A stretch of DNA of 64,000 bases from positions 52,276-116,275 of the forward strand of contig CAYYTH010000002.1 in the NCBI GenBank assembly GCA_964474665.1. Direction: 5' to 3'. Position numbers and translations under genes: made by a program. Within the stretch, counting starts at the first letter, position 1. Each line of letters opens with the position of its first letter. Shown here piece by piece: positions 1-64,000 of this stretch. Under the pieces are notes generated by a model. The model did no database searches. It was not told the origin of the DNA and worked only from the letters and a program-made list of their open reading frames with translations. The DNA is from an uncultured Aestuariivirga sp. (GTDB taxonomy: Bacteria > Pseudomonadota > Alphaproteobacteria > Rhizobiales > Aestuariivirgaceae).

Positions 1-787
1 GGTCGATCGTGACGCCGGCATCGGCGGCGCGCTGCTTGGCGACGCTGTAGTCGCCCGACCAGCTGTTGACGGCACAGACCTCGCCATTGGGCAGCGTGTT
101 GAGATAGTTGGTGTTGTCGAAGGTGGTGATGTAGGGGCGGATCTGCGCGAAGACCTCCGCCATCTTGCTGTATTCATCGGGCCCCGCCGTGTCGGGATCG
201 ATGCCGATGTATTTCAGCACCATGAGGCCGATGTCGGTCGGGCTGTCGAGAATCGAGATGCCGCATTCGGCGAGCACCTTCGCGTTGTCGGGCTTGAAGA
301 TGGTGTCGAGGCTTTCGAGGTCGGCGCCGGGCAGGCGCTGCTTCACCATGTCGAGATTGTAGGTGAAGCCGACCGAGCCCCAGGTGTAAGGCACGCCATA
401 GTCGTTGCCGGGGTCGAAGCCCTGGAGGATGGCGAGGATCTCGGGGTCGAGATTGCCCCAGTTGGTGAGCTTGGCCTTGTCGAGCTTCTGGTAGACCTTG
501 GCCTGGATCATCTGCGGCAGCTTGAGGCCGGACTGCAGCACCACGTCATAGCCCGAGGAGCCGGCCAGCATCTTGGCCTCCATCTCCTCGGAACTCGCAT
601 ACATGTCATAGACCACCTTGATGCCGGTTTCCTTGGTGAAGTCGGCAATCGTGGTCTCGCCGATGTAGTCCGCCCAGTTGTAGACGTTCACCACGCCGGC
701 ATCGGCGCGGGCACGGCGGACATAGGGCATGGCAAGTCCGGCTGCGGCACCCATGGCAGCGAGGGTGTGACGACGACTGAGCTTCAT
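1..787 (-). CDS. Polyamine-type (PotD/PotF family) ABC transporter substrate-binding protein, runs off the left edge
   Basis: My own translation from ATG 787 (not in ORF track): MKLSRRHTLAAMGAAAGLAMPYVRRARADAGVVNVYNWADYIGETTIADFTKETGIKVVYDMYASSEEMEAKMLAGSSGYDVV...YGVPYTWGSVG. These are typical PotD/PotF motifs. RBS-like GGGAGG upstream. Confidence 0.9.
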   Translation of the reverse strand, partial: MKLSRRHTLAAMGAAAGLAMPYVRRARADAGVVNVYNWADYIGETTIADFTKETGIKVVYDMYASSEEMEAKMLAGSSGYDVVLQSGLKLPQMIQAKVYQKLDKAKLTNWGNLDPEILAILQGFDPGNDYGVPYTWGSVGFTYNLDMVKQRLPGADLESLDTIFKPDNAKVLAECGISILDSPTDIGLMVLKYIGIDPDTAGPDEYSKMAEVFAQIRPYITTFDNTNYLNTLPNGEVCAVNSWSGDYSVAKQRAADAGVTID

Positions 788-821
788 GAGTTCCTCCCTT
801 TTGTAATCGTTTCATTCCAGC

Positions 822-2039
822 CTAGAGCGAGTTGGGCGGCTGGCAAATTAATTCTTCATGCAGTTGCGGGAGGCGGTGGCCGGGCGGTTCCTGGGGCAGG
901 GTCATGACCGGGAACAGCCGTCGCAGCCCGTCATGGTGGCGGCGCAGCCCGTATTCGAGGTCGGACAGGTGGAAGCCCTCGAATGCCTCTGATTTCATCG
1001 ACTCGTTGGACCAGATCGAGAGTTGCTGGTCTTCCGCCGAGGTGGCGCGGTCGATGCGGTAGGCCAGATAGCGCGCCAGACGGGTCTGCCGTGTCTCGTC
1101 CGGCCAGCGGTAGAGCCGTCCGGTCAGCCGGGTGCGGCCCGGACCGATCGGGATCTCCTGATAGAACTGCGCCCCTTCTGGCGTGACCGCGAAGACGGCA
1201 TTCGGAAACAGGCCGTAATAGGTCCAGGCCTTTTGCAGATGGGGCGGGAGATCCGGCCGCGGCGGCGAGATCCGGACATAGTTCCGCACCGACCAGCCGC
1301 GGGCCAGGGTGTCGTCATACCAGCCAATCGAGATGGAGAGCCCGTCCCGGAGGTGCATGTCGCGGTAGGTGCGGCCATAGAGTTCCTGCAGGCTCGGATG
1401 GGCGAGCGCGACATGGTAGCCTTCGTTGTCGACATCACGGACCGACTTCCAGTTCACCGGCAGCTCGGAGGTCCAGTCGAGGTTCCGCACCGGCAGCAGC
1501 TTGTCGAGCCCGTAGGCGCTGAAGTCGGCTTCATAGGGCGCCAGCATCGTGGCGACAGAGGGCTGCGGTCCCTCCTTGAAGCGGAGGAAGATGAAGCCGT
1601 GGAAGACTTCCATCTCGATCGGCTTCAGCCCGAAGTCCTCGCGCTTCAGTTCACCGAAGCTCGAGGGCCGTGCCGCGCCGCGCAGCGATCCGTCGAGGTT
1701 GTAGACCCAGCCATGGAACGGACAGACGATGGCACCCTTGCAGTGACCCTTGCTGCCATCGACGACGCGTGCGCCGCGGTGCCGGCAGAGATTGTGGAAG
1801 GCACGCACGACGCCGTCCGCCCCGCGCATGACGACCGCGCGCTCGCCCAGCAGGTCGAAGGCCAGCCAGTCGCCGGCAGCCGGAATGTCGCCCACATGGC
1901 CAACCACCTGCCAGTGGGTGAGGAACAGCTTGTCGCGTTCGAGATCGAACAGCGCGGGTGAATGATAGGTCCAGGCGGGCAGGCCGCCACGGTCCCAGTC
2001 ATTCGGCACGGCAATGGTTTCATAGGGCAGCTGTGTCAT
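822..2039 (-). CDS. Rieske non-heme iron oxygenase alpha subunit (B)
   Basis: Rieske CRH...CPFH; mononuclear Fe region NWKSVRDVDNEGYHVALAHP; distal Asp in EDQQ. Start MTQLPY at 2039 overlaps the upstream stop (ATGA). Confidence 0.92.
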   Translation of the reverse strand: MTQLPYETIAVPNDWDRGGLPAWTYHSPALFDLERDKLFLTHWQVVGHVGDIPAAGDWLAFDLLGERAVVMRGADGVVRAFHNLCRHRGARVVDGSKGHCKGAIVCPFHGWVYNLDGSLRGAARPSSFGELKREDFGLKPIEMEVFHGFIFLRFKEGPQPSVATMLAPYEADFSAYGLDKLLPVRNLDWTSELPVNWKSVRDVDNEGYHVALAHPSLQELYGRTYRDMHLRDGLSISIGWYDDTLARGWSVRNYVRISPPRPDLPPHLQKAWTYYGLFPNAVFAVTPEGAQFYQEIPIGPGRTRLTGRLYRWPDETRQTRLARYLAYRIDRATSAEDQQLSIWSNESMKSEAFEGFHLSDLEYGLRRHHDGLRRLFPVMTLPQEPPGHRLPQLHEELICQPPNSL

Positions 2040-3175
2040 GCGTGTGTCTCCATGTGGTTGAGCACCCACTGGTGAAAGCGATGGATCTCATATTCTTCCG
2101 GCATCAGCCGTGCCGCGCGGAACGCCGGCGAGCGCATGCCGCGCTGGTTCATTTCGGAGGCCTCGCCATCCTGCAGCATCACCGTCTTTGCAAAGGCGGC
2201 GACGGTGGCAGGATCGAAACCGGGACGGGCCAGGGTGTCAGGGCTGAAGTGCCATTCGGCGACGAGCCGCGTGCGTTCGGGTGCGAGCGGCTCGATGCGG
2301 ACCGAGCGCACATAGTCGACATGCGCGACCACATAGGTCGACGGCCACAGCGTGACGAAGCTGTAGCCCGCCATGCGCTCGGCCTCGGTCAGCTTCGGGA
2401 AGACCGGGCCACAGGGCGCCCCGTCGGGCGTCCAGCTTTCCGCGCCGGTCCGGAGATTGGGCAGGACCGTCTCGTCCGGTGTCCAGCCCAGCGCCTCGGA
2501 GGGACCCATGATGCCCTTGCCGTAGATCGGCACCATGTCGCAGAGCTCGGGGTGGATTCCCGGGCAGTGCAGGCATTCGGAGTAATTCTCCCAGAAGGTC
2601 TTCCAGTTGCAGGCGATCTCCGTTTCCCAGTGATGGCCGGTGACGAGGCCGTCCATGGGCCAGTTGTCGAGGGTGCGAAGGCCGACGTCGGCCAGCAGCT
2701 CTCCCGGATCGGGGGCGGCATTGAGAAACAGGAAGCCGTTCCACACGTGCCAGGCAATAGGTTTCAGCCCGTGTGCCGCGCGGTCGAAATCGGCGGTCGG
2801 CACGGCATGTCCGGTGGCCACCAGCGTGCCGTCCGCCGCGGCGAATGCAAAGGCGTGGTAGGGGCAGCGAATGAGCTTGCCGAGAGGTTCCTCGGTTGCC
2901 CTGCAGAGTTCGGAGCCACGGTGCGGGCAACTGTTGTGAAAAGCCGATACCGCACCGTCAGCCGCACGTGCGACAATGACCGATGCCGTGCCGAGCTGCA
3001 CCCGGCGCATGCGGCCCCGCGTGAAATCGGCAAGGCGCCCCACCATGACCCACTGGCGTGCGAAGATCGTGGCCATTTCGCGTGCGAACCAGCCGTCATC
3101 GACATAGGCTTCGCGCGGCAGGCCCTCGGGACAATGTGCGAGGCGCGGCGAAAGCGGGTGGCGTTCCTGTCCCAT
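2036..3175 (-). CDS. Rieske non-heme iron oxygenase alpha subunit (A), GbcA/Stc2/choline monooxygenase-like
   Basis: CPH...CPYH Rieske motif; NWKTFWENYSECLHCPGIHP catalytic motif; distal Asp in QDGEASE. Confidence 0.92.
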   Translation of the reverse strand: MGQERHPLSPRLAHCPEGLPREAYVDDGWFAREMATIFARQWVMVGRLADFTRGRMRRVQLGTASVIVARAADGAVSAFHNSCPHRGSELCRATEEPLGKLIRCPYHAFAFAAADGTLVATGHAVPTADFDRAAHGLKPIAWHVWNGFLFLNAAPDPGELLADVGLRTLDNWPMDGLVTGHHWETEIACNWKTFWENYSECLHCPGIHPELCDMVPIYGKGIMGPSEALGWTPDETVLPNLRTGAESWTPDGAPCGPVFPKLTEAERMAGYSFVTLWPSTYVVAHVDYVRSVRIEPLAPERTRLVAEWHFSPDTLARPGFDPATVAAFAKTVMLQDGEASEMNQRGMRSPAFRAARLMPEEYEIHRFHQWVLNHMETHA

Positions 3176-3244
3176 CGCAGTCTCACCGGCTCCTTCGGCT
3201 GTCTCGGTTGGCGGGTTCGACCATGGCAGGCTGCCATTTGGCTG

Positions 3245-3262
3245 GTTGAATTGTCAATCAAC
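3245..3262. promoter_or_regulatory. Putative TetR/BetI-type operator
   Basis: GTTGAATTGTCAATCAAC: GTTGA-N8-TCAAC inverted repeat with an internal TTGA-N4-TCAA, in the divergent region between Rieske A and TetR. Confidence 0.6.
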
Positions 3263-3325
3263 TTCTTCCCGTTTGCCCTCACGGCCCGATAAGGTAGGTA
3301 TCACGGGACTGAACCGGGGCCCACC

Positions 3326-3994
3326 GTGACCACCACCGCACCGCCACCATCCACACGCGCGCCGCGCACCCTGAGCCGGGATGAGCGCCGTACGCAGCTG
3401 ATCGAAGCGACTCTTGCCACAATCGCGGAATGCGGCTTCTCCCGCACGACCCTCACCGAGGTGGCTCGCCGCGCCGGCCTTTCGCATGGCCTGGTGCTGT
3501 TCCACTTCGAAAGCAAGGAAAGGCTCCTCGCCGAGACGCTCGACTACCTCTCCGACGAATACAAGAACAACTGGCACGCCGCGCTGACCGCCGCAGGCCC
3601 GGCACCCGAACAGCGCCTTGCTGTTCTGGTCGAGGCCGACTTCAACCCGCAGGTCTGCCAGCCAAGCCGGGTCTCGTCATGGCTTGCCTATTGGGGGGAG
3701 AGCCAGAGCCGCCCGCTCTACATGTCCCGCTGCGGCGGCAATGACGAACTCTACATGCGCAGGCTGGAGGGCATCTGCGCCGAGATGAATGCGCAGCATG
3801 GCTATGCCACCGACCCATCGCGTTCGGCGCGCCTCATCCGCATTACCATCGAAGGCACCTGGCTGGAGCTGGTGACCCTGCTCAATCCCTATGACCAGGC
3901 AGAAGCCAAGCGCACCGTCTGGACCTGCGTGAGCCTGCTCTACCCGCGCCACTTCAGTGCCGAGGGTCCGCTCTTCAAAACGGCTCAGGGATAG
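3326..3994 (+). CDS. TetR family transcriptional regulator, BetI-like
   Basis: N-terminal HTH (RRTQLIEATLATIAECGFSRTTLTEVARRAGLSHGLVLFHFESKERLL); BetI-type C-terminal domain; GTG start. Confidence 0.88.
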   Translation: MTTTAPPPSTRAPRTLSRDERRTQLIEATLATIAECGFSRTTLTEVARRAGLSHGLVLFHFESKERLLAETLDYLSDEYKNNWHAALTAAGPAPEQRLAVLVEADFNPQVCQPSRVSSWLAYWGESQSRPLYMSRCGGNDELYMRRLEGICAEMNAQHGYATDPSRSARLIRITIEGTWLELVTLLNPYDQAEAKRTVWTCVSLLYPRHFSAEGPLFKTAQG

Positions 3995-4545
3995 TACTGG
4001 TCGTCGCCGATGATGGTCCACACCGGCCGCCGCGTCCAGGCTGGGTAGATGCAGTGCTTGAACTTGCAGTTCATCTGGTTGGGGTGCCGCGCCTGCCAGT
4101 TGGTGGCCTCCGCCTGCACGCGCTCCCGCACGGACTCACGCAGCTGGGTGTAGTGCTGGTCGCGCAGCAGTGCCGCGCGCGGATGCCCGCCAGCCGTCGC
4201 CAGTTCGAACCAGAACAGCGCTTTCGCGGGGTCCTGCTTCACGCCGCGGCCGTTGCCATAGAAGCGGCCCGCCATGTACTGCGCATCGGCAAGGCCCTGG
4301 TAGCCCGCCCGCTTGTACCACTCCAGCGCCAGCCGGAAATTGCGCGGCACGCCGAAGCCATCGTCATAGGCAACGGCGAGGCTGTACTGGGCCCAGGGGT
4401 CGCCCCGTTCGGCCAGCGGCTTCAGCAGCGCCACCGCCGCCCCGTACTGGCCGACGCGATAGGCCGACAGCCCCCGCGACAGTTCACCCGCCGCAGCGGG
4501 CTGCAGCCAGGCAAGAAAGGCGAGAACGACGAGAATTCGTTTCAT
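3985..4545 (-). CDS. Secreted Sel1-like repeat protein
   Basis: Signal peptide MKRILVVLAFLAWLQPAAA; Sel1 repeats (AQYSLAVAYDDGFGVPRNFRLALEWYKRAG, AQYMAGRFYGNGRGVKQDPAKALFWF). Confidence 0.85.
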   Translation of the reverse strand: MKRILVVLAFLAWLQPAAAGELSRGLSAYRVGQYGAAVALLKPLAERGDPWAQYSLAVAYDDGFGVPRNFRLALEWYKRAGYQGLADAQYMAGRFYGNGRGVKQDPAKALFWFELATAGGHPRAALLRDQHYTQLRESVRERVQAEATNWQARHPNQMNCKFKHCIYPAWTRRPVWTIIGDDQYYP

Positions 4546-4654
4546 CCGGTGTCCGGGAGAATCAGCTTGGGCGGCAGTGTAGCCGGAAATGCGGGAAAAG
4601 GTGAGCGCCGAGGCTGCAATCCTCTGCTTCGCAGGCGCGAGACGAACGGCTTGC

Positions 4655-4697
4655 GTGTTTAGTGATTTCATGTTCAGTAAACAAAATCGCTAAACAC
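4655..4697. promoter_or_regulatory. Putative operator of the dha operon
   Basis: GTGTTTAGTGATTT-N15-AAATCGCTAAACAC (13/14 arm match). AT-rich, ends 15 bp upstream of the dhaL ATG. Confidence 0.6.
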
Positions 4698-4712
4698 AGG
4701 ACCCAGGGCCCC

Positions 4713-5315
4713 ATGGCGCTTCCCCTCGACCTCCTGCTCGACACGCTGTCGGCCCGCATCATCGCCGCCGCCGAAGAACTGACCGACCTCGACTCCGCCA
4801 TCGGCGATGCCGACCACGGCCTCAACATGAAGAGGGGCTTCGAGGCCGTGCAGGCGGAGAAGGCCAATATCCTCGCCAAGCCCGCGGGCGAGGCACTGAA
4901 GAGCATCGGCATGACGCTGGTGATGAAAGTGGGCGGCGCGTCCGGCCCGCTCTACGGCACGCTGTTCATGACGCTGGGCAAGGAACTCCCAGAGAACCCC
5001 ACCCCCGCCGACATCGGCCGCGCGCTGCAGGCCGCCGTCACCGCGCTCAAGGCGCGCGGCAAGGCGGATGTCGGCAACAAGACCATGCTTGACGTGCTGG
5101 GCCCCGTCGCGGCGCATCTCGAATCCGGGCAGGCCAGTTTCGACAGCGTGCGGGCACTGGCCTCCGACAGTGCGAAGGCCACGATCCCGATGAAGGCGAT
5201 CCGCGGCCGGGCCTCCTTCCTCGGTGACCGCTCCATCGGCCACATGGACCCGGGCGCGCGCTCGAGCGAGATCATGATCACCGCGGTCTGCGACGTGCTG
5301 GAGGGAAAGCCATGA
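4713..5315 (+). CDS. dhaL: Dihydroxyacetone kinase ADP-binding subunit DhaL
   Basis: LTDLDSAIGDADHGLNM, GGASGPLYG, GDKTM-like GNKTMLD, GRASFLGDRSIGHMDPGA. Confidence 0.95.
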   Translation: MALPLDLLLDTLSARIIAAAEELTDLDSAIGDADHGLNMKRGFEAVQAEKANILAKPAGEALKSIGMTLVMKVGGASGPLYGTLFMTLGKELPENPTPADIGRALQAAVTALKARGKADVGNKTMLDVLGPVAAHLESGQASFDSVRALASDSAKATIPMKAIRGRASFLGDRSIGHMDPGARSSEIMITAVCDVLEGKP

Positions 5316-5698
5316 CGGTCGGCATCGTCATCGTCTCGCACTCGCCCGATGTGGCGAAGGGTGCCGCCGACATGGTGCGCCAGATGGTCGGCGACGACGT
5401 GCCGCTCGGCTTCTGCGGCGGCAACCCGGATGGCGGGCTCGGCACCAGCGTCGAGAAGATCCTCGCCGCCATCGACGCCGCATGGTCCGAAGATGGCGTG
5501 GCCATTCTCGTCGATCTCGGCGGGGCGGAAACCAACAGCGAGATGGCAGTCGAGATGCTGCCCGACGAACGCCGGAACAGGATCGTCATCTGCAACGCGC
5601 CCGTGGTCGAAGGTGCCGTGATGGCGGCGACGGAGGCCTGGGGCGGCGGCTCGCTGGCCGACGTGAAGCGCACCGCAGAGGAGCTCTCGCCGCAATGA
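5312..5698 (+). CDS. dhaM: PTS-dependent DHA kinase phosphotransferase subunit DhaM (EIIA-Man-like domain only)
   Basis: MTVGIVIVSHS, GGLGTS, ILVDLGGAETNSEMA, NAPVVEGA; 128 aa. Confidence 0.93.
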   Translation: MTVGIVIVSHSPDVAKGAADMVRQMVGDDVPLGFCGGNPDGGLGTSVEKILAAIDAAWSEDGVAILVDLGGAETNSEMAVEMLPDERRNRIVICNAPVVEGAVMAATEAWGGGSLADVKRTAEELSPQ

Positions 5699-5988
5699 GT
5701 GCAACCGCGGAAGGAACGGTGGTCATCACCCATGACGTGGGGCTCCATGCGCGACCCTCCGTCAAGCTCACCAAGCTTGCCAAGGGCTTCGCCTCCACGC
5801 TGGAAATCGCCAGTGCCGCGGAAGGCCCTTGGATCGATGCCAAGAGCATCGTCAAGGTCATGGCGATGAAGGCGAAGCAGCATTCGACACTCTTCGTGCG
5901 CGCCGCAGGTGCCGATGCACAGGCTGCCGTCGATGCCGTCATCGGCCTCGTACGCCGCGACTTCGACGAAGCAGGCGATGGGCACTAG
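5695..5988 (+). CDS. ptsH: HPr family phosphocarrier
   Basis: Start MSATAEG at 5695; GLHARPS (His15 motif); DAKSIVKV (Ser46 region). Confidence 0.92.
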   Translation: MSATAEGTVVITHDVGLHARPSVKLTKLAKGFASTLEIASAAEGPWIDAKSIVKVMAMKAKQHSTLFVRAAGADAQAAVDAVIGLVRRDFDEAGDGH

Positions 5989-7558
5989 CCGCCAGGGCAT
6001 GGGCGCATCGGACGGGCTGTTCCGCGGCCCGGTGCGACGGCTTGGGGGCGTCACGGCCGAGCGGCAGGCGACAGGTGATGCAGGGGCGGAAGGCGCCGCC
6101 CTGCGGGCGGCGGTCGCTGCGGCGATCGCGGATCTCGCGGCGCTCATGGAGCGGGTCGATGGCGAGGCCCAGGACATTCTCGCCTTCCAGGTGGCCATGC
6201 TGGAGGATGATGCGCTCTCGGGCCCTGCCCTTTCCGCCATCGGCGAAGGCGCAGCCGCTCATCACGCCTGGTCCATCGCACTCGACGGCGAGATCGCGGG
6301 CTATGAAACCTCCGACGACGATTATTTCCGCGCCCGTGCCGCCGACCTCCGCGACATCCGCGACCGCGTACTGCGGCATCTTTCCGGCGATGCCTCGACA
6401 CAGGACAACACGGGTGCCGTGCTGGTGGGCGAGGACATTGCCCCCACGACCTTCCTCGAGACCGACTGGCGGGCCGGTGGTGCCATTGCACTGGCAGGCG
6501 GCAGCACCACCAGCCACGTCGCCATGCTGGCCCGGGCCCGCGGCATTCCCATGGTGGTGGGTCTTGGCGAGCTGCCGGCGGAGATCGCGCTGCTCGCCGT
6601 CGATGGCGGCAAGGGGAATGTGCTGATCGATCCAGACGCCGCGCAGTGTGCGGCCTTCGATGCAGCACTTGCCCAGGATGCCCGGGCGCGTGCCGGCGAA
6701 GAGCAGTTCCGCCTGCGGCCCGCCACGCGCCGGAATGGCACGCGCATCGACATTCTCGTCAACGTGGCGGGCGTCGATGAACTCGATCGCATCGATCACG
6801 CCGCCTGCGACGGCATCGGGCTCATGCGCTCCGAATTCCTGTTCCGCGACGGCGCACCACTTCCCGACGAGGAGACGCAATACCGCGCCTACCGCCGCTT
6901 CGTGGAGTGGGCGCAAGGCAGGCCCGTCACCATCCGCACGCTCGACATCGGCGGCGACAAGCCGGTGCGCGGGCTGACACCCGAAGGCGAGGCCAATCCC
7001 TTCCTCGGGCTGCGTGGCGTGCGCCTCACGCTGGCGCGCGAGGACGTGTTCCGCACCCAGCTGCGCGCGCTGGCGCGGGCCGCCGTGCATGGCAATCTCA
7101 AGGTCATGCTGCCGATGGTGACGGTACCGGACGACCTGGCGCGCAGTGCCAGCCTGCTCGAGTCCTGCGTGGCGGAACTCGACTCCCAGGGCATTGCCTT
7201 CCGCAAGCCACCGCTCGGCATCATGGTGGAGGTGCCTGCGGTCGCCGTCATGCCGGAGCTGTTCGGCGCAGCTGCCTTCTTCTCCATCGGCTCCAACGAC
7301 CTCACGCAATATGTGACTGCCTCTTCGCGCGATGATGCGCGCGTCGCAGCCCTCAACGATCCTGCCAACCCGGCCGTCACCGCGCTCATCGCCAAGGTCG
7401 CCGCCTATGGCCGCGAGGCCGGCATCCCGGTCAGCCTGTGCGGCGACATGGCGAGCGAGCCCCGGCATCTCGCCGCCCTTCTCGATGCCGGGCTCACCGC
7501 GCTGTCGGTGGCGCCGGCGCGCATCGCCCGCCTCAAGGCGGCGATCGCGGAGCTCTGA
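5978..7558 (+). CDS. ptsI: PEP-protein phosphotransferase (PTS Enzyme I), no GAF domain
   Basis: TSHVAMLAR phospho-His; DIGGDK; NPFLGLRGVR; FSIGSNDLTQY; CGDMAS. Start inferred at ATG 5978. Confidence 0.92.
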   Translation: MGTSRQGMGASDGLFRGPVRRLGGVTAERQATGDAGAEGAALRAAVAAAIADLAALMERVDGEAQDILAFQVAMLEDDALSGPALSAIGEGAAAHHAWSIALDGEIAGYETSDDDYFRARAADLRDIRDRVLRHLSGDASTQDNTGAVLVGEDIAPTTFLETDWRAGGAIALAGGSTTSHVAMLARARGIPMVVGLGELPAEIALLAVDGGKGNVLIDPDAAQCAAFDAALAQDARARAGEEQFRLRPATRRNGTRIDILVNVAGVDELDRIDHAACDGIGLMRSEFLFRDGAPLPDEETQYRAYRRFVEWAQGRPVTIRTLDIGGDKPVRGLTPEGEANPFLGLRGVRLTLAREDVFRTQLRALARAAVHGNLKVMLPMVTVPDDLARSASLLESCVAELDSQGIAFRKPPLGIMVEVPAVAVMPELFGAAAFFSIGSNDLTQYVTASSRDDARVAALNDPANPAVTALIAKVAAYGREAGIPVSLCGDMASEPRHLAALLDAGLTALSVAPARIARLKAAIAEL

Positions 7559-7559
7559 C

Positions 7560-7994
7560 ATGGCCCTGCCCGCAGCAGGCCAGTCGCCACAGGACGCGGT
7601 CACCGCCTACAAGCGCCTGCTCGCCGCGATCATCGACCGGCGGCCCTCGGGCACCCGCCAGCGGCTGGCCACGGCACTTGCCAAGAACCGCAGCTTCGTC
7701 AGCCAGATCACCAATCCAGCCTATCCGACGCCGATCCCGGCGAGCCATCTCGCGCAGATCTTCGAGGTCTGCCACTTCTCGGGGCCCGAGCGGCAGGAGT
7801 TCACCAGGCTCTATACCCGGGCGCACCCGAAGAAGATGCTGGCCGAGAGCCCCACGCGCATGGCGGCGGCGGTGGATTTGCCCGACCTCGGTGACGAGAC
7901 GAAGAACCGGAAACTGCACGGGCTGGTCAGCGCCTTCGTGCGGGACATTGCAAGGCTGATCGAGGATGATCGCGAGAAAGGGAAACGGCGATGA
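7560..7994 (+). CDS. Hypothetical protein with XRE-like helix-turn-helix
   Basis: ATG 1 bp after the EI stop; stop overlaps the dhaK start (ATGA). RQRLATALAKNRSFVSQITNP resembles an HTH. GC-rich codon usage like its neighbours. Confidence 0.75.
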   Translation: MALPAAGQSPQDAVTAYKRLLAAIIDRRPSGTRQRLATALAKNRSFVSQITNPAYPTPIPASHLAQIFEVCHFSGPERQEFTRLYTRAHPKKMLAESPTRMAAAVDLPDLGDETKNRKLHGLVSAFVRDIARLIEDDREKGKRR

Positions 7995-8970
7995 AGAAGC
8001 TCATCAACGACGTGTCGAACGTGCTGACCGAAAGCCTCGACGGCTTCGTGGCGGCCCATGGCGACATCATCACGCTCGGGGCCGAGCACAAGTTCGTGCA
8101 GCGCAGGGTGCTGAAGCCCGGCAAGGTGGCGCTGCTGTCGGGCGGCGGGTCCGGCCATGAACCGCTGCACGCAGGCTTCGTCGGCCACGGCATGCTTGAT
8201 GCCGCCTGCCCCGGCCAAGTCTTCACCTCGCCCACGCCCGACCAGATGATCGCCGCCGCCGAGGCCGTCGATACGGGCGCGGGCGTGCTGTTCATCGTCA
8301 AGAATTACGAGGGCGACGTCATGAACTTCGACATGGCGCGCGAGATGGCGGGGCGCGACATCGAGACGGTCATCACCGATGACGACGTCGCCGTCGAGAA
8401 TTCGCTCTACACCACCGGCCGCCGCGGCGTCGCCGGCACGCTGGTGGTCGAGAAGGTGGTGGGTGCCGCCGCCGAGCAGGGCGCCGGCCTCGCCTCGCTG
8501 AAGGCGCTGGGCGACAAGGTGAACCGCGCCACGCGCTCGATGGGCGTGGCGCTGACGAGCTGCACCGTGCCCGCCGCAGGCAAGCCCACCTTCGACATCG
8601 GGCCGGCCGACATGGAAATGGGCGTCGGCATCCACGGTGAGCCCGGCCGCCGCCGCGTGACCTTGCGCTCGGCCGACGAGATCGCCGAGGAGATGGTCGC
8701 CGCCATCGCGGGCGACCTCGGGGCGAAAGGCAATGCGCTGCTCTTCGTCAACGGCTTCGGCGGCACGCCGGCGATGGAACTCTACCTCATGTATAATTCC
8801 GCCCGGGCGCAGCTCGCCAAGCACGGCATCACGCCGGTGCGCGCGCTGGTGGGAAGCTACGTCACCTCGCTCGACATGGCGGGCTGTTCGATCACCGTCA
8901 CCCTGCTCGACGACGAGATCGCCAGGGGCTGGGACGCACCGGTGCACACCCCGGCGCTGCGCTGGGGCCT

Positions 8971-8974
<4 letters not shown>
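7991..8974 (+). CDS. dhaK: Dihydroxyacetone kinase substrate-binding subunit DhaK
   Basis: MKKLIN, SGGGSGHEPLHAGFVG, VKNYEGD, GRRGVAG, GIHGEPG, TSLDMAG. Confidence 0.97.
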
Positions 8975-10371
<1,397 letters not shown>

Positions 10372-10492
10372 CAAAGCTCCCATTTTGCCGTTGCCCGTTG
10401 CCGGGACTGAGGTTTGCGGATAATTGAATCATAGGATGGAACGAGGCTTGCCGCCCGTGAAATCGGCGCAAGACTCCCACCCCCGGACATGC

Positions 10493-10963
10493 ATGGACCA
10501 CACCCGACCCGAGCCCCGGCCAGACGGCCGCCAGTCCGCCACCGCGCTGATGATCCAGCGCGGGGTGGCGCGGCTGCTGCGCGCCGCAAGCTTCGCGGTG
10601 CTGCCGGAGTTCACGCTGGCCTCGGGCCGGCGCGCCGACATCATGGCGATCTCGGATGCGGGCGAGATCTGGATCGTCGAGATCAAGTCCTCGCCCGAGG
10701 ACTTCCGCAGCGATGCCAAGTGGCCGGAATACCGCGACTGGTGCGACCGGCTGTTCTTCGCCATTTCGACGGAGATGGCACCCGAGATGATGCCTGGCGA
10801 TGCCGGCCTCATCGTCGCCGACAGCTGGGGCGCCGACATCCTGCGCCATATCGACGCGAGCCCGCTGCATGCTGCACGGCGCAAGTCGGTGACGCTGGCC
10901 TTCGCGCGGGCCGCGGCGCTCCGCCTGCACGGGCTCTACGACCCGTTGGCCGAAACGCTCTGA
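10493..10963 (+). CDS. mmcB: MmcB family DNA repair protein (PD-(D/E)XK-like)
   Basis: EFTLASGRRAD, WIVEIKSSPEDFRSDAKWPEYRDWCDRLFFA; start uncertain (10424/10436/10493). Confidence 0.85.
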   Translation: MDHTRPEPRPDGRQSATALMIQRGVARLLRAASFAVLPEFTLASGRRADIMAISDAGEIWIVEIKSSPEDFRSDAKWPEYRDWCDRLFFAISTEMAPEMMPGDAGLIVADSWGADILRHIDASPLHAARRKSVTLAFARAAALRLHGLYDPLAETL

Positions 10964-11509
10964 TTACTTGGGAGCGCGTTTCGCCAGGATGCGCTGCAGC
11001 GTGCGGCGATGCATGTTGAGGCGGCGCGCCGTCTCGGACACATTGCGGTTGCAGAGCTCGTAGACGCGCTGGATGTGTTCCCAGCGCACGCGGTCAGCCG
11101 ACATTGGGTTATCCGGCAGCGCGGCGCGCGTGTCGGTGTCGCCCACCAGCGCGGCATGCACGGCATCGGCATCGGCGGGCTTCGCCAGATAGTCGATGGC
11201 GCCGAGCTTCACCGCCGTCACGGCCGTTGCGATGTTGCCATAGCCCGTCAGCACCACGGCGCGCGCTTCGGGGCGCGCCTGGTGCAAGGCCTCGATCACG
11301 TCGAGGCCATTGCCGTCGGCCAGCCGCAGATCCACCACGGCAAAGGACGGCGCGGAGCGTTTCACATGGGCGACGCCCTCGGCCACCGATTCCGCCATCA
11401 GCACTTCGAAGCCGCGGGTTTCCATGGCCCGGGCGAGGCGCGTCAGGAAGGGCTTGTCGTCATCGACGAGCAACAGGGTCTTCTCGGCGGGGATCACGGG
11501 GTGTGTCAT
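10964..11509 (-). CDS. regA: RegA/PrrA/ActR response regulator
   Basis: LLLVDDD receiver; PMSADRVRWEHIQRVYELCNRNVSETARRLNMHRRTLQRILAKRAP. Confidence 0.97.
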   Translation of the reverse strand: MTHPVIPAEKTLLLVDDDKPFLTRLARAMETRGFEVLMAESVAEGVAHVKRSAPSFAVVDLRLADGNGLDVIEALHQARPEARAVVLTGYGNIATAVTAVKLGAIDYLAKPADADAVHAALVGDTDTRAALPDNPMSADRVRWEHIQRVYELCNRNVSETARRLNMHRRTLQRILAKRAPK

Positions 11510-11604
11510 TCAGGCGCGGCCTGTGTCTACTCGGGGTTACGCGTTGTTACTCAGGACTCTCTAGCCCGTCAGGAGCACGGGTTCAAACACTTCCCGATAC
11601 GCAA

Positions 11605-12954
11605 TCAGCTCCGCCCGAGATCAACGACGGCCCGCGGCCAGACGACATGCACCACCGCGCCGTGTTCCGGCGTCGGCCGGTTGGCCAGCGACACCGTGGC
11701 GCCGGAGCGCTCCAGCAGCGTCTTGGCGATGAAGAATCCGAGGCCCATTCCCTCATGCTGTCCGGCCTCGCCGCTGTCCTCGCCATAGCCGGGCCTCGTC
11801 GTCACGAAGGGGTCGCCCAGCCGGTCGAAGACATTCTCGTGGAAACCCGGGCCATCGTCGCGAACGGTGATCGAGACCTGGCCCGGCGTCCAGCGCGCAT
11901 CGACCTCCACGCGCGCTGCAGCGAAATCAACGGCATTCTCCAGCAGGTTGCCTAGCCCATAGGTAATGGCGGGGTTGCGCCGGAAAACCGGCTCGCTGCC
12001 AAGCGCCCGGTCATCGAGATCGGCCGAACTCGTCACCGCGATCACCACGTCCGAGCCGCGCAGCGGCGCCACCAGGTCCTCGATCATGGCGAGGATGGCC
12101 GTGCGCTGGTACATCTCGTCGGTCTGTGCCTCGCGGTTGGCGAGCCTCGCCAGGATCTCGCGGCAGCGCGCCGTCTGGCTGATGAGGAGGTCGATATCCT
12201 CCGTATGCGGAGCATCTTTCGGCATCTCCCGCTTCAGCTCCTTGGCGACGAGCGCGATGGTGGCGAGCGGTGTTCCCAGCTCATGCGCGGCGGCCGCTGC
12301 CATGCCGTCGAGTGCGGAGAGCCGCTGCTCGCGCGCCAGCACCAATTCCGTGGCGGAAAGAGCCGCCGACATCTGCCGTGCCTCGTCGGCGATGCGCCGG
12401 GCATAGATCGCCGAGAACACGACGCCGCAGATGATCGCCGCCCACATGCCGCCGACATAGGCGTCCGGCAGCTCGAAGCGCTCGCCGGGAAGCCAGGGCA
12501 GCGGAAAGTGGCGGAAGGCCAGGAAGGTGGCGCAGGCGAAGGCCAGAAGACCGAGCCACAGCGTCCAGCGGTTGGGCAGCGACGTGGCGGAGATGGTGAC
12601 GGGCACCAGGAACAGGAAGGAGAAGGGATTTTCCAGTCCACCCGTCAGGAACAGCAGCACCGCAAGCTGGATCACGTCATAGACAAGCAGCAGGCCTGCA
12701 TGCGTCTCGTGCAGCCGCACGCTCTTGCGCCAGCGAATGGTGAGGAAGATGTTGAGCCAGGCCGAGAGCGCGATGACGCTGAGGCAGAGGCCCAGCGGCA
12801 GCGGGAACCCGAGCACGAAATGCACCCCCAGCACCGCGCCCGCCTGCCCCACGATGGCAAGCCAGCGCAGGCGGACGAGCGTCCTCAGCCGCAACATGCC
12901 GATTTCGGCGCCGGTCGCTGCCGGCCTGGGGTCGATGGCAAGGTTCTGCGGCAT
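11605..12954 (-). CDS. regB: RegB/PrrB/ActS redox-sensing histidine kinase
   Basis: LRLRTLVRLRWLAI, GGLENPF quinone-binding motif, AAAAHELGTPLATI, QTARCR redox Cys, GMGLGFFIA; start inferred at 12954. Confidence 0.95.
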   Translation of the reverse strand: MPQNLAIDPRPAATGAEIGMLRLRTLVRLRWLAIVGQAGAVLGVHFVLGFPLPLGLCLSVIALSAWLNIFLTIRWRKSVRLHETHAGLLLVYDVIQLAVLLFLTGGLENPFSFLFLVPVTISATSLPNRWTLWLGLLAFACATFLAFRHFPLPWLPGERFELPDAYVGGMWAAIICGVVFSAIYARRIADEARQMSAALSATELVLAREQRLSALDGMAAAAAHELGTPLATIALVAKELKREMPKDAPHTEDIDLLISQTARCREILARLANREAQTDEMYQRTAILAMIEDLVAPLRGSDVVIAVTSSADLDDRALGSEPVFRRNPAITYGLGNLLENAVDFAAARVEVDARWTPGQVSITVRDDGPGFHENVFDRLGDPFVTTRPGYGEDSGEAGQHEGMGLGFFIAKTLLERSGATVSLANRPTPEHGAVVHVVWPRAVVDLGRS

Positions 12955-13045
12955 GCGATCCTGTGTCGTCGGAATTCCCAGAGGGTTCCAGTTGAGTCCG
13001 GCACAGTCTAGACATATGTGCAGGTGGATTGAAGGAAGAAGACAG

Positions 13046-13654
13046 ATGCCGCGCCGCCCGATCCTCATCCTCGCCGCTCTCATCCTGCTCATCGCCGCGG
13101 GGATCGGCAGCTATGCCTACATGAATCGCGGGCTGCATGGGCCGCAGGGCTCCGGCGTGGCCCTCGTCGGCGGCCCCTTTTCGCTGGTCGACCAGGATGG
13201 CCGCCGCGTCACCGAGAAGGACTTCCGCGGCAGGTACATGCTGGTCTTCTTCGGCTATACCTACTGCCCTGACGTGTGCCCCACCGAACTGCAGGTGATG
13301 ACGGCAGCCCTCGACCAGCTCGGCGCGGAGGCTGACCGCATCCAGCCGGTTTTCGTGTCGGTCGACCCGGCGCGTGACACGCCGGAGGTGCTCAAGGCCT
13401 ATGTCGGCAACTTCGGGCCGCGCCTCGTCGGCCTCACCGGAACGCCGGAGGAGGTGGCCGCCATCGCCAAGGCCTACCGCGTCTACTATGCCAAGGCCGG
13501 CGGCAGCAGTTCGTCCACGGACTATCTGATGGACCACTCCAGCATCATCTACCTGATGGGTCCCGACGGGCGCTTCGTAAAGCACATGCCCTACACCACG
13601 GACGCCGCAAAACTCGCAGCGGAACTGAAGGAAACACTTAGAACTTCCCCCTAA
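13046..13654 (+). CDS. senC: SCO1/SenC copper chaperone
   Basis: FFGYTYCPDVCPTEL (CxxxC), DYLMDHS, N-terminal TM segment. Confidence 0.93.
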   Translation: MPRRPILILAALILLIAAGIGSYAYMNRGLHGPQGSGVALVGGPFSLVDQDGRRVTEKDFRGRYMLVFFGYTYCPDVCPTELQVMTAALDQLGAEADRIQPVFVSVDPARDTPEVLKAYVGNFGPRLVGLTGTPEEVAAIAKAYRVYYAKAGGSSSSTDYLMDHSSIIYLMGPDGRFVKHMPYTTDAAKLAAELKETLRTSP

Positions 13655-13727
13655 AGTCTAGAAATGACGGGTTGCCCCGAGTCAGGGGAGTTGCTACCGT
13701 CACGCGTTAACGAGGGGTTTCCCGGTT

Positions 13728-15002
13728 GTGCTGTATTATCTTTACGAGATGAACCATGCGGCCCTTGCACCCTGGCGTGCAGCGGCTGATGCGGGCCTGA
13801 ACTTCTGGCGCAGCCCCGCCAACCCCTTTGCCGAGACGCAGTTCGCCCGCTCCTTCGCGGCCTCGCTCGAACTCTTCGAGCGCACCACCCGCCGTTACGG
13901 CAAGCCGCCCTTCGAGATCCACGACGTCATCGTCGGCGACGACATCGTTCCGGTCGAGGAACGCAACGTCCTGTCGAAGCCCTTCTGCACACTCGTCAAC
14001 TTCGAGAAGCAGTGGGAGAAGCCGCAGAAGCAGCACAAGCTGCTGATCGTCGCGCCCATGTCTGGCCACTACGCCACGCTGCTGCGCGGCACGGTGGAGT
14101 CCATGCTTCCCCATTATGACACCTACATCACGGACTGGATCGACGCGCGCAGCGTCCCGATGTCCCAGGGTGGCTTCGACCTCGATGACTACGTCGACTA
14201 TGTCACCGAGTTCCTGCAGTTCCTCGGCCCCGATACCAGCGTGATGGCGGTGTGCCAGCCCTCCGTGCCGGTGATGGCCGCCGTGTCGCTGATGAATGCC
14301 CAGGAGGATCCTGCGGCGCCCAAGACCATGATCCTCATGGGCGGGCCGATCGATACGCGGCGCAACCCGACGGCCGTCAACAACCTCGCCCAGGAAAAGG
14401 GCGTCGACTGGTTCCGCAAGAATGTCATCATGAAAGTGCCGGCGCCGCATGCCGGCATGATGCGCGATGTCTATCCGGGCTTCCTCCAGCTCGGCGGCTT
14501 CATGACCATGAACCTCGACCGCCACATCGATGCGCATCGTGAACTGTTCTGGCACCTCGTCGAAGGCGATGGCGACTCTGCCGAGAAGCACCGCGAGTTC
14601 TACGATGAATACATGTCGGTGATGGACCTGACGGCTGAGTTCTACCTGCAGACGGTGGAAAAGGTCTTCGTCAGCCACGACCTGCCCAAGGGCACGCTCA
14701 CCCATCGCAACACGCTGGTCGATCCTTCCAAGATCACCCGCACCGCGCTGATGACCATCGAGGGCGAGCGCGACGACATCTCGGGCGTCGGCCAGACGGA
14801 GGCCGCACAGGACCTGTGCTGCAACCTCGCACCCGCCAAGAAGCTCCATCACCTGCAGCCGGGCGTGGGGCATTACGGCGTGTTCAACGGCTCGCGGTTC
14901 CGCAAGGAAATCGTTCCGCGAATCGTCGAGTTCGTGAATAAGAACGCCGATGATCGGACTGCTCAGAAGCCTTCAGCGAACGGTCGGGCCAAGACCGCTT
15001 GA
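13728..15002 (+). CDS. phaZ: Intracellular polyhydroxyalkanoate depolymerase
   Basis: APMSGHYATLLRGTV, AVCQP (Cys nucleophile), GERDDISG, GHYGVFNG. Confidence 0.93.
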   Translation: MLYYLYEMNHAALAPWRAAADAGLNFWRSPANPFAETQFARSFAASLELFERTTRRYGKPPFEIHDVIVGDDIVPVEERNVLSKPFCTLVNFEKQWEKPQKQHKLLIVAPMSGHYATLLRGTVESMLPHYDTYITDWIDARSVPMSQGGFDLDDYVDYVTEFLQFLGPDTSVMAVCQPSVPVMAAVSLMNAQEDPAAPKTMILMGGPIDTRRNPTAVNNLAQEKGVDWFRKNVIMKVPAPHAGMMRDVYPGFLQLGGFMTMNLDRHIDAHRELFWHLVEGDGDSAEKHREFYDEYMSVMDLTAEFYLQTVEKVFVSHDLPKGTLTHRNTLVDPSKITRTALMTIEGERDDISGVGQTEAAQDLCCNLAPAKKLHHLQPGVGHYGVFNGSRFRKEIVPRIVEFVNKNADDRTAQKPSANGRAKTA

Positions 15003-15699
15003 ACCCTCGCGGCTCCTCGTCGGCGACGAGGTGCTCGACGTCGTGTTCCGCCGCCACGCCCAGGCGCGCCGCCTCGTGCTCAGGCTGAATGCCACCGGCA
15101 CCGGCGTGCTGGTGACGGTGCCCACCGGCGTTTCGCGCGCACGGGCGCTGGAATTCACCGAGCGCTCGCGCAGCTGGATCGAGGACCGCGTGAGGGCCCG
15201 CGGCGGCCTCATCCACCTGGCTGACGGCGCCGCACTTCCGCTGCGTGGCATCGAGCATGACATCCGCCATGTTCCGGGGCGCCGGGGCGTCGTCACCGCC
15301 GACCCTGACCGCCTCTACATCAACGTGCCGGGCGACCCCGCCCACCTGCCGCGCCGCGTCCACGACTTCCTCAAGGCAGAGGCCCGCAACGACCTCGCGC
15401 GGGCGACATCGAAATACGCCGCGCTGATGGGTGTGAAGTTCCGCCGCATCACCATCCGCGACCAACGCAGCCGCTGGGGCTCATGCTCGGCCAGTGGCGA
15501 GCTGTCCTATTCCTGGCGGCTGATCCTCGCGCCGGACTATGTACTGGACTATGTGGCCGCGCATGAGGTGGCTCATCTCCGCCACCTCGATCACAGCCCG
15601 CGCTTCTGGCGCCTTGTGCTCACCCACTGCCCCAACGCCGCGCGGGCCAAGAACTGGCTGCGCCGGCATGGGCAGGACGTTCACCGCGTGGTGGTGTGA
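14950..15699 (+). CDS. M48/SprT-like (YgjP, DUF45) zinc metalloprotein
   Basis: IRDQRSRWGSCS, YVAAHEVAHLRHLDHSPRFW (HExxH). Confidence 0.88.
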   Translation: MIGLLRSLQRTVGPRPLEPSRLLVGDEVLDVVFRRHAQARRLVLRLNATGTGVLVTVPTGVSRARALEFTERSRSWIEDRVRARGGLIHLADGAALPLRGIEHDIRHVPGRRGVVTADPDRLYINVPGDPAHLPRRVHDFLKAEARNDLARATSKYAALMGVKFRRITIRDQRSRWGSCSASGELSYSWRLILAPDYVLDYVAAHEVAHLRHLDHSPRFWRLVLTHCPNAARAKNWLRRHGQDVHRVVV

Positions 15700-15711
15700 T
15701 CCATCATCTCT

Positions 15712-15734
15712 TCTCCCGCCTCTTCGGCGGGAGA
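15712..15734. terminator. GC-rich hairpin between convergent genes
   Basis: TCTCCCGCC-TCTTC-GGCGGGAGA perfect 9-bp stem; no clear U-tract. Confidence 0.5.
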
Positions 15735-15753
15735 GGACCAGGCGCCGTCAAGT

Positions 15754-17868
15754 CTAGTCCTTGTCACGCAGGGCGCGCTCGCGTGCACTGCTGTGTTTCT
15801 TCGGCGCATCAGCATTGCTGTTGCCTCCACCGAACAGGCGTTCAAGGAAATTGCCCGCATTGATCTCCGGCGGCGGGACCGGCTCCTCCGCCGCGCCCTG
15901 CTCATATTGCTGCTCGGTCACGGTCGCGGGTCCGCGCATGGCGATCGCCGGCTGGCCCGGCAGCGGGCGTGGCGTCAGGCCGCGATGGGCAGGCTCCATC
16001 ACCTCACGCCAGATCATGGCGGGCAGCAGCCCGCCCGTCACCTTGTTGGTGGGGGAATTGTCGTCGTTGCCGACCCACACCCCGGCGATGAGTTCGCTGG
16101 TGTAGCCGATGAACCAGGCATCGCGGTAATCCTGGCTGGTGCCGGTCTTGCCGGCGATGTCGAAGCCGGGAAAGGCGGCGCGCGTGCCGGTGCCTTCGGT
16201 CACGACCAGACGCATCATGCGGTTCATGCCATATAGGTCATTGTCGCTGACGGCCTTGGGGAAGCCGGAGCCGTTGCGCTCATAGACGACGCGCCCGTCG
16301 CGCGTCAGGATGCGCGTGACGGCATAGGCCGTCACCGGATAGCCGCCGTTGGAGAAGGGCACGAAGGCGGAGGTGAGCTCGAGCGGCGTCACCTCGGAGG
16401 TGCCGAGCGCGATCGAGGCATCGGTGCCGAGCGGCGAGGTGATGCCCAACCGGTGCGCCACGGCCGCGACCGCCTGGGGCCCCAACTGCAGGACCAGCTT
16501 CACCGAGATGGTGTTGAGCGACAGGGCGAGCGCCGTCTCAAGGGCCACCGGCCCCAGATATTTCCGGCGATAGTTCTCGGGCTGCCAGCTGCCGACGCGC
16601 ACCGGCTCGTCCACCTCCACCGTCTCGGGGGTGAAGCCGTGCTCGAGGGCCGCAAGAAACACGAAGGGCTTGAAGGCCGATCCGGGCTGGCGCTTCGCCT
16701 TGGTGGCACGGTTGAACTGGCTCTTCTTGTAGGACCTGCCGCCGACGAGGGCCAGCACGGCCCCCGACCCATCCATCACCACCATGGCGCCCTGGGCGAC
16801 CTTGAGCTTCGCGCCCTGCGCACTCAACTCCTTCGCCACCGCCAGCTCGGCGCTGTTCTGCAGCGCCGGGTCGATGGTCGTCTCCACCACCAGCGACTGC
16901 TGGTAGTCCTTGACGAATTCCGGCAGCTGCTCGGCGATCCAGTCGATCACGAAGTTCTTGGCCGACATGTAGCTGTCGGTCCGGGCGGCAGCCGGATTGC
17001 TGATCGCGGCCGCGGCTTCCTCCTCGGTGATGAAGCCGGCATCCGCCATGCTTTCGAGAACCAGCTTCGCGCGGTCCGCTGCGGCTTGCGGATTGGAGAT
17101 CGGGTTGGCGGCACTCGGCGCCTTCACGACGCCCGCCAGGGTCGCTGCTTCGGCCAGCGTCAGCTCGGTGGCGGGCTTCTTGTAGTAGACCTGTGCCGCC
17201 TTCTCGATTCCCGTGGCGCCGGAGCCGAAATAGACGCGGTTGAGGTAGAGCTGCAGGATCTCGTCCTTGGAGTAGTGCCGCTCCAGCCAGACCGCGAGCA
17301 CGACCTCCTGCAGCTTGCGCTGAATGGTGCGGTCAGGCGACAGGAACAGGTTCTTGGCAAGCTGCTGCGTCAGGGTAGAGCCGCCCTGCGTCACCCGCCC
17401 CGAGCGGTAGTTGGTATACATGGCGCGCAAGACACCGATCGGATCCACGCCATAATGGCTGCGGAAGCGCCGGTCCTCGATCGCGATGAAGGCGTTGGGT
17501 ACGTCGGCGGGCAGATCGGCGACGCGCACCCCGTCGCCGTTGAAGGCGCCCTGCTCTGCCAGCACCGAGCCATCATTCGCGAGGATCATGATGCCGGGCT
17601 CGCGCTCCGGGATCTGCAGCAGGCCCTGCTTGTCGAGGCCTATCCAGATGTAGCCGAAGAGCCCGGCAAGCGCGATGGTGCCGAAGAGCGCCAGCGTGAG
17701 GCCGAAGCGGATGACGGGCCAGAGGAAGGAACGGCGGCGGCGGCGCGGCTCACGGGCAGAAGCGGGCACCGCGGCCTTGCGGCCACCGCCCTTTCCGCCA
17801 CCCTTGCCGGAGAACAGCTGCGGCTCGTCGCGCTGCCCGCCCTGACCTTTCCTGCCCGACCGACTCAT
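15754..17868 (-). CDS. Class A penicillin-binding protein (PBP1A family)
   Basis: IAIEDRRF, QGGSTLTQQLAKN, EILQLYLN transglycosylase motifs; RQPGSAFKPF, SLN, GKTGTS transpeptidase motifs. Confidence 0.95.
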   Translation of the reverse strand: MSRSGRKGQGGQRDEPQLFSGKGGGKGGGRKAAVPASAREPRRRRRSFLWPVIRFGLTLALFGTIALAGLFGYIWIGLDKQGLLQIPEREPGIMILANDGSVLAEQGAFNGDGVRVADLPADVPNAFIAIEDRRFRSHYGVDPIGVLRAMYTNYRSGRVTQGGSTLTQQLAKNLFLSPDRTIQRKLQEVVLAVWLERHYSKDEILQLYLNRVYFGSGATGIEKAAQVYYKKPATELTLAEAATLAGVVKAPSAANPISNPQAAADRAKLVLESMADAGFITEEEAAAAISNPAAARTDSYMSAKNFVIDWIAEQLPEFVKDYQQSLVVETTIDPALQNSAELAVAKELSAQGAKLKVAQGAMVVMDGSGAVLALVGGRSYKKSQFNRATKAKRQPGSAFKPFVFLAALEHGFTPETVEVDEPVRVGSWQPENYRRKYLGPVALETALALSLNTISVKLVLQLGPQAVAAVAHRLGITSPLGTDASIALGTSEVTPLELTSAFVPFSNGGYPVTAYAVTRILTRDGRVVYERNGSGFPKAVSDNDLYGMNRMMRLVVTEGTGTRAAFPGFDIAGKTGTSQDYRDAWFIGYTSELIAGVWVGNDDNSPTNKVTGGLLPAMIWREVMEPAHRGLTPRPLPGQPAIAMRGPATVTEQQYEQGAAEEPVPPPEINAGNFLERLFGGGNSNADAPKKHSSARERALRDKD

Positions 17869-17975
17869 CACTCCCCCGGCAAACCGGATGCAGGCCGGAG
17901 CAATGGTTGGCAATCATGGTGCAATGATGACCCGGACGACAACCAAAGTGCATCCGGAAGCAACATTCCGTGCAA

Positions 17976-19511
17976 CTACATCATGGCGCCGACATGCCAT
18001 GGAACATACTCGTTGTCGCCATAGCCCAGCTCTTCCGACTTGGTCTTGTGGCCCGAGGCAACCTTGAGCATGAGCTCGAAGATCTGCTGGCCCTTGGCGG
18101 CGATCGAAACGCCGTCGAGAATGTCGCCGCAGTTGATGTCCATGTCATCAATCATGCGGTTGTAAATATCTGTATTCGTTGCGAGTTTAATCGATGGAAC
18201 GGGCTTGCATCCATAGGCGGACCCACGTCCGGTGGTGAAGCAAAGAAGGTTTGCACCGCCGGCAACCTGGCCCGTTGCGGCAACAGGGTCATAGCCCGGC
18301 GTATCCATGAAAACAAAGCCACGGCCGGTCACCGGCTCGGCATAGCGGTAGACATGGCGCAGCGTCGTGGAGCCACCCTTGGCCGCTGCACCCAACGACT
18401 TCTCGAGGATCGTCGTCAACCCGCCCAGCTTGTTGCCGGGAGACGGATTGTTGTTCATTTCCATGTTGTTACGCTTCGTGTAGTCCTCCCACCACTTGAT
18501 GATCTCGACCAGCTTCTCACCCACCTCGCGGTTGGCGGCACGACGCGTGAGGAGATGTTCTGCACCATAGATTTCGGGTGTTTCCGAGAGGATGCCGGTG
18601 CCCCCATGCTTCACCAGGATATCGACGGCCGCACCGAGTGCCGGGTTCGCAGTGATTCCGGAGTAACCATCTGACCCGCCACACTGAAGCGCCACGATGA
18701 GCTCCGACGCATGGCACGTCTCGCGCGTCACGTTGTTGACGTGCGGCAGCATCTCGCGAATGGCTGCGACGCCCGCTGCGACCGTTTTTCTCGTGCCTCC
18801 CGTCTCCTGGATCGTCATGGTTCGGAAGGTCTCGTTCTCAACCACGCCATAGGCTTCCTTGAAGCGCGGAATCTGGAAGCCTTCGCAGCCCAGCCCCACC
18901 ATCAGCACCCCGCCCATGTTGGGGTTGGTGGCATAGCCCCAGGCGGTGCGCTTCAGGATGTCGAAGATCACGCCGCGGTAGTCGACGACGCAGCCATTGT
19001 CCATCTTGAGCGCAACGATGCCATCGATGTTGGGGTAATCATTGAGCATTCCCGAGCGCTTCACCTCCTCCGCAATGAAGCCGGCAACGGTCGCGGAACA
19101 ATTTACCGAGGTGAGGACGCCGATGTAGTTGCGCGTCCCGACCTTGCCGTTGGCACGTCGGTAACCCTGGAAGGTCGCCTGCTGAGCGAGCGGCAGGATG
19201 TCTTCGGGCTTCGCATCCTGTGCAAAGGCGTAGTCGCGGTCGAAATCCTGCATGCCGGTGTTGTGCTCATGCACCCAGGCGCCCTTGGGAATGTCCTGCT
19301 TCGCGAAGCCGATGATCTGGCCGAACTTGCGCACGGGCTCGCCGGTCCTGATTTCAACCGAGGCCATCTTGTGGCCCTTGCCGATGCGGTCCAGCGCAGC
19401 GATGCCTTCCGGGGCCTGCGCTCCCTTGTCCACGGTATCGATGGCCACGAGGACGTTGTCAGCCGGTGAGAGACGCAGCATGCGGGGCGTTTTCGGCACG
19501 GTTGCAATCAT
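17976..19511 (-). CDS. UxaA/GarD family hydro-lyase (altronate dehydratase-like, SAF domain)
   Basis: GHKMA SAF domain, GKVGTRNYIGV, ALQCGGSDGYSGITANPALG, NNPSPGNKLGGLTTILEKSLG, FTTGRGS. Confidence 0.92.
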   Translation of the reverse strand: MIATVPKTPRMLRLSPADNVLVAIDTVDKGAQAPEGIAALDRIGKGHKMASVEIRTGEPVRKFGQIIGFAKQDIPKGAWVHEHNTGMQDFDRDYAFAQDAKPEDILPLAQQATFQGYRRANGKVGTRNYIGVLTSVNCSATVAGFIAEEVKRSGMLNDYPNIDGIVALKMDNGCVVDYRGVIFDILKRTAWGYATNPNMGGVLMVGLGCEGFQIPRFKEAYGVVENETFRTMTIQETGGTRKTVAAGVAAIREMLPHVNNVTRETCHASELIVALQCGGSDGYSGITANPALGAAVDILVKHGGTGILSETPEIYGAEHLLTRRAANREVGEKLVEIIKWWEDYTKRNNMEMNNNPSPGNKLGGLTTILEKSLGAAAKGGSTTLRHVYRYAEPVTGRGFVFMDTPGYDPVAATGQVAGGANLLCFTTGRGSAYGCKPVPSIKLATNTDIYNRMIDDMDINCGDILDGVSIAAKGQQIFELMLKVASGHKTKSEELGYGDNEYVPWHVGAMM

Positions 19512-19539
19512 ATGTCGACTCGCTTCAATGTTGCGGGGC

Positions 19540-19573
19540 TTGCCCGCGCTGTGAATATCGCTAACATGTTAGC
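19540..19573 (+). promoter_or_regulatory. Sigma70-like promoter overlapped by a palindromic operator
   Basis: TTGCCC-N16-TAACAT; perfect palindrome GCTAACATGTTAGC at 19560-19573 abutting the gntR ATG. Confidence 0.6.
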
Positions 19574-20305
19574 ATGTCAGCGGCGGCCGTCACCTATGAT
19601 TTCTTGAGCCCCGGCCGGGTTTCGGCCAGGGGCGCCACAGCCCGCGTCCACGGGGCCTTGCGCGCGGCCATCGTCCAGCTGGACCTGAAGCCCGGTGAAT
19701 TCCTCGACAAGCAGGCGATCGCCACGCGGATGGGGGTCTCCCGCTTTCCCGTCGGCGAGGCGATGAACCGGCTGGCGGCCGAAGGCCTGGTCGATGTCAT
19801 TCCGCAGAGCGGCTCGCGCGTCGCGCTCGTCAAGATTTCCGACGCACGGGAGAACATGTTCCTGCGCCGTGCGCTGGAGGTCGAGACGGTGCGGCGGCTG
19901 GCACCACAGGCCTCCACCTCCCTCACGGAGCAGCTGGCGCGCAACATCCGCTATCAGCGGGCGGCAATCGACGCAAAGGACCTCAAGGGCTTCCATGGCT
20001 TCGACCTCGCCTTCCATGCTCTGCTGCAGGACCACCTCGGCTTCGAGCGGGTGCGGAATGCAACCGAAACGGCGCGTCTCGGGCTTGATCGCGTAAGGCA
20101 GCTGCTCAACACACGCCGCCGGCTTGATCTGACACTCGCCGAGCACACGGCCATTCTCGCGGCCCTCGAGGCGCATGACGGCGAGGCCGCGGCCCGGGCG
20201 ATGTATAGCCACCTCGAGGCGGTGATGGCCGAACTGGAAACATTTGCGCGCGAAAGGCCGGAGCTTTTCGCGGATCTCAACAGCATGGGAGGACATGAAA
20301 CATGA
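19574..20305 (+). CDS. GntR family (FCD) transcriptional regulator
   Basis: LRAAIVQLDLKPGE...MGVSRFPVGEAMNRL wHTH; DLAFH FCD motif. Confidence 0.92.
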   Translation: MSAAAVTYDFLSPGRVSARGATARVHGALRAAIVQLDLKPGEFLDKQAIATRMGVSRFPVGEAMNRLAAEGLVDVIPQSGSRVALVKISDARENMFLRRALEVETVRRLAPQASTSLTEQLARNIRYQRAAIDAKDLKGFHGFDLAFHALLQDHLGFERVRNATETARLGLDRVRQLLNTRRRLDLTLAEHTAILAALEAHDGEAAARAMYSHLEAVMAELETFARERPELFADLNSMGGHET

Positions 20306-21327
20306 AGAAGCGCAACTTCAAGGTGCCATCGGGCGAGACGATTTCCTTCACCGAGCTGGGTTTCGGGACGGCTCCAATCGGCAATCTCTACAAGGCCGTC
20401 GATCCGGAGGAGGCGCAGAAGACGCTGGAGACCGCCTGGAAGGCGGGCATTCGCTATTATGACACGGCACCTCTCTACGGGCTGGGATTGTCGGAGACCC
20501 GCCTGAACCGGTTTCTGTTCGGCAAGAAGCGAAAGGACTATGTCCTGTCCACCAAGGTGGGCCGCCTGCTCGAGGTCTGCGATCCGAAGCAGCGGACCGG
20601 CATCGGCAAGTTCTTCGATACGCCGTCACGTCGTGAAATCTACGACTACAGTTATGACGGGTTCATGCGATCGATCGAGTTCTCGCTCGAGCGCCTTGGC
20701 GTTGACTCGATCGATGTCATCTTCATTCACGATGTCGACATCTTCAACCACAAGACCGCGGCGGCCAGAGACGCGCATGTGAAGACCATTCTCAACAGCG
20801 GCATCAAGGCACTCGACAAGCTGCGCAGCGAAAAGGTGATCAAGGCCTTCGGTGCCGGGGTCAATGAATGGGAAGTGTGCGAAACTCTTACCCGCAATGC
20901 TGACGTCGACATCTTCCTGCTGGCAGGCCGCTATACGCTGCTGGAACAAGAGTCGCTCAACTCCTTCCTGCCGCTCTGCGAGGAGCGGGGCATCGGCATC
21001 GTGCTGGGTGGCCCCTACAATTCCGGCATTCTCGCCACGGGGCCGAAGCCCGGTGCCTGGTACAATTATGACCCGGCACCAAAGGCCATCCTCGAGCGTG
21101 TGACGCGCATTGAGGCGATCTGCAAGCGTCACAAGGTGAAACTTGCCCAGGCCGCGCTGCGCTTCCCCATGCACCACAAGAACGTGGTGAGCGTGATTCC
21201 CGGTGGCGTGAGCCCCAAGGAGGTCGCACTTAACGTCGCGACCCTCGATGCCAAGATCCCGAAGGGCCTCTGGAAGGAACTGAAAGCCGAAGGGCTTCTG
21301 CACAAAGATGCGCCGGTGTCGCGGTGA
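20302..21327 (+). CDS. Aldo/keto reductase (D-threo-aldose/L-galactose 1-dehydrogenase-like)
   Basis: LGFGTAPIGNL, YYDTAPLYGLGLSE, LSTKVGRLL, YDYSYDG, LLAGRYTLLEQ, GGPYNSGILA. Confidence 0.88.
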   Translation: MKKRNFKVPSGETISFTELGFGTAPIGNLYKAVDPEEAQKTLETAWKAGIRYYDTAPLYGLGLSETRLNRFLFGKKRKDYVLSTKVGRLLEVCDPKQRTGIGKFFDTPSRREIYDYSYDGFMRSIEFSLERLGVDSIDVIFIHDVDIFNHKTAAARDAHVKTILNSGIKALDKLRSEKVIKAFGAGVNEWEVCETLTRNADVDIFLLAGRYTLLEQESLNSFLPLCEERGIGIVLGGPYNSGILATGPKPGAWYNYDPAPKAILERVTRIEAICKRHKVKLAQAALRFPMHHKNVVSVIPGGVSPKEVALNVATLDAKIPKGLWKELKAEGLLHKDAPVSR

Positions 21328-22262
21328 AGACGGCGATCCTCGGATCCGGCCTGATCGGCCGCTCCTGGGCCATTGTCTTCGCCCGCGGCGGACACGATGT
21401 CGTATTGTGGGATCAGGACGCCACACAGGTCGCAAAGGCGCAGGAACATATTGCAGCCACGCTGCCGGAGATGGCGGCGGCCGGACTGATTGGTGATTCC
21501 GAGGCCGTGCGCGGCCGCATCGGAGCGGCAACGAACCTTGCCGAGGCACTTGATGCCGCTGGCTTCATCCAGGAAAGCATCGCTGAACGTGCCGAACCCA
21601 AGCAGGAACTCTTCGCCGAGGTGGAGCAGCTTGCGCCGTCTGATGCAATCATCTCGAGCTCAACGTCAGCCATCATGCCTTCGATCATCTTCAGTGCATT
21701 GAAGACCCGGCAACGCTGCCTCGTGTCGCACCCTCTGAACCCGCCGCACCTCGCTCCCATCGTCGAGCTCTGTGGTGCAGACTTTACGGCGCCCGACGTG
21801 ATTGAACGTAGCCGCAATTTCATGACGAGCTGCGGCATGGTGCCGATCGTGGTGAAACGGGAGATCGAGGGGTTCATCCTGAACCGCCTGCAACTTGCCG
21901 TGCTGAATGAGGCATTCCGGTTGATCGCCGAGGACTATGTGAGCGCCGAGGACCTCGACAAGACCATCAAGGACGGTCTTGCCCTGCGCTGGAGCTTCAT
22001 GGGTCCGATCGAGACCATCGACCTCAACGCGCCGAACGGGGTTTCCGACTATCTCGAGCGCTATGGTCCGACCATCCGCCGCGTTGGCGACAGCCAGTCA
22101 GCCGCAAAGGCGTGGCCGGAGGACATTGGAATCAGGCTGGATGCAGAGCGGCGTATCTCGGTGCCAAGGGAGAGACTGGGGGCGGCCACCGCATGGCGCG
22201 ACCGCCGGATGATGGCACTCGCCGCGCACAAGCGTGCGCAGGAAAAGAAGACGCCGCCCTGA
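21324..22262 (+). CDS. 3-hydroxyacyl-CoA dehydrogenase family, L-gulonate 3-dehydrogenase (lambda-crystallin)-like
   Basis: GSGLIGRSWA Rossmann motif, IQESIAE, SSSTS, SHPLNPPHLAPIVE, GFILNRLQ, GLALRWSFMGP. Confidence 0.82.
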   Translation: MKTAILGSGLIGRSWAIVFARGGHDVVLWDQDATQVAKAQEHIAATLPEMAAAGLIGDSEAVRGRIGAATNLAEALDAAGFIQESIAERAEPKQELFAEVEQLAPSDAIISSSTSAIMPSIIFSALKTRQRCLVSHPLNPPHLAPIVELCGADFTAPDVIERSRNFMTSCGMVPIVVKREIEGFILNRLQLAVLNEAFRLIAEDYVSAEDLDKTIKDGLALRWSFMGPIETIDLNAPNGVSDYLERYGPTIRRVGDSQSAAKAWPEDIGIRLDAERRISVPRERLGAATAWRDRRMMALAAHKRAQEKKTPP

Positions 22263-22274
22263 GGCGGCGCTTTT
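22252..22274. terminator. Bidirectional intrinsic terminator
   Basis: CGCCGCC-CTGA-GGCGGCG followed by CTTTT on + and TCTTCTTTT on -; lies between convergent genes. Confidence 0.75.
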
Positions 22275-22281
22275 CGGATCG

Positions 22282-23070
22282 TCAGGCTGCCATCAGCTCC
22301 GGCGGCGGGGTCTTTGCGCCGGTCATGAATGCGACCGCATCGGACATGGTGAAATCCTTGGGGTTGATAACGCAAAGGCGCTTGCCGAGGCGATGGATGT
22401 GGATTCGGTCCGCTACTTCGAAGACATGCGGCATATTGTGCGAGATCAGCACGATCGGCAGGCCACGACGCTTGACGTCGAGGATCAGTTCCAGCACGCG
22501 GCGCGACTCCTTCACGCCGAGAGCCGCCGTCGGCTCGTCCATGATGACGACCTTCGAGCCGAAGGCTGCGGCACGCGCCACGGCGACGCCCTGGCGCTGG
22601 CCACCGGACAGGGTTTCCACTGCCTGGCTGATGTTCTGGATGGTCATCAGGCCGAGCTCCGACAGCTTGTCTCGGGCGATTTTTTCCATCGCCTTGTGAT
22701 CGAGCTTCTTCAGGACAGATCCCAGAAATCCCGGCTTCCGGAGCTCGCGTCCCATGAACATGTTGTCGGCGATCGACAAAGCGGGCGACAGGGCAAGGTT
22801 CTGATAGACGGTCTCGATACCGGCATTGCGGGCATCGAGTGGCGACTTGAAATGAACGGGCTTGCCGTCGAGCCTGATCTCGCCCTCGTCCGGCGTGACG
22901 GCACCGCAGATGGCCTTGATAAGCGTGGACTTGCCCGCACCGTTGTCGCCGATCACCGCGAGGATCTCGTTGGGATAGAGATCGAAGTTGCAATGATCGA
23001 GCGCCGTGACGCGGCCATAGCGCTTCACCAGGTTGCGCGTCGTGAGGATCGGTTCGACGGTGGTGGTCAT
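22282..23070 (-). CDS. frcA: Sugar ABC transporter ATP-binding protein (FrcA-like)
   Basis: GDNGAGKST, LSGGQRQ, VIMDEPT, single NBD. Confidence 0.85.
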   Translation of the reverse strand: MTTTVEPILTTRNLVKRYGRVTALDHCNFDLYPNEILAVIGDNGAGKSTLIKAICGAVTPDEGEIRLDGKPVHFKSPLDARNAGIETVYQNLALSPALSIADNMFMGRELRKPGFLGSVLKKLDHKAMEKIARDKLSELGLMTIQNISQAVETLSGGQRQGVAVARAAAFGSKVVIMDEPTAALGVKESRRVLELILDVKRRGLPIVLISHNMPHVFEVADRIHIHRLGKRLCVINPKDFTMSDAVAFMTGAKTPPPELMAA

Positions 23071-23102
23071 GACGTGTGCCCCATGCTCGAAGCGTTGCGG
23101 TA

Positions 23103-24188
23103 TCAGGTCGACGCCTTGCGAATCCATTGGTCGATGGCGACGGCGGCGATGATGAGGATGCCGACGGTGAAGTCCTGCCAGAGCACATCCACCTTTGAGA
23201 GCGACAGGCCGAAGCGGAACACGCCCACGATGATGGCGCCCAGCACCGAACCCACGATGGTTCCACGGCCGCCAAAGAGCGACGTACCGCCGATCACCAC
23301 GGCAGTGATGGAGTCCAGATTGGCAGTTTCGCCGGCGAGCGGCGTGACCGTGCCGCCGACGCGCCCGATGAGCACGAGGCCGGCGAAGGCGGCGATGACG
23401 CCGGCTACGGCATAGACCGAACGCAGGACCTTGTCGGTTTGCACGCCCGAAAGCATGGCACCGTTGAGATCGTCACCGACGGCATAGACATGGCGCCCCC
23501 ATGCCGTGTGCTTGAGCACATAGGACATCAGCCAAGCCAGCAGCAGGAAGGCGATGGTGCCGTAGAGAATCTGGAAGCCAGCGATAGAGATGACCTTGCC
23601 GAACCAGATCAGCAGCGGTGCCGTCGCCTCGGTATCGACGTTACGGATCGATTCCGAGCCGGAATACCAGAGTTTCAGTGCCTGGTAGATGTAGAGCGTG
23701 CCGAGTGTCACGATGAAGGGCGGAAGCCTGAGGCGGGTGACCAGCAGGCCGTTGATGTAGCCCATCACACCGCCCGCGAAGAAGCCGATGGCCATGGCGG
23801 CAGGAGCCGGAACACCCACCTGAACCGCAAGCTTGCCCATGATGATGGTGGACAGGACCATGATGGCGCCAATCGACAGGTCGATGCCGGCGGTGAGAAT
23901 GATGATGGTCTGGGCGATGGCAACGATGCCGATGGGCGTGATCTGCTTCAGGATCGTCGACAGGTTGCCGGGCTGGAATATCTTGCCGTCCGTGGTGAAG
24001 CCAAACAGGAGGACCGACAGGATGAGGACGAAGATCGGAACAGAAACCGGATAGGCCTGCAGGAAGATGCGGAGCCTTTGCAACGGCGTCACCTGCTCGT
24101 GGTCAAAGGAGGCGACCGCCGTGTCGGCCTTGGTGAGCGTCGCTTCGAAGTCAGGTATGGTTTTTGTCGGCTGACCGCTGTCGCTCAT
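23103..24188 (-). CDS. frcC: Sugar ABC transporter permease (FrcC-like)
   Basis: ILTAGIDLSIGA, LPPFIVTLG, GRHVYAVGD, VIGGTSLFGGRG. Confidence 0.85.
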   Translation of the reverse strand: MSDSGQPTKTIPDFEATLTKADTAVASFDHEQVTPLQRLRIFLQAYPVSVPIFVLILSVLLFGFTTDGKIFQPGNLSTILKQITPIGIVAIAQTIIILTAGIDLSIGAIMVLSTIIMGKLAVQVGVPAPAAMAIGFFAGGVMGYINGLLVTRLRLPPFIVTLGTLYIYQALKLWYSGSESIRNVDTEATAPLLIWFGKVISIAGFQILYGTIAFLLLAWLMSYVLKHTAWGRHVYAVGDDLNGAMLSGVQTDKVLRSVYAVAGVIAAFAGLVLIGRVGGTVTPLAGETANLDSITAVVIGGTSLFGGRGTIVGSVLGAIIVGVFRFGLSLSKVDVLWQDFTVGILIIAAVAIDQWIRKAST

Positions 24189-24210
24189 GTGCCCTTCCCC
24201 AGTGAAAACG

Positions 24211-24264
24211 TGCGGGTATGTTCCCGCATCGAATGCAGGGGGCGACGATATGGCCGCCCCCTGC
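24211..24264. other. Two intercistronic stem-loops between frcB and frcC
   Basis: TGCGGG-N6-CCCGCA (24211-24228) and GCAGGGGGCG-N10-CGCCCCCTGC (24235-24264). Confidence 0.6.
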
Positions 24265-24294
24265 GCTGTTCAACCTAGAAAATCCGCGCGGGCA

Positions 24295-25314
24295 TCAGCC
24301 CCAGCAGAGCTTCAGGCCCTCTTCCGAGGTGATGGAGGGCAGGCCCTCGACCGGCTTGTCGGTCACGAGCTGCACGCCGGTGTTGAAGAAGTCGAGGCCT
24401 TCCGAGTTGGCGGGCTTGCTGCCGTCCTTGGCGAAGGCCGCAACCGCTTCGACGCCCTTGGACGCCATCAGCAGCGGGAACTGCATGGAGGTGGCGCCGA
24501 TGACGCCGGCCTTCACGTTCTGCACGCCCGGGCAACCGCCGTCGACGGAGACGATCAGGGCCTGGGTTTCCTTGCCGGCGGCCTTCATGGCCTGATAGGC
24601 GCCCTCGGCGGCCGGCTCGTTGATCGTGTAGATCAGGTTCATGTTCGGCTCCTTGGCGAGGAGGTTTTCCGCCGCCTTGAGGCCGCCTTCCGGATTGGCG
24701 TTCGAGGTTTCGTGGCCGATCACGCGCGGGTCGGTTTCCGAACCCATGACCTTGCCGTTGGGCACTTCGATGCCGAAGCCGGTGAGGAAGCCCGTGTCAC
24801 GGAGAACGTCAACCGAGATGTTGTCCTTGTTGATGTTCAGCATGCCGATCTTGGCATCCTTCGCGGCGTCGCCCATCTGGGCCCGGGCCCACTTACCGAT
24901 CAGCACACCGGCTTCGAAGTTGTCGGTGGCGAAGGTGGTGTCGGCTGCGTCCTTGTCGCCGATCGGCGTGTCGAGGGCGATGACCAGCACGCCCTTCGCG
25001 CGCGCGTCCTTGAGGGCGGGGATGACCGAGTCGTTCGACGCGGTGATCAGGATGCCCTTGGCGCCCGAAGCGACGCAGTTCTCGATGGCTTCGATCTGCG
25101 GGCCGGCGTCACCGTCGACCTTGCCGGCGAAGGCCTGGAATTCCAGACCAATTTCTTTGGCCTTGGCCTCAGCACCTTCCTTCATCTTCACGAAGAAGGG
25201 GTTGGTGTTGTTCTTGGTGATCAGGCAGACGCCGTCAGCCGCGAGCGCGGGGGTGACAGCGAACACGGCGGTCGCCGCAGCGCCGAGCAGAGCAGCTTTG
25301 AAAAGGGTCTTCAC
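24295..25314 (-). CDS. frcB: Sugar ABC transporter substrate-binding protein (FrcB-like)
   Basis: Signal peptide; CLITKNNTNPFFVKMKEGA, ALDTP, ATDNFEAG, TINEPAA, VSVDGGCPG, SMQFPLLMA. Confidence 0.88.
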   Translation of the reverse strand: MKTLFKAALLGAAATAVFAVTPALAADGVCLITKNNTNPFFVKMKEGAEAKAKEIGLEFQAFAGKVDGDAGPQIEAIENCVASGAKGILITASNDSVIPALKDARAKGVLVIALDTPIGDKDAADTTFATDNFEAGVLIGKWARAQMGDAAKDAKIGMLNINKDNISVDVLRDTGFLTGFGIEVPNGKVMGSETDPRVIGHETSNANPEGGLKAAENLLAKEPNMNLIYTINEPAAEGAYQAMKAAGKETQALIVSVDGGCPGVQNVKAGVIGATSMQFPLLMASKGVEAVAAFAKDGSKPANSEGLDFFNTGVQLVTDKPVEGLPSITSEEGLKLCWG

Positions 25315-25439
25315 ATAGGCCTCCCATCAGTTTGTTGTCCCCGATCAAGGGGTTAGGTGGTGTTCATCTACGACTGGTGCGGGAGGGGACTAGCCGACCA
25401 CACTCCTGCACATGGCTCATTCTCATCTCAAAAAGTCAT

Positions 25440-25482
25440 CCCTGTCAATAAATAAACCCGAATGATTTATTGATTGACAGGG
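25440..25482. promoter_or_regulatory. Putative ROK (FrcR) operator
   Basis: CCCTGTCAATAAATAAA-N9-TTTATTGATTGACAGGG (16/17 arm match); each arm contains TTGACA on one strand. Confidence 0.7.
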
Positions 25483-25533
25483 CTTGGCCCTGCTGGAAAT
25501 CTGAGCGCCTTCTGCTCAGGAAACGGGATTGCC

Positions 25534-26760
25534 ATGTCGATCGAATGGGCCAGCGGCACGCGCGGAGAGAGCTATCCCGCGCTTTCGCGCGGCACGACCC
25601 AGTCGGGCGTGCGGCTCTACAACGAGCGTCTCATCCTCTCGCTTGTCAGGCTTCACGGTCAGCTGCCCAAGGCGGAGATGGCACGGCTTACCGGGCTCTC
25701 CGCACAGACGGTTTCGGTGATCGTCCGCCAGCTTGAGGCGGATGGGCTCCTCCGGCGCCGGACGCCCAGGCGCGGAAAGGTCGGGCAGCCCCTGGTGCCC
25801 TTCGAACTCGACGCGAACGGCGCCTTTTCAATCGGCCTGAAGGTCGGCCGGCGTTCTGGCGACCTGATGCTGCTCGATCTCGCCGGCAACGTCCGCCACA
25901 CGATCCACCGGCCCTACACCTTCCCCTCACCGGCCGAAATGACGAATTTCGTGACCTCCGGCGTGGAAGAGCTTCTGTCCACCCTTGCGCCGGAACAGCG
26001 CGCGCGGATCAGCGGCATGGGCATTGCCGCCCCATTCGAGCTATGGAACTGGGCGGAGGATGTTGGCGCCCCCGCCGACGTGCTGATGGCCTGGAAAGAT
26101 TTTGACCTGCAGGCCGAGATTGCCAGGCTCTTCGCCTGGCCGATCCATTTCTGCAACGACGCATCCGCCGCATGCGCCGCTGAACTGCTCTTCGGATGTG
26201 GGCGAGACCTGCAAGATTACGCCTATTTCTATCTTGGCTACTTCATTGGTGGTGGTGTGGTGCTGAACGGGAGCCTCTATCTCGGCCGGCACGGCAATGC
26301 CGGCGCTCTGGCCTCCTTCCCCGTGACGTCAACACAGGGCAACTCCGAACAGCTGGTGCATTCCACCTCTTTGGCCTCGCTCGAGCGCGACATCCGTCGG
26401 GACGGCGGCGATCCGGAGCTCTTGTGGCGTGATCCCGCGGAATGGCGGGGCGCAGGCCCCGCGCTCGACCGCTGGCTGGCCCGCGCCGCGCTGGATGTGG
26501 CAACCGCCGCCACCGGCGTCATGGCCGTGCTCGACTGCTCAGCCATCGTGATCGATGGCGCTGTGCCGCTCCATGTCCGCATGCGCTTTGTGGAGGAGGT
26601 CCGCCGGGCGATCGCGCGCGTTGACCGGCAGGGGCTCGCGGAGTTCGCAGTCATCGAGGGAACGATCGGCGCGGCCGCCCGCGCTCTCGGGGCTGCCAGT
26701 CTGCCGCTGTTCGACAATTTCATCATAAACCGGAATGTCTTGTTCAAGGAAAAGGCCTGA
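25534..26760 (+). CDS. frcR: ROK family transcriptional regulator (FrcR-like)
   Basis: YNERLILSLVR...LTGLSAQTVSVIVRQLE HTH, RGKVGQP, CNDASAACAAE, YFIGGGVVLNG; start 25534 or 25474. Confidence 0.85.
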   Translation: MSIEWASGTRGESYPALSRGTTQSGVRLYNERLILSLVRLHGQLPKAEMARLTGLSAQTVSVIVRQLEADGLLRRRTPRRGKVGQPLVPFELDANGAFSIGLKVGRRSGDLMLLDLAGNVRHTIHRPYTFPSPAEMTNFVTSGVEELLSTLAPEQRARISGMGIAAPFELWNWAEDVGAPADVLMAWKDFDLQAEIARLFAWPIHFCNDASAACAAELLFGCGRDLQDYAYFYLGYFIGGGVVLNGSLYLGRHGNAGALASFPVTSTQGNSEQLVHSTSLASLERDIRRDGGDPELLWRDPAEWRGAGPALDRWLARAALDVATAATGVMAVLDCSAIVIDGAVPLHVRMRFVEEVRRAIARVDRQGLAEFAVIEGTIGAAARALGAASLPLFDNFIINRNVLFKEKA

Positions 26761-27191
26761 TGCTGAAGGGAATCGATCCGCTGTTGAGCCCCGATCTCCT
26801 GCGCGTGCTGCGTGCCATGGGGCATGGCGACGAGATCGCCATCGTCGACGGCAACTATCCCGCCGAGGAACATGGCAAACGGGTTGTGCGGCTCGATGGG
26901 CATGGTGCGCCCCGTATTCTCGATGCCATCCTCTCGGTCATGCCGGTCGACGACATGGTGCCGGAAGCTGTCTGGCGTCCGGCGGCCCATATGGATCCCG
27001 CGCGCATGGAGGCGGTATTCGAGGATTTCGACGCCGTACTCCGAAGGCACGAGCCAGGGCAAAAGATCGTGCCGCTGGTGGGTGAAGCTTTCTACAGCAA
27101 GGTGAGAAACTGCTTCGCCATCGTTGCCTCCAGCGAACCCCGGCTCTATGGAAACATCATCATCAAGAAGGGCGTGATCTACCCGGCATGA
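26760..27191 (+). CDS. RbsD/FucU family sugar mutarotase/pyranase
   Basis: MLKGIDPLLSPDLLRVLRAMGHGDEIAIVDGNYP, EPRLYGNIIIKKGVI. Confidence 0.92.
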   Translation: MLKGIDPLLSPDLLRVLRAMGHGDEIAIVDGNYPAEEHGKRVVRLDGHGAPRILDAILSVMPVDDMVPEAVWRPAAHMDPARMEAVFEDFDAVLRRHEPGQKIVPLVGEAFYSKVRNCFAIVASSEPRLYGNIIIKKGVIYPA

Positions 27192-27348
27192 GGTAGCGCG
27201 TCAGCCGGGGCGACCAAGGCGCCGGAGATGCCAAGCAGGCTGCTTCGGTTGATCAGATGCTGCGGCACGGGCGGAGTGTCGCATGCACTGAAACCGCCAT
27301 AACTGTCATCTTATTTGAAGATCGATTAGATTGCATTGACCAGAAACA

Positions 27349-28122
27349 TCAGCGGTTGCGGAAAGCCGGCTTCCGCTTCTCGATGAAGGCCTTCATGCCC
27401 TCCTTCTGGTCATCGGTTGCAAACATCGAAAGGAACAGCCGGCGTTCGAAACGCGAGCCTTCTGCAAGCGAGGCTTCCTGGGCGCGATTGACCGTTTCCT
27501 TGGCCATCATGACGATGGGCTGGGAGTAAGAGGCGACCTTGGCGGCTGCCGCCAGCGCCTCGTCCAGAAGCTTGTCCGGGGGCACCATGCGGGCAACGAG
27601 GCCGCAGCGCTCCGCTTCCACTGCGTCCATCATGCGGCCCGTGAGGATGAGGTCCATCGCCTTGGCCTTGCCGATGAAGCGTGGCAGGCGTTGCGTGCCC
27701 CCTGCGCCGGGCATGATGCCCAGGGTGATTTCCGGCAGGGCGAAACGGGCCGTTTCGGAGGCGATGATGAAGTCGCACATCATGGCGAGTTCCAACCCGC
27801 CGCCGAGGCAGAAACCCGAGACCGCTGCGATCACCGGCTTGCGGGTTTCCGCGATGCGCGTCCAGCCATCGAGGAATCTGGCCAGATAGGCTTCAACATA
27901 GGTCTTTTCCGCCATCTCCTTCACGTCAGCACCTGCGGCGAAAGCCTTCTCGCTTCCGGTGATGACGGTACAGCCGACCGCCGGATCCAACTCGAAAGCA
28001 GTCAGCGCGTCGTTCAGCTCGGCGATCAGCGCCTCATTCAGGGCGTTGAGGGCCTGTGGGCGATTGAGCGTCACCAAGCCAACCTTGCCGCGGGTTTCGA
28101 CGATGATGTTCTCGTAGGCCAT
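27349..28122 (-). CDS. Enoyl-CoA hydratase
   Basis: [43 protein letters not shown]. Confidence 0.93.
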
Positions 28123-28133
28123 GGGGATCCGTC

Positions 28134-29018
28134 CTATTTCTGGCAGTGGCGGCAGTAGAAGGTGGATCGGCCTGATTGCACAAGCCTTTCAATTAATGCT
28201 CCACAGCCCATGCAGGGCAGGCCTTCACGATCATAGACGAGGAAGCTCTGCTGGAAAGCACCTGCGCCGCCATCTGCATGGGCAAAGTCCTGAAGCGTCG
28301 AGCCGCCCGCCTTGATCGCCTCCGCCAGCACCTCCCGGACGTGGCGCACAAGATCATCAAGGCGCGGGTCATGCCCCTTTTTCTTCACCAGCGTACGCGC
28401 CTTGCGGCGCGGAGACAGTCCGGCCCGGTAAAGTGCCTCGCAGACATAGATGTTGCCGAGGCCGGCGATGATGTGCTGGTCAAGCAAGGCCGCCTTCAGC
28501 GGGGCGGCCTTGTACCTGAAGCGCTCCGCCAGATATGCCGCGCTGAATTCATTGCCGAGAGGTTCGACGCCAATCCCTCCGAGCAGCTTGTGCGATGCCG
28601 CCTCGGCTTCAGGGAACAGGTCCATGACGCCGAAGCGCCGGGGGTCCGTGTAGACGACGCGGGTGCCATCCTCCAGCATGAGGACGACATGGTCGTGCGG
28701 CCCCTGCCCAGCCTCGCCCGCCGCGGTCTCGAAATAGAACTCGCCGAGGTTCCGGGCCACCTCGCCAGCGAACACCGTGAAGCGGCCTGTCATGCCAAGG
28801 TGGACGAGCAGGACCTCGCCGGTGTCGAGCTCCGCCAGGATGTATTTGGCGCGCCGCCTCAGTCCGGTGACCCTGCTGCCCGTGAGCCGCTCGGCGAAGC
28901 CTGCCGGAAAGGGAAAGCGCAGGCCGGCCCGCCTGAGGCTGACCCCGGCGATGCGGCTGCCCTCCAGAACGGGCTTCAGGCCCCTCATGACGGTTTCGAC
29001 TTCCGGAAGCTCTGGCAT
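28134..29018 (-). CDS. mutM: Formamidopyrimidine-DNA glycosylase
   Basis: [25 protein letters not shown]-terminal zinc finger. Confidence 0.97.
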
Positions 29019-29127
29019 GGCCTGTTTAGACCCCGCCTCAGCGGGGAAGGCAAGCCATGTGCGAGGCTCTTTTCAGGGCTGCGGTTTGCGGGCATAAGCG
29101 GCCCGCTTCCGATCAAGAGGGTTCCTC

Positions 29128-30168
29128 ATGTCCAAGTTCGTTCCGCGGGTCTTTTCCGGCATGCAGCCGACCGGCAACCTGCATCTCGGCAACTATCTGG
29201 GCGCCATGCTGAACTGGATCCATATGCAGGACACGCATGAGTGCATCTACTGCGTGGTGGACATGCACGCGATCACCGTGTGGCAGGACCCGAAGGAACT
29301 GAAGCGTGCGATCGTCGACGTGACGGCGGCCTACCTGGCGTGCGGCCTGGACCCGAAGAAGAGCATCATCTTCAACCAGTCCCAGGTGGCGGAGCACGCG
29401 GAGCTGGCCTGGATCCTCGGCTGTACCGGCCGGATCGGCTGGCTCAATCGCATGACCCAGTTCAAGGAAAAAGCAGGCAAGGACAAGGAGGCGGCCTCCG
29501 TCGGCCTCTACACCTACCCCGTGCTGATGGCGGCGGACATCCTCGGCTACCATGCTACCCACGTGCCGGTGGGCGAGGACCAGAAGCAGCACCTCGAGCT
29601 GGCGCGTGACATCGCCAACAAGTTCAACCTCGACTACAAGGACGCGATCGAGGCGGCGGGCTTTACCGATGGCATGTTCTTCGTGCCACCCGAGCCCTAC
29701 ATCACCGGTCCCGCGACCCGCGTTATGAGCCTGCGCGACGGCACCAAGAAGATGTCTAAGTCGGACCCGTCGGACCTGTCACGCCTCAACCTCACGGACG
29801 ACGCCGACACCATCGCGCGGAAGATCCGCAAGGCCAAGACCGATACCGAGCCGCTGCCGAGCGAAGCAGAGGGTCTGAAGGGCCGCCCCGAAGCCGACAA
29901 CCTCACGGGCATCTATGCCGCCCTCTCCGGCGAAAGCGTCGGCCAGGTCCTCGGCCAGTATGGCGGTGGGCAATTTTCGGTGTTCAAGAATGCGCTGGCG
30001 GACCTTGCCGTCGCCAAGCTCGGCCCGGTGGGCGAGGAGACCAAGCGGTTGCAGTCCGATCGCGCCTACGTCGAGAGCGTGCTGAAGGATGGCTCCGACC
30101 GGGCCCGCGCCATTGCCGCCCCGATCATGCGCAAGGCGCGCGAGATCGTGGGCTTCATCGTATCCTGA
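29128..30168 (+). CDS. trpS: Tryptophan--tRNA ligase
   Basis: [36 protein letters not shown]. Confidence 0.97.
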
Positions 30169-30197
30169 AGGCTGCGGCGGCCTAGCCCGCCCGAACA

Positions 30198-30227
30198 GTT
30201 TGAAATGATTCTAAACACGGGCTATAT
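30198..30227 (+). promoter_or_regulatory. Irr-type iron control element overlapping an RpoH/RpoD-like promoter of nfuA
   Basis: Minus strand 30199-30215 reads TTTAGAATCATTTCAAA vs ICE consensus TTTRGAAYNRTTCYAAA (16/17). Plus strand reads TTTGAA-N16-GCTATAT. Confidence 0.65.
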
Positions 30228-30251
30228 AATTCCCGAGTTAAGGAATCGGAC

Positions 30252-30812
30252 ATGTTCATCCAGACGGAAGCCACCCCCAATCCCGCGACGCTGAAGTTCC
30301 TTCCCGGAAAGCCCGTGCTGCCCGGCGGCACCCGCGACTACCGGGATGCCGAGGCGGCGGCGGAATCGCCGCTGGCCCAGAAGCTGTTCACCGTGAACGG
30401 TGTATCCGGGGTTTTCCTCGGGCAGGATTTCATTACTGTCACCCGCTCGGGTGCCGAATGGCAACACATGAAGCCCGCCATTCTCGGCCTCATCATGGAC
30501 CACTACCTGTCAGGTGCACCGGTGCTTCTCGGCGAGGCGCCAAAGGCCGAGGCACAGGGCGAGGAATTCTTCGATGAGGGTGACGCCGAGGTGGTGAGCA
30601 CGATCAAGCAGCTGCTCGACACGCGGGTGCGCCCGGCAGTCGCCCAGGATGGCGGCGACATTACCTTCCACGGCTTCCGCGAGGGGATCGTCTATCTCAA
30701 CATGAAGGGGTCCTGCGCCGGCTGTCCTTCCTCCACCGCAACGCTGAAGCACGGTATCGAGAACCTGCTCCGCCACTTCGTTCCGGAAGTGAGCGAAGTC
30801 CGCGCCGTTTGA
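30252..30812 (+). CDS. nfuA: NifU/NfuA family Fe-S carrier
   Basis: MFIQTEATPNPATLKFLPG; VRPAVAQDGGDI; GSCAGCPSSTATLKHGIENLL. Confidence 0.93.
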   Translation: MFIQTEATPNPATLKFLPGKPVLPGGTRDYRDAEAAAESPLAQKLFTVNGVSGVFLGQDFITVTRSGAEWQHMKPAILGLIMDHYLSGAPVLLGEAPKAEAQGEEFFDEGDAEVVSTIKQLLDTRVRPAVAQDGGDITFHGFREGIVYLNMKGSCAGCPSSTATLKHGIENLLRHFVPEVSEVRAV

Positions 30813-30846
30813 CGTGGGGCATCGGGGCAGCCTATCACGCCGCCCC

Positions 30847-31956
30847 ATGAAGATCCTCAGCCTCGATACCGCGATGGCCGCCTGCTCGGCCGCCGTCATC
30901 GATACGGATATGGCGCGGCCATTGGCAGCTGCTTTCGTGCCGATGGAGCGCGGCCACGCCGAGGCACTCCCGCCGATGGTGGCGGAGGTGATGCAGCAAT
31001 CGGGACTCGATTTCCCGCAGATTGACCGGATTGTGGTCACCACGGGCCCCGGCACCTTTACTGGCGTGCGCATCGGGCTGGCTTTCGCCCGCGGGCTGGG
31101 GCTTGCGCGCAGCCTGCCAGTCGTCGGCATCGACAGCCTCTCGGCCATTGCCTCCAACGAGGGAGCAGATGCACCACTGCTGGTCGTCTCAGATGCGCGC
31201 AACGACGAAGTCTATGCGGCGATCTTTGAGTCCGGGCGACGGTTGGTCAAGGGACCACATGTCACCAGCGCCGCTGCCGTCGCTGAGGACGTGCCGAGCG
31301 AGGCGCTTGTGCTGGGTTCCGCGGCTGAGGTGGTGATGCGTGAAAGTGGTCGGAGCGACCTTAAGCGCTCGCGCGCCGGTGACCTGCCGGTAGCGGCGCA
31401 GTTTGCGAGGATTGCGGCAGCGTCGGCAGCCGATACGATGCCGTCCCCGCTCTATCTGCGCGCACCGGATGCCAAACCGCATTCAGCGCCGCTGCGCGCG
31501 ATCAATAACCTGACGATACAGTCCGTTGGCTCTTCTGCAGCATCACTCCTGTCCGTACTGCATGGTGAGATCTTTGAAGATGGCTGGACGGCGAAGTCCT
31601 TCCAGGACATGCTCGAAACGCCGGGGACAGAAGCCGGCATTGCCACCGAAAGGGGCGAACCTCTTGGCTTCATCGTTACACGGCGGGCCGCGGATGAGGC
31701 TGAGATCATCGTCATCGGCTCACGCCCTTCGATACAGCGACGCGGCGTGGCCCGGCAGTTGCTGTCGCAGCACGTAGCACAGCTTGCGGCGAATGGTGTT
31801 CGCCACTTCTTCCTCGAGGTCGCGGCATCCAACAGCCCCGCGCAAGCTCTCTACACATCATGCGGCTTTGTCGAGGCAGGACGACGCAAGGGTTACTACA
31901 GACGCCGTGACGGCGTCGAAGATGCAATCATCATGCGGCGCGAGCTCCGCCCGTGA
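30847..31956 (+). CDS. tsaB: TsaB-RimI fusion protein
   Basis: N-half: MKILSLDTA, ERGHAE, TTGPGTFTGVRIG, PLYLRAPDAK (TsaB). C-half: DEAEIIVIG, LEVAASN, ALY..GF..GRRKGYY, DAIIM (RimI GNAT). One continuous frame. Confidence 0.9.
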   Translation: MKILSLDTAMAACSAAVIDTDMARPLAAAFVPMERGHAEALPPMVAEVMQQSGLDFPQIDRIVVTTGPGTFTGVRIGLAFARGLGLARSLPVVGIDSLSAIASNEGADAPLLVVSDARNDEVYAAIFESGRRLVKGPHVTSAAAVAEDVPSEALVLGSAAEVVMRESGRSDLKRSRAGDLPVAAQFARIAAASAADTMPSPLYLRAPDAKPHSAPLRAINNLTIQSVGSSAASLLSVLHGEIFEDGWTAKSFQDMLETPGTEAGIATERGEPLGFIVTRRAADEAEIIVIGSRPSIQRRGVARQLLSQHVAQLAANGVRHFFLEVAASNSPAQALYTSCGFVEAGRRKGYYRRRDGVEDAIIMRRELRP

Positions 31957-32729
31957 GCATGATGCGGCCATGGTGGGTGCTGTTCCTGTTCGGTGCACTG
32001 ACCCTACCCCTGATGCCGCTGCAGCAGCTTTTCCTCTGGTTCTGCCCGCGTCTCGCCCGTGTCTTCCCGATGTATTATCATCGTGTGGTCTGCCGTATCC
32101 TCGGGGTGCGGGTCACAGTGGCCGGACACCGGCCCGAACGAGGTCCGCTTCTCATCGCCAGCAATCACGTGAGCTGGCTTGACATCGTGGTCCTCAGTTC
32201 CGTGGCGCCGGTCTCCTTCATCGCCAAGAAGGAGGTGGGGGCGTGGCCCTTTTTCGGCAGCCTGGCGCGGTTGCAGCGCACGGTATTCGTCGACCGCGAC
32301 CGCCGCCATGCCACGGGCGGCGCACGCGACGAAATGCGCGAGCGGCTGCAGGCAGGCGACGCGCTGGTCCTGTTTGCCGAGGGAACATCGGGTGATGGAC
32401 GCCGCGTCCTGCCGTTCAAGAGCGCATTCTTCGGTGCCGCAGAGACGCCCGGCGTGCTGGTGCAGCCGGTGACGCTAGCCTACCGCGGGCACCGCGGCCT
32501 GCCGATGACCCGACGGCTGCTGCCGACCTATGCCTGGTATGGCGACATGGATCTCGTGCCGCACCTGCTCGGTGCGGCGCGCTCGGGACCAATCGAAGTG
32601 ATGGTGATCTGGCACCAGCCTTTGTCTCTCACGGGCGAGCGTAGCCGCAAGGCACTGGCGCGCCATTCGGAGGAAGAGGTTCGCCGCGGTCTCGTGCAGG
32701 CGCTTCACCACCCCGCCAAAATCCGCTAG
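31953..32729 (+). CDS. olsA: Lysophospholipid acyltransferase, probably lyso-ornithine lipid O-acyltransferase OlsA
   Basis: SNHVSWLD, FIAKKEV, FAEGTS, PFKS; occupies the olsA position between rimI and miaB known from rhizobia. Confidence 0.75.
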   Translation: MSMMRPWWVLFLFGALTLPLMPLQQLFLWFCPRLARVFPMYYHRVVCRILGVRVTVAGHRPERGPLLIASNHVSWLDIVVLSSVAPVSFIAKKEVGAWPFFGSLARLQRTVFVDRDRRHATGGARDEMRERLQAGDALVLFAEGTSGDGRRVLPFKSAFFGAAETPGVLVQPVTLAYRGHRGLPMTRRLLPTYAWYGDMDLVPHLLGAARSGPIEVMVIWHQPLSLTGERSRKALARHSEEEVRRGLVQALHHPAKIR

Positions 32730-32741
32730 AGGCCTCAGTTC

Positions 32742-34094
32742 ATGGAAAACGCCCCGAAAAAGGTCTTCGTCAAGACCTATGGCTGCCAGATGAACGTCTA
32801 TGACAGCGAGCGCATGCGCGATGTGCTCGTTCCGCTGGGCTATGCCGAGACGGCGACACCCGAGGAGGCGGACCTCGTCATCCTCAATACCTGCCACATC
32901 CGCGAGAAGGCTGCCGAGAAGGTCTATTCCGAACTCGGCAAGATTCGTCGCATGAAGCAGGACCGGGCGGAGCAGGGTGCCGAGATGCTGATCGCCGTTG
33001 CTGGGTGCGTCGCCCAGGCAGAGGGTGAGGAGATCGTCAGGCGGGCACCCGCGGTGGACCTGGTTTTCGGTCCCCAGACGTACCATCGGCTGCCCCAGCT
33101 TCTCGCGCGGCAGCGCCAGGCCCGGAAGGCGGTGGTCGAGACCGAGTTCCCGGCGGAAGACAAGTTCGAGGGACTCGATGGAAGGGCCCTGCCAAGCAAG
33201 GGCGTCGCTGCCTTCCTCACCGTGCAGGAGGGCTGCGACAAGTTCTGCAGCTTCTGCGTGGTGCCCTATACACGCGGCTCGGAGTTCTCCCGGCCGGTGG
33301 AACAGGTGCTGGCGGAAGCCCGGCGGATGGCGCAGCAGGGGGTGAAGGAATTCACCCTGTTGGGTCAGAACGTCAACGCCTATCACGGGCTCGACGCGCG
33401 CGGACGAAGTCTCGGCCTCGCCGGGCTCGTCGCCGAACTGTCACGCATCGAAGGTATCGAGAGACTACGTTATACGACGAGTCACCCGCGCGACATGACG
33501 GACGACCTGATCGCCGCCCACGCCGAAAACCCCAAGCTGATGCCCTATTTGCATCTGCCGGTGCAGTCAGGTAGCGATTCGATACTAAAGGCCATGAACC
33601 GTGGTCACACTGCGGAGACATATCTTCGGCTGATTGAGAAGATCCGCACAGCACGCCCTGACATCGCCCTGTCCGGGGACTTTATCGTCGGATTTCCAGG
33701 TGAGACGACATTTGATTTCGAGTCGACACTGAAACTGATACGGGACGTCGGTTACGCCAGCGCCTATTCCTTCAAATACTCGCCACGGCCTGGCACTCCG
33801 GCTGCGGAAAGTTCCAAGCAGGTTCCGGAAACAGAGAAGTCGGCCCGCCTCAAGGAACTGCAGGCGCTCATTCACGCGCAGCAGACAGCGTTCAATGCCT
33901 CTTTGGTGGGCCGCACCGTACCGGTACTGCTGGAGAAGCCTGGCCGCGACCCGGGACAGCTGGTCGGCCGGTCACCCTATCTCCAGTCTGTGCATGTTCA
34001 GGCGGAGGCCGCCCTTATCGGAACGATCGTGGATACCCATATCACGGGTGTTGGAACCAACAGTCTTTCGGGTCATTATGCCCAGGCAGTCTAA
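32742..34094 (+). CDS. miaB: tRNA ms2i6A37 methylthiotransferase
   Basis: [41 protein letters not shown] domain. Confidence 0.97.
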
Positions 34095-34112
34095 ATACGG
34101 AGAATCGATTCC

Positions 34113-35120
34113 TTGAATCCGCCCGTCACTGCGGCCCAGATCGGCAGCCACGCCCCCGGCTCCCGGCAAGAAAATTCGGACATTCTTACCCTCTCATTCG
34201 ACGATAACCGCTTGTTATCATTGCTCTGCGGCGAGCATGACGAAAATCTCGCCGTGCTCGAGCACCGGCTGAACGTCGACATCACGCCGCGTGGCAACAG
34301 GCTCGCCGTGCGCGGGAGTGATTCGGGGCGCAGCGCGGCGCGCGACGTTCTGATGGCACTCTACAACCGCGCGCGGCGTGGCCTCGACATTACCAAAGGC
34401 GAGGTGGAGGGAGCGATCCGCATGCGCGAGGCCCAGGAAACCAACGTGCCCGGCGGCGCCATCCGCACCCGCCGAAAGCTCGTCATGCCACGTACGCCCA
34501 CGCAGGGTGCCTACATCGAGGCCATTCGCAAACATGAGCTCGTCTTCGGCATCGGCCCGGCCGGCACCGGCAAGACTTATCTGGCGGTGGCCTGCGCTGC
34601 CGAGGCACTGATGAACGGTGAGGTCGACCGCATCGTTCTGTCACGCCCCGCCGTCGAGGCCGGTGAGCGGCTCGGCTTCTTACCCGGAGACATGAAGGAG
34701 AAGGTCGATCCCTATCTCCGGCCACTTTACGACGCCCTTTATGACATGATGCCCGCCAGCCTCGTGGCCAAGGGCATTGCGGAGAACCAGATCGAGATCG
34801 CCCCATTGGCGTTTATGCGTGGCCGCACTCTGTCCTCCGCCTTCATCATCCTCGATGAGGCACAGAACACCACCCCACAGCAGATGAAGATGTTCCTGAC
34901 CCGCCTCGGCGAAGGCAGCCGCATGGTGGTAACGGGAGATCCCACGCAGGTTGACCTGCCGTCGGGCATTTCGTCGGGCCTGTCCGACGCGGTGTCGGTA
35001 CTGCAGGGTGTCGCCGGCGTCGCGTCCGTGGGCTTCAACAATGCCGACATCGTGCGGCATGCTCTGGTGGGCCGGATCGTGGCGGCCTACGACAAGAAGG
35101 CGCCGAAGCCGAAGAAATGA
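34113..35120 (+). CDS. phoH: PhoH family ATPase (YbeZ)
   Basis: GPAGTGKTYLA, RPAVEAGERLGFLPG, FMRGRTL, LDEAQN; TTG start. Confidence 0.95.
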   Translation: MNPPVTAAQIGSHAPGSRQENSDILTLSFDDNRLLSLLCGEHDENLAVLEHRLNVDITPRGNRLAVRGSDSGRSAARDVLMALYNRARRGLDITKGEVEGAIRMREAQETNVPGGAIRTRRKLVMPRTPTQGAYIEAIRKHELVFGIGPAGTGKTYLAVACAAEALMNGEVDRIVLSRPAVEAGERLGFLPGDMKEKVDPYLRPLYDALYDMMPASLVAKGIAENQIEIAPLAFMRGRTLSSAFIILDEAQNTTPQQMKMFLTRLGEGSRMVVTGDPTQVDLPSGISSGLSDAVSVLQGVAGVASVGFNNADIVRHALVGRIVAAYDKKAPKPKK

Positions 35121-35590
35121 CCGTCTCCATCGAGGTCGAAGACGCCGCCTGGGCCAACTTGCCCGGGCTTGAGGAACTCACGTGTTCCGCCGTGGCCGCC
35201 GCTCTTGCGGGCAGTCATGTGAATCCCGATGCCTATGATATTTCTGTGCTGTTCACCGACGACGGCGCCATTGCGGAGATCAACGCCGAGTGGCGGGGCA
35301 AGGACAAGCCGACCAATGTGCTCTCCTTTCCCACACCCGATGACATGCCCGTGCCGGCGGGTGAGCCACGCCCGCTGGGCGACATCGTGCTGGCACTGGG
35401 GGTAATCGCCCGCGAGGCTGCGGAGCAGGGCAAGTCATTGCGTGACCACACGGCCCACCTTATTGTTCACGGCACACTGCATCTCCTTGGCTACGACCAC
35501 GAAAGTGACGACGAGGCCGCGGAGATGGAAGCGCTTGAGACGTACATCCTGAAGGACCTAGGCATTTCCGATCCATATGAGCGAGACTGA
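35117..35590 (+). CDS. ybeY: rRNA maturation endoribonuclease YbeY
   Basis: KDKPTNVLSFP, LGDI, HGTLHLLGYDH. Confidence 0.96.
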   Translation: MTVSIEVEDAAWANLPGLEELTCSAVAAALAGSHVNPDAYDISVLFTDDGAIAEINAEWRGKDKPTNVLSFPTPDDMPVPAGEPRPLGDIVLALGVIAREAAEQGKSLRDHTAHLIVHGTLHLLGYDHESDDEAAEMEALETYILKDLGISDPYERD

Positions 35591-36599
35591 GCACAGCGGC
35601 GCCACGGCGCCGGCCGACCCGACCCGGGAAAGCCTGTGGCAGCGGCTGCGGAGCCGCTTTGGCCGTGGCCGCGACGTCGGCCTGCGCGAAAGCCTCGAGG
35701 GCGCCATCGAAAGCCACGAGGCGCAGAACCCCGGCGAGACCGTCGGCGAGGAAGCAAAATCGATGATGCTCAACATCATCGAATTCTCGGGCCTTCGCGT
35801 TGACGACGTCATGGTGCCACGCGTCGACATCGTCGCCATCGATGAAACAGACAGCATGCAGGAGGCGCTGGCCAAGTTCATTGATGCGAACCACTCGCGC
35901 ATGCCGGTCTACCGCGAGACGCTGGATGGCATCACCGGCATGATCCACGTGAAGGATTTCCTGCGCTGGATGGCGGCGCGCGGGACGCGCAAGCGCCGCT
36001 CCGCAAAGGCCGAGAAGGCGGAGAAGACCGAAAAATCGACACCGCCCGGACTGAGCATCGCCGCCACAGTTCTCTCGACCACTGTGAAGCAGGCGGGCCT
36101 TAACCGGGAAGTGCTCTTCGTGCCACCGTCCATGCCGGCAACGGATCTTTTGGTGCGGATGCAGGCCAGCCGCACACATCTTGCCATCGTGATCGACGAA
36201 TACGGCGGCACCGAAGGGCTGGTTTCGATCGAAGACCTCGTCGAAGTCATCGTCGGCGACATTGCGGATGAGCACGACACCGAGGAAGATCTTGAGATCA
36301 AGCCGGTGGAGGAGGGGATCTACCTCGCTGACGGCCGTGTCGACCTCGCGCCACTTGAAGAACGTCTCGGGATCGATCTCCTTCCGGAGGACGAGGAGGA
36401 GGAGGCGGACACGCTGGCCGGTCTCATCTTCAAGATCGCCGGCCGTGTGCCTTCCCGCGGCGAGATCATCCGCCATGGGAGCGGCCTTGAGTTCGAAATC
36501 CTCGATTCCGATCCACGCCGGGTGAAGCGGGTGCGCATCAATGCCCTCAACGCGAGCCCGCCGGATACCGAGCCGACGGCAGACAGCGCCTCCGGCTAG
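35577..36599 (+). CDS. corC: CBS + CorC_HlyC domain protein
   Basis: VDDVMVPRVDI, HSRMPVY, VIDEYGGTEGLVSIEDLVEVIVGDIADEHD, DTLAGLI. Confidence 0.9.
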   Translation: MSETEHSGATAPADPTRESLWQRLRSRFGRGRDVGLRESLEGAIESHEAQNPGETVGEEAKSMMLNIIEFSGLRVDDVMVPRVDIVAIDETDSMQEALAKFIDANHSRMPVYRETLDGITGMIHVKDFLRWMAARGTRKRRSAKAEKAEKTEKSTPPGLSIAATVLSTTVKQAGLNREVLFVPPSMPATDLLVRMQASRTHLAIVIDEYGGTEGLVSIEDLVEVIVGDIADEHDTEEDLEIKPVEEGIYLADGRVDLAPLEERLGIDLLPEDEEEEADTLAGLIFKIAGRVPSRGEIIRHGSGLEFEILDSDPRRVKRVRINALNASPPDTEPTADSASG

Positions 36600-36657
36600 C
36601 GCAAAGTTTTTGACGGAAAATGCAACCTCCTGTAACGTCAGGTTCAGGAGGACGGAC

Positions 36658-38190
36658 ATGACGTCTCGAGCGGCGACGGTAGCATTCCAGGGCATCGAGG
36701 CAGTGCCCGTCGATGTGCAAGCCCACTTCCTGTCCGGGCAAGTCGCTTTCAGCCTGGTTGGGCTCGGCGACAAGGCCGTTGCCGAAAGTCGTGAACGCAT
36801 CCGGGCGGCCCTGCATGCAATCGGGCTGGCGCTGCCTGGCAAGCGGCTGGTCGTCAATCTTTCTCCGGCCGACCTGCCGAAGGAAGGGAGCCACTTCGAC
36901 CTGCCGATCACGCTGGCTGTGCTGGCGGCCCTTGGCATCATTCCACAGGATTTCCTGAACCGATATGTTGCCATGGGGGAACTGGCACTCGATGGTGCGG
37001 TGATGGCCGTATCGGGCGTGCTACCGGCTGCCATCGCCGCAAATGGGCGCGACATGGGCCTGATCTGTCCCAAGGCCTCCGGGCCGGAAGCAGCATGGGC
37101 GGCCGAGGATACCGACATATTGGCGCCCGAAAACCTCATTCAGCTCATAAACCACGTCCGGGGCACGCAAGTGCTGACCCGCCCCCGCGCAGCCGTCGCG
37201 CCGGAGGCGGATCAACTGCCCGACCTCAAGGACATCAAGGGGCAGGAGACGGGCAAGCGCGCACTGGAAGTCGCGGCTGCAGGCGGTCATCATTTCCTGA
37301 TGGTCGGCCCACCGGGGGCGGGCAAATCCATGTTGGCTCAGCGCCTGCCCTCCATCTTGCCGCCACTCGACTCGCGCGAGATGCTGAATATCAGCATGGT
37401 CGCATCGCTTGCCGGAGAAATCTCAAACGGCCAGCTGTCTCGCCGGCGCCCCTTCCGCGCGCCGCACCATTCGGCCTCCATGCCCGCACTGGTGGGCGGC
37501 GGTCTCCGGGCGAAGCCTGGCGAGATGGCCCTTGCCCACCATGGCGTATTGTTCCTCGACGAACTTCCCGAATTCCAGCCCCGCGTGCTGGAATCACTTC
37601 GCCAGCCGATGGAGACCGGCGAGACCGTGGTGGCGCGGGTAAACTACCATGTGACCTATCCGGCCCGCTTTCAGCTCGTGGCGGCAATGAACCCCTGCAA
37701 ATGTGGCTTCGCGGGGCAGCCTGGCCATCTCTGCCGCAACGGCCCGCGTTGCGCCGCGGATTACCAGGCGCGCATCTCGGGGCCGCTGCTCGACCGGATG
37801 GACATCCAGATCGAGCTCGCAGCGGTGAAACCGTCTGATCTCGCACTGCCCCCTCCGAAGGAAGCGAGCTCCGATGTTGCAAGGCGGGTGCTTGCCGCTC
37901 GACAACTGCAGGCCCAGCGCTTTGCGAACCTTGGAAAACCCGAGCTGCGAACCAACGCAGAGGCTGACGGGACCCTGCTAGAGGATATCTCTCGTCCCGA
38001 CACGTCTGGGCTGGCCTTACTCCGCGACGCGGCAGATGCAATGAAACTCTCGGCACGCGGGTATCACCGCGTGCTGAGGGTCGCACGGACCCTGGCTGAC
38101 CTCGACCGTCGCGAACAGGTGGCCCGGATCCATATTGCCGAGGCACTTAGCTACCGGCAGAAACTCGCCGCCTTCACAGCTGCCGCCTAG
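36658..38190 (+). CDS. comM: YifB/ComM Mg-chelatase-like AAA+ ATPase
   Basis: NLSPADLPKEGSHFDLPI, GPPGAGKSMLA, RAPHHSAS, VLFLDELPEF, AAMNPCKCG, LSARGYHR. Confidence 0.92.
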   Translation: MTSRAATVAFQGIEAVPVDVQAHFLSGQVAFSLVGLGDKAVAESRERIRAALHAIGLALPGKRLVVNLSPADLPKEGSHFDLPITLAVLAALGIIPQDFLNRYVAMGELALDGAVMAVSGVLPAAIAANGRDMGLICPKASGPEAAWAAEDTDILAPENLIQLINHVRGTQVLTRPRAAVAPEADQLPDLKDIKGQETGKRALEVAAAGGHHFLMVGPPGAGKSMLAQRLPSILPPLDSREMLNISMVASLAGEISNGQLSRRRPFRAPHHSASMPALVGGGLRAKPGEMALAHHGVLFLDELPEFQPRVLESLRQPMETGETVVARVNYHVTYPARFQLVAAMNPCKCGFAGQPGHLCRNGPRCAADYQARISGPLLDRMDIQIELAAVKPSDLALPPPKEASSDVARRVLAARQLQAQRFANLGKPELRTNAEADGTLLEDISRPDTSGLALLRDAADAMKLSARGYHRVLRVARTLADLDRREQVARIHIAEALSYRQKLAAFTAAA

Positions 38191-38266
38191 GCGACGTTAA
38201 CTTCTCGTTCACCACCGTTTCCCTACGCGTAAAACATTTGAAAGCAGCGCGTGCCATGTTCGGCTC

Positions 38267-40108
38267 ATGCACACGAAACATGGCCCCGATGCAGGTCTGC
38301 CCCAGGCCGTTCATCTCGACGGTACCGACCTGGAAAAAGAAAACCAGGGCGGCCTCGTTGCCTCGCTCGGCCTGATGCTGCTGTTCCTTGGTATAGCGAT
38401 TGTTTCACAGCTGTCATTTCTGACCCCAGTCGTGCTCCTGGCCGCGGCAATCGTCGGCCTGATCGTTTCCGGTGGCCTGGTGCTCAATCAGATCATGTGG
38501 CGCAGGGTGACGGCGCGGCGCATCGTGCAAATTGCGGCGGCTGCCAAGGACCTGCAAGCGGCACATCTCCGGGCTGAGGCGGCAAACATGGCGAAATCGC
38601 GCGTCCTCGCCATCACCAGCCACGAGATCCGCACGCCGATGAACGGCATTCTCGGGATGATCGGCCTGCTGATGGAGACCCCGCTCACCCTCGAACAACG
38701 CAACTACGCGCGAACTGCAGATTCCTCGGCACGTGCGCTGCTGTCGATCGTCGATGAGCTGCTCGATGCGTCGGTGGCAGAACGCCAAAGCTTGGACGTT
38801 GTGGCAGAACCCTTTGATCTCGCAGCATTGATCGAATCCGTGACAGAACTTCTGGCACCAAGGGCCCATGCCAAGGGCATCGAGATTTCGAGCTTCATCT
38901 CCATGCGCATTCCTTCGCAGATCCGCGGTGATGAACGACGCCTGCGGCAGGTGCTGCTGAACCTGTGTGGCAACGCCATCAAGTTCACACCATCCGGTGG
39001 CGTGGGAATCAGCGCCAGAATGAATGACGACGGACAACTCATCATAGCGGTGAATGACTCCGGAATCGGCATGTCGATGGATGAACAGCAGAGAATCTTT
39101 GAGGAATTTACCCAGGCAAACGACAACACACGGCAGCTCTATGGCGGGACTGGGCTTGGGCTGACGATCTCCCGTCGCCTTGTCGAAGCCATGAACGGCA
39201 CCATTTCGGTGCGCTCCGCACCCGGCGAAGGTTCGTCTTTCGAGGTCGTTCTGCCGATCATGGACGCGGCGCAATCAAGCACGCAAAATCTGCTGCGCCT
39301 GCGTCGCTTCGTACTCGCGGCGCCTCCCTCCATAACAGCCGATCATGTCCGCGAGACACTCGAGGACAGTGGCGCCTCGGTAACGATGGTACATTATCCC
39401 CATGAGTTGCAGCGGTTGCTTGGCGATCCCGACGCACCGCCATGCGCGGCCATCTTGTGCGACAGGGAGTATGCCGAGATCCTTCAGGATTCATGGCCGC
39501 AAGCCATCAAAGGCGGGAAGCCGCACATCTACCTCATGCTGCGCAGCGAGGAACGCCGCCACTATGCCGACCTCCTTGCTGCGAGTTTCTCCGGCTACCT
39601 GCTGAAGCCCTTCCGCCGCCACTCACTTTTGCGCCTGGTCGCGCTCCGCGATGATCCCGGCCTAACAGCGGCAAATCCCCAGCCGTCGCGCAATGTGATT
39701 TCGCTTCAGACCAAACGACAGCTTCACGTGCTTCTCGCCGAGGACAACCCCGTCAACATGCTGCTGGCGAGCACGCTGCTTCGGCGTGAGGGCTACAGCG
39801 TCGCCACGGCGGGGAACGGTGAAGACGTGCTACAGGCTCTCTCAGCCGGAAAACGCCCAGACCTGATCATCATGGACGTCGAAATGCCAGTGCTGGATGG
39901 CCTCGAGACGACACGCTGCATCCGCCGAAGGGAGGCAGACAGAGGTCTTGCACGACTTCCCGTTCTCGCGCTTACGGCCAATGTGCAGCCTGCGGACATC
40001 GAGGCCTGTCTGCAGGCGGGAATGGACGGATACCTCTCAAAGCCATTCGACCGCGACGCGCTTGACGAGGCGATCACCCGGCTCATGAAGCGTCAGGTCG
40101 TTGCCTGA
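38267..40108 (+). CDS. Membrane-anchored hybrid histidine kinase/response regulator
   Basis: Two TM helices; SHEIRTPMNGILG; NLCGNAIKFT; GGTGLGL; degenerate middle receiver; C-terminal receiver LAEDN...IMDVEMP...KPF. Confidence 0.92.
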   Translation: MHTKHGPDAGLPQAVHLDGTDLEKENQGGLVASLGLMLLFLGIAIVSQLSFLTPVVLLAAAIVGLIVSGGLVLNQIMWRRVTARRIVQIAAAAKDLQAAHLRAEAANMAKSRVLAITSHEIRTPMNGILGMIGLLMETPLTLEQRNYARTADSSARALLSIVDELLDASVAERQSLDVVAEPFDLAALIESVTELLAPRAHAKGIEISSFISMRIPSQIRGDERRLRQVLLNLCGNAIKFTPSGGVGISARMNDDGQLIIAVNDSGIGMSMDEQQRIFEEFTQANDNTRQLYGGTGLGLTISRRLVEAMNGTISVRSAPGEGSSFEVVLPIMDAAQSSTQNLLRLRRFVLAAPPSITADHVRETLEDSGASVTMVHYPHELQRLLGDPDAPPCAAILCDREYAEILQDSWPQAIKGGKPHIYLMLRSEERRHYADLLAASFSGYLLKPFRRHSLLRLVALRDDPGLTAANPQPSRNVISLQTKRQLHVLLAEDNPVNMLLASTLLRREGYSVATAGNGEDVLQALSAGKRPDLIIMDVEMPVLDGLETTRCIRRREADRGLARLPVLALTANVQPADIEACLQAGMDGYLSKPFDRDALDEAITRLMKRQVVA

Positions 40109-40142
40109 GCAACATTTCCGGTCTTTAAGGCTCACATGATCT

Positions 40143-40988
40143 GTGTCAGAAGGTTTCAGGGAGTTACAGACGCTGAAGCGCATGCCGGATATTCAAGCCG
40201 AAAGGGGCGAATTACTTTTGCGCCTCGCCCGTGGGCCTGACGAGATCGAGGCTTGTCAGCATCTGCGTTTCAGAGTCTTCTACGAGGAACTCGCAGCGAC
40301 GCCGCTGGACGACATGGCTGTAAACCGTCGAGACGCCGATCGCTTTGACGCTTTCTGCGATCACCTGCTCGTTGTCCGACGTGGTGACTCGGTCGGTAGT
40401 GACGCCATTGCCTTGCCTGATGGGGAGTTGATCGGCACCTACCGGCTTCTCCGCCAGGAGGTGGCGGAGACTCATGGCGGCTTCTACACACAGTCGGAAT
40501 TTGACGTAGCCCCTCTTATGGCTGCTCATCGCCATCTGCGCTTTCTGGAACTTGGCCGTTCCTGCGTGCTGAAGAACTATCGCACGAAGCCGGTGGTGGA
40601 ACTGCTATGGCAGGGAATCTGGGACTATGTCCGCGCGTACGACATGCACGTCATGCTTGGTTGCGCGAGCCTGGAAGGCACTGATCCCCATCAGCATGCC
40701 CTCTCGCTGAGCTTCCTCGCCGAGGCGGCAGCCCCACCCGAGTGGTCGGTCCGTCCCCATGAAGATCAACGGATCGACATGCGCATGCTGCCGCAGGAGG
40801 CGATCGATGCGCGGCGTGCGCTGAAAGCCTTGCCACCGCTGATCAAGGGGTACCTGCGCCTCGGTTGCTATATCGGTGACGGGGCAGTGATCGACCGCCA
40901 ATTCAATACAATTGACGTCCTTATCATTCTCCCCGTCTCGATCATCAATGCGCGCTATTTCGCGCATTTCGGAGCGCCTAACGGTTGA
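40143..40988 (+). CDS. olsB: GNAT family N-acyltransferase, probably ornithine N-acyltransferase OlsB
   Basis: QHLRFRVFYEE, DADRFDAFCDHLLV, IGTYRLL, LELGRSCV, LLWQGI, LPPLIKGYLRLG, DRQFNTIDV; next to the malic enzyme gene as in rhizobia. Start 40143 or 40182. Confidence 0.85.
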   Translation: MSEGFRELQTLKRMPDIQAERGELLLRLARGPDEIEACQHLRFRVFYEELAATPLDDMAVNRRDADRFDAFCDHLLVVRRGDSVGSDAIALPDGELIGTYRLLRQEVAETHGGFYTQSEFDVAPLMAAHRHLRFLELGRSCVLKNYRTKPVVELLWQGIWDYVRAYDMHVMLGCASLEGTDPHQHALSLSFLAEAAAPPEWSVRPHEDQRIDMRMLPQEAIDARRALKALPPLIKGYLRLGCYIGDGAVIDRQFNTIDVLIILPVSIINARYFAHFGAPNG

Positions 40989-43248
40989 TGTCATAGGCGG
41001 CTATGGCCGCCAGATTGAGGATCTCGGAAGCCGTCGCCGACATTGCAGCGATCTGCACCGGCCGATCGAGGCCGGTGAGAAGCGGTCCCACAACCGTGAC
41101 CCCACCGAGCTGCTGCAGCATCTTGGTCGAAATCGAAGCCGAGTGTGCTGCCGGCATGACGAGCACATTCGCTGGACCCGTCAGGCGACAGAAGGGATAG
41201 AGCGCCATGGCTTCGCGCGACAACGCCACATCAGCGGCCATCTCGCCGTCATACTCGAAGTCGACGTTGCGGCGATCGAGGACGCTCACCGCATCGCGTA
41301 CATATGCGGCGCGCTCGCCACGGGGATATCCGAAGGTGGAGTAGGAGAGAAAGGCGACGCGCGGCTCATAGCCGAAACGGCGGGCCACACCTGCCGCCTC
41401 CTGCGCGATGTCCGCTAGCTCATCGGGTGACGGCAACTCATGAATCGAGGTGTCGGCAATGAATACCGTCCGACCACGGACCAACGCCATCGAAACACCG
41501 ATCGGGCGATGACCCGGGCGGTTGTCGATAGCTTGGCGGACATTGTCGAGCGCAACAGAGAAATTTCGGGTGAGGCCCGTGACCATCGCATCGGCATCAC
41601 CCATTGCAACCATGCAGGCTGCAAAGACATTGCGGTCCTGATTCACCATGCGCTGGCAGTCACGTAGCAAGAAGCCATTACGCTGCAATCTCTCATAGAG
41701 AAAGTTTGCGTAGTCAACATTGCGCTCCGAGACACGGGCGTTTGACACTTCGACGTTATCGTTGAGCTCCAGTCCGCCACTCGCCATCGTTTGCTGGATC
41801 TGCTCCTCGCGGCCGATGAGAATAGCGCGGCCGAGGCCTGCTGCGGCAAAGCTATTTGCGGCGCGGATCATGCGGTCCTCTTCGCCCTCCGCGAAGACCA
41901 CACGCTTCGGCGCCACGCGCACCTTGCCGAAGACGCTCTGCAGTGTTCCGGCGATGGGATCGAGCCGCGCCGACAGCGAGTGCGCGTATTCATCCAGATC
42001 GGCGATGTGCTTGCGCGCGACTCCGCTTTCCATGGCCGCCTTGGCCACCGCCACCGGGATGGTGGAAATGAGGCGCGGATCGAACGGGACTGGAATCAGA
42101 TAATCGCGTCCGAAGGATGGACGGGGGCCATGATAGGCGGCGGCCACCTCGTCCGGCACATCCTCGCGCGCCAGGCCGGCAAGAGCATGGGCCGCGGCGA
42201 TTTTCATCTCATCGTTGATGGTGCGGGCACGCACGTCGAGCGCCCCGCGGAAAATATAGGGAAAGCCCAGAACGTTGTTGATCTGGTTGGCGTAGTCCGA
42301 GCGACCGGTCGCCATGATCGCATCCTGGCGCACCTTGAGAACGTCCTCCGGAGTGATCTCCGGATCGGGATTGGCCATCGCAAATATAATGGGGTTGGGA
42401 GCCATGCTCTTGACCATGGCAGGGGTCAGCGCGCCCGCGACCGAAAGACCGAAGAACACATCCGCACCGTCCATGGCATCCGCAAGGGAGCGTGCCTTGG
42501 TCTCGACGGCATGAGCCGATTTCCACTGGTTCATGCCATCCGTGCGGCCCTTGTAAACGACACCCTTCGAGTCGGCGAGGATGACGTTGCCATTCGGCAC
42601 GCCCAGAGATTTGATCAGTTCCACGCAAGCGATGGCGGCGGCGCCCGCGCCGTTGCACACGATTTTCGCGGTCTTGAGATCGCGCTTCGTGAGGTGGAGC
42701 GCATTGATGAGACCGGCAGTGGCGATGATAGCCGTGCCATGCTGGTCGTCGTGAAAGACAGGAATGTCCATCATCTCGCGCAGGCGTTGCTCGATGATGA
42801 AACAGTCCGGAGCTTTGATGTCCTCGAGATTGATGCCGCCGAAGGAGGGACCGAGATAGCGGACGGCGTTGATAAACTGATCGACGTCCTTGGTGTCGAC
42901 CTCGAGGTCGATCGAATCGACGTCGGCGAAGCGCTTGAACAGCACTGCCTTGCCTTCCATCACCGGCTTTGAGGCCAGCGCGCCCAAGTCGCCCAGACCC
43001 AGGATTGCGGTACCGTTGGAAATGACAGCGACGAGGTTTCCCTTGGCGGTGTAATCGTATGCCGTCTCGGGCGCCTCGGCGATGCGGCGAACAGGCACGG
43101 CCACGCCGGGGCTGTAGGCCAGCGACAGGTCGCGCTGGGTGGCCATCGGCTTGGTGGGGGTGATTTCCAGCTTGCCCGGCTTGCCGCGCTGGTGGAATTG
43201 CAGGGCCTCCTCGTCAGTGATGGTCGGACGGCGCGGCTTCTGGTCCAT
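40978..43248 (-). CDS. maeB: NADP-dependent malic enzyme with phosphotransacetylase-like domain
   Basis: [42 protein letters not shown]-terminal VVFAEGE PTA-like domain. Confidence 0.96.
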
Positions 43249-43361
43249 GTCTTTGCCCTAAAAAACAATTCTCAACTGTGAGGGAGACAGACTAGAGAGG
43301 TGGGGGGCGACACTCAAGCGTTCCGAATTCCAAGCTTGTACCTCTTTGGTCGATTCCTGCT

Positions 43362-46076
43362 ATGGAAGGCATCGTGAACGAGACTGACCATAAGCCTGAT
43401 GACGTGGCGGAGGAGGCCTCCAGCCGCGCCACACCCGTCATGGCGCAATTCCTGGTCCTGAAGCAGGCCAATCCGGGCAGCCTCCTGTTTTTCCGGATGG
43501 GCGATTTCTACGAACTCTTCTTCGAGGATGCGGAAGTCGCAGCCAGCGCCCTCGGCATCACGCTGACGAAGCGTGGCAAGCACATGGGAGAAGACATCCC
43601 GATGTGTGGTGTCCCGGTGCATGCGGCCGACGCCTACCTCCAGAAGCTGATCCGCATGGGCCACCGCGTAGCCGTCTGCGAACAACTCGAGGATCCTGCC
43701 GAGGCCCGCAAGCGCGGCTCGAAGGCGGTGGTGAAGCGAGATGTCGTCAGGCTCGTTACCCCGGGCACGCTGACCGAGGACAACCTGCTGGACTCCCGCA
43801 GCCACAATTTTCTAGTGAGCGTCGCGCGCAACAGGTCGACAGGTGACCTGGCCGTCGCCTGGGCCGACATCAGCTCCGGGGAACTGGCCGTGATGCAGAC
43901 CGCCGCCTCGCGGCTGTCCTCGGACCTGACGAGGCTCGAAGCGCGCGAGATCATCGCGGCGGACGCCTTACTGGCCGATCCCGAGTTCAACATTCTCCTC
44001 GATCGTGCTGGTGCGCCGATCACGCCGCTGCCGTCCGTACGATTTGACTCTCTGGCGGCGGAACGCCGCCTCAAGGAGCAATTCGACGTCAAGGCGCTGG
44101 AAGGCTTCGGCAGCTTCTCGCGCGCCGAAATCTCGGCACTCGGAGGACTGCTTGAATACATTGTCATCACCCAGGCCGGAAAGGTGCCGCACCTGCGGCC
44201 GCCACGTCGTGAAGTGGCGTCCTCCGTGTTGCTCATCGATCCCGCGACACGCACCAATCTGGAGCTCACCCGCACGCTGTCGGGCGACAGGCGCGGCAGC
44301 CTGCTCTCAGTGATCGACCTCGCGGTCACCGCCGCGGGCTCGCGCTGCATCGCATCGCGGCTTTCGAACCCGCTGTGCGATCCCTACGCCATTGCCAACA
44401 GGCTCGACGAGGTCGCGCATTTCGTCACCGACGCTCAGTTGCGCGAGGATGTACGAAAAATGCTGGCATCCATGCCCGACCTCGAGCGTGCCCTCGGCCG
44501 CATCGCCATTGGCCGCGGTGGACCGCGTGATCTCGCCGGTATCCGTGACGGGCTGATGATCGCCGGGCACCTTGCGCATCGGCTGGGCGCCAGCGCCACC
44601 ATTGGTGGTTTGCCGGAAAACATCGACAAGGTCTGCGAGACGCTAAGCTGGAGCGACCTCGATCTCGCGCGAGATCTCGACGATGCACTGGACAATGACC
44701 TCCCGGTCTTCGCGCGGGACGGCGGCTTCGTGAAGCAGGGCTACTCTGCCGATCTCGATGACAACCGTTCACTGCGTGACGAAACACGTCACGTCGTCGC
44801 CGGCCTTCAGTCGAAATACTGCGAAATCTCAGGGGTAAAGTCGTTGAAGGTGAAGCACAACAACGTGCTTGGCTACTTCATCGAAGTTCCGGTCACTTCG
44901 GCTGCGGCCCTTCAGGCGCCCGACAAGGCGGGTCTCTTCATCCATCGCCAAACGGTTGCAAATGCAATGCGTTTTGTGACGACGGAGCTCGCCTCGCTTG
45001 ACCAACGGATCGCTGCAGCAGCGGAGAAGGCACTGGCCCTGGAACAGGAGATATTCCACGCACTCTGTGCGCGCGTCATGGCGCGACGAGATCTTCTGTC
45101 GAAAATTGCCGATGCCGCCGCGCAGCTCGACGCAGCATCGGGACTGGCAGAAGTTGCCGAACGGCGACGCTACGTTCGCCCGCGGGTCGATGGCACCACC
45201 CGCTTCACGGTGCGCGGAGGGCGGCACCCGGTCGTTGAGGCCGCGCTGCAGGAACAAGCCTCCGCTTCATTCGTCGCCAATGACTGCGAAATCTCGGGTG
45301 ATGGCAAGCGGCTCTGCCTTCTCACCGGCCCCAACATGGCGGGCAAATCCACATACCTCCGCCAGAATGCGCTGATCGTCATCCTTGCCCAGATGGGCTG
45401 CTTCGTGCCGGCGGCGGAAGCCCACTTCGGTGCTGTGGACCGCCTCTTCAGCCGTGTCGGCGCGGCGGACGATCTCGCCCGTGGCCGCTCAACCTTCATG
45501 GTGGAGATGGTCGAGACAGCGGCTATCCTCAACCAGGCGACCGAGAGATCCTTCGTCATCCTCGATGAGATCGGGCGTGGCACGGCGACCTATGATGGTC
45601 TCTCGATTGCCTGGGCAACGCTTGAGCACCTCCATGGCATCAACAAGTGCCGAGCGCTCTTTGCCACGCATTACCACGAACTGACCCAGCTCGCTGCCAC
45701 GCTGCCGCACCTCGCCAACGCCACGATGAAGGTGAAGGAATGGCAAGACCAGATCATCTTCCTGCATGAAGTGGTCGCCGGTGTGGCGGACCGTTCCTAC
45801 GGCATCCACGTGGCCCAGATTGCAGGACTTCCACCAGCGGTGATCAGCCGCGCCCAAAAGGTACTCGAACGGCTTGAACGTGAAGGCTCGAAAGGTCCGG
45901 CGGCGGGCCTCGTTGAAGAACTGCCGCTATTCGCTGCTGCACCTTTGCTCGCTGCACCGAAGGAAAGCCCGGTGGAAAGAAAGCTCGCGCAAGTCATCGC
46001 TGACGAACTGTCGCCGCGCGACGCCTTGGCGCTCGTCTATGAGCTGAAGAGCCTGCTGGGAGCGCGCCAATCGTGA
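43362..46076 (+). CDS. mutS: DNA mismatch repair protein MutS
   Basis: FFRMGDFYELF, TGPNMAGKSTYLRQ, STFMVEM, LDEIGRGT, FATHYHEL. Confidence 0.98.
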   Translation: MEGIVNETDHKPDDVAEEASSRATPVMAQFLVLKQANPGSLLFFRMGDFYELFFEDAEVAASALGITLTKRGKHMGEDIPMCGVPVHAADAYLQKLIRMGHRVAVCEQLEDPAEARKRGSKAVVKRDVVRLVTPGTLTEDNLLDSRSHNFLVSVARNRSTGDLAVAWADISSGELAVMQTAASRLSSDLTRLEAREIIAADALLADPEFNILLDRAGAPITPLPSVRFDSLAAERRLKEQFDVKALEGFGSFSRAEISALGGLLEYIVITQAGKVPHLRPPRREVASSVLLIDPATRTNLELTRTLSGDRRGSLLSVIDLAVTAAGSRCIASRLSNPLCDPYAIANRLDEVAHFVTDAQLREDVRKMLASMPDLERALGRIAIGRGGPRDLAGIRDGLMIAGHLAHRLGASATIGGLPENIDKVCETLSWSDLDLARDLDDALDNDLPVFARDGGFVKQGYSADLDDNRSLRDETRHVVAGLQSKYCEISGVKSLKVKHNNVLGYFIEVPVTSAAALQAPDKAGLFIHRQTVANAMRFVTTELASLDQRIAAAAEKALALEQEIFHALCARVMARRDLLSKIADAAAQLDAASGLAEVAERRRYVRPRVDGTTRFTVRGGRHPVVEAALQEQASASFVANDCEISGDGKRLCLLTGPNMAGKSTYLRQNALIVILAQMGCFVPAAEAHFGAVDRLFSRVGAADDLARGRSTFMVEMVETAAILNQATERSFVILDEIGRGTATYDGLSIAWATLEHLHGINKCRALFATHYHELTQLAATLPHLANATMKVKEWQDQIIFLHEVVAGVADRSYGIHVAQIAGLPPAVISRAQKVLERLEREGSKGPAAGLVEELPLFAAAPLLAAPKESPVERKLAQVIADELSPRDALALVYELKSLLGARQS

Positions 46077-48835
46077 GGCCCAGTCTTATACCTAAACGCT
46101 TCGTGAAGCCTGAACAGTTGCGCGAGGAGCTCGCTGCGACCGTTGGGGAAGCGGGTGCAGGCATCGCCAACCTGCGCCCCAAGGTCGTAAAGATCCTGAA
46201 GGCAGCACTGGAGCAGTCACACGTCCTTGCGGAAGCTCAGCTGATTTCGGATGGCGATGGTACCCGCTGTGCCGAATCGCTGAGTCTGTCCGAAGACGAA
46301 ATCATCCACGCTCTGTTCGACCTCGCGAATACCACCCTGTTTCCAGCCCTCGGCTCGGAGGAGCGGATTGCAGTCGTTGCCGTGGGAGGCTATGGCCGTG
46401 GCACGCTGGCACCCGGCTCTGACATCGATCTCCTGTTCGTGTTGCCGACACGCCAGTCGGAACGCGTTCAGAATATCGTTGAATTCATCCTCTACTGCCT
46501 GTGGGACACGCGCCAGAAGGTTGGGCATGCAACCCGCAGCATTGATGAATGCATACGCCTCGCCAGATCTGACAACACCATTCTCACAGCCATTCTCGAG
46601 GCGCGCTATATCTGCGGTAACGAGGCGCTGTTCGAACGGCTGGTGAGCGAGTTCCGTCGCGAAATCGTTTCAAGGGGAGCCAAGGAATTCATCGCCGACA
46701 AACTGGGGGAACGTGATCTCCGACACCTGAAGGTGGGCGAGAGTCGTTACATCGTTGAGCCGGACGTGAAGGACGGCAAGGGAGGACTGCGCGACCTCAA
46801 TACGCTGTTCTGGATCGCCAAGTATATCTACGCCACGAATTCCACAGACGAGCTGGCAGAAAAGGGTGCCTTCAGCCGTGAAGAGCTCGCCATCTTCAAG
46901 AAATGCGAACGCTTCCTCTGGTCGGTCCGCTGCCATCTGCATTTCCTTTCGAAGCGTGGCAACGACCGGCTGAGCTTTGACCGCCAGTCAGACATTGCCG
47001 AACGTCTGGGTTACAAGGCACACGGCGGATTGAAGCATGTCGAACGCTTCATGAAGCATTATTTCCTGGTGGCCAAGGACGTGGGTGACCTGACGCGCAT
47101 TCTGTGCGCCAGCCTCGAAGCACGACAAGTGAAGGATGTGCCAGGCCTCGGTCGCGTTCTCGGTCGATTGATCTCGAAGAGTTCCGGCACATTGCGTGAT
47201 TCGCCCGACTTTCGTATCGATGGCGGGCGTGTCGTTCCGAGTTCACCGGATGTTTTTGTGCGGTATCCCGTCAACATCATCCGCCTTTTCGCAGTCGCGG
47301 GCCGCCACGGTGCCGAGATTCATCCCGACACACTGAAGCTGCTACGCAAGTCACTTGGCCTCATCCGAGGCATTCTGGATGATCCGGAAGCCAATGCCAT
47401 CTTCCTCGAACTGCTTACTTCAAGCGATGATCCCGACATCGTCCTGCGCATGATGAATGAGGCCGGAGTGCTCGGCCGGTTTATTCCGCCTTTCGGGCGC
47501 ATCGTATCGATGATGCAGTTCAACATGTATCACCACTATACAGTGGACGAGCACCTGATCCGCGCCGTTGGACATCTTTCGGCCATCGAGCGTGGTCGCC
47601 TGTCGGACGACCACCCGCTTTCGACTGCCATCTTCCCGACAATCACCAGCCGCCGCCTGCTCTATGTCGCTGTCTTCCTTCATGACATCGCCAAGGGCCG
47701 GAAGGAGGACCATTCGATCGCCGGGGAACGTATTGCACTGGAGCTGTGCCCACGCCTTGGTCTCACCGCCTCCGAGACCGAAACCATCGCCTGGCTCATC
47801 CGCCACCACCTGCTGATGAGCGAGACAGCGCAGATGCGCGACCTGAACGACTTCAAGACCATTCTCGACTTCTGCGCCGTGGTTCAGAGCGTCGAACGCC
47901 TGAAGTTGCTGATCATCCTCACTGTCGCCGACATCCGTGCCGTCGGACCAGGTGTGTGGAACGGCTGGAAGGGCCAGTTGTTGCGCACACTCTACACGGA
48001 GGCAGAACCCGTGCTGACCGGTGGCCACACCGCAGTGTCGCGCAAGGAACGTGTCACCGGGGCGCAGGCCGCCTTTTTTGAACGGATGCCGGGATGGAGC
48101 GACGCCGAGAAGACGGCTTATGCCGCAAGACACTATGATGCCTACTGGCTCGGAAGCTCCACGGAAAAGCAGGTGAAGCATGCGGAGATGATCTGCGGCG
48201 CGGCGCCGAAGAGCGTGGTCACCAGCTTCGAAACCGATGCATTCACTGCCATCACCGAGCTCTCGATCTATACACCGGATCATCCGCGGCTGCTCGCGCT
48301 CATCACGGGCGCCTGCGCGGCCGCGGGAGCGAATATCGCCGGCGCACAGATCTTCACGACCACCGACGGGATGGCACTCGACACAATTCTCATCCAGCGC
48401 GAATTCCCTGAAGAAGAGGATGAGCGTCGTCGCGCCGAGCGCATTGCGGAACTGGTTCGAAAGGCGTTGCGCGGTGAGTTGTGGCTGAAGGAAGCCGTCG
48501 CCAAGGCCTACAAGCCTCAGCAGCGCATCAAGGCCTTCACGGTGGAGCCGCGGGTCATCATCGACAACCAGTCCTCCAACCGCTTCACAGTGATCGAGAT
48601 CAATGGACTTGATCGTATCGGCCTGCTCTATGACCTCACTGAGGCCCTCTACAAGCTAAGCCTGAACATAGCATCTGCACATGTCACCACCTTCGGTGAG
48701 AAGGCCGTGGACGTCTTCTATGTGACCGATCTGACCGGTGCCAAGATCGAGAACGCGACGCGCCATAAGCAGATCGAGAGTGCGCTTGCCACCATTTTGA
48801 AAACGCCGGCGCAGGCCGCAGCGATGAGGGCCTGA
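46073..48835 (+). CDS. glnD: [Protein-PII] uridylyltransferase
   Basis: AVGGYGRG..SDID, EPDVKDGKGGLRD, YHHYTVDEH, HDIAKG, two ACT domains. Confidence 0.97.
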   Translation: MRPSLIPKRFVKPEQLREELAATVGEAGAGIANLRPKVVKILKAALEQSHVLAEAQLISDGDGTRCAESLSLSEDEIIHALFDLANTTLFPALGSEERIAVVAVGGYGRGTLAPGSDIDLLFVLPTRQSERVQNIVEFILYCLWDTRQKVGHATRSIDECIRLARSDNTILTAILEARYICGNEALFERLVSEFRREIVSRGAKEFIADKLGERDLRHLKVGESRYIVEPDVKDGKGGLRDLNTLFWIAKYIYATNSTDELAEKGAFSREELAIFKKCERFLWSVRCHLHFLSKRGNDRLSFDRQSDIAERLGYKAHGGLKHVERFMKHYFLVAKDVGDLTRILCASLEARQVKDVPGLGRVLGRLISKSSGTLRDSPDFRIDGGRVVPSSPDVFVRYPVNIIRLFAVAGRHGAEIHPDTLKLLRKSLGLIRGILDDPEANAIFLELLTSSDDPDIVLRMMNEAGVLGRFIPPFGRIVSMMQFNMYHHYTVDEHLIRAVGHLSAIERGRLSDDHPLSTAIFPTITSRRLLYVAVFLHDIAKGRKEDHSIAGERIALELCPRLGLTASETETIAWLIRHHLLMSETAQMRDLNDFKTILDFCAVVQSVERLKLLIILTVADIRAVGPGVWNGWKGQLLRTLYTEAEPVLTGGHTAVSRKERVTGAQAAFFERMPGWSDAEKTAYAARHYDAYWLGSSTEKQVKHAEMICGAAPKSVVTSFETDAFTAITELSIYTPDHPRLLALITGACAAAGANIAGAQIFTTTDGMALDTILIQREFPEEEDERRRAERIAELVRKALRGELWLKEAVAKAYKPQQRIKAFTVEPRVIIDNQSSNRFTVIEINGLDRIGLLYDLTEALYKLSLNIASAHVTTFGEKAVDVFYVTDLTGAKIENATRHKQIESALATILKTPAQAAAMRA

Positions 48836-48840
48836 CCTCC

Positions 48841-50397
48841 ATGTCCATGCTCAGATCTGCGGCTACGGTTGGCAGCCTGACCCTCGTCAGCAGGGTGCTC
48901 GGCTTCATCCGCGACCAGCTGATTGCCTTTGCCTTGGGAACGAGCTTTGTGGCCGAAGCCTTTTTCGTGGCGCAGCGCTTTCCCAACCTCTTCCGTGCGC
49001 TGTTCGCAGAAGGCGCCTTCAACAATGCTTTCGTACCACTCTTCGCAAAGCGCGTGGAGGGTGAAGGCGAAGACAAGGCAAGGGACTTCGCCATCGAGGT
49101 CTTCTCCTTTCTTCTGGCATGGCTGATCTTTTTCTCGGCCGCAGCCATGATCGCCATGCCGCTGGTGATCTATGTGATCGCGCCTGGTTTCAAGGCAGAT
49201 GGCGACAAGTTCCAGCTTGCGGTGGACCTGACACGAATCTGCTTCCCATACCTTTTGTTCATGTCACTCACCGCGCTTCAATCGGGGGTGCTCAACAGTC
49301 TCAACCGTTTCACCGCCGCGGCGGCTGCCCCCATCCTGCTCAATGTGGTGATGATTGTCTCGAACGTCGTTGCCTGGTTCATGGCCACCGGCAACACACC
49401 AGAGACGGGCTATATCTTCGCCTGGGGACTCTTTGCCTCCGGTGTCGCGCAATATGCCCTGCTGGCTGTCGCCTGCCGCCGGGCCGGCATGCGCCTCGTG
49501 CCCCGCTGGCCGCGCCTGACACCCGACGTAAAGAAGGTGATCAAGCTGTCGATCCCCGGAATCATCTCCGGCGGTGTCATGCAGATCAATCTCGTCGTTG
49601 CCACCATGATTGCGACGACGCTGCCGGGGGCGGTGGCATTCCTGTACTATGCTGACAGGCTCTATCAACTGCCCTTAGGCGTTATCGGTGTCGCCATCGG
49701 CGTCGTTTTGCTTCCTGATCTTTCGCGCAAGTTGCGCGCAGGCAACGATGCCGGAGCATTGACGAGCCAGAACCGCGCCCTTGAGCTTTCGATGTTCCTG
49801 ACGCTTCCGGCCGCGGTTGCTCTGATGGCCATTCCTCATCCAATCATCCACACGGTGTTCGAGCACGGCGCCTTCACCCGCGCCGACACGTTTGCCGTCG
49901 CTCCCGCCTTGCTCGCGTTTGCCTCTGGTCTGGTGGCTTTCTCGTTGTCCAAGGTATTCCAACCAGGCTTCTACGCGCGTGAGGACACCCGCACGCCGAT
50001 GCGCTTCGCGGTAATCTCCGTCATTGTCAATGTGGTGGGCAGCGTGATCCTGTCTCACTACATGGGACATGTTGGAATTGCGCTCGCCACCTCGCTGGCG
50101 GCCTGGACCAACACGATCCTGCTGGGGGTCACGCTCTCCCGGCGGGGGCTGTTCACGCTGGACGAGAGGGCCCGAAAGCGCCTGCCGCGGATTGTCGCAT
50201 CTGCCCTTGTCATGGGCGGGCTGCTCTTGGCCGGGGCCTGGGCGCTCGAGGGCAATTATGCAGAGAATGCGGGCTTCCTGGCCGCTGCCTGGGGGCTTGC
50301 GGTTCTCGTCTCAGGCGGAATCGTTAGCTATTTCGTGCTGGCGCACCTGACGGGGGCCATGCGTCTCTCCGAGATCAAGTCGATGCTGAAACGCTAA
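48841..50397 (+). CDS. murJ: Lipid II flippase
   Basis: SRVLGFIRD, PNLFRALFAEGAF, YYADRLYQLPLGVIG, FYAREDTRTP. Confidence 0.96.
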   Translation: MSMLRSAATVGSLTLVSRVLGFIRDQLIAFALGTSFVAEAFFVAQRFPNLFRALFAEGAFNNAFVPLFAKRVEGEGEDKARDFAIEVFSFLLAWLIFFSAAAMIAMPLVIYVIAPGFKADGDKFQLAVDLTRICFPYLLFMSLTALQSGVLNSLNRFTAAAAAPILLNVVMIVSNVVAWFMATGNTPETGYIFAWGLFASGVAQYALLAVACRRAGMRLVPRWPRLTPDVKKVIKLSIPGIISGGVMQINLVVATMIATTLPGAVAFLYYADRLYQLPLGVIGVAIGVVLLPDLSRKLRAGNDAGALTSQNRALELSMFLTLPAAVALMAIPHPIIHTVFEHGAFTRADTFAVAPALLAFASGLVAFSLSKVFQPGFYAREDTRTPMRFAVISVIVNVVGSVILSHYMGHVGIALATSLAAWTNTILLGVTLSRRGLFTLDERARKRLPRIVASALVMGGLLLAGAWALEGNYAENAGFLAAAWGLAVLVSGGIVSYFVLAHLTGAMRLSEIKSMLKR

Positions 50398-50421
50398 GGG
50401 TTTGCCGCTAGAGTTGCCGCT

Positions 50422-51189
50422 ATGACAGACAAGAACAACGAACAGGACGTCGCCTTCGGATTCCGACGGGTGGGCGAGGGCGAGAAGCAGGGCCTCGTGA
50501 ACGAGGTGTTCTCCAAGGTCGCCGAACGCTATGATCAGATGAACGACCTCATGTCCGGCGGCCTGCACCGGCTGTGGAAGGACGACTTCGTCGCCATGCT
50601 GAACCCGCCCCGCGGGCAGGCGCCCTTCAACCACCTCGACGTCGCAGGGGGCACCGGCGACATCGCCTTTCGCATCCTGCGTGCGGGCGGTCCCAACGTG
50701 CGCGTGACAGTCGCTGACATCTCGCCTGAGATGGTTGGCGAAGGCCGCAAACGCGCCGAGATCGAAGGGTTGCTAGGTCGCTGCAGTTTCACGGTGGGTA
50801 ACGCTGAAGCCCTGGCATTCCCGGACAAGACCTTCGACGGCTATACCATTGCCTTCGGCATCCGCAACGTGACGCACATCGACAAAGCCTTGACTGAAGC
50901 CTACCGCGTGCTGAAGCCCGGTGGCCGTTTCCTGTGTCTCGAGTTCAGCCAGGTCGACGTGCCTCTGATGGACAGGATTTACGACGCCTATTCCTTCACC
51001 GTCGTACCCGCGATCGGCAAAGTGGTGACGGGCGACGGCCATCCCTACCGCTATCTCGTGGAGTCGATCCGAACCTTCCCGAAGCAGGACGACTTCAAAG
51101 CGATGATCGAGGACGCTGGCTTCGCCAACGTCACTTACCGCAATCTCACGGGCGGCGTCGTGGCGATCCATTCGGGTTGGCGCATCTGA
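50422..51189 (+). CDS. ubiE: Ubiquinone/menaquinone C-methyltransferase
   Basis: [37 protein letters not shown]. Confidence 0.97.
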
Positions 51190-52751
51190 TGTTCTCCGAG
51201 ATCCGGTATAGCCTTGCCCTGATGCGCGCCGGCCGCACGCTGGCAGCTTATGATGCGCTGATGACACCGGAGCAGATCCGGCAGCTGCCATGGGCCGCTC
51301 GACTCGGCCTCTCGATTGCCAAGTTCGGCACGCGCAAGCCCGAGAAGAGCGGCGATATGGCGGTTGCCGCAGCGCTCTCTTCGCTGGGCCCCAGCTACAT
51401 CAAGCTTGGCCAGTTCCTCGCAACGAGGCCGGATCTCGTGGGGCCGCGTCGCGCTTTTGAACTGAAGTCCCTTCAGGATCGGCTTCCGCCCTTCCCGATT
51501 GAGACGGCGAAGGACATCGTTCGCGAGAACCTTGGTGCCCCAGTGGAGGTTCTGTTCACCGAATTCGGTCCGCCCGTCGCCGCCGCATCGATCGCTCAGG
51601 TGCACAAGGCACGCCATCCTGATGGCCGTGAGATGGCGGTGAAAGTGTTGCGCCCAGGGGTCGGCAAGCGTTTTGCCGCCGATCTCGGGAGCTTCTATTT
51701 CGCTGCGCGCCTGATGGAGCGCTTCAGCGCAGAGGGTCGTCGGTTGAGACCGGTGGCCGCGGTGAACATGCTTGAGCAGTCGATGAAGCAGGAGCTCGAT
51801 CTGCGCATGGAGGCTGCTGCGCTGTCGGAGATGGCGCAGAATACCAAGGATGACCCCGGCTTCCGAGTGCCCAAAGTCGACTGGGAGCGTACCGGTCGCG
51901 ATGTTCTGACCACTGAGTGGATCGACGGCACACCTATCGCCGATATCGACTCACTGCGCGCGCAGGGCTTCGACCTCGTGAAACTTGGCGACACCGTCAT
52001 CCAGAGCTTCCTGCGTCATGCCATCCGGGATGGCTTCTTCCATGCTGACATGCATCAGGGAAACCTGTTCGTCGACCGCTCCGGCAATCTCGTCGCCGTC
52101 GATTTCGGCATCGTCGGCAGGCTTGGGCCGAAGGAAAGCATGTTCCTCGCGGAGATCCTCTACGGCTTCATCACCCGTAACTATCTCCGCGTCAGCGAGG
52201 TCCATTTCGAGGCGGGCTACGTCCCCCGTCACCATGACCCCGCCGTCTTTGCCCAGGCCATCCGCTCGATCGGTGAGCCGATCATGGATCGCCCGGCAAA
52301 CCAGATATCGATGGCCAAGCTCCTCACCCAGCTGTTCGAGATCACCGCCCAGTTCGACATGCAGACCCAGCCGCAGCTCTTGCTTCTGCAAAAGACCATG
52401 GTGGTGGTCGAGGGTGTGGCGCGGACGCTGAACCCGGACCTCAACATGTGGGTGACGGCGGAGCCAGTGGTGAGCGGCTGGATCAAGCGCCAGCTCGGAC
52501 CCGCCGGCAGGCTCGAAGAAGCGGCAGGCTCTTTGAATCAGCTTTTTACTGGCCTCCCCGCCATGCTCGAGGATGCAAAGCGAGCGACAACCATGCTCTC
52601 GGACATGGCTGCGACCGGCGGTCTCAGGCTCGACCGGGAGACGACGGAACAGCTTGCCCTGTCGCAGTCACGCCACGCCCGCTGGACCCGGCTCTGGCTG
52701 GCTTTGGGAGCCATTTCGCTTGCAGTCATCGCCATTAAGCTCATCGCCTGA
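51189..52751 (+). CDS. ubiB: Ubiquinone biosynthesis atypical kinase
   Basis: YIKLGQFLATRPD, AASIAQVHKA, AVKVLRP, GFFHADMHQGN, VDFGI. Confidence 0.95.
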   Translation: MFSEIRYSLALMRAGRTLAAYDALMTPEQIRQLPWAARLGLSIAKFGTRKPEKSGDMAVAAALSSLGPSYIKLGQFLATRPDLVGPRRAFELKSLQDRLPPFPIETAKDIVRENLGAPVEVLFTEFGPPVAAASIAQVHKARHPDGREMAVKVLRPGVGKRFAADLGSFYFAARLMERFSAEGRRLRPVAAVNMLEQSMKQELDLRMEAAALSEMAQNTKDDPGFRVPKVDWERTGRDVLTTEWIDGTPIADIDSLRAQGFDLVKLGDTVIQSFLRHAIRDGFFHADMHQGNLFVDRSGNLVAVDFGIVGRLGPKESMFLAEILYGFITRNYLRVSEVHFEAGYVPRHHDPAVFAQAIRSIGEPIMDRPANQISMAKLLTQLFEITAQFDMQTQPQLLLLQKTMVVVEGVARTLNPDLNMWVTAEPVVSGWIKRQLGPAGRLEEAAGSLNQLFTGLPAMLEDAKRATTMLSDMAATGGLRLDRETTEQLALSQSRHARWTRLWLALGAISLAVIAIKLIA

Positions 52752-52793
52752 GGGCGGTTGGCAGGCTCCAGCCTTTGCTGCCATAATGCTCCC

Positions 52794-54017
52794 ATGACAT
52801 CGCTCGCAGGAAAATCAGTCCTCCTCATCGTGGGTGGCGGCATTGCCGCCTACAAGGCGCATGAACTCGTTCGCCTGCTGAAGACCCGGGGCGCCGGGGT
52901 GCGCATCATCTTGACGAAGGCCGCCGAGCAGTTCGTGACGCCCCTGTCGCTCGCAGCACTTTCCGGTGAAAAGGTCTATACCTCGCTCTTCAGCCTTACT
53001 GACGAAGTCGAGATGGGGCACATCCAGCTGTCACGCTCGACGGATCTCCTTGTGGTGGCGCCGGCAACGGCTGATCTCATGGCCAAGATGGCAAATGGCC
53101 TTGCCGACGACTTGGCATCAACGGCGCTGCTCGCCACCGACAAAGCCATACTCATCGCGCCTGCCATGAACGTCCGCATGTGGCGGCATCCGGCGACGGC
53201 GCGCAACGTGGAAACGCTGAAGCGCGATGGTGTGACGCTGATCGGCCCCAATGAAGGCGAAATGGCGTGCGGAGAGTTCGGCCCTGGGCGCATGGCAGAA
53301 CCCAACGAGATCCTGTCGTCCATCGTCAGCATGCTCACGCCCAAGGCGACACCGCTAGCCGGAAAGAAGGTCGTGATCACGGCCGGCCCGACGCGCGAGC
53401 CAATCGACCCCGTGCGCTTCATCTCAAATCATTCGTCAGGCAAGCAGGGCTATGCCCTCGCCAAGGCAGCCGTCGCACTTGGGGCGGAAACGGTTCTGGT
53501 CTCGGGGCCGGTTTCGCTGACGATCCCACCGGGTGTTAAGATGATGCCTGTCGAAACTGCGCAACAGATGTTGGAGATATGCGAAGGCGAGATGCCAGCC
53601 GATATCGCCATTTTCACAGCGGCCGTCGCTGACTGGCGTGTCGCGAAGGAGGCGCCGGAAAAACTGAAGAAGACGGGCAGCGGACCGCCCAGTCTGACGC
53701 TGACAGAGAATCCCGACATTCTCGCGACGATCTCCCGCAGCGAGAAGCGCCCGACTCTCGTTGTTGGCTTCGCCGCCGAGACCGAGCATGTGACAGAGCA
53801 CGCTACGCGAAAGCTGAAAAACAAGGGCTGCGACCTCATCGTTGCAAATGACGTCAGTCGGGAGTCGGGGGTATTCGGCGGCGACCGCAACACGGTTCAC
53901 CTGGTCTCAGAAATGGGTGTCGAGAATTGGCCAGAGATGAGCAAGGATGACGTGGCCGAAAGGCTGATGGAAAGGCTCGCCCAGATGTTGGTGCCGGGCC
54001 AGAGGGCCGCAAGATGA
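52794..54017 (+). CDS. coaBC: Bifunctional phosphopantothenoylcysteine decarboxylase/synthase
   Basis: [51 protein letters not shown]. Confidence 0.97.
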
Positions 54018-54454
54018 CCAGCGTTGCCGTCAAGCGCCTGCCGAACAACGACGACCTACCGCTTCCCACCTATGAAACAGCGGGAGCTGCAGGCATGGAC
54101 CTCCGCGCCGCCGAGCCCGTGACATTGGAGCCAGGCGCCCGCCATCTGGTTTCCACGGGCCTTTCGATCGCTTTGCCGGAAGGCTTCGAGGCACAGGTCC
54201 GGCCGCGTTCCGGCCTCGCGGTGAAGCATGGCGTGACGGTGCTCAACGCCCCAGGCACCATCGACTGCGACTATCGCGGCGAAATCAAAGTGCCGCTCAT
54301 CAACCATGGACAGGACACGTTCATCATCGCCCGGGGCGACCGCATCGCACAGATGGTGATCGCCCCCGTCACGCGTATCAACTGGGCGGAAGTCGAAACG
54401 CTCGACGAAACAGCGCGTGGCGCCGGGGGTTTCGGATCCTCGGGTCGCCGCTGA
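54014..54454 (+). CDS. dut: dUTP diphosphatase
   Basis: [36 protein letters not shown]. Confidence 0.97.
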
Positions 54455-55269
54455 TGGCACTGTCGCCTGATGAGATCGAACGCTACGCACGGCATCTGGT
54501 GCTGCATGAGGTCGGTGGCCCCGGCCAGAACAGGCTGAAGCTGGCGAAGGTTCTCGTGGTTGGCGCGGGTGGCCTCGGGGCACCGCTTCTGTATTACCTT
54601 GCCGCCGCCGGAGTCGGCACCATCGGCATCATCGACCACGATACGGTGAGCCTGTCCAACCTTCAGCGCCAGATCATCCACACGACGGCACGCGTGGGAA
54701 TGGCCAAGACGGCGAGCGCGCGCGAAACCATCCAGGATCTAAACCCGCATGTGCAGGTCATCGAGCATGCCTTTCGCATCAATGCCGGAAATGCCCTCGA
54801 CCTCATCGCAGCCTATGACATCGTCGCCGACGGCTGCGATAATTTCCCGACACGATACCTCGTCAGCGATGCATGCTACTTCGCAAGGAAAACACTGGTG
54901 ACGGCGGCCGTCGGGCAGTTCGACGGCCAATTGTCAACTTTCAAGCCGCACGAGCTTTCACCGGATGGCACACCATGGCCAAGCTATCGTTGCCTCATGG
55001 GTGATCTGCCGCAGCGCGGTCTTTTTCCGGCCTGCGAAGAGGCCGGCATTCTGGGAGCTCTTCCCGGCATCCTTGGATCGATGCAAGCCATGGAAGTCAT
55101 CAAGGAGATCCTCGGCATCGGCGACAGCCTCGCCGGGCGCTTGCTGATGTATGATGCACTGGCAACGCGCTTCTATGAAACGAGGCTGACGTGGAATCCC
55201 GATAACCCACTGACAGGCCGCTCCCCGCGCATCACATCGCTCGATCAATCGAATTACGTCGATCGCTAG
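54454..55269 (+). CDS. moeB: MoeB/ThiF family adenylyltransferase
   Basis: RYARHL, VGAGGLG, DHDTVSLSNLQRQ, DGCDNFPTRY. Confidence 0.88.
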   Translation: MALSPDEIERYARHLVLHEVGGPGQNRLKLAKVLVVGAGGLGAPLLYYLAAAGVGTIGIIDHDTVSLSNLQRQIIHTTARVGMAKTASARETIQDLNPHVQVIEHAFRINAGNALDLIAAYDIVADGCDNFPTRYLVSDACYFARKTLVTAAVGQFDGQLSTFKPHELSPDGTPWPSYRCLMGDLPQRGLFPACEEAGILGALPGILGSMQAMEVIKEILGIGDSLAGRLLMYDALATRFYETRLTWNPDNPLTGRSPRITSLDQSNYVDR

Positions 55270-55625
55270 GCCGTATCCGACTTCTGACGCGCGAGCTGAC
55301 CATAGGCATCAAGCGCATGTGCGGCATACATGACGGACGGCCCTGCGCCCATGTAGACAGCCATCCCAAGCGTCTCGAGGATCTCCTCGCGCGTGGCGCC
55401 CTGCAAGGCAGCAGCCTTGGTGTGGAAGGCTATGCAATCATCGCACCGCGTGGCGACGCCGATAGCCAGCGCGATCAGCTCCTTGGTCTTGGTATCCAGC
55501 GCATTGGCCTTGAGAGCAGCCTGTGCAATGGCCGAGAAACCCTTCATCACGTCGGGCGCGCCTTCGCGCAACTCCCGCAACGGTGACGACAGGTCAGCAA
55601 TGAGGTTTTTCCAGTCCTTGGTCAT
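55266..55625 (-). CDS. Carboxymuconolactone decarboxylase / AhpD-like protein
   Basis: LDTKTKELIALAIGVATRCDDCIAFH. Confidence 0.88.
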   Translation of the reverse strand: MTKDWKNLIADLSSPLRELREGAPDVMKGFSAIAQAALKANALDTKTKELIALAIGVATRCDDCIAFHTKAAALQGATREEILETLGMAVYMGAGPSVMYAAHALDAYGQLARQKSDTA

Positions 55626-55696
55626 GAAACACTCCCTCTCATGGAGCGTTCTTGCTGCGGACAGATTCAGCCTGCCTTGACCTCGCTCAAACCGGG

Positions 55697-56488
55697 CTAG
55701 AGGTCTTCGGGCCGCGGCATCGAGATGATGTTGTAGCCCGAATCGACATAATGGATTTCACCCGTGACGCCTCCGGACAGCGGCGACAGCAGGTAGAGGC
55801 CAGCGCCACCAACCTCGTCAAGCGTGATCGTGCGACGAAGCGGCGCGTGATCCTGCTGATAGCTGAACATGGCCCGCGCATCGCCGATACCCGCACCTGC
55901 CAGGGTGCGCATCGGTCCGGCCGAGATGGCGTTCACGCGAATGCCCTGCGGCCCATAGTCAGCGGCGAGATATCGGACAGAGGACTCAAGCGCGGCCTTT
56001 GCCACACCCATGACGTTGTAATTTGGCATGACACGCACCGAGCCACCATATGTGAGCGTCACCAGCGAGCCGCCATTCGGCATGAGGGCAGCCGCCCGCT
56101 TCGCGATCTCCGTAAAGGAGAAGCACGAAATCACCATGGTGCGGATGAAGTTCTCGCGCGTCGTATCGGCGTACTTACCCTTGAGCTCGTTCTTGTCCGA
56201 GAAGGCAATGGCATGGACCACGAAGTCGATGGTATCCCATGTCTTCTTGAGTTCATCGAATACCGCGTCGACCGTACCCATGTCCTCCACATCGCATGGC
56301 AGCAGCATCGAGGAGCCGACAGACTCGGCCAGCGGCTTGACGCGCTTTCCGAAAGCCTCACCCTGATAGGTGAAGGCGAGCTCCGCGCCGTGCTTGTGAA
56401 GCTGCTGGGCGATGCCCCAGGCAATCGAATGGTCGTTCGCGACACCCATGATGAGTCCGCGGCGGCCCGCCATCAGAGAATTTGTCAT
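55697..56488 (-). CDS. fabI: Enoyl-ACP reductase
   Basis: GLIMGVANDHSIAWGIA, HAIAFS, YNVMGVAKAALE, NAISAGPMRTLA. Confidence 0.96.
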   Translation of the reverse strand: MTNSLMAGRRGLIMGVANDHSIAWGIAQQLHKHGAELAFTYQGEAFGKRVKPLAESVGSSMLLPCDVEDMGTVDAVFDELKKTWDTIDFVVHAIAFSDKNELKGKYADTTRENFIRTMVISCFSFTEIAKRAAALMPNGGSLVTLTYGGSVRVMPNYNVMGVAKAALESSVRYLAADYGPQGIRVNAISAGPMRTLAGAGIGDARAMFSYQQDHAPLRRTITLDEVGGAGLYLLSPLSGGVTGEIHYVDSGYNIISMPRPEDL

Positions 56489-56495
56489 GTGAAGA

Positions 56496-57707
56496 TCAGC
56501 CGTTATAGCGCTGGAAGACGAGGGTTGCATTGGTGCCGCCGAAGCCGAAGCTGTTCGACATCACCGTATCGATCCGGGCATTGTCGATGCGCTTGCGGAT
56601 GATCGGCACATCGGAAAATTCGGGATCGAGTTCCTCGATGTGAGCGCTTTCGCAGAGGAAGTTGTTCTTCATCATGAGGATCGAATAGATCGCTTCCTGC
56701 ACGCCGACCGCGCCCAGCGAATGGCCCGTCAGCGACTTGGTGCTGGAGATCGGAGGCATCTTGTCGCCGAAGACAGCGCGGATCGCCTCGATCTCCTTCT
56801 TGTCACCGATCGGCGTCGAAGTGCCATGCGGATTGATATAGTCGATGCTGCCAGCATTGCCGAGCGCCTGCTTCATGCAGCGGATGGCGCCCTCACCCGA
56901 GGGCTGAACCATGTCATAGCCATCAGACGTCGCGCCGTAACCGATGAGTTCAGCATAGATCTTGGCGCCGCGCGCCTTGGCGTGCTCGAGTTCCTCGAGC
57001 ACGACGGTGCCGGCTCCACCGGCGATGACGAAGCCGTCACGATTCTTGTCATAGGCGCGTGAAGCGGTGGCGGGTGTGTCATTGTACTTCGACGACATGG
57101 CGCCCATGGCATCGAACAGCACGGAGAGCGTCCAGTCGAGCTCTTCCCCACCGCCGGCGAACATCACGTCCTGCTTGCCCCACTGGATCATCTCAGCTGC
57201 ATTGCCGATGCAGTGAGCGGAGGTGGCGCAGGCCGAGGAGATCGAATAATTCACGCCGCGGATGCCGAAGGGTGTGGCCAGCGTTGCCGAATTGGTACTC
57301 GACATGGCGGCTGGCACGGCGAAGGGACCCACGCGCTTCGGGCCTTTTTCGCGGGTCGTGTCGGCCGCCTGCACGATGGTGCGGGTCGACGGGCCACCCG
57401 AACCCATGATGATGCCGGTACGGTCATTCTTGACGTCGGACTCTTCAAGACCAGAATCGACGATCGCCTGCTGCATGGCGGCATAGTTCCATGCAGCACC
57501 ATCGCCCATGAAGCGGCGCACGCGGCGGTCAACACTCTCGAGGTCGAAGGTGGGGGCGCCATGCACCTGGCAGCGGAAGCCGAGCTTTTCGTATTGATCA
57601 GCCTTCACGATGCCGGATTTGGCCTCGAACAGCGAGTTCAGGACTTCCTGTACATTGTTGCCGATGCTCGACACGATGCCGAGGCCGGTGACGACGACAC
57701 GCCGCAT
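56496..57707 (-). CDS. fabB: Beta-ketoacyl-ACP synthase I
   Basis: [33 protein letters not shown]. Confidence 0.96.
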
Positions 57708-57721
57708 GTTGATTTCCTTTC

Positions 57722-58234
57722 TCAGGCCGTGGGCTGGAAGAGCCCGACCTTCATATCGGTAACCTGATAGACCGTTTCACCATCGGCCTTCATGATCCCG
57801 TTCGAGACTGCCATCTTGAGCTTGCGCAGGATGAGGCGGGTAACCTCGACCTCATAGGTCACCTTCTTGACAAGGGGAGTGACCATGCCCGAGAGCTTCA
57901 CCTCGCCCACGCCCAGCGCCCGGCCACGGCCGGGCTCGCCCAGCCAGCCGAGGAAGAACCCGGTCATCTGCCAGAGGGCATCGAGACCGAGGCAGCCCGG
58001 CATCACCGGGTCGCCCTGGAAATGGCAGCCGAAGAACCAGAGGTCGGGCCTGATGTCGAATTCGGCCACAACCTTGCCGAGCCCCGCGGCTCCGCCGTCC
58101 CGGGAAATCTCCGTGATCCGGTCGAACATCAGCATCGGGGGCAGAGGCAGCTGGGCATTCCCGGGCCCGAAGAGTTCCCCACGCCCGCAGGTCAGGAGGT
58201 CCTCGTAAGTGTAGCTCGACTTCGGTTCGTTCAT
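57722..58234 (-). CDS. fabA: 3-hydroxyacyl-ACP dehydratase/isomerase
   Basis: [34 protein letters not shown]. Confidence 0.96.
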
Positions 58235-58388
58235 TCTGCCTCTGGTCCCAAACTTCACCGGCCCGCACCGGACCTGCCGTTCCTATCACATGGAAATATC
58301 TGGTCCAAGCCCGGTTTCAGGCCGGGTCTGCCGCCCAATTGGCGTCAAGATTGCCTTGCCTAAGGTGTTTCCGTATAAGGATCGTGAC

Positions 58389-58805
58389 ATGGATCTGCAG
58401 GACACCGAACTGGCTGAACGCCTGAGGCTGGCGGGGCTACGCCCCACCCGGCAGCGCTTGTCGCTTGCTGCGATCCTGTTCGGGGCAGGTGACCGCCACG
58501 TGAGTGCCGAAGGACTGCACCAGGAGGCACTTGCCGCCCGTATCAACGTGTCGCTTGCCACCGTCTACAATACCCTGAACCAGTTCAAGGCAGCAGGGCT
58601 GCTGCGCGAGGTGGCCTTCGAGGGTGACCGCACCTTCTTCGACACCAATACGTCGAATCACTTCCACTACTACATCGCGGAAACCGACTCCCTCGTCGAC
58701 ATCGGCACCGAAGACCTTCGGGTGATGGGGCTTCCCCCGCTGCCAGCAGGTACGGAGATTGACCGGGTCGACATCATCATCCGCCTTCGCAAGGCTGGCC
58801 GCTAA
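58389..58805 (+). CDS. irr: Iron response regulator (Fur family)
   Basis: GLRPTRQR, HVSAE, SLATVYNTL, FFDTNTSNHFHYY (HxH), IDRVDIIIRL; divergent from fabA as in rhizobia. Confidence 0.88.
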   Translation: MDLQDTELAERLRLAGLRPTRQRLSLAAILFGAGDRHVSAEGLHQEALAARINVSLATVYNTLNQFKAAGLLREVAFEGDRTFFDTNTSNHFHYYIAETDSLVDIGTEDLRVMGLPPLPAGTEIDRVDIIIRLRKAGR

Positions 58806-58812
58806 AGAAACT

Positions 58813-59691
58813 TCAGGCCGCCGGGCCGCTGCTGGCGACAAGACCTGCCTCCCAGCCGAGAATAGCCTGCTTGCGCGTCAACCCCCAGTGGTAGCCGCAA
58901 AGCCCTCCCGACTTGCCGAGCACGCGATGGCAAGGCACCACAAAGGAAATGGGGTTCCGCCCCACAGCCGTGCCCACCGCCCGGGATGCCTTTGGGTTGC
59001 CGATGTGGCCGGCGATATCGGAATAGGTCGTGGCGCGTCCCATGGGGATCTTCAACAGCGTCTGCCAGACCCGGGTTTCGAATTCGGTCCCAATGAAGAC
59101 AATGCGAAGCGGCTGGTCCGCCACCCAGCGACCAGGGCTGAAGATACGGGCCACCGGACCCGCCGTCGCCGGTTCATCCTCCACATAGTGTGCTTCAGGC
59201 CAGCGGCTGCGCATGTCGCGAAAGCTCGCTTCCTCCTGACCTTTGTCCGCAAAGGCAAGACCGCATATGCCCTGGTCCGTCACCATCAGCAGTACCTTGC
59301 CGAAGGGACAGTCATGGAACCCGTAGCGGATGATGAGGCCCTTTCCGCGGGCCTTGTAGGCGCCGGGCGTCATGCCCTCATGGGTCACGAAAAGATCATG
59401 CAGCCGCCCTGGCCCGGAAAGCCCCACCTCGTAGCTGGTGTCGAGAACGCTCGCCGAATCCCGCAACAGCTTGCGGGCGTGGTCGATGGTGAGGGCCTGC
59501 ACGAATGCCTTGGGGCTCAAGCCCGCCCAGCGCATGAACAGGCGCTGCAGATGGGCAGCGCTCATGCCATTGCGATCGGCCAGTTGGTCGAGGGAAGGCT
59601 GGTCACGCCAGTGTTCGCGGAGATAGTCAAGGTTTCGCCGGACCAGCTCATAGTCCCGGGCAGCTTCGGTCAGGGTGATAGGGTTTTCCAT
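58813..59691 (-). CDS. ada: AraC-HTH + methylated-DNA-protein-cysteine methyltransferase (Ada-like)
   Basis: HLQRLFMRWAGLSPK, GTEFETRVW, ASRAVGTA, VVPCHRV. Confidence 0.9.
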   Translation of the reverse strand: MENPITLTEAARDYELVRRNLDYLREHWRDQPSLDQLADRNGMSAAHLQRLFMRWAGLSPKAFVQALTIDHARKLLRDSASVLDTSYEVGLSGPGRLHDLFVTHEGMTPGAYKARGKGLIIRYGFHDCPFGKVLLMVTDQGICGLAFADKGQEEASFRDMRSRWPEAHYVEDEPATAGPVARIFSPGRWVADQPLRIVFIGTEFETRVWQTLLKIPMGRATTYSDIAGHIGNPKASRAVGTAVGRNPISFVVPCHRVLGKSGGLCGYHWGLTRKQAILGWEAGLVASSGPAA

Positions 59692-59739
59692 GATTCCGAA
59701 GCTAGCCTCCGGAGAAAGCCTTTCCCACCCGAAAGCTGA

Positions 59740-60216
59740 TCAAATCCGAGGAATGGCCAGCGCTGACTTCAGTGCCTCGGCCAGCGTCTTGCGTTCCTCG
59801 GGGGCGAGGAACTCGCCCACGGCTACCCGGGTACGCCCGGATACCAGGAGAAGACTGCCGATCAGCTCGCGCTCCCGGTCCTCTTCGATTTCGACGCGCA
59901 CCCAGCGCCGAACGAAGCGCTGTTGCTGGGGCGGGTGCTTGGCACTCTCCCGGTCGAGCACCAGCTCATGTTCGGTAATGGAAATGCGCTCCAGCCGCCG
60001 GGCATCGGCGAAATTCACCCGGAATGCCCACCAGACGAGCAGGACGTCCAGCCCGGCGAATCCGGCGATGGGCCAGGCGCCCAGCGCCACAAACATGCCC
60101 GCCACGACCAGGTTCACGAGGATCACCAGCCCCATGAGGACGTAGAAGCCCTCCCGGGTCAGGCTGCGGTGCGGCGTCAGGGTCGCCTGCCAGACTTTGC
60201 GGTTGCTCTCTTCCAT
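59740..60216 (-). CDS. DUF2244 family membrane protein
   Basis: LTPHRSL, GAWPIAGFAGLDV, FLAPEER; typical position next to nth. Confidence 0.8.
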   Translation of the reverse strand: MEESNRKVWQATLTPHRSLTREGFYVLMGLVILVNLVVAGMFVALGAWPIAGFAGLDVLLVWWAFRVNFADARRLERISITEHELVLDRESAKHPPQQQRFVRRWVRVEIEEDRERELIGSLLLVSGRTRVAVGEFLAPEERKTLAEALKSALAIPRI

Positions 60217-60258
60217 GTCGCTGTTCTACCTCATTGGCTGCAAGGGAACACCGGAGCC

Positions 60259-60918
60259 ATGGCCAAAGCAAGTCGTCTTAAGCCGGAGGAAGTGGAGGAA
60301 ATCTTCCGCCGCTTCCATGCGGCCAACCCCGAACCCAAAGGTGAGCTCCATTACCTGAACGCCTATACCCTGCTGGTGGCCGTAGTACTATCGGCCCAGG
60401 CTACGGACGAGGGGGTGAACAAGGCGACAAAGCCGCTTTTCGCCATTGCCGATACCCCCCGGAAAATGGTTGCACTGGGCGAGGATACGGTACGCGAAGC
60501 GATCAAGACCATCGGTCTTTTCCGCGGCAAGGCGAAGAATGTGATCCTCCTGTCCCAGCAGCTGATTGACAGGCATGGCGGCGAGGTTCCGGATGACCGG
60601 GAGGCGCTGGAAGCCCTTCCCGGCGTCGGGCGGAAAACAGCGAATGTGGTGCTCAACATTGCCTTCGGGCAACCGACCATTGCCGTCGACACACACTTGT
60701 TCCGTGTCGGCAACCGTACCGGGCTTGCCCCTGGCAAGACACCGCTCGAGGTGGAGCTAAAGCTGCTGAAGGTGGTGCCGAAAGCATATGGCAGGCATGC
60801 CCACCACTGGCTGATCCTGCACGGGCGCTATGTGTGCAAGGCGCGAAAACCGGAATGCTGGCGCTGCCCGATCTCCGATATCTGCCGGTTCAAGCCGAAG
60901 ACGCCCGCACCGACTTGA
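60259..60918 (+). CDS. nth: Endonuclease III
   Basis: VAVVLSAQATD, LPGVGRKTANVV, VDTH, C-x6-C-x2-C-x5-C. Confidence 0.97.
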   Translation: MAKASRLKPEEVEEIFRRFHAANPEPKGELHYLNAYTLLVAVVLSAQATDEGVNKATKPLFAIADTPRKMVALGEDTVREAIKTIGLFRGKAKNVILLSQQLIDRHGGEVPDDREALEALPGVGRKTANVVLNIAFGQPTIAVDTHLFRVGNRTGLAPGKTPLEVELKLLKVVPKAYGRHAHHWLILHGRYVCKARKPECWRCPISDICRFKPKTPAPT

Positions 60919-61555
60919 AGAGGTGCGTGAAGTAGGCCGTCGAAAACAGCGGCACAACGAGGTTGACGAAGGGCACGATGGACATGAAGGCCGGCAGCAG
61001 GGCCGCCACGAAGATCGCCGGACTGTTCTCCTTGCGCAGGATCTTGGCCTCCTCGACCGGCATGTGGCGCATCGCGACCATCTCGAAATACTCCCTGCCG
61101 ATCAGATAGGCGTTTGCCGCAATCAGGACGAAAGCCCCGAAACCAAAGAACACGGTGGGCAGAACGGCAAGGTTCACCAGCAGCACGACCACGAAGAACT
61201 GGATGGCCATGAGGATGGCCTTGCCTGCCGGAAGGGGGCTACCCGGCGGATCCAACGGGTAGTGCTTCTCCTCCACTTTTTCCGCGATGCGGTCGAGAAA
61301 GAGACCCGCAAAGGCCGCCGTCACCGGCGACATCAAGAAGAAGAAGAAGGCGACAAGCAGGACAAGGCCTGTACCCAGCCCCACCAGCCCATCGGCCCAT
61401 GGCCAAGAAAAATTGGTGAAACTGGCGATCAGCACCTCGGAAATCACCAGTACCGCGATGAACAGGGCGATCGTCAGCCCCAGCGCCTTGAACAGCACGG
61501 AACGGAAATCAGAGGAAAACAGGTCGCCGAGGGCGCGGAAAGCAGATGTCAGCAT
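60890..61555 (-). CDS. EI24/CysZ-like membrane protein
   Basis: Multiple TM helices; AGLFLDRIAEKVE, YLIGREYFEMVA, VPFVNLVVPLF. Confidence 0.8.
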   Translation of the reverse strand: MLTSAFRALGDLFSSDFRSVLFKALGLTIALFIAVLVISEVLIASFTNFSWPWADGLVGLGTGLVLLVAFFFFLMSPVTAAFAGLFLDRIAEKVEEKHYPLDPPGSPLPAGKAILMAIQFFVVVLLVNLAVLPTVFFGFGAFVLIAANAYLIGREYFEMVAMRHMPVEEAKILRKENSPAIFVAALLPAFMSIVPFVNLVVPLFSTAYFTHLFKSVRASSA

Positions 61556-61633
61556 GGCCCCCACGTAATCAACCCGGCTTGCCAGCGCAAGCAGGCTTCG
61601 CTAGGGCGATGACCACAAGTCAAGGAGATATTC

Positions 61634-62629
61634 ATGACGGCTTCCGGTTTCGACGTCCTCTGCATCGGCAATGCGATCGTCGATGTGATCGCACGGGTCG
61701 AGGACTCGTTCGTTTCCCGCCACGGGCTGGTGAAGGGCTCGATGAACCTGATCGACGAAGCCCGGGCAGAGGAACTCTATGCCGACATGGGCCAGGCAAT
61801 CGAGGTCTCTGGTGGCTCTGCGGGCAATACGGCGGCAGGCGTCGCCTCGCTGGGCGGAAAGGCTGCCTACTTTGGCAAGGTGAAGGCGGACCAGCTGGGC
61901 GCAATCTTCCGCCATGACATGCGGGCACAGGGAGTGGCCTTCGACACGGCCGCCGCGGCCGATGGACCCGCCACTGCACGGTCCTTTATCCTGGTGACGC
62001 CCGACAGCGAGCGCACCATGAATACCTATCTCGGTGCCTGCGTGAATTTCACCACGGCTGACGTCGACCGGAAAGTCGTCGAGGCTGCGCAGGTCACCTA
62101 CATGGAAGGCTATTTGTGGGACCGTCCCGAGGCCAAGGAAGCGTTCAAGCTTGCGGCCAGGATCGCGCGTGCGGCCGGACGAAAGACCTCGATCACGCTC
62201 TCCGATTCCTTTTGCGTCGAACGCCACCGCGACAGCTTCCTCGACCTCATCCGCAATGACATCGACATCGTCTTCGCCAATGAAACGGAGATCAAGTCGC
62301 TATACCAGACTCAGAAATTCGACAACGCGGTCAATGCCATCAGAACCGACTGCCCGATTGCGGTCATCACCCGCTCCGAGAAGGGCTGCGTCGTGGTCAC
62401 GGGCGACGCGGTTCATGCGAGCCCGGCGCACCCCGTGAGCAAGGTGGTGGATGTCACGGGCGCAGGAGATCTGTTTGCGGCGGGCTTCCTCTACGGTTTC
62501 ACCAACGGAAAGACACATGCCGAATCTGCGCGCCTCGGCTCGATCGCGGCAGCCGAAGTGATTTCGCACATTGGAGCGCGGCCCGAGGTGAACCTGCGCG
62601 CTCACGCTGAGACACTCGGACTGCTATAG
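61634..62629 (+). CDS. PfkB family kinase (adenosine kinase-like)
   Basis: [45 protein letters not shown]. Confidence 0.9.
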
Positions 62630-63574
62630 CTTCCTGAGGAAGACACTGCGGATGAAGTGATCAGCGCCCTTCCGCAACACAAGGTCGGCGCGTGGACGCG
62701 TCGGCAGGATGTTTTCCCGCAGGTTGACGAGGTTGATGGTGTCCCAGATGCGTGTCGCGGTCTCCCGGGCCTCCTTGTCGGAGAGCGTGGAATAACGGTG
62801 GAAGTAGGATCTGGGATTGCGGAAGGCGCTGTCGCGAAGCGTAAGAAAGCGTTCGATGTACCAGGTCTTGAGGTCGGCCGTATCGGCGTCGATGTAGACG
62901 GAAAAATCGAAGAAGTCTGAAGTGTTCGGAATGCCGCGGCCATCGCGTGGTGGCCGGCCGGTCTGCAGGACGTTGACGCCCTCGACGATCAGGATGTCGG
63001 GCTGGTCGATCACCGCGCGCTCGTCCTTCAGCACGTCATAGGTCAGGTGCGAATAGAGCGGCGCAGTGACATTGCGCTTGCCGGCCTTGATGTCGGAAAG
63101 GAAACGAAGGATCGCCGGCAGGTCATAGCTCTCCGGAAATCCCTTGCGCGTCATCAACCCCTCGCGCTCCAGCACTGCGTTGGGCAGCAGGAATCCATCC
63201 GTCGTCACGAGATCGACCTTTGGGTGCTTCGGCCAGCGCGCCAGCAGGCGCTGCAGGATACGTGCCGTTGTGCTCTTGCCCACCGCAACGCTGCCTGCCA
63301 TGCCGATCACATAGGGTACCTTGCGGTCGGTGAGGTGGAGGAAATTGTTGGTGGCGCGGAACAGGCCCTGCGTTGCGGCGACGTAGAGGTTGAGGAGGCG
63401 TGACAGCGGCAGGTAGATTGCTTCAACCTCCTGCAGGTCGATCCTGTCGTTGAGACCGCGCAGTTCGTCAAGGTCCTGCTGGATCAGCGTCATTGGTGTG
63501 TCGGCACGCAGCGCCGACCATTCCTCACGCGCAAAGCGGCGGAACGGGGAGACTTCCTTGACGAGTTCTTCCAT
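62624..63574 (-). CDS. coaA: Type I pantothenate kinase
   Basis: [40 protein letters not shown]. Confidence 0.97.
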
Positions 63575-63577
63575 GGA

Positions 63578-63910
63578 TCAATCCTTGGGCCGTGCGGCCT
63601 TCTCGGCGATGCCACTCACACCCTGGCGGCGGGCGAGTTCACCCATGACGTCCGACAGTTTCACATCGGAGGCCGCCAGTAGAACGAGCAGGTGATAGAG
63701 GACATCAGCTGCCTCCGCTGTCGTGTGGGTCTTGTCCCGCAAGACGGAAGAAAGAGCCAATTCAACGGCCTCCTCGCCGAATTTCTTGGCGCATTTCTCC
63801 ACCCCTTGCGACAGGAGCTTTGCGGTGTAGGAGGCCTCGGGCGAGGCTGACCTTCGTGCCGCGATCTCATCGGCGAGGGCTGCCAGAACGTCGAGCCGCT
63901 GGTCGGTCAT
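63578..63910 (-). CDS. hisE: Phosphoribosyl-ATP diphosphatase
   Basis: SYTAKLL, KKFGEEAVE, EAADVLYH. Confidence 0.95.
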   Translation of the reverse strand: MTDQRLDVLAALADEIAARRSASPEASYTAKLLSQGVEKCAKKFGEEAVELALSSVLRDKTHTTAEAADVLYHLLVLLAASDVKLSDVMGELARRQGVSGIAEKAARPKD

Positions 63911-63920
63911 ATGCATCGTC

Positions 63921-64000
63921 CTAGCTGAGCCGCATCGGAATGCCGGCGGCAGACAGATGCCGCTTGGCTTCACCGATGGAATAGGTGCCAAAATGAAAGA
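63921..64000 (-). CDS. hisF: Imidazole glycerol phosphate synthase HisF, 3' end only
   Basis: My translation FHFGTYSIGEAKRHLSAAGIPMRLS*; directly upstream of hisE. Confidence 0.8.
   Translation of the reverse strand, partial: FHFGTYSIGEAKRHLSAAGIPMRLS

Follow-up and report, generated by a model that had tools for sequence, protein, structure and literature searches.

The gene cluster at the left end of the window (the whole stretch of DNA analysed, 64 kb in length) is a real, conserved variant of group V Rieske amine catabolism that was previously uncharacterised. It recurred in about 70 freshwater alphaproteobacterial genomes, which suggested that it probably encodes an undescribed O2-dependent breakdown route for a polyamine-like amine; no published description of the cluster was found in the literature searched. 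The best explanation of the whole, to which we gave slightly better than even chances, is that the window holds the promoter-proximal end of a catabolic operon. Induced by its substrate, the operon would serve to import a polyamine-like organic cation and oxidize it through the sequential action of two Rieske oxygenases, A and B. The operon would comprise Rieske A, Rieske B, a PotF-type binding protein, an ABC ATPase, and two permeases, joined in relatives by a DddQ/DddL-type cupin.

Rieske A (3175..2036, 379 aa) and Rieske B (2039..822, 405 aa) were located on the minus strand, and both carried the Pfam domains PF00355 (Rieske) and PF00848 (Ring_hydroxyl_A). The ATG of Rieske B overlapped the TGA of Rieske A as ATGA (2036..2039, minus strand), an overlap that, judged by the sequence, couples the translation of the two genes. 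This start was conserved in relatives; the mechanical ORF list instead had a GTG at 2069. Rieske B ended with TAG at 824–822, and a spacer of 34 nt (788..821, minus strand) with the Shine-Dalgarno sequence AAGGGAGGA separated it from the ATG (787–785) of a PotF-family periplasmic binding-protein gene on the same strand. The 5′ part of this gene (1..787, 262 codons) was present, after which it was cut by the left edge of the window. Within 1–4200 the minus strand showed no terminator-like site, and thus none between the operon genes there. On the plus strand, a BetI-like TetR repressor gene (3326..3994, GTG start, 222 aa; Pfam TetR_N and TetR_C_6) diverged from Rieske A across an intergenic region of 150 nt (3176..3325). 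The coupled pair, the binding-protein gene 34 bp downstream, and the divergent repressor had all been reported in the preliminary description, and each was borne out. Strand had been absent from that description and was assigned here for all four genes.

The neighborhood was conserved among relatives, for which only related genomes with enough flank were counted. Rieske A was followed by B in 71 of 75 genomes, and the binding-protein gene came after the pair in 67 of 73 loci; the three genes, the co-occurrence of which had been proposed for checking, therefore travel together. Further downstream the order was ATPase (62/66), two permeases (59/65 and 58/63), and then usually the cupin (45/59), and a TetR gene lay upstream of Rieske A in 45 of 55 loci. 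The preliminary description had also pointed to the sequence beyond the left edge, and there the ATPase, both permeases, and the DMSP-lyase-like cupin were found in relatives, with no reductase within 10 kb.

The two oxygenases shared 26% identity over 364 residues. Their catalytic motifs, said earlier to differ, were found as quoted, with NWKTFWENYSECLHCPGIHP in the translation of A and NWKSVRDVDNEGYHVALAHP in that of B. The previously noted 2Cys/2His and 2His/1Asp ligands were C83, H85, C104, and H107 plus H203, H208, and D336 in A, invariant in 73 orthologues, and C85, H87, C106, and H109 plus H209, H214, and D337 in B, invariant, together with E206, in 72 orthologues. Alignments to CntA and Stc2 placed a Glu at the bridging position in both enzymes (Glu200 in A). 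The bridging Glu205 of CntA is essential; two residues before the bridging Glu, the Va C-N-cleaving enzymes have a Tyr or Phe that orients the quaternary amine, and the Vb demethylating enzymes have an Asn (PMC7948474). At this substrate-orienting position A had a CntA-like Tyr (Tyr198, kept in 72 of 73 orthologues), and B had Asp204, which aligned with CntA Tyr203. By alignment, an Asp at this position is found in no characterised member, and B was placed in an 'Asp-type' clade of CntA-like alpha subunits. Rieske A, by the same comparison, is Stc2/GbcA-like overall yet has the CntA-type Tyr in NWKTFWENYSECLHCPGIHP. Tyr198 of A may make a cation-pi contact with an onium or alkylated ammonium group, and Asp204 of B may bind a primary or secondary amine in its protonated form.

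The best solved relatives were 3n0q and Stc2 for A (E about 1e-34 to 1e-35) and CntA for B (E about 3e-32), in both cases matching mostly over the N-terminal half. These matches, the BetI-like repressor, and the JGI names of some orthologues ('glycine betaine catabolism A' or 'carnitine monooxygenase subunit'; the public product names were generic) would all fit ordinary GbcA/Stc2 and CntA isozymes acting on glycine betaine, proline betaine, or carnitine beside a misleadingly annotated transporter. We consider this improbable. Against the GbcA equivalog model, with its cut-off of 670 bits, A scored 156 bits and B 125 bits; B was 27% identical to annotated cntA, and the best non-orthologous plasmid relatives of A reached 28–35% identity. 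Neither enzyme is, on these scores, an orthologue of GbcA, Stc2, or CntA, so the search for a known-substrate orthologue suggested earlier returned none. Rieske A aligns with the group Vb enzymes Stc2 and GbcA/BmoA, which N-demethylate proline betaine and glycine betaine (PDB 3vca and 3n0q), in the NWK..WEN..ECxHC...HP motif and around the Asp ligand; it has, however, Tyr198 in place of their Asn, and the uptake system of the cluster is PotF-type instead of one with a betaine-binding protein. CntA (carnitine monooxygenase, group Va, PDB 6y8j) is likewise a beta-less alpha subunit with its bridging Glu two residues past the orienting position, and Rieske A shares its Tyr203-position Tyr and ECxHC motif, whereas Rieske B has Asp instead of Tyr and the transporter alongside is PotF-type. 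Its hydroxylation next to the nitrogen, followed by C-N cleavage, provides the model for the steps proposed here (PMC7948474).

RefSeq product names would make A and B alpha subunits of aromatic ring-hydroxylating dioxygenases, a very unlikely assignment. Pfam Ring_hydroxyl_A covers both proteins, and benzoate, anthranilate, and phenylpropionate dioxygenase models matched, but weakly (45–81 bits against cut-offs of 670–830). The Glu at the CntA Glu205 position and the closeness to CntA and Stc2 among solved structures argue against it, as does a neighborhood of amine uptake and C1 metabolism that lacks beta-subunit, ferredoxin, and ring-cleavage genes. A sequence-motif scan and the ORF map of the 64-kb window revealed neither a beta-subunit gene nor a plant-type-ferredoxin/FNR-type reductase, in agreement with what the preliminary description had said of the adjacent genes. 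Among 80 loci, none had a reductase or ferredoxin gene within 10 kb, including any GbcB/CntB-type reductase beside the pair, which sets the cluster apart from GbcAB, CntAB, and Stc2/3/4, where the partners are encoded alongside. The lack of a GbcB/CntB-type neighbor also tells against betaine or carnitine isozymes. It is equally a point against the preferred operon reading, in which A and B would draw their electrons from a reductase encoded at some other locus.

The importer points to a polyamine-like substrate, as had been suggested earlier. The binding-protein fragment matched Pfam SBP_bac_8 (4e-21), SBP_bac_1, and the NCBIfam PotF model (233 bits), and its signal peptide had a twin-arginine-like SRRH motif. 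A full-length orthologue was ~50% identical to the SpuD, SpuE, and PotF structures (E about 1e-102 to 1e-105), and relatives had the same order of binding protein, ATPase, and two permeases as PotFGHI/SpuDEFGH. For the binding-site comparison we used what we take to be the PotF diamine-site residue numbers. Equivalents of W37, D39, Y40, W244, D247, D278, and Y314 were invariant in 65 cluster-linked orthologues, which on this numbering indicates that the acidic and aromatic diamine-binding residues (Trp, Tyr, and Asp) of PotF are retained; this, too, speaks against the betaine or carnitine isozymes. The cluster protein differed from PotF in falling under the equivalog cut-off (344 bits for the full-length orthologue against 636) and in two family-specific changes fixed in 65 of 65 orthologues, E185 to D and F276 to W, the Trp being as in SpuE. 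The importer also differs from PotFGHI/SpuDEFGH in being embedded in an oxygenase operon. A PotFGHI-type system of this kind would take up the amine before the oxygenase steps.

Two arrangements of A and B were considered, since the preliminary description had left both a two-step and a heteromeric pathway standing. The pair might form one obligate hetero-oligomer, for example a stacked A3B3, with a single reaction or a channelled intermediate. Tight coupling would fit this, as the overlap was 4 nt in 66 of 72 pairs and 1 nt in 4 more; mean column identity to the window protein was 0.74 in each family; and tandem Rieske pairs recur independently, as shown by a TetR-Rieske fusion with a second Rieske gene 15 nt later in at least 23 contigs. 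However, Rieske A occurred without B in six loci (L032, L064, L075, L076, L084, and L086), also alongside the cupin, and B-only clusters were found in Shinella, Ensifer, and Rhizobium, the Shinella one with FADox1/2, GcvT-like, and TetR genes. In Parasedimentitalea, ABC transporter genes lay between a B-like gene and a Tyr-type Rieske gene. The catalytic sites of A and B were both complete, and the characterised group V enzyme CntA is an alpha3 homotrimer (PMC7948474). The A-only and B-only clusters make two sequential enzymes likelier than an obligate heteromer, which we regard as possible but unlikely; the heteromeric part of the earlier proposal thus lost ground, and its polyamine-like and N-methyl themes gained support.

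In the preferred two-step reading, A and B would be separate homotrimeric, beta-less group V monooxygenases catalyzing successive steps. The caffeine N-demethylases NdmA and NdmB are a likeness, being two paralogous beta-less Rieske monooxygenases that act in turn on different N-linked carbons of one substrate. They differ in having a reductase of their own, NdmD, and in acting on purine alkaloids, and the match of Rieske B to them was very remote (E about 1e-4). Each Rieske enzyme of the cluster would hydroxylate a carbon adjoining nitrogen, either that of an N-methyl group or one in the chain, alpha to an ammonium or onium group, and the C-N bond would break via an unstable carbinolamine. 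The chemistry proposed for A, B, and the cupin is drawn wholly from characterised relatives.

The cupin beyond the left edge likely changes the pathway from that envisaged in the preliminary description. It matched Pfam DMSP_lyase (66–96 bits) and DddQ structures (E about 1e-8), and its HxHxxxExY lyase motif (His-x-His-x3-Glu-x-Tyr) was intact in 45 of 47 sequences, with the distal His also kept, as in DddQ/DddL. It differs from these in an N-terminal extension of ~110–120 residues, its freshwater hosts, and the polyamine-type importer alongside. Its predicted lyase role would be to act, much as DMSP lyases do, by beta-elimination on a carbonyl product with a beta-ammonio or beta-sulfonio group. 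Such a cupin sits poorly with a simple diamine that carries no methyl groups, putrescine for example. Candidate substrates would be an aminopropyl polyamine (e.g., spermidine or norspermidine), an N-methylated diamine or polyamine, or a mixed amine/onium dication. The N-methyl theme drew support from THF-dependent GcvT-like, OYE-type demethylase-like, MttB, and SoxBA genes in related clusters.

A Rieske-type putrescine 2-hydroxylase is reportedly present in Betaproteobacteria. With this precedent, A and B might modify a polyamine (e.g., by C-hydroxylation) for remodelling or secondary-metabolite synthesis rather than for breakdown, and some clusters held a SAM methyltransferase, while the aminotransferase resembled the guanitoxin biosynthetic GntE (428 bits, cut-off 525). 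We hold this to be quite unlikely. Only 12 of 53 loci had the methyltransferase; the oxygenase genes share an operon, controlled by a TetR repressor, with those of a high-affinity importer; and the lyase-type cupin, amine oxidoreductase-like flavoproteins, THF C1-capture protein, and amidohydrolase form a catabolic pattern. Rhodobacterales versions of the cluster carried a class III aminotransferase, two CrtI-like FAD oxidoreductases, a GcvT-like THF protein, and an amidohydrolase. The GcvT-like, FAD oxidoreductase, and aminotransferase genes were absent from the Aestuariivirga-type cluster, and a pathway derived from the Rhodobacterales may therefore not transfer to it.

The repressor resembled BetI, the TetR repressor that responds to choline, in its TetR_N and BetI-type C-terminal domains and in its divergent position beside amine-catabolic genes; it differed in falling under the equivalog cut-off (105 against 201 bits) and in the absence of betA and betB. 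The TetR_N plus TetR_C_6 pair was also found fused to B-like oxygenases elsewhere. In an alignment of nine Aestuariivirga-type intergenic regions (mean identity 62% over the whole), invariant columns were concentrated in the block 3228..3267, AAGAAGTTGATTGACAnTTCAACCAGnCAAATGGCAGCCT on the operon strand. There was no consensus sigma-70 promoter in 3176..3325, and the block, which includes TTGACA and a TTGA..TCAA dyad, is a candidate TetR operator and promoter. The repressor would sit on it and be released once the amine or a product of it is present.

Two Rieske oxygenase genes, A and B, lay next to each other on the minus strand near the left edge of the window. Gene A (3175..2036) encoded 379 aa and gene B (2039..822, with its TAG stop at 824-822) encoded 405 aa. 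Both products carried the Pfam domains PF00355 (Rieske) and PF00848 (Ring_hydroxyl_A), and they were 26% identical to each other. The ATGA at 2039-2036 was common to the TGA of A and the ATG of B, and a GGAG was present within the 3' end of A, before the start of B. On the same strand, the binding protein gene (Pfam SBP_bac_8/1) followed B after a 34-nt spacer that held AAGGGAGGA; it began at 787 and was truncated by the window edge, with 262 codons present. No terminator-like site was found between these three minus-strand genes. The TetR gene (3326-3994) was located on the strand opposite to A, at a distance of 150 nt, and encoded 222 aa with TetR_N and a BetI-type C-terminal domain. Neither the motif scan nor the ORF map revealed a gene recognisable as a beta subunit, ferredoxin or reductase in the 64-kb window, the rest of which comprised housekeeping-like genes, as judged from the first residues of the ORFs. 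The preliminary description had reported a tandem coupled Rieske pair with a PotD/PotF-family binder and a divergent BetI-like TetR, and no ferredoxin, reductase or beta subunit adjacent to it. Every particular was borne out, since the coordinates, the Pfam domains and the window scan all agreed.

Among the 120 best database matches, the orthologues of A were 73-99% identical. A scan with one genome per species yielded 80 loci with A at 65-84% identity; the named records included Aestuariivirga, Tabrizicola, Fuscovulum blasticum, Gemmobacter and Cypionkella, and many of the others were lake MAGs. Reference proteins were mapped on the 80 loci by tblastn, and only loci with enough flank were counted for each neighbour. 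B followed A in 71 of 75 loci and the PotF-type binding protein was near A in 67 of 73, and so the co-occurrence that the preliminary description had put forward for checking was found across genomes. Also near A were an ABC ATPase (62/66), permease 1 (59/65), permease 2 (58/63), a cupin of the DMSP-lyase family (45/59), an amidohydrolase (40/57) and a SAM methyltransferase (12/53). Upstream of A, there were the TetR (45/55), a class III aminotransferase (33/57), two CrtI-like FAD oxidoreductases (FADox1, 32/60; FADox2, 35/65) and a GcvT-like protein (40/75). The minimal form was the Aestuariivirga type, in the order of TetR and divergent A-B-binding protein-ATPase-permease-permease-cupin. The window cluster belonged to this type and showed 84% identity to A. 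litoralis. Sequences matching the window occurred in metagenomes from lakes, groundwater, wastewater and bioreactors.

Contigs on which the B protein was identical or A was 99% identical ended ~150-450 nt into the next gene. Five independent metagenome assemblies of the same or a near-identical strain (L002, L003, L004, L005, and L007) stopped ~150 nt into the ABC ATPase gene, left of the window, and L001, from the same or a near-identical strain, stopped ~450 nt into it. The breaks in L001-L007 were probably caused by a conserved ATPase stretch that is common to paralogues and breaks short-read assembly. Because the same-strain contigs stopped short left of the window, Aestuariivirga litoralis and Fuscovulum supplied the operon context. 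In the divergent intergenic region between A and TetR, a 40-nt block (3228-3267) was nearly invariant among nine Aestuariivirga-type loci, and the whole intergenic region was 62% identical. The block held TTGACA and a TTGA..TCAA dyad, and an inverted-repeat finder detected no repeat in the region. We regard 3228-3267 as a candidate operator and promoter, with cross-genome conservation as the sole basis for the operator.

The ligand residues of both oxygenases were completely conserved in the alignments: C83, H85, C104, H107, H203, H208, and D336 of A in 73 orthologues, and C85, H87, C106, H109, H209, H214, and D337 of B in 72 orthologues. The Asp ligands (D336 and D337) were assigned by alignment to 3n0q/Stc2 and by the pairwise alignment of A and B. 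Neither protein appears to resemble a degenerate structural partner. The closest solved structures by sequence were 3n0q and Stc2 for A (~1e-35) and CntA for B (3e-32). Against the GbcA equivalog (NF058607), A scored 156 bits and B 125 bits, both below the curated cut-off of 670. B was 27% identical to an annotated cntA and had Asp in place of the Tyr203 of CntA, and the motif scan within 10 kb in 80 loci detected no reductase of the CntB type (FMN/2Fe-2S). The best non-orthologous plasmid relatives of A were 28-35% identical. The pathway had been proposed as uncharacterised, and neither A nor B was an orthologue of a characterised member. No beta-subunit gene was found in the window or in the related loci.

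Group V Rieske oxygenases act on quaternary amines and are alpha3 homotrimers without a beta subunit; a bridging Glu (E205 in CntA), rather than Asp, stands three residues before the first iron-binding His, and its mutation in CntA abolished activity (Quareshy et al., 2021; PMC7948474). In subgroup Va (CntA, choline monooxygenases, and OxyBAC), a Tyr or Phe two residues before the bridging Glu orients the substrate through a cation-pi contact, and in subgroup Vb (GbcA, BmoA, and Stc2), which carries out N-demethylation, this position is occupied by Asn (PMC7948474). The aligned motifs at the bridging Glu were DNYMECYH in CntA, ENNRECYH in Stc2 and 3n0q, ENYSECLH in A, and DVDNEGYH in B. Glu200 of A and Glu206 of B aligned with Glu205 of CntA, and Glu206 was invariant in the 72 B orthologues. 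At the position of CntA Tyr203, A had Tyr198 (72 Tyr and one Phe among 73 orthologues), a Va-type Tyr on a Vb-like backbone. B had Asp204 at this position, invariant in 72 orthologues, which is neither Tyr/Phe nor Asn and is absent from the characterised group V members given in that study (PMC7948474). Relatives of B were sought exhaustively among 1.84 billion representative proteins. Of the best 150 (P0241-P0390), those with a readable motif had Asp in 50 cases, Tyr in 30, Phe in 7 and Asn in 2. Judged by this motif, B falls in a large Asp-type clade, D[VI]DNEGYH, without characterised members. Both A and B are predicted to be group V-like in their working, with B missing one defining feature of both subgroups.

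The two genes were also found apart. A was present without B in five loci (L075, L076, L084, L086, and L064) of Hyphomicrobiales and Aestuariivirga MAGs, and a short DMSP-lyase-like cupin was nearby in all of these except L084. L076 also contained an EamA exporter, an amidase, an Fe-alcohol dehydrogenase, MttB, a P450 and the sarcosine oxidase SoxBA. A B orthologue (58-61% identical) was found without A on plasmids of Shinella, Ensifer and Rhizobium. The Shinella cluster (L090/L092; Shinella zoogloeoides plasmid NZ_CP086611.1, ~275-291 kb) carried FADox1 (73% identical to the Fuscovulum protein), FADox2 (46% identity), the GcvT-like protein (56%) and TetR (46%); the TetR was again BetI-like. 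It also had an OYE-type flavin oxidoreductase, and its binding protein was a different PotD-family member, 24% identical. In Parasedimentitalea marina pW43C (L093), a B-like and a Tyr-type Rieske gene were located in one cluster, with ABC transporter genes between them. The clusters with a B-like gene and no A (Shinella and L093) had two CrtI-like FAD oxidoreductases, a GcvT-like protein, an OYE-type protein, an aminotransferase and a different PotD-family importer, and they looked like a related N-dealkylation pathway. The cupin tracked with A, and B tracked with a different module (FADox1/FADox2 and the GcvT-like protein). The strongly conserved junction, with an overlap of 4 nt in 66 of 72 pairs and 1 nt in four more, would be in keeping with A and B forming a hetero-oligomer. 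However, each of them occurs independently of the other, and we consider such a complex unlikely. Their independent occurrence favoured a scheme in which two enzymes act one after the other, in the manner of the Rieske enzymes NdmA and NdmB. The proposal of a two-step or heteromeric route for a polyamine-like or N-methylated amine thus kept its sequential half, which the A-only and B-only loci favoured, and its heteromeric half became less favoured.

In most relatives, the operon ended beyond the window's left edge with a cupin of 280-300 aa (for example, L009:16354-17253 and L008:16383-17234). It scored 66-73 bits against Pfam DMSP_lyase (PF16867; cut-off 27), and the short paralogue scored 96 bits. 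It aligned with the DddQ structures 4b29 and 5cu1 (E ~1e-8) and had an N-terminal extension of ~110-120 residues without a Pfam match. The motif HxHxxxExY was kept in 45 of 47 sequences together with a distal His; we take these to be the metal ligands and the catalytic Tyr of cupin DMSP lyases. A lyase-type cupin suggests, by analogy, that the pathway may include, as a late step, beta-elimination from a carbonyl compound bearing a beta-onium or beta-ammonio group. The relatives that carry the cupin are mostly freshwater bacteria, which are not expected to meet DMSP, and the cluster offers this family a possible non-DMSP role in fresh water.

The full-length binding protein of A. litoralis was ~50% identical to SpuD and SpuE of P. 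aeruginosa and PotF of E. coli (E ~1e-102 to 1e-105). Against the PotF equivalog (NF007962; cut-off 636 bits), the window fragment scored 233 bits and the full-length orthologue 344 bits, and the protein is assigned by these comparisons to the PotF family, not to the PotF equivalog. In 65 cluster-linked orthologues, the residues aligned with W37, D39, Y40, W244, D247, D278, and Y314 of PotF were invariant; we take this numbering to be that of the aromatic and acidic residues holding the two ammonium groups in the PotF structure. Two replacements were fixed in 65 of 65, Glu185 to Asp and Phe276 to Trp, the latter as in SpuE. The acidic clamps at both ends of the site point to a polyamine-like dication as the ligand rather than to a betaine, which is zwitterionic. 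We infer that the shortened carboxylate and the extra Trp would suit a bulkier, e.g., alkylated, group at that end. The TetR scored 105 bits against the BetI equivalog (TIGR03384), below the cut-off of 201.3, and its BetI-type C-terminal Pfam domain scored 39.5 bits against a cut-off of 27. The importer was also considered as the DMSP ABC transporter DmpXWV, and this was rejected because DmpX is compared with binding proteins of the OpuAC domain (pfam04069; PMC10030565).

A linked reductase was consistently absent from the A/B cluster, in contrast to GbcAB, CntAB and Stc2/3/4. Within 10 kb of A in the 80 loci, the motif scan detected no ORF combining a plant-type ferredoxin motif with FNR motifs (RxYS or GxGxxP); the scan was made by motif and not by profile, so that a reductase of atypical sequence could have escaped it. 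Single ferredoxin or Rieske motifs near these loci were scattered and without synteny. There was no annotated reductase in the first 50 kb of the cluster-bearing 169-kb plasmid of F. ytuae. The consistent absence implies that electrons come from a shared reductase acting in trans. The missing reductase is the weakest point of any functional model for the cluster.

The cluster is most simply read as a catabolic operon for a polyamine-like cation under TetR control. The cation would enter via the PotF-type system, A and B would oxidise it as two independent group V monooxygenases at the carbons adjoining nitrogen, and the cupin lyase would then work on the product. In the Rhodobacterales, C1 and amino groups would be handled by the GcvT-like protein, the flavoproteins and the transaminase. 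Three kinds of candidate substrate were proposed. The first is an aminopropyl polyamine such as spermidine or norspermidine, which would fit because oxidation turns its aminopropyl end into a beta-ammonio aldehyde or acid, prone to beta-elimination. The second is N-methylated di- or polyamines, which would account for the THF, OYE and MttB neighbours. The third is a mixed amine/onium dication. A B homologue of Burkholderia, examined for a comparison with putrescine hydroxylase, was set aside as not relevant since it is CntA-like and has its own PDR-type reductase and semialdehyde dehydrogenase.

A fuller version of this catabolic reading, which we advance tentatively and with more doubt than confidence, is an unrecognised oxygenase-dependent route for (methylated) polyamines, common in freshwater Alphaproteobacteria, via B, A, the cupin and an unlinked reductase. 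Here B, as a new Asp-type Rieske class, would attack the carbon next to a protonated amine, and A, as the Tyr-type enzyme, would attack the alkylated or onium end. The cupin would catalyse a reaction analogous to DMSP cleavage, with nitrogen in place of sulfur, giving acrylate or acrolein and a shorter amine, and the electrons would be delivered by the shared unlinked reductase.

At least 16 of the 150 best representative relatives of B were 550-630 aa long. Five of these (P0249, P0252, P0254, P0273, and P0318) were scanned with Pfam, and all had TetR_N fused ahead of the Rieske oxygenase; a BetI-type C-terminal domain was found in four of the five. One fusion (loci L095-L097; L095:8001-9872) was present on at least 23 contigs, which indicated that it was not an assembly artefact. 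A second Rieske oxygenase of 408 aa was located 15 nt downstream (L095:9887-11113; also in L096 and L097), and both proteins at L095 had the Tyr-type motif DWKNVMDNYLEGYH. No reductase was adjacent to this pair in L095-L097. The fusions provided an independent link between the regulator type and the oxygenase type of the window, and the second Rieske gene indicated that tandem Rieske pairs recur independently. The fusion of a transcription-factor domain to an oxygenase is unusual and may have a sensor-enzyme role. If the fuller polyamine route were true, the BetI-type TetR fused to B-like oxygenases in other bacteria would be a one-polypeptide sensor-enzyme for the same compound class.

As a source of labile nitrogen in lakes and soils, polyamines are of major importance, and the bacterial routes described for them comprise gamma-glutamylation, transaminases, acetylation, and flavin and haem dehydrogenases. 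To our knowledge, no Rieske-oxygenase route for polyamines has been described. Literature searches gave no description of the cluster, and the database names of A and B were generic or conflicting. Group V Rieske amine oxygenases are known; the unusual features here are that a Tyr-type enzyme is paired with an Asp-type one, that uptake is of the polyamine type, that a DMSP-lyase-like cupin is present and that a linked reductase is missing. Typical freshwater Rhodobacterales (Tabrizicola, Fuscovulum, Gemmobacter, and Cypionkella) share the conserved cluster with Aestuariivirga, and the two enzyme types side by side give a handle on substrate choice by group V Rieske enzymes. Current annotation places such genes variously under "aromatic ring-hydroxylating dioxygenase," "gbcA" or "carnitine monooxygenase," which would distort metagenomic estimates of how much betaine, carnitine or aromatic compound is degraded.

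The only run labelled as RNA-Seq (X17) gave one 10.5-kb contig with a flat depth of 10.9 on window 1-8000; it was rejected as expression evidence because the flat depth pointed to a run that was probably DNA or heavily DNA-contaminated. On the other side of TetR, a Sel1-repeat gene (3985-4671, minus strand) converged on it, the 3' ends of the mechanical ORFs overlapping by 10 nt, and this neighbour was also found in A. litoralis. It was followed at ~4660-8974 by a PTS-dependent dihydroxyacetone kinase locus comprising Dak2, EIIA-Man, HPr, an enzyme I-like gene and Dak1. The last two were separated by a 144-aa ORF, which had no Pfam match and was kept in A. litoralis.

Follow-up and report, generated by a model that had tools for sequence, protein, structure and literature searches.

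Whether a UxaA-like dehydratase, an aldo/keto reductase (AKR) and a lambda-crystallin-like dehydrogenase (HCDH) encoded side by side make up one route of sugar catabolism is the question raised by positions 17976-22262 of a 64,000-nt stretch (the window) of contig CAYYTH010000002.1. The sequence is from an uncultured Aestuariivirga sp., a freshwater alphaproteobacterium. An earlier note proposed a non-phosphorylative route for a rare aldose in which a dehydrogenase acting at C3 stands in for C5 oxidation and UxaB, and did not recognize the combination as a described pathway.

Organization of the Gene Cluster

The features of the locus are listed in Table 1; the protein-family scan covered the window up to 38 kb. 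Four genes were confirmed, the dehydratase gene being divergent from gntR-AKR-HCDH (19574-22262), and the open reading frames, families and overlaps all agreed with the layout described earlier. The gntR/AKR and AKR/HCDH overlaps (GTGA at 21324-21327 for the latter), read directly from the sequence, were 4 bp each. HCDH in the window is read as co-transcribed with AKR.

Table 1. Features of the Aestuariivirga sp. locus and of the adjoining sugar island.
Feature	Position	Strand	Basis
UxaA/GarD-superfamily dehydratase, 511 aa	17976-19511	-	Pfam SAF + GD_AH_second + GD_AH_C
Divergent promoter region, uxaA-gntR spacer, 62 bp	19512-19573	.	Direct reading
GntR/FCD-family transcription regulator, first gene of the operon	19574-20305	+	Pfam GntR + FCD
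Aldo/keto reductase (AKR)	20302-21327	+	Pfam Aldo_ket_red
Lambda-crystallin-like dehydrogenase (HCDH)	21324-22262	+	3HCDH_N + 3HCDH
Hairpin + T-run	22245-22281	.	GCCGCC-CTGA-GGCGGC-GCTTTT, direct reading
Frc-type CUT2 sugar ABC importer	22282-25314	-	Pfam + NCBIfam
Single-NBD ATPase of the ABC importer	22282-23127	-	
Permease of the ABC importer	23103-24188	-	
Binding protein of the ABC importer	24295-25314	-	
ROK-family regulator	25474-26760	+	Pfam ROK + HTH
RbsD/FucU-family mutarotase	26760-27191	+	Pfam RbsD_FucU

A perfect 14-bp palindrome, GCTAACATGTTAGC (19560-19573), abuts the ATG of gntR and occurs as a single copy in the genome. When up to three mismatches were allowed, it was present in the uxaA-gntR spacer of all related loci with gntR, including those of other genera (L112, L113 and L115), and was missing from the related loci without gntR. 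GntR orthologues, 54-88% identical, hold the same position in the relatives. The palindrome is the probable operator of GntR. The hairpin overlaps the stop codon of HCDH, at the point where this gene and the ABC ATPase gene converge, and is probably a bidirectional terminator. Further downstream, the nearest PDB relatives of the ABC binding protein were ribose/allose-binding proteins, and the FucU-family mutarotase scored 94.6 bits with the L-fucose mutarotase model, which was below the cut-off of 141 yet better than with the D-ribose pyranase model.

Sequence Analysis of the Dehydratase and the Aldo/Keto Reductase

The Pfam domains of the dehydratase extend over residues 18-508 and satisfy the three-domain architecture of the superfamily; the match to the GarD structure 6u7l had an E value of 1.6e-106. 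Residues C138, C174, C209 and C277 were invariant among seven homologues. The same four conserved cysteines occur in Herbaspirillum huttiense C785_RS13685 as Cys134/173/208/276, the proposed iron ligands (PMC6336799), and the spacing of the two quartets, compared by position numbers, is in agreement. The dehydratase was 68% identical to a gene of Martelella pMM593 that itself lies within a mutarotase/AKR/SDR/FAH cluster. Two assignments were rejected. For galactarate dehydratase GarD (TIGR03248 equivalog), the score was 415 bits against a cut-off of 730.85. For a strict-sense D-altronate dehydratase UxaA of the hexuronate isomerase pathway, the partner UxaC had no match anywhere in the 98% complete genome. 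The absence of uxaC and eda from the window, as stated earlier, holds, and the sole Eda of the genome is on contig C34. Furthermore, the best lactonase-like match (30% identical) is on contig C8 and the PfkB matches are on other contigs. Direct dehydration of D-arabinonate, L-fuconate and L-galactonate is already known for enzymes of the UxaA/GarD family (PMC6336799; Watanabe 2019, Mol Microbiol 112:147, as cited in PMC11199699). The enzyme in the window probably converts L-fuconate, D-arabinonate or L-galactonate to a 2-keto-3-deoxy acid.

The AKR matched positions 1-287 of the 291 in its Pfam profile, a full-length barrel, and its catalytic tetrad D54, Y59, K85 and H143 was invariant. Its best solved relatives in the PDB were plant L-galactose dehydrogenases (E 8e-28). 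In L015, L017, L113 and L115, the AKR orthologue is followed by an Amidohydro_2 lactonase of the L-fucono-1,5-lactonase family (cog3618). The earlier assignment to the aldose 1-dehydrogenase type was strengthened by orthologues in other genera, which precede a cog3618 lactonase and a FucU mutarotase. AKR is probably an aldose 1-dehydrogenase that uses NAD(P) and belongs to the L-fucose/D-arabinose/L-galactose type.

The reduction of uronates to L-galactonate and L-gulonate is performed by fungal and animal reductases. By analogy, D-galacturonate and D-glucuronate would be reduced by AKR to L-galactonate and L-gulonate, respectively, with L-galactonate as the substrate of the UxaA-type dehydratase and L-gulonate that of HCDH, as a genuine L-gulonate 3-dehydrogenase. 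Such a scheme would agree with the stereochemistry expected of both enzymes, the window has no lactonase, the genome gave no match for UxaC, and a UxaA-family L-galactonate dehydratase is mentioned in PMC6336799. However, the lactonase and FucU that follow the AKR orthologues in relatives indicate aldose oxidation, the nearest solved relatives of AKR are aldose 1-dehydrogenases rather than uronate reductases, and the adjoining importer is of the neutral-sugar type. Moreover, no match was found for DUF1907 (3-dehydro-L-gulonate decarboxylase) in a search that had no positive control. This reductive uronate route is very improbable.

Comparison with the Known Oxidative Aldose Pathway

Similar to the C785_RS13685 cluster of Herbaspirillum huttiense (Watanabe et al. 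2019, Sci Rep 9:155; Mol Microbiol 112:147), the locus holds a mutarotase, an aldose 1-dehydrogenase, a UxaA/GarD dehydratase and a GntR-type regulator, with a sugar ABC importer alongside. Unlike that cluster, the window has no clustered lactonase, SDR 4-dehydrogenase, FAH hydrolase or aldolase, and AKR is followed by the lambda-crystallin-type dehydrogenase instead. The published framework consists of FucM/FucA/FucB/FucC, then FucH or FucF plus FucG (PMC11199699). AKR and the UxaA-type dehydratase, joined in relatives by the cog3618 lactonase and FucU, make up the upper section of the non-phosphorylative pathway for L-fucose, D-arabinose and L-galactose that is already on record (Watanabe 2019). 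The frame given by the earlier note, non-phosphorylative breakdown of an aldose of the fucose/arabinose/galactose type, was right, but the AKR/UxaA part of the combination had already been described (PMC6336799; Watanabe 2019).

Because direct dehydration of aldonates is known for the UxaA/GarD family, no HCDH bridge is needed before UxaA. The linear order proposed earlier, from aldose to aldonate, C3 oxidation/epimerization by HCDH in place of C5-oxidation/UxaB, and then dehydration by UxaA, is in keeping with the adjacency and shared regulation of the genes in the window. It is contradicted by the dehydration of direct aldonate products by UxaA-family enzymes (PMC6336799) and by the module being free of HCDH across most of the genus. 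Moreover, no reductase is present to finish the epimerization, and a 3-keto-aldonate is no known substrate type of the dehydratase family. There is very little chance that this order is correct.

Sequence Analysis of the Lambda-Crystallin-Type Dehydrogenase

HCDH scored 406 bits with NF004783, above the cut-off of 347. Its best PDB relatives were rabbit and human lambda-crystallin, which is L-gulonate 3-dehydrogenase (3ado/3f3s), with an E value of 5e-63 against about 1e-22 for HADH, and the alignment covered residues 4-306 of 312, the C-terminal extension included. The catalytic residues S124, H145, E157 and N196 of rabbit lambda-crystallin and its NAD-selecting D36 have the equivalents S115, H136, E148, N187 and D30, all invariant in A1. 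With the full-length match and the retained catalytic residues, the earlier placement in the lambda-crystallin / L-gulonate 3-dehydrogenase subfamily was supported. Carnitine dehydrogenase was rejected, the two models giving 179 and 167 bits against cut-offs of 592 and 414, respectively. In databases, bacterial lambda-crystallin homologues are uniformly labelled '3-hydroxyacyl-CoA dehydrogenase'.

HCDH belongs to the same subfamily as CRYL1 (PDB 3ado, 3f3s), the enzyme of the animal uronate cycle, aligns with it over the full length, and has its catalytic Ser, His, Glu and Asn as well as the Asp that selects NAD. Unlike CRYL1, it is bacterial and lies within a sugar-oxidation operon, with no DUF1907 match in the search mentioned above, and the NPPY that follows the catalytic His in CRYL1 is replaced by NPPH in its clade. 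The HCDH of the Aestuariivirga island falls into a well-supported clade of its own next to the BKACE-linked homologues (BKACE, beta-keto-acid cleavage enzyme), with 22 clade-fixed differences clustered beside catalytic residues. Therefore, function is not simply transferable from the BKACE-linked relatives. Judged from its sequence, HCDH is an NAD-dependent beta-hydroxy-acid dehydrogenase; its gene is accessory. Enzymes of the 3HCDH fold usually take L-type beta-hydroxyls. The C3-OH of the aldonates taken by UxaA-type dehydratases (C2-OH left, C3-OH right) is D-type, and so is the C4-OH of the 2-keto-3-deoxy acids from L-fuconate and D-arabinonate; thus, the obvious intermediates do not fit HCDH.

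Distribution and Gene Neighbourhoods

The AKR and UxaA module was found in about 47 of the 61 sampled Aestuariivirga species genomes, and island-type HCDH in 10, directly 3' of AKR in 5. About 37 genomes had AKR/UxaA without HCDH, indicating that the module does not depend on HCDH; ten AKR loci without HCDH had the order PBP1A / UxaA / (GntR)-AKR-(lactonase). Outside the genus, none of 67 HCDH loci had AKR or UxaA nearby and none of 20 AKR loci had HCDH. The earlier view of one three-enzyme route, for which rare co-occurrence was named as contrary evidence, largely fails on these counts, the three genes being together in 10/61 genomes of the genus and in none of the loci examined beyond it.

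AKR and HCDH are contiguous (overlap or gap of at most 12 bp) in the window, L013, L029-L034, L038 and L041. At least nine species-level genomes share the tight junction, with HCDH proteins only 70-81% identical, and L037 has GntR-AKR-ABC-HCDH as one co-directional block. In four related genomes, deoxyribose genes lie between AKR and HCDH, and HCDH has its own promoter region. A Frc-type importer adjoins HCDH in most HCDH-bearing loci. The Frc binding protein and a C5-type BKACE each occur in 52/61 genomes of the genus, HCDH present or not, which indicates no phyletic link of either to HCDH.

It is possible, though not probable, that HCDH is functionally unrelated to AKR/UxaA and belongs to a variable sugar island (Frc-type importer, ROK-FucU; in relatives DeoC-ALDH-RbsD for deoxyribose), brought behind AKR by loss of intervening genes. 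Consistent with this, HCDH stands alone in L015, L016, L017 and L036, divergent from deoC-ALDH-fucU2 and convergent with the ABC ATPase gene, and is the last gene of a CUT1 ABC operon without AKR in L014, L039 and L042; its adjacency to the Frc ATPase is stable in most arrangements, while that to AKR is variable. However, a junction kept at such divergence is unexpected for chance juxtaposition, and the single block of L037 and the missing phyletic link of the Frc binding protein also argue against it. Co-transcription with AKR, together with a GntR operator found in several genera and only once in this genome, makes a lineage-specific functional link of HCDH likely.

In other genera, the orthologous clusters include the partner genes expected of the pathway: UxaA / GntR-AKR-lactonase-SDR with a FAH hydrolase nearby in L112/L113 (genus g56; AKR 71% and UxaA 72% identical), UxaA / GntR-AKR-FucU-lactonase-SDR in L115, and GntR-mutarotase-UxaA / AKR / SDR-FAH in Martelella pMM593. 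HCDH might be a non-homologous substitute for FucF, the SDR-type 2-keto-3-deoxyaldonate 4-dehydrogenase, oxidizing the C4-OH beta to the 2-keto group, and an unlinked FAH would split the 2,4-diketo acid into pyruvate and lactate, glycolate or glycerate. The SDR and FAH genes follow AKR/lactonase in these nearest clusters, no Aestuariivirga island has them, HCDH occupies their position in the window, and the FAH of the genome is 60-63% identical to the cluster-encoded ones. Nevertheless, the substitution is unlikely: it is at odds with the roughly 37 genomes that have the module alone, the genome has orthologues of the cluster SDRs (56-59% identical) at other sites, and the FAH gene adjoins hisS/hisZ, away from sugar genes. 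Also against it, the C4 hydroxyl of both L-KDF and D-KDP has the D configuration, the reverse of what the fold usually takes. The known L-KDF dehydrogenase acts on the furanosyl hemiketal form (PMC11199699).

For the HCDH family as a whole, 56/94 members had a BKACE within 7 kb, and in 45/67 loci outside the genus it was directly downstream of HCDH. The operon there is GntR / SBP-ATPase-permease-SDR-HCDH-BKACE-SMP30, with a sugar ABC importer and the SMP30 lactonase, and a candidate 1-dehydrogenase (SDR or AKR) adjoins HCDH in both arrangements. Such loci follow the logic of the oxidative deoxyribose/deoxyribonate pathway (Price et al. 2019, mSystems 4:e00297-18): import, 1-dehydrogenase, lactonase, beta-keto-acid formation and BKACE cleavage. 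The 3-dehydrogenase of that pathway is an SDR, compared with the 3HCDH fold here, and the window's HCDH, unlike it, has no adjoining BKACE or lactonase. As with L-carnitine dehydrogenase and BKACE in carnitine degradation, a 3HCDH-fold enzyme would supply a beta-keto acid to BKACE, but the context of HCDH is sugar uptake rather than betaine metabolism. The island has no BKACE next to HCDH and no downstream enzyme for its product; the three BKACE genes of the genome are on contigs C5, C30 and C8, one of them 57% identical to an HCDH-linked BKACE.

Proposed Pathway and Significance

With the steps drawn from family membership and conserved gene clusters, the locus is best read, at a probability of about 0.55, as the GntR-controlled upper half of a known oxidative aldose pathway with HCDH as an accessory side branch to a beta-keto acid. 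AKR would oxidize a fucose/arabinose/galactose-type sugar to the lactone, which would open to the aldonate by the cog3618 lactonase in relatives and spontaneously or in an unlinked step in this genome. The UxaA/GarD-type dehydratase would form the 2-keto-3-deoxy acid, which unlinked enzymes would use up. HCDH is outside this core, an accessory in about a sixth of Aestuariivirga species that one sublineage has put directly 3' of AKR under the shared operator. Our best guess for its reaction is an accessory NAD-dependent oxidation of the beta-hydroxyl of a post-AKR sugar acid to a beta-keto acid, which might be cleaved by a BKACE or FAH-type hydrolase encoded elsewhere, or decarboxylate spontaneously.

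A bolder proposal is that 3HCDH-fold oxidation of a sugar acid or 2-keto-3-deoxy acid to a beta-keto/2,4-diketo acid is an undescribed lower branch, grafted on the AKR/UxaA operon in Aestuariivirga in place of FucF/FucG or FucH, and part of a complete ABC-SDR-HCDH-BKACE-lactonase pathway in many Rhizobiales. It is rather doubtful.

The present gain is in annotation: no hexuronate-pathway altronate dehydratase is encoded by the UxaA-like gene, and the AKR gene probably encodes an aldose dehydrogenase of the fucose type. The HCDH-BKACE-SDR-SMP30 sugar operon is far commoner than the arrangement in the window and offers enzyme discovery a clearer target. Should the link of HCDH prove functional, bacterial lambda-crystallin homologues would gain a first role in sugar catabolism, and sugar-acid beta-hydroxyls would have a third enzyme fold for their oxidation in addition to the SDR types.

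Gene Content of the Sugar Region

The G+C content was high across the window, and third-position G+C picked out one clear gene set. The earlier note's description of the genes and their layout was correct when open reading frames, domains, and overlaps were read directly. The plus-strand genes were joined by 4-bp overlaps (GTGA at 21324–21327), and the stop codon of the lambda-crystallin/L-gulonate 3-dehydrogenase-like gene (HCDH) was overlapped by a hairpin with a T-run. The sugar region, which extended to 27191, lay between a PBP1A gene and the genes for enoyl-CoA hydratase (ech) and fpg. The ATPase of the CUT2 importer possessed a single nucleotide-binding domain, and CUT2 ABC ATPases are usually duplicated, with about 500 aa. 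In relatives, the CUT2 ATPase was followed by a PRK09270-type (FrcK-like) kinase, which was missing in the window.

Positions of features in the window, in homologous loci (L) and on contigs of the source genome (C)
Feature	Sequence	Positions	Strand	Remarks
UxaA/GarD-type dehydratase (UxaA)	window	17976–19511	minus	511 aa; SAF, GD_AH_second and GD_AH_C domains
Palindrome GCTAACATGTTAGC	window	19560–19573
GntR/FCD regulator	window	19574–20305	plus
Aldo/keto reductase (AKR)	window	20302–21327	plus
HCDH	window	21324–22262	plus	3HCDH-family dehydrogenase
Frc-type CUT2 ABC importer	window	22282–25314	minus
CUT2 ABC ATPase	window	22282–23127		281 aa
ROK regulator and RbsD/FucU mutarotase	window	25474–27191
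PRK09270-type kinase	L017	8364–8987
CUT1 ABC operon ending in HCDH	L014	9568–13897
CUT1 ABC operon ending in HCDH	L037	5005–10939
Aldolase and aldehyde dehydrogenase	C72 (L025)	88–2517, 2471–3460	minus
GntR-controlled sugar cluster	C17 (L139)	about 3200–15550
BKACE, 3HCDH-family paralogue, SDR	C30 (L135)	1325–2095, 2106–3224, about 3279–4154	minus
HCDH of BKACE-type operons	L044, L079, L080, L091 and about 40 other loci	about 10001–10930 in each

Identity and Co-occurrence of the Three Enzymes

HCDH matched the rabbit and human lambda-crystallin/L-gulonate 3-dehydrogenase with an E value of 5e-63 and aligned almost to the end, whereas acyl-CoA dehydrogenases were far more distant, at only about 1e-22. 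It passed the NCBIfam model NF004783 and failed the carnitine dehydrogenase models. Residues D30, S115, H136, E148, and N187, which we take to correspond to the catalytic residues of the rabbit enzyme, were invariant. The AKR kept the Asp-Tyr-Lys-His tetrad, and plant L-galactose dehydrogenases were its nearest solved relatives. The dehydratase scored under the GarD cut-off, and its four invariant Cys lay at the positions published as conserved for the UxaA/GarD superfamily (PMC6336799).

The distribution of the genes was compared within and outside the genus. Among 61 drawn Aestuariivirga species genomes, many of them incomplete MAGs, the AKR orthologue was found in about 47 and the island-type HCDH (identity of at least 62%) in 10; in 5 of the 10, it immediately followed the AKR. 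Ten AKR loci free of HCDH contained just PBP1A, UxaA, and (GntR)-AKR-(lactonase). Outside the genus, 67 loci carried HCDH homologues of 47–54% identity (Mesorhizobium, Phyllobacterium, Labrys, Bordetella, Roseibium, Rhizomicrobium, and others), none with an AKR or UxaA nearby, and no HCDH was found at 20 AKR loci of other alphaproteobacterial genera. The closest non-genus AKR loci (AKR 71%, UxaA 72%) had the order UxaA/GntR-AKR-lactonase-SDR with an FAH-type hydrolase nearby, another had UxaA/GntR-AKR-FucU-lactonase-SDR, and an annotated Martelella plasmid had GntR-mutarotase-UxaA/AKR/SDR-FAH. These are the canonical partners known for the non-phosphorylative fucose/arabinose pathway (PMC11199699; PMC6336799). 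Therefore, the AKR and UxaA form a widespread unit, which HCDH has joined only sporadically and in a single genus. The earlier proposal of a single new linear aldose route, with a C3 dehydrogenase replacing the C5-oxidation/UxaB steps, was not supported, since AKR and UxaA mostly occurred without HCDH and belong to a known pathway type.

Arrangements of the Island in Aestuariivirga

Homologues from named organisms assigned the window to Aestuariivirga, of the Hyphomicrobiales. The region between PBP1A and ech/fpg was a plastic island. The order seen in the window (UxaA/GntR-AKR-HCDH/FrcABC/ROK-FucU) was present in at least nine species-level genomes, including A. litoralis KCTC 52945, with HCDHs 70–81% identical to that of the window. 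A second clade (L015, L016, L017, L036) had GntR-AKR-lactonase, a convergent deoC-ALDH-RbsD/FucU block, and a stand-alone HCDH; its lactonase belonged to the L-fucono-1,5-lactonase family and its aldolase was a true deoxyribose-phosphate aldolase. In a third form (L037), GntR-AKR-CUT1 ABC-HCDH was a single co-directional block. No close lactonase was found in the source genome.

In some relatives (L014, L037, L042), a CUT1 ABC operon ended with HCDH and encoded an unusually long binding protein (492–536 aa). These operons hint at direct import of the HCDH substrate or a precursor. The PDB matches for binding proteins were generic, to ribose/allose or sugar only.

In the source genome, a 3.6-kb contig (C72) carried only two genes, one for a deoxyribose-phosphate aldolase and one for an aldehyde dehydrogenase of 809 aa with a second, degenerate ALDH-like half at its C terminus. 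In related species, such a pair lay within the sugar island, between AKR and HCDH. A tie of HCDH to 2-deoxyribose through the neighboring deoC was unproven, the deoC/ALDH pair being on a separate contig in the source genome. The C3 hydroxyl of 2-deoxy-D-ribonate is D-type, which also counts against this link.

Putative Operator and Regulon

A perfect 14-bp palindrome, GCTAACATGTTAGC, was present in the 62-bp divergent uxaA–gntR spacer, abutting the gntR ATG. It occurred at one site only in the whole genome. Furthermore, it was kept in the uxaA–gntR spacer of every related locus with gntR, in at least three genera, and was missing where gntR was missing. The palindrome is probably the GntR/FCD operator. 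The gntR gene may be leaderless, because the palindrome abuts the ATG and leaves no room for a leader. Since the palindrome was unique and conserved with gntR, we infer that the window HCDH belongs to a GntR regulon that is small and conserved; with a single site in the genome, the operator points to no lower-pathway genes.

A real link of HCDH to the AKR in this lineage was favored by the tight AKR–HCDH junction, kept across species diverged to 70–81% identity, and by L037, which likewise had both in one block. The island-type HCDH did not track the C5-type beta-keto-acid cleavage enzyme (BKACE) or the Frc binding protein, each found in 52 of the 61 genus genomes. As judged from sequence, the third gene appears to be a lineage-specific, co-regulated accessory to a core of known pathway type, the lower half of which would be encoded elsewhere.

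Lower-Pathway Candidates in the Source Genome

The source genome contained three BKACE genes, one 57% identical to an HCDH-linked BKACE, an FAH hydrolase with 60–63% identity to cluster-encoded FAHs (contig C4, adjoining hisS/hisZ), and SDRs with 56–59% identity to cluster 4-dehydrogenases. None of these lay close to sugar genes or shared the phyletic pattern of HCDH. On contig C15, an SDR was accompanied by a polyamine-type ABC system and an amidase; on contig C5, a BKACE was accompanied by a DAO-type oxidase. The cluster on C17 combined a CUT1 ABC system and a PfkB kinase with a TIM-barrel isomerase-like gene, a Gfo/Idh/MocA oxidoreductase, two SDRs, and a RhaM-like mutarotase. Counterparts in the Martelella fucose-type cluster were similar to this mutarotase (59%) and to one of the SDRs (56%). 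None of the FAH (C4), SDR (C15), BKACE (C5), and C17 candidates was clearly tied to the island. The 3HCDH-family paralogue on C30 was 33% identical to the window HCDH.

HCDH Family, Substrate, and the HCDH–BKACE Operon

In a quick maximum-likelihood tree, all island HCDHs formed one clade (20 rows, SH-aLRT 99%), which included a Rhizobiaceae locus with the order CUT1 ABC-HCDH-SDR and adjoined a BKACE-linked radiation. Twenty-two positions were fixed differently in the island clade and the BKACE-linked group. Many of them adjoin catalytic residues (118–123, 142–154, 186; for example, NPPH versus NPPY), which suggests a change of substrate between the two groups. By our own reasoning, UxaA-type dehydratases take aldonates with the C2 hydroxyl left and the C3 hydroxyl right (Fischer), and the beta-hydroxyls accepted by 3HCDH-fold enzymes are L-type. 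Should both rules apply, L-fuconate and D-arabinonate (at C3) and their 2-keto-3-deoxy products (at C4) would not be obvious HCDH substrates.

BKACE lay directly downstream of HCDH in 45 of the 67 non-genus loci. The operon (GntR/CUT2 binding protein-ATPase-fused permease-SDR-HCDH-BKACE-SMP30 lactonase) was widespread, occurring in Rhizobiales, Bordetella, Roseibium, Rhizomicrobium, and some Aestuariivirga; it resembles a pathway of sugar oxidation with beta-keto-acid cleavage as its last step. This family context points to a role in which HCDH, acting after a 1-dehydrogenase and a lactonase, would form a beta-keto acid by oxidizing a sugar acid. The logic is analogous to that of the oxidative deoxyribose pathway, although there the oxidation to the beta-keto acid is performed by an SDR (PMC6365646). 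The literature search turned up no paper describing a bacterial sugar operon with a lambda-crystallin-type dehydrogenase, such an enzyme next to a BKACE, or the HCDH-BKACE-SMP30 operon. The conserved HCDH–BKACE sugar operon may merit more attention than the window itself.
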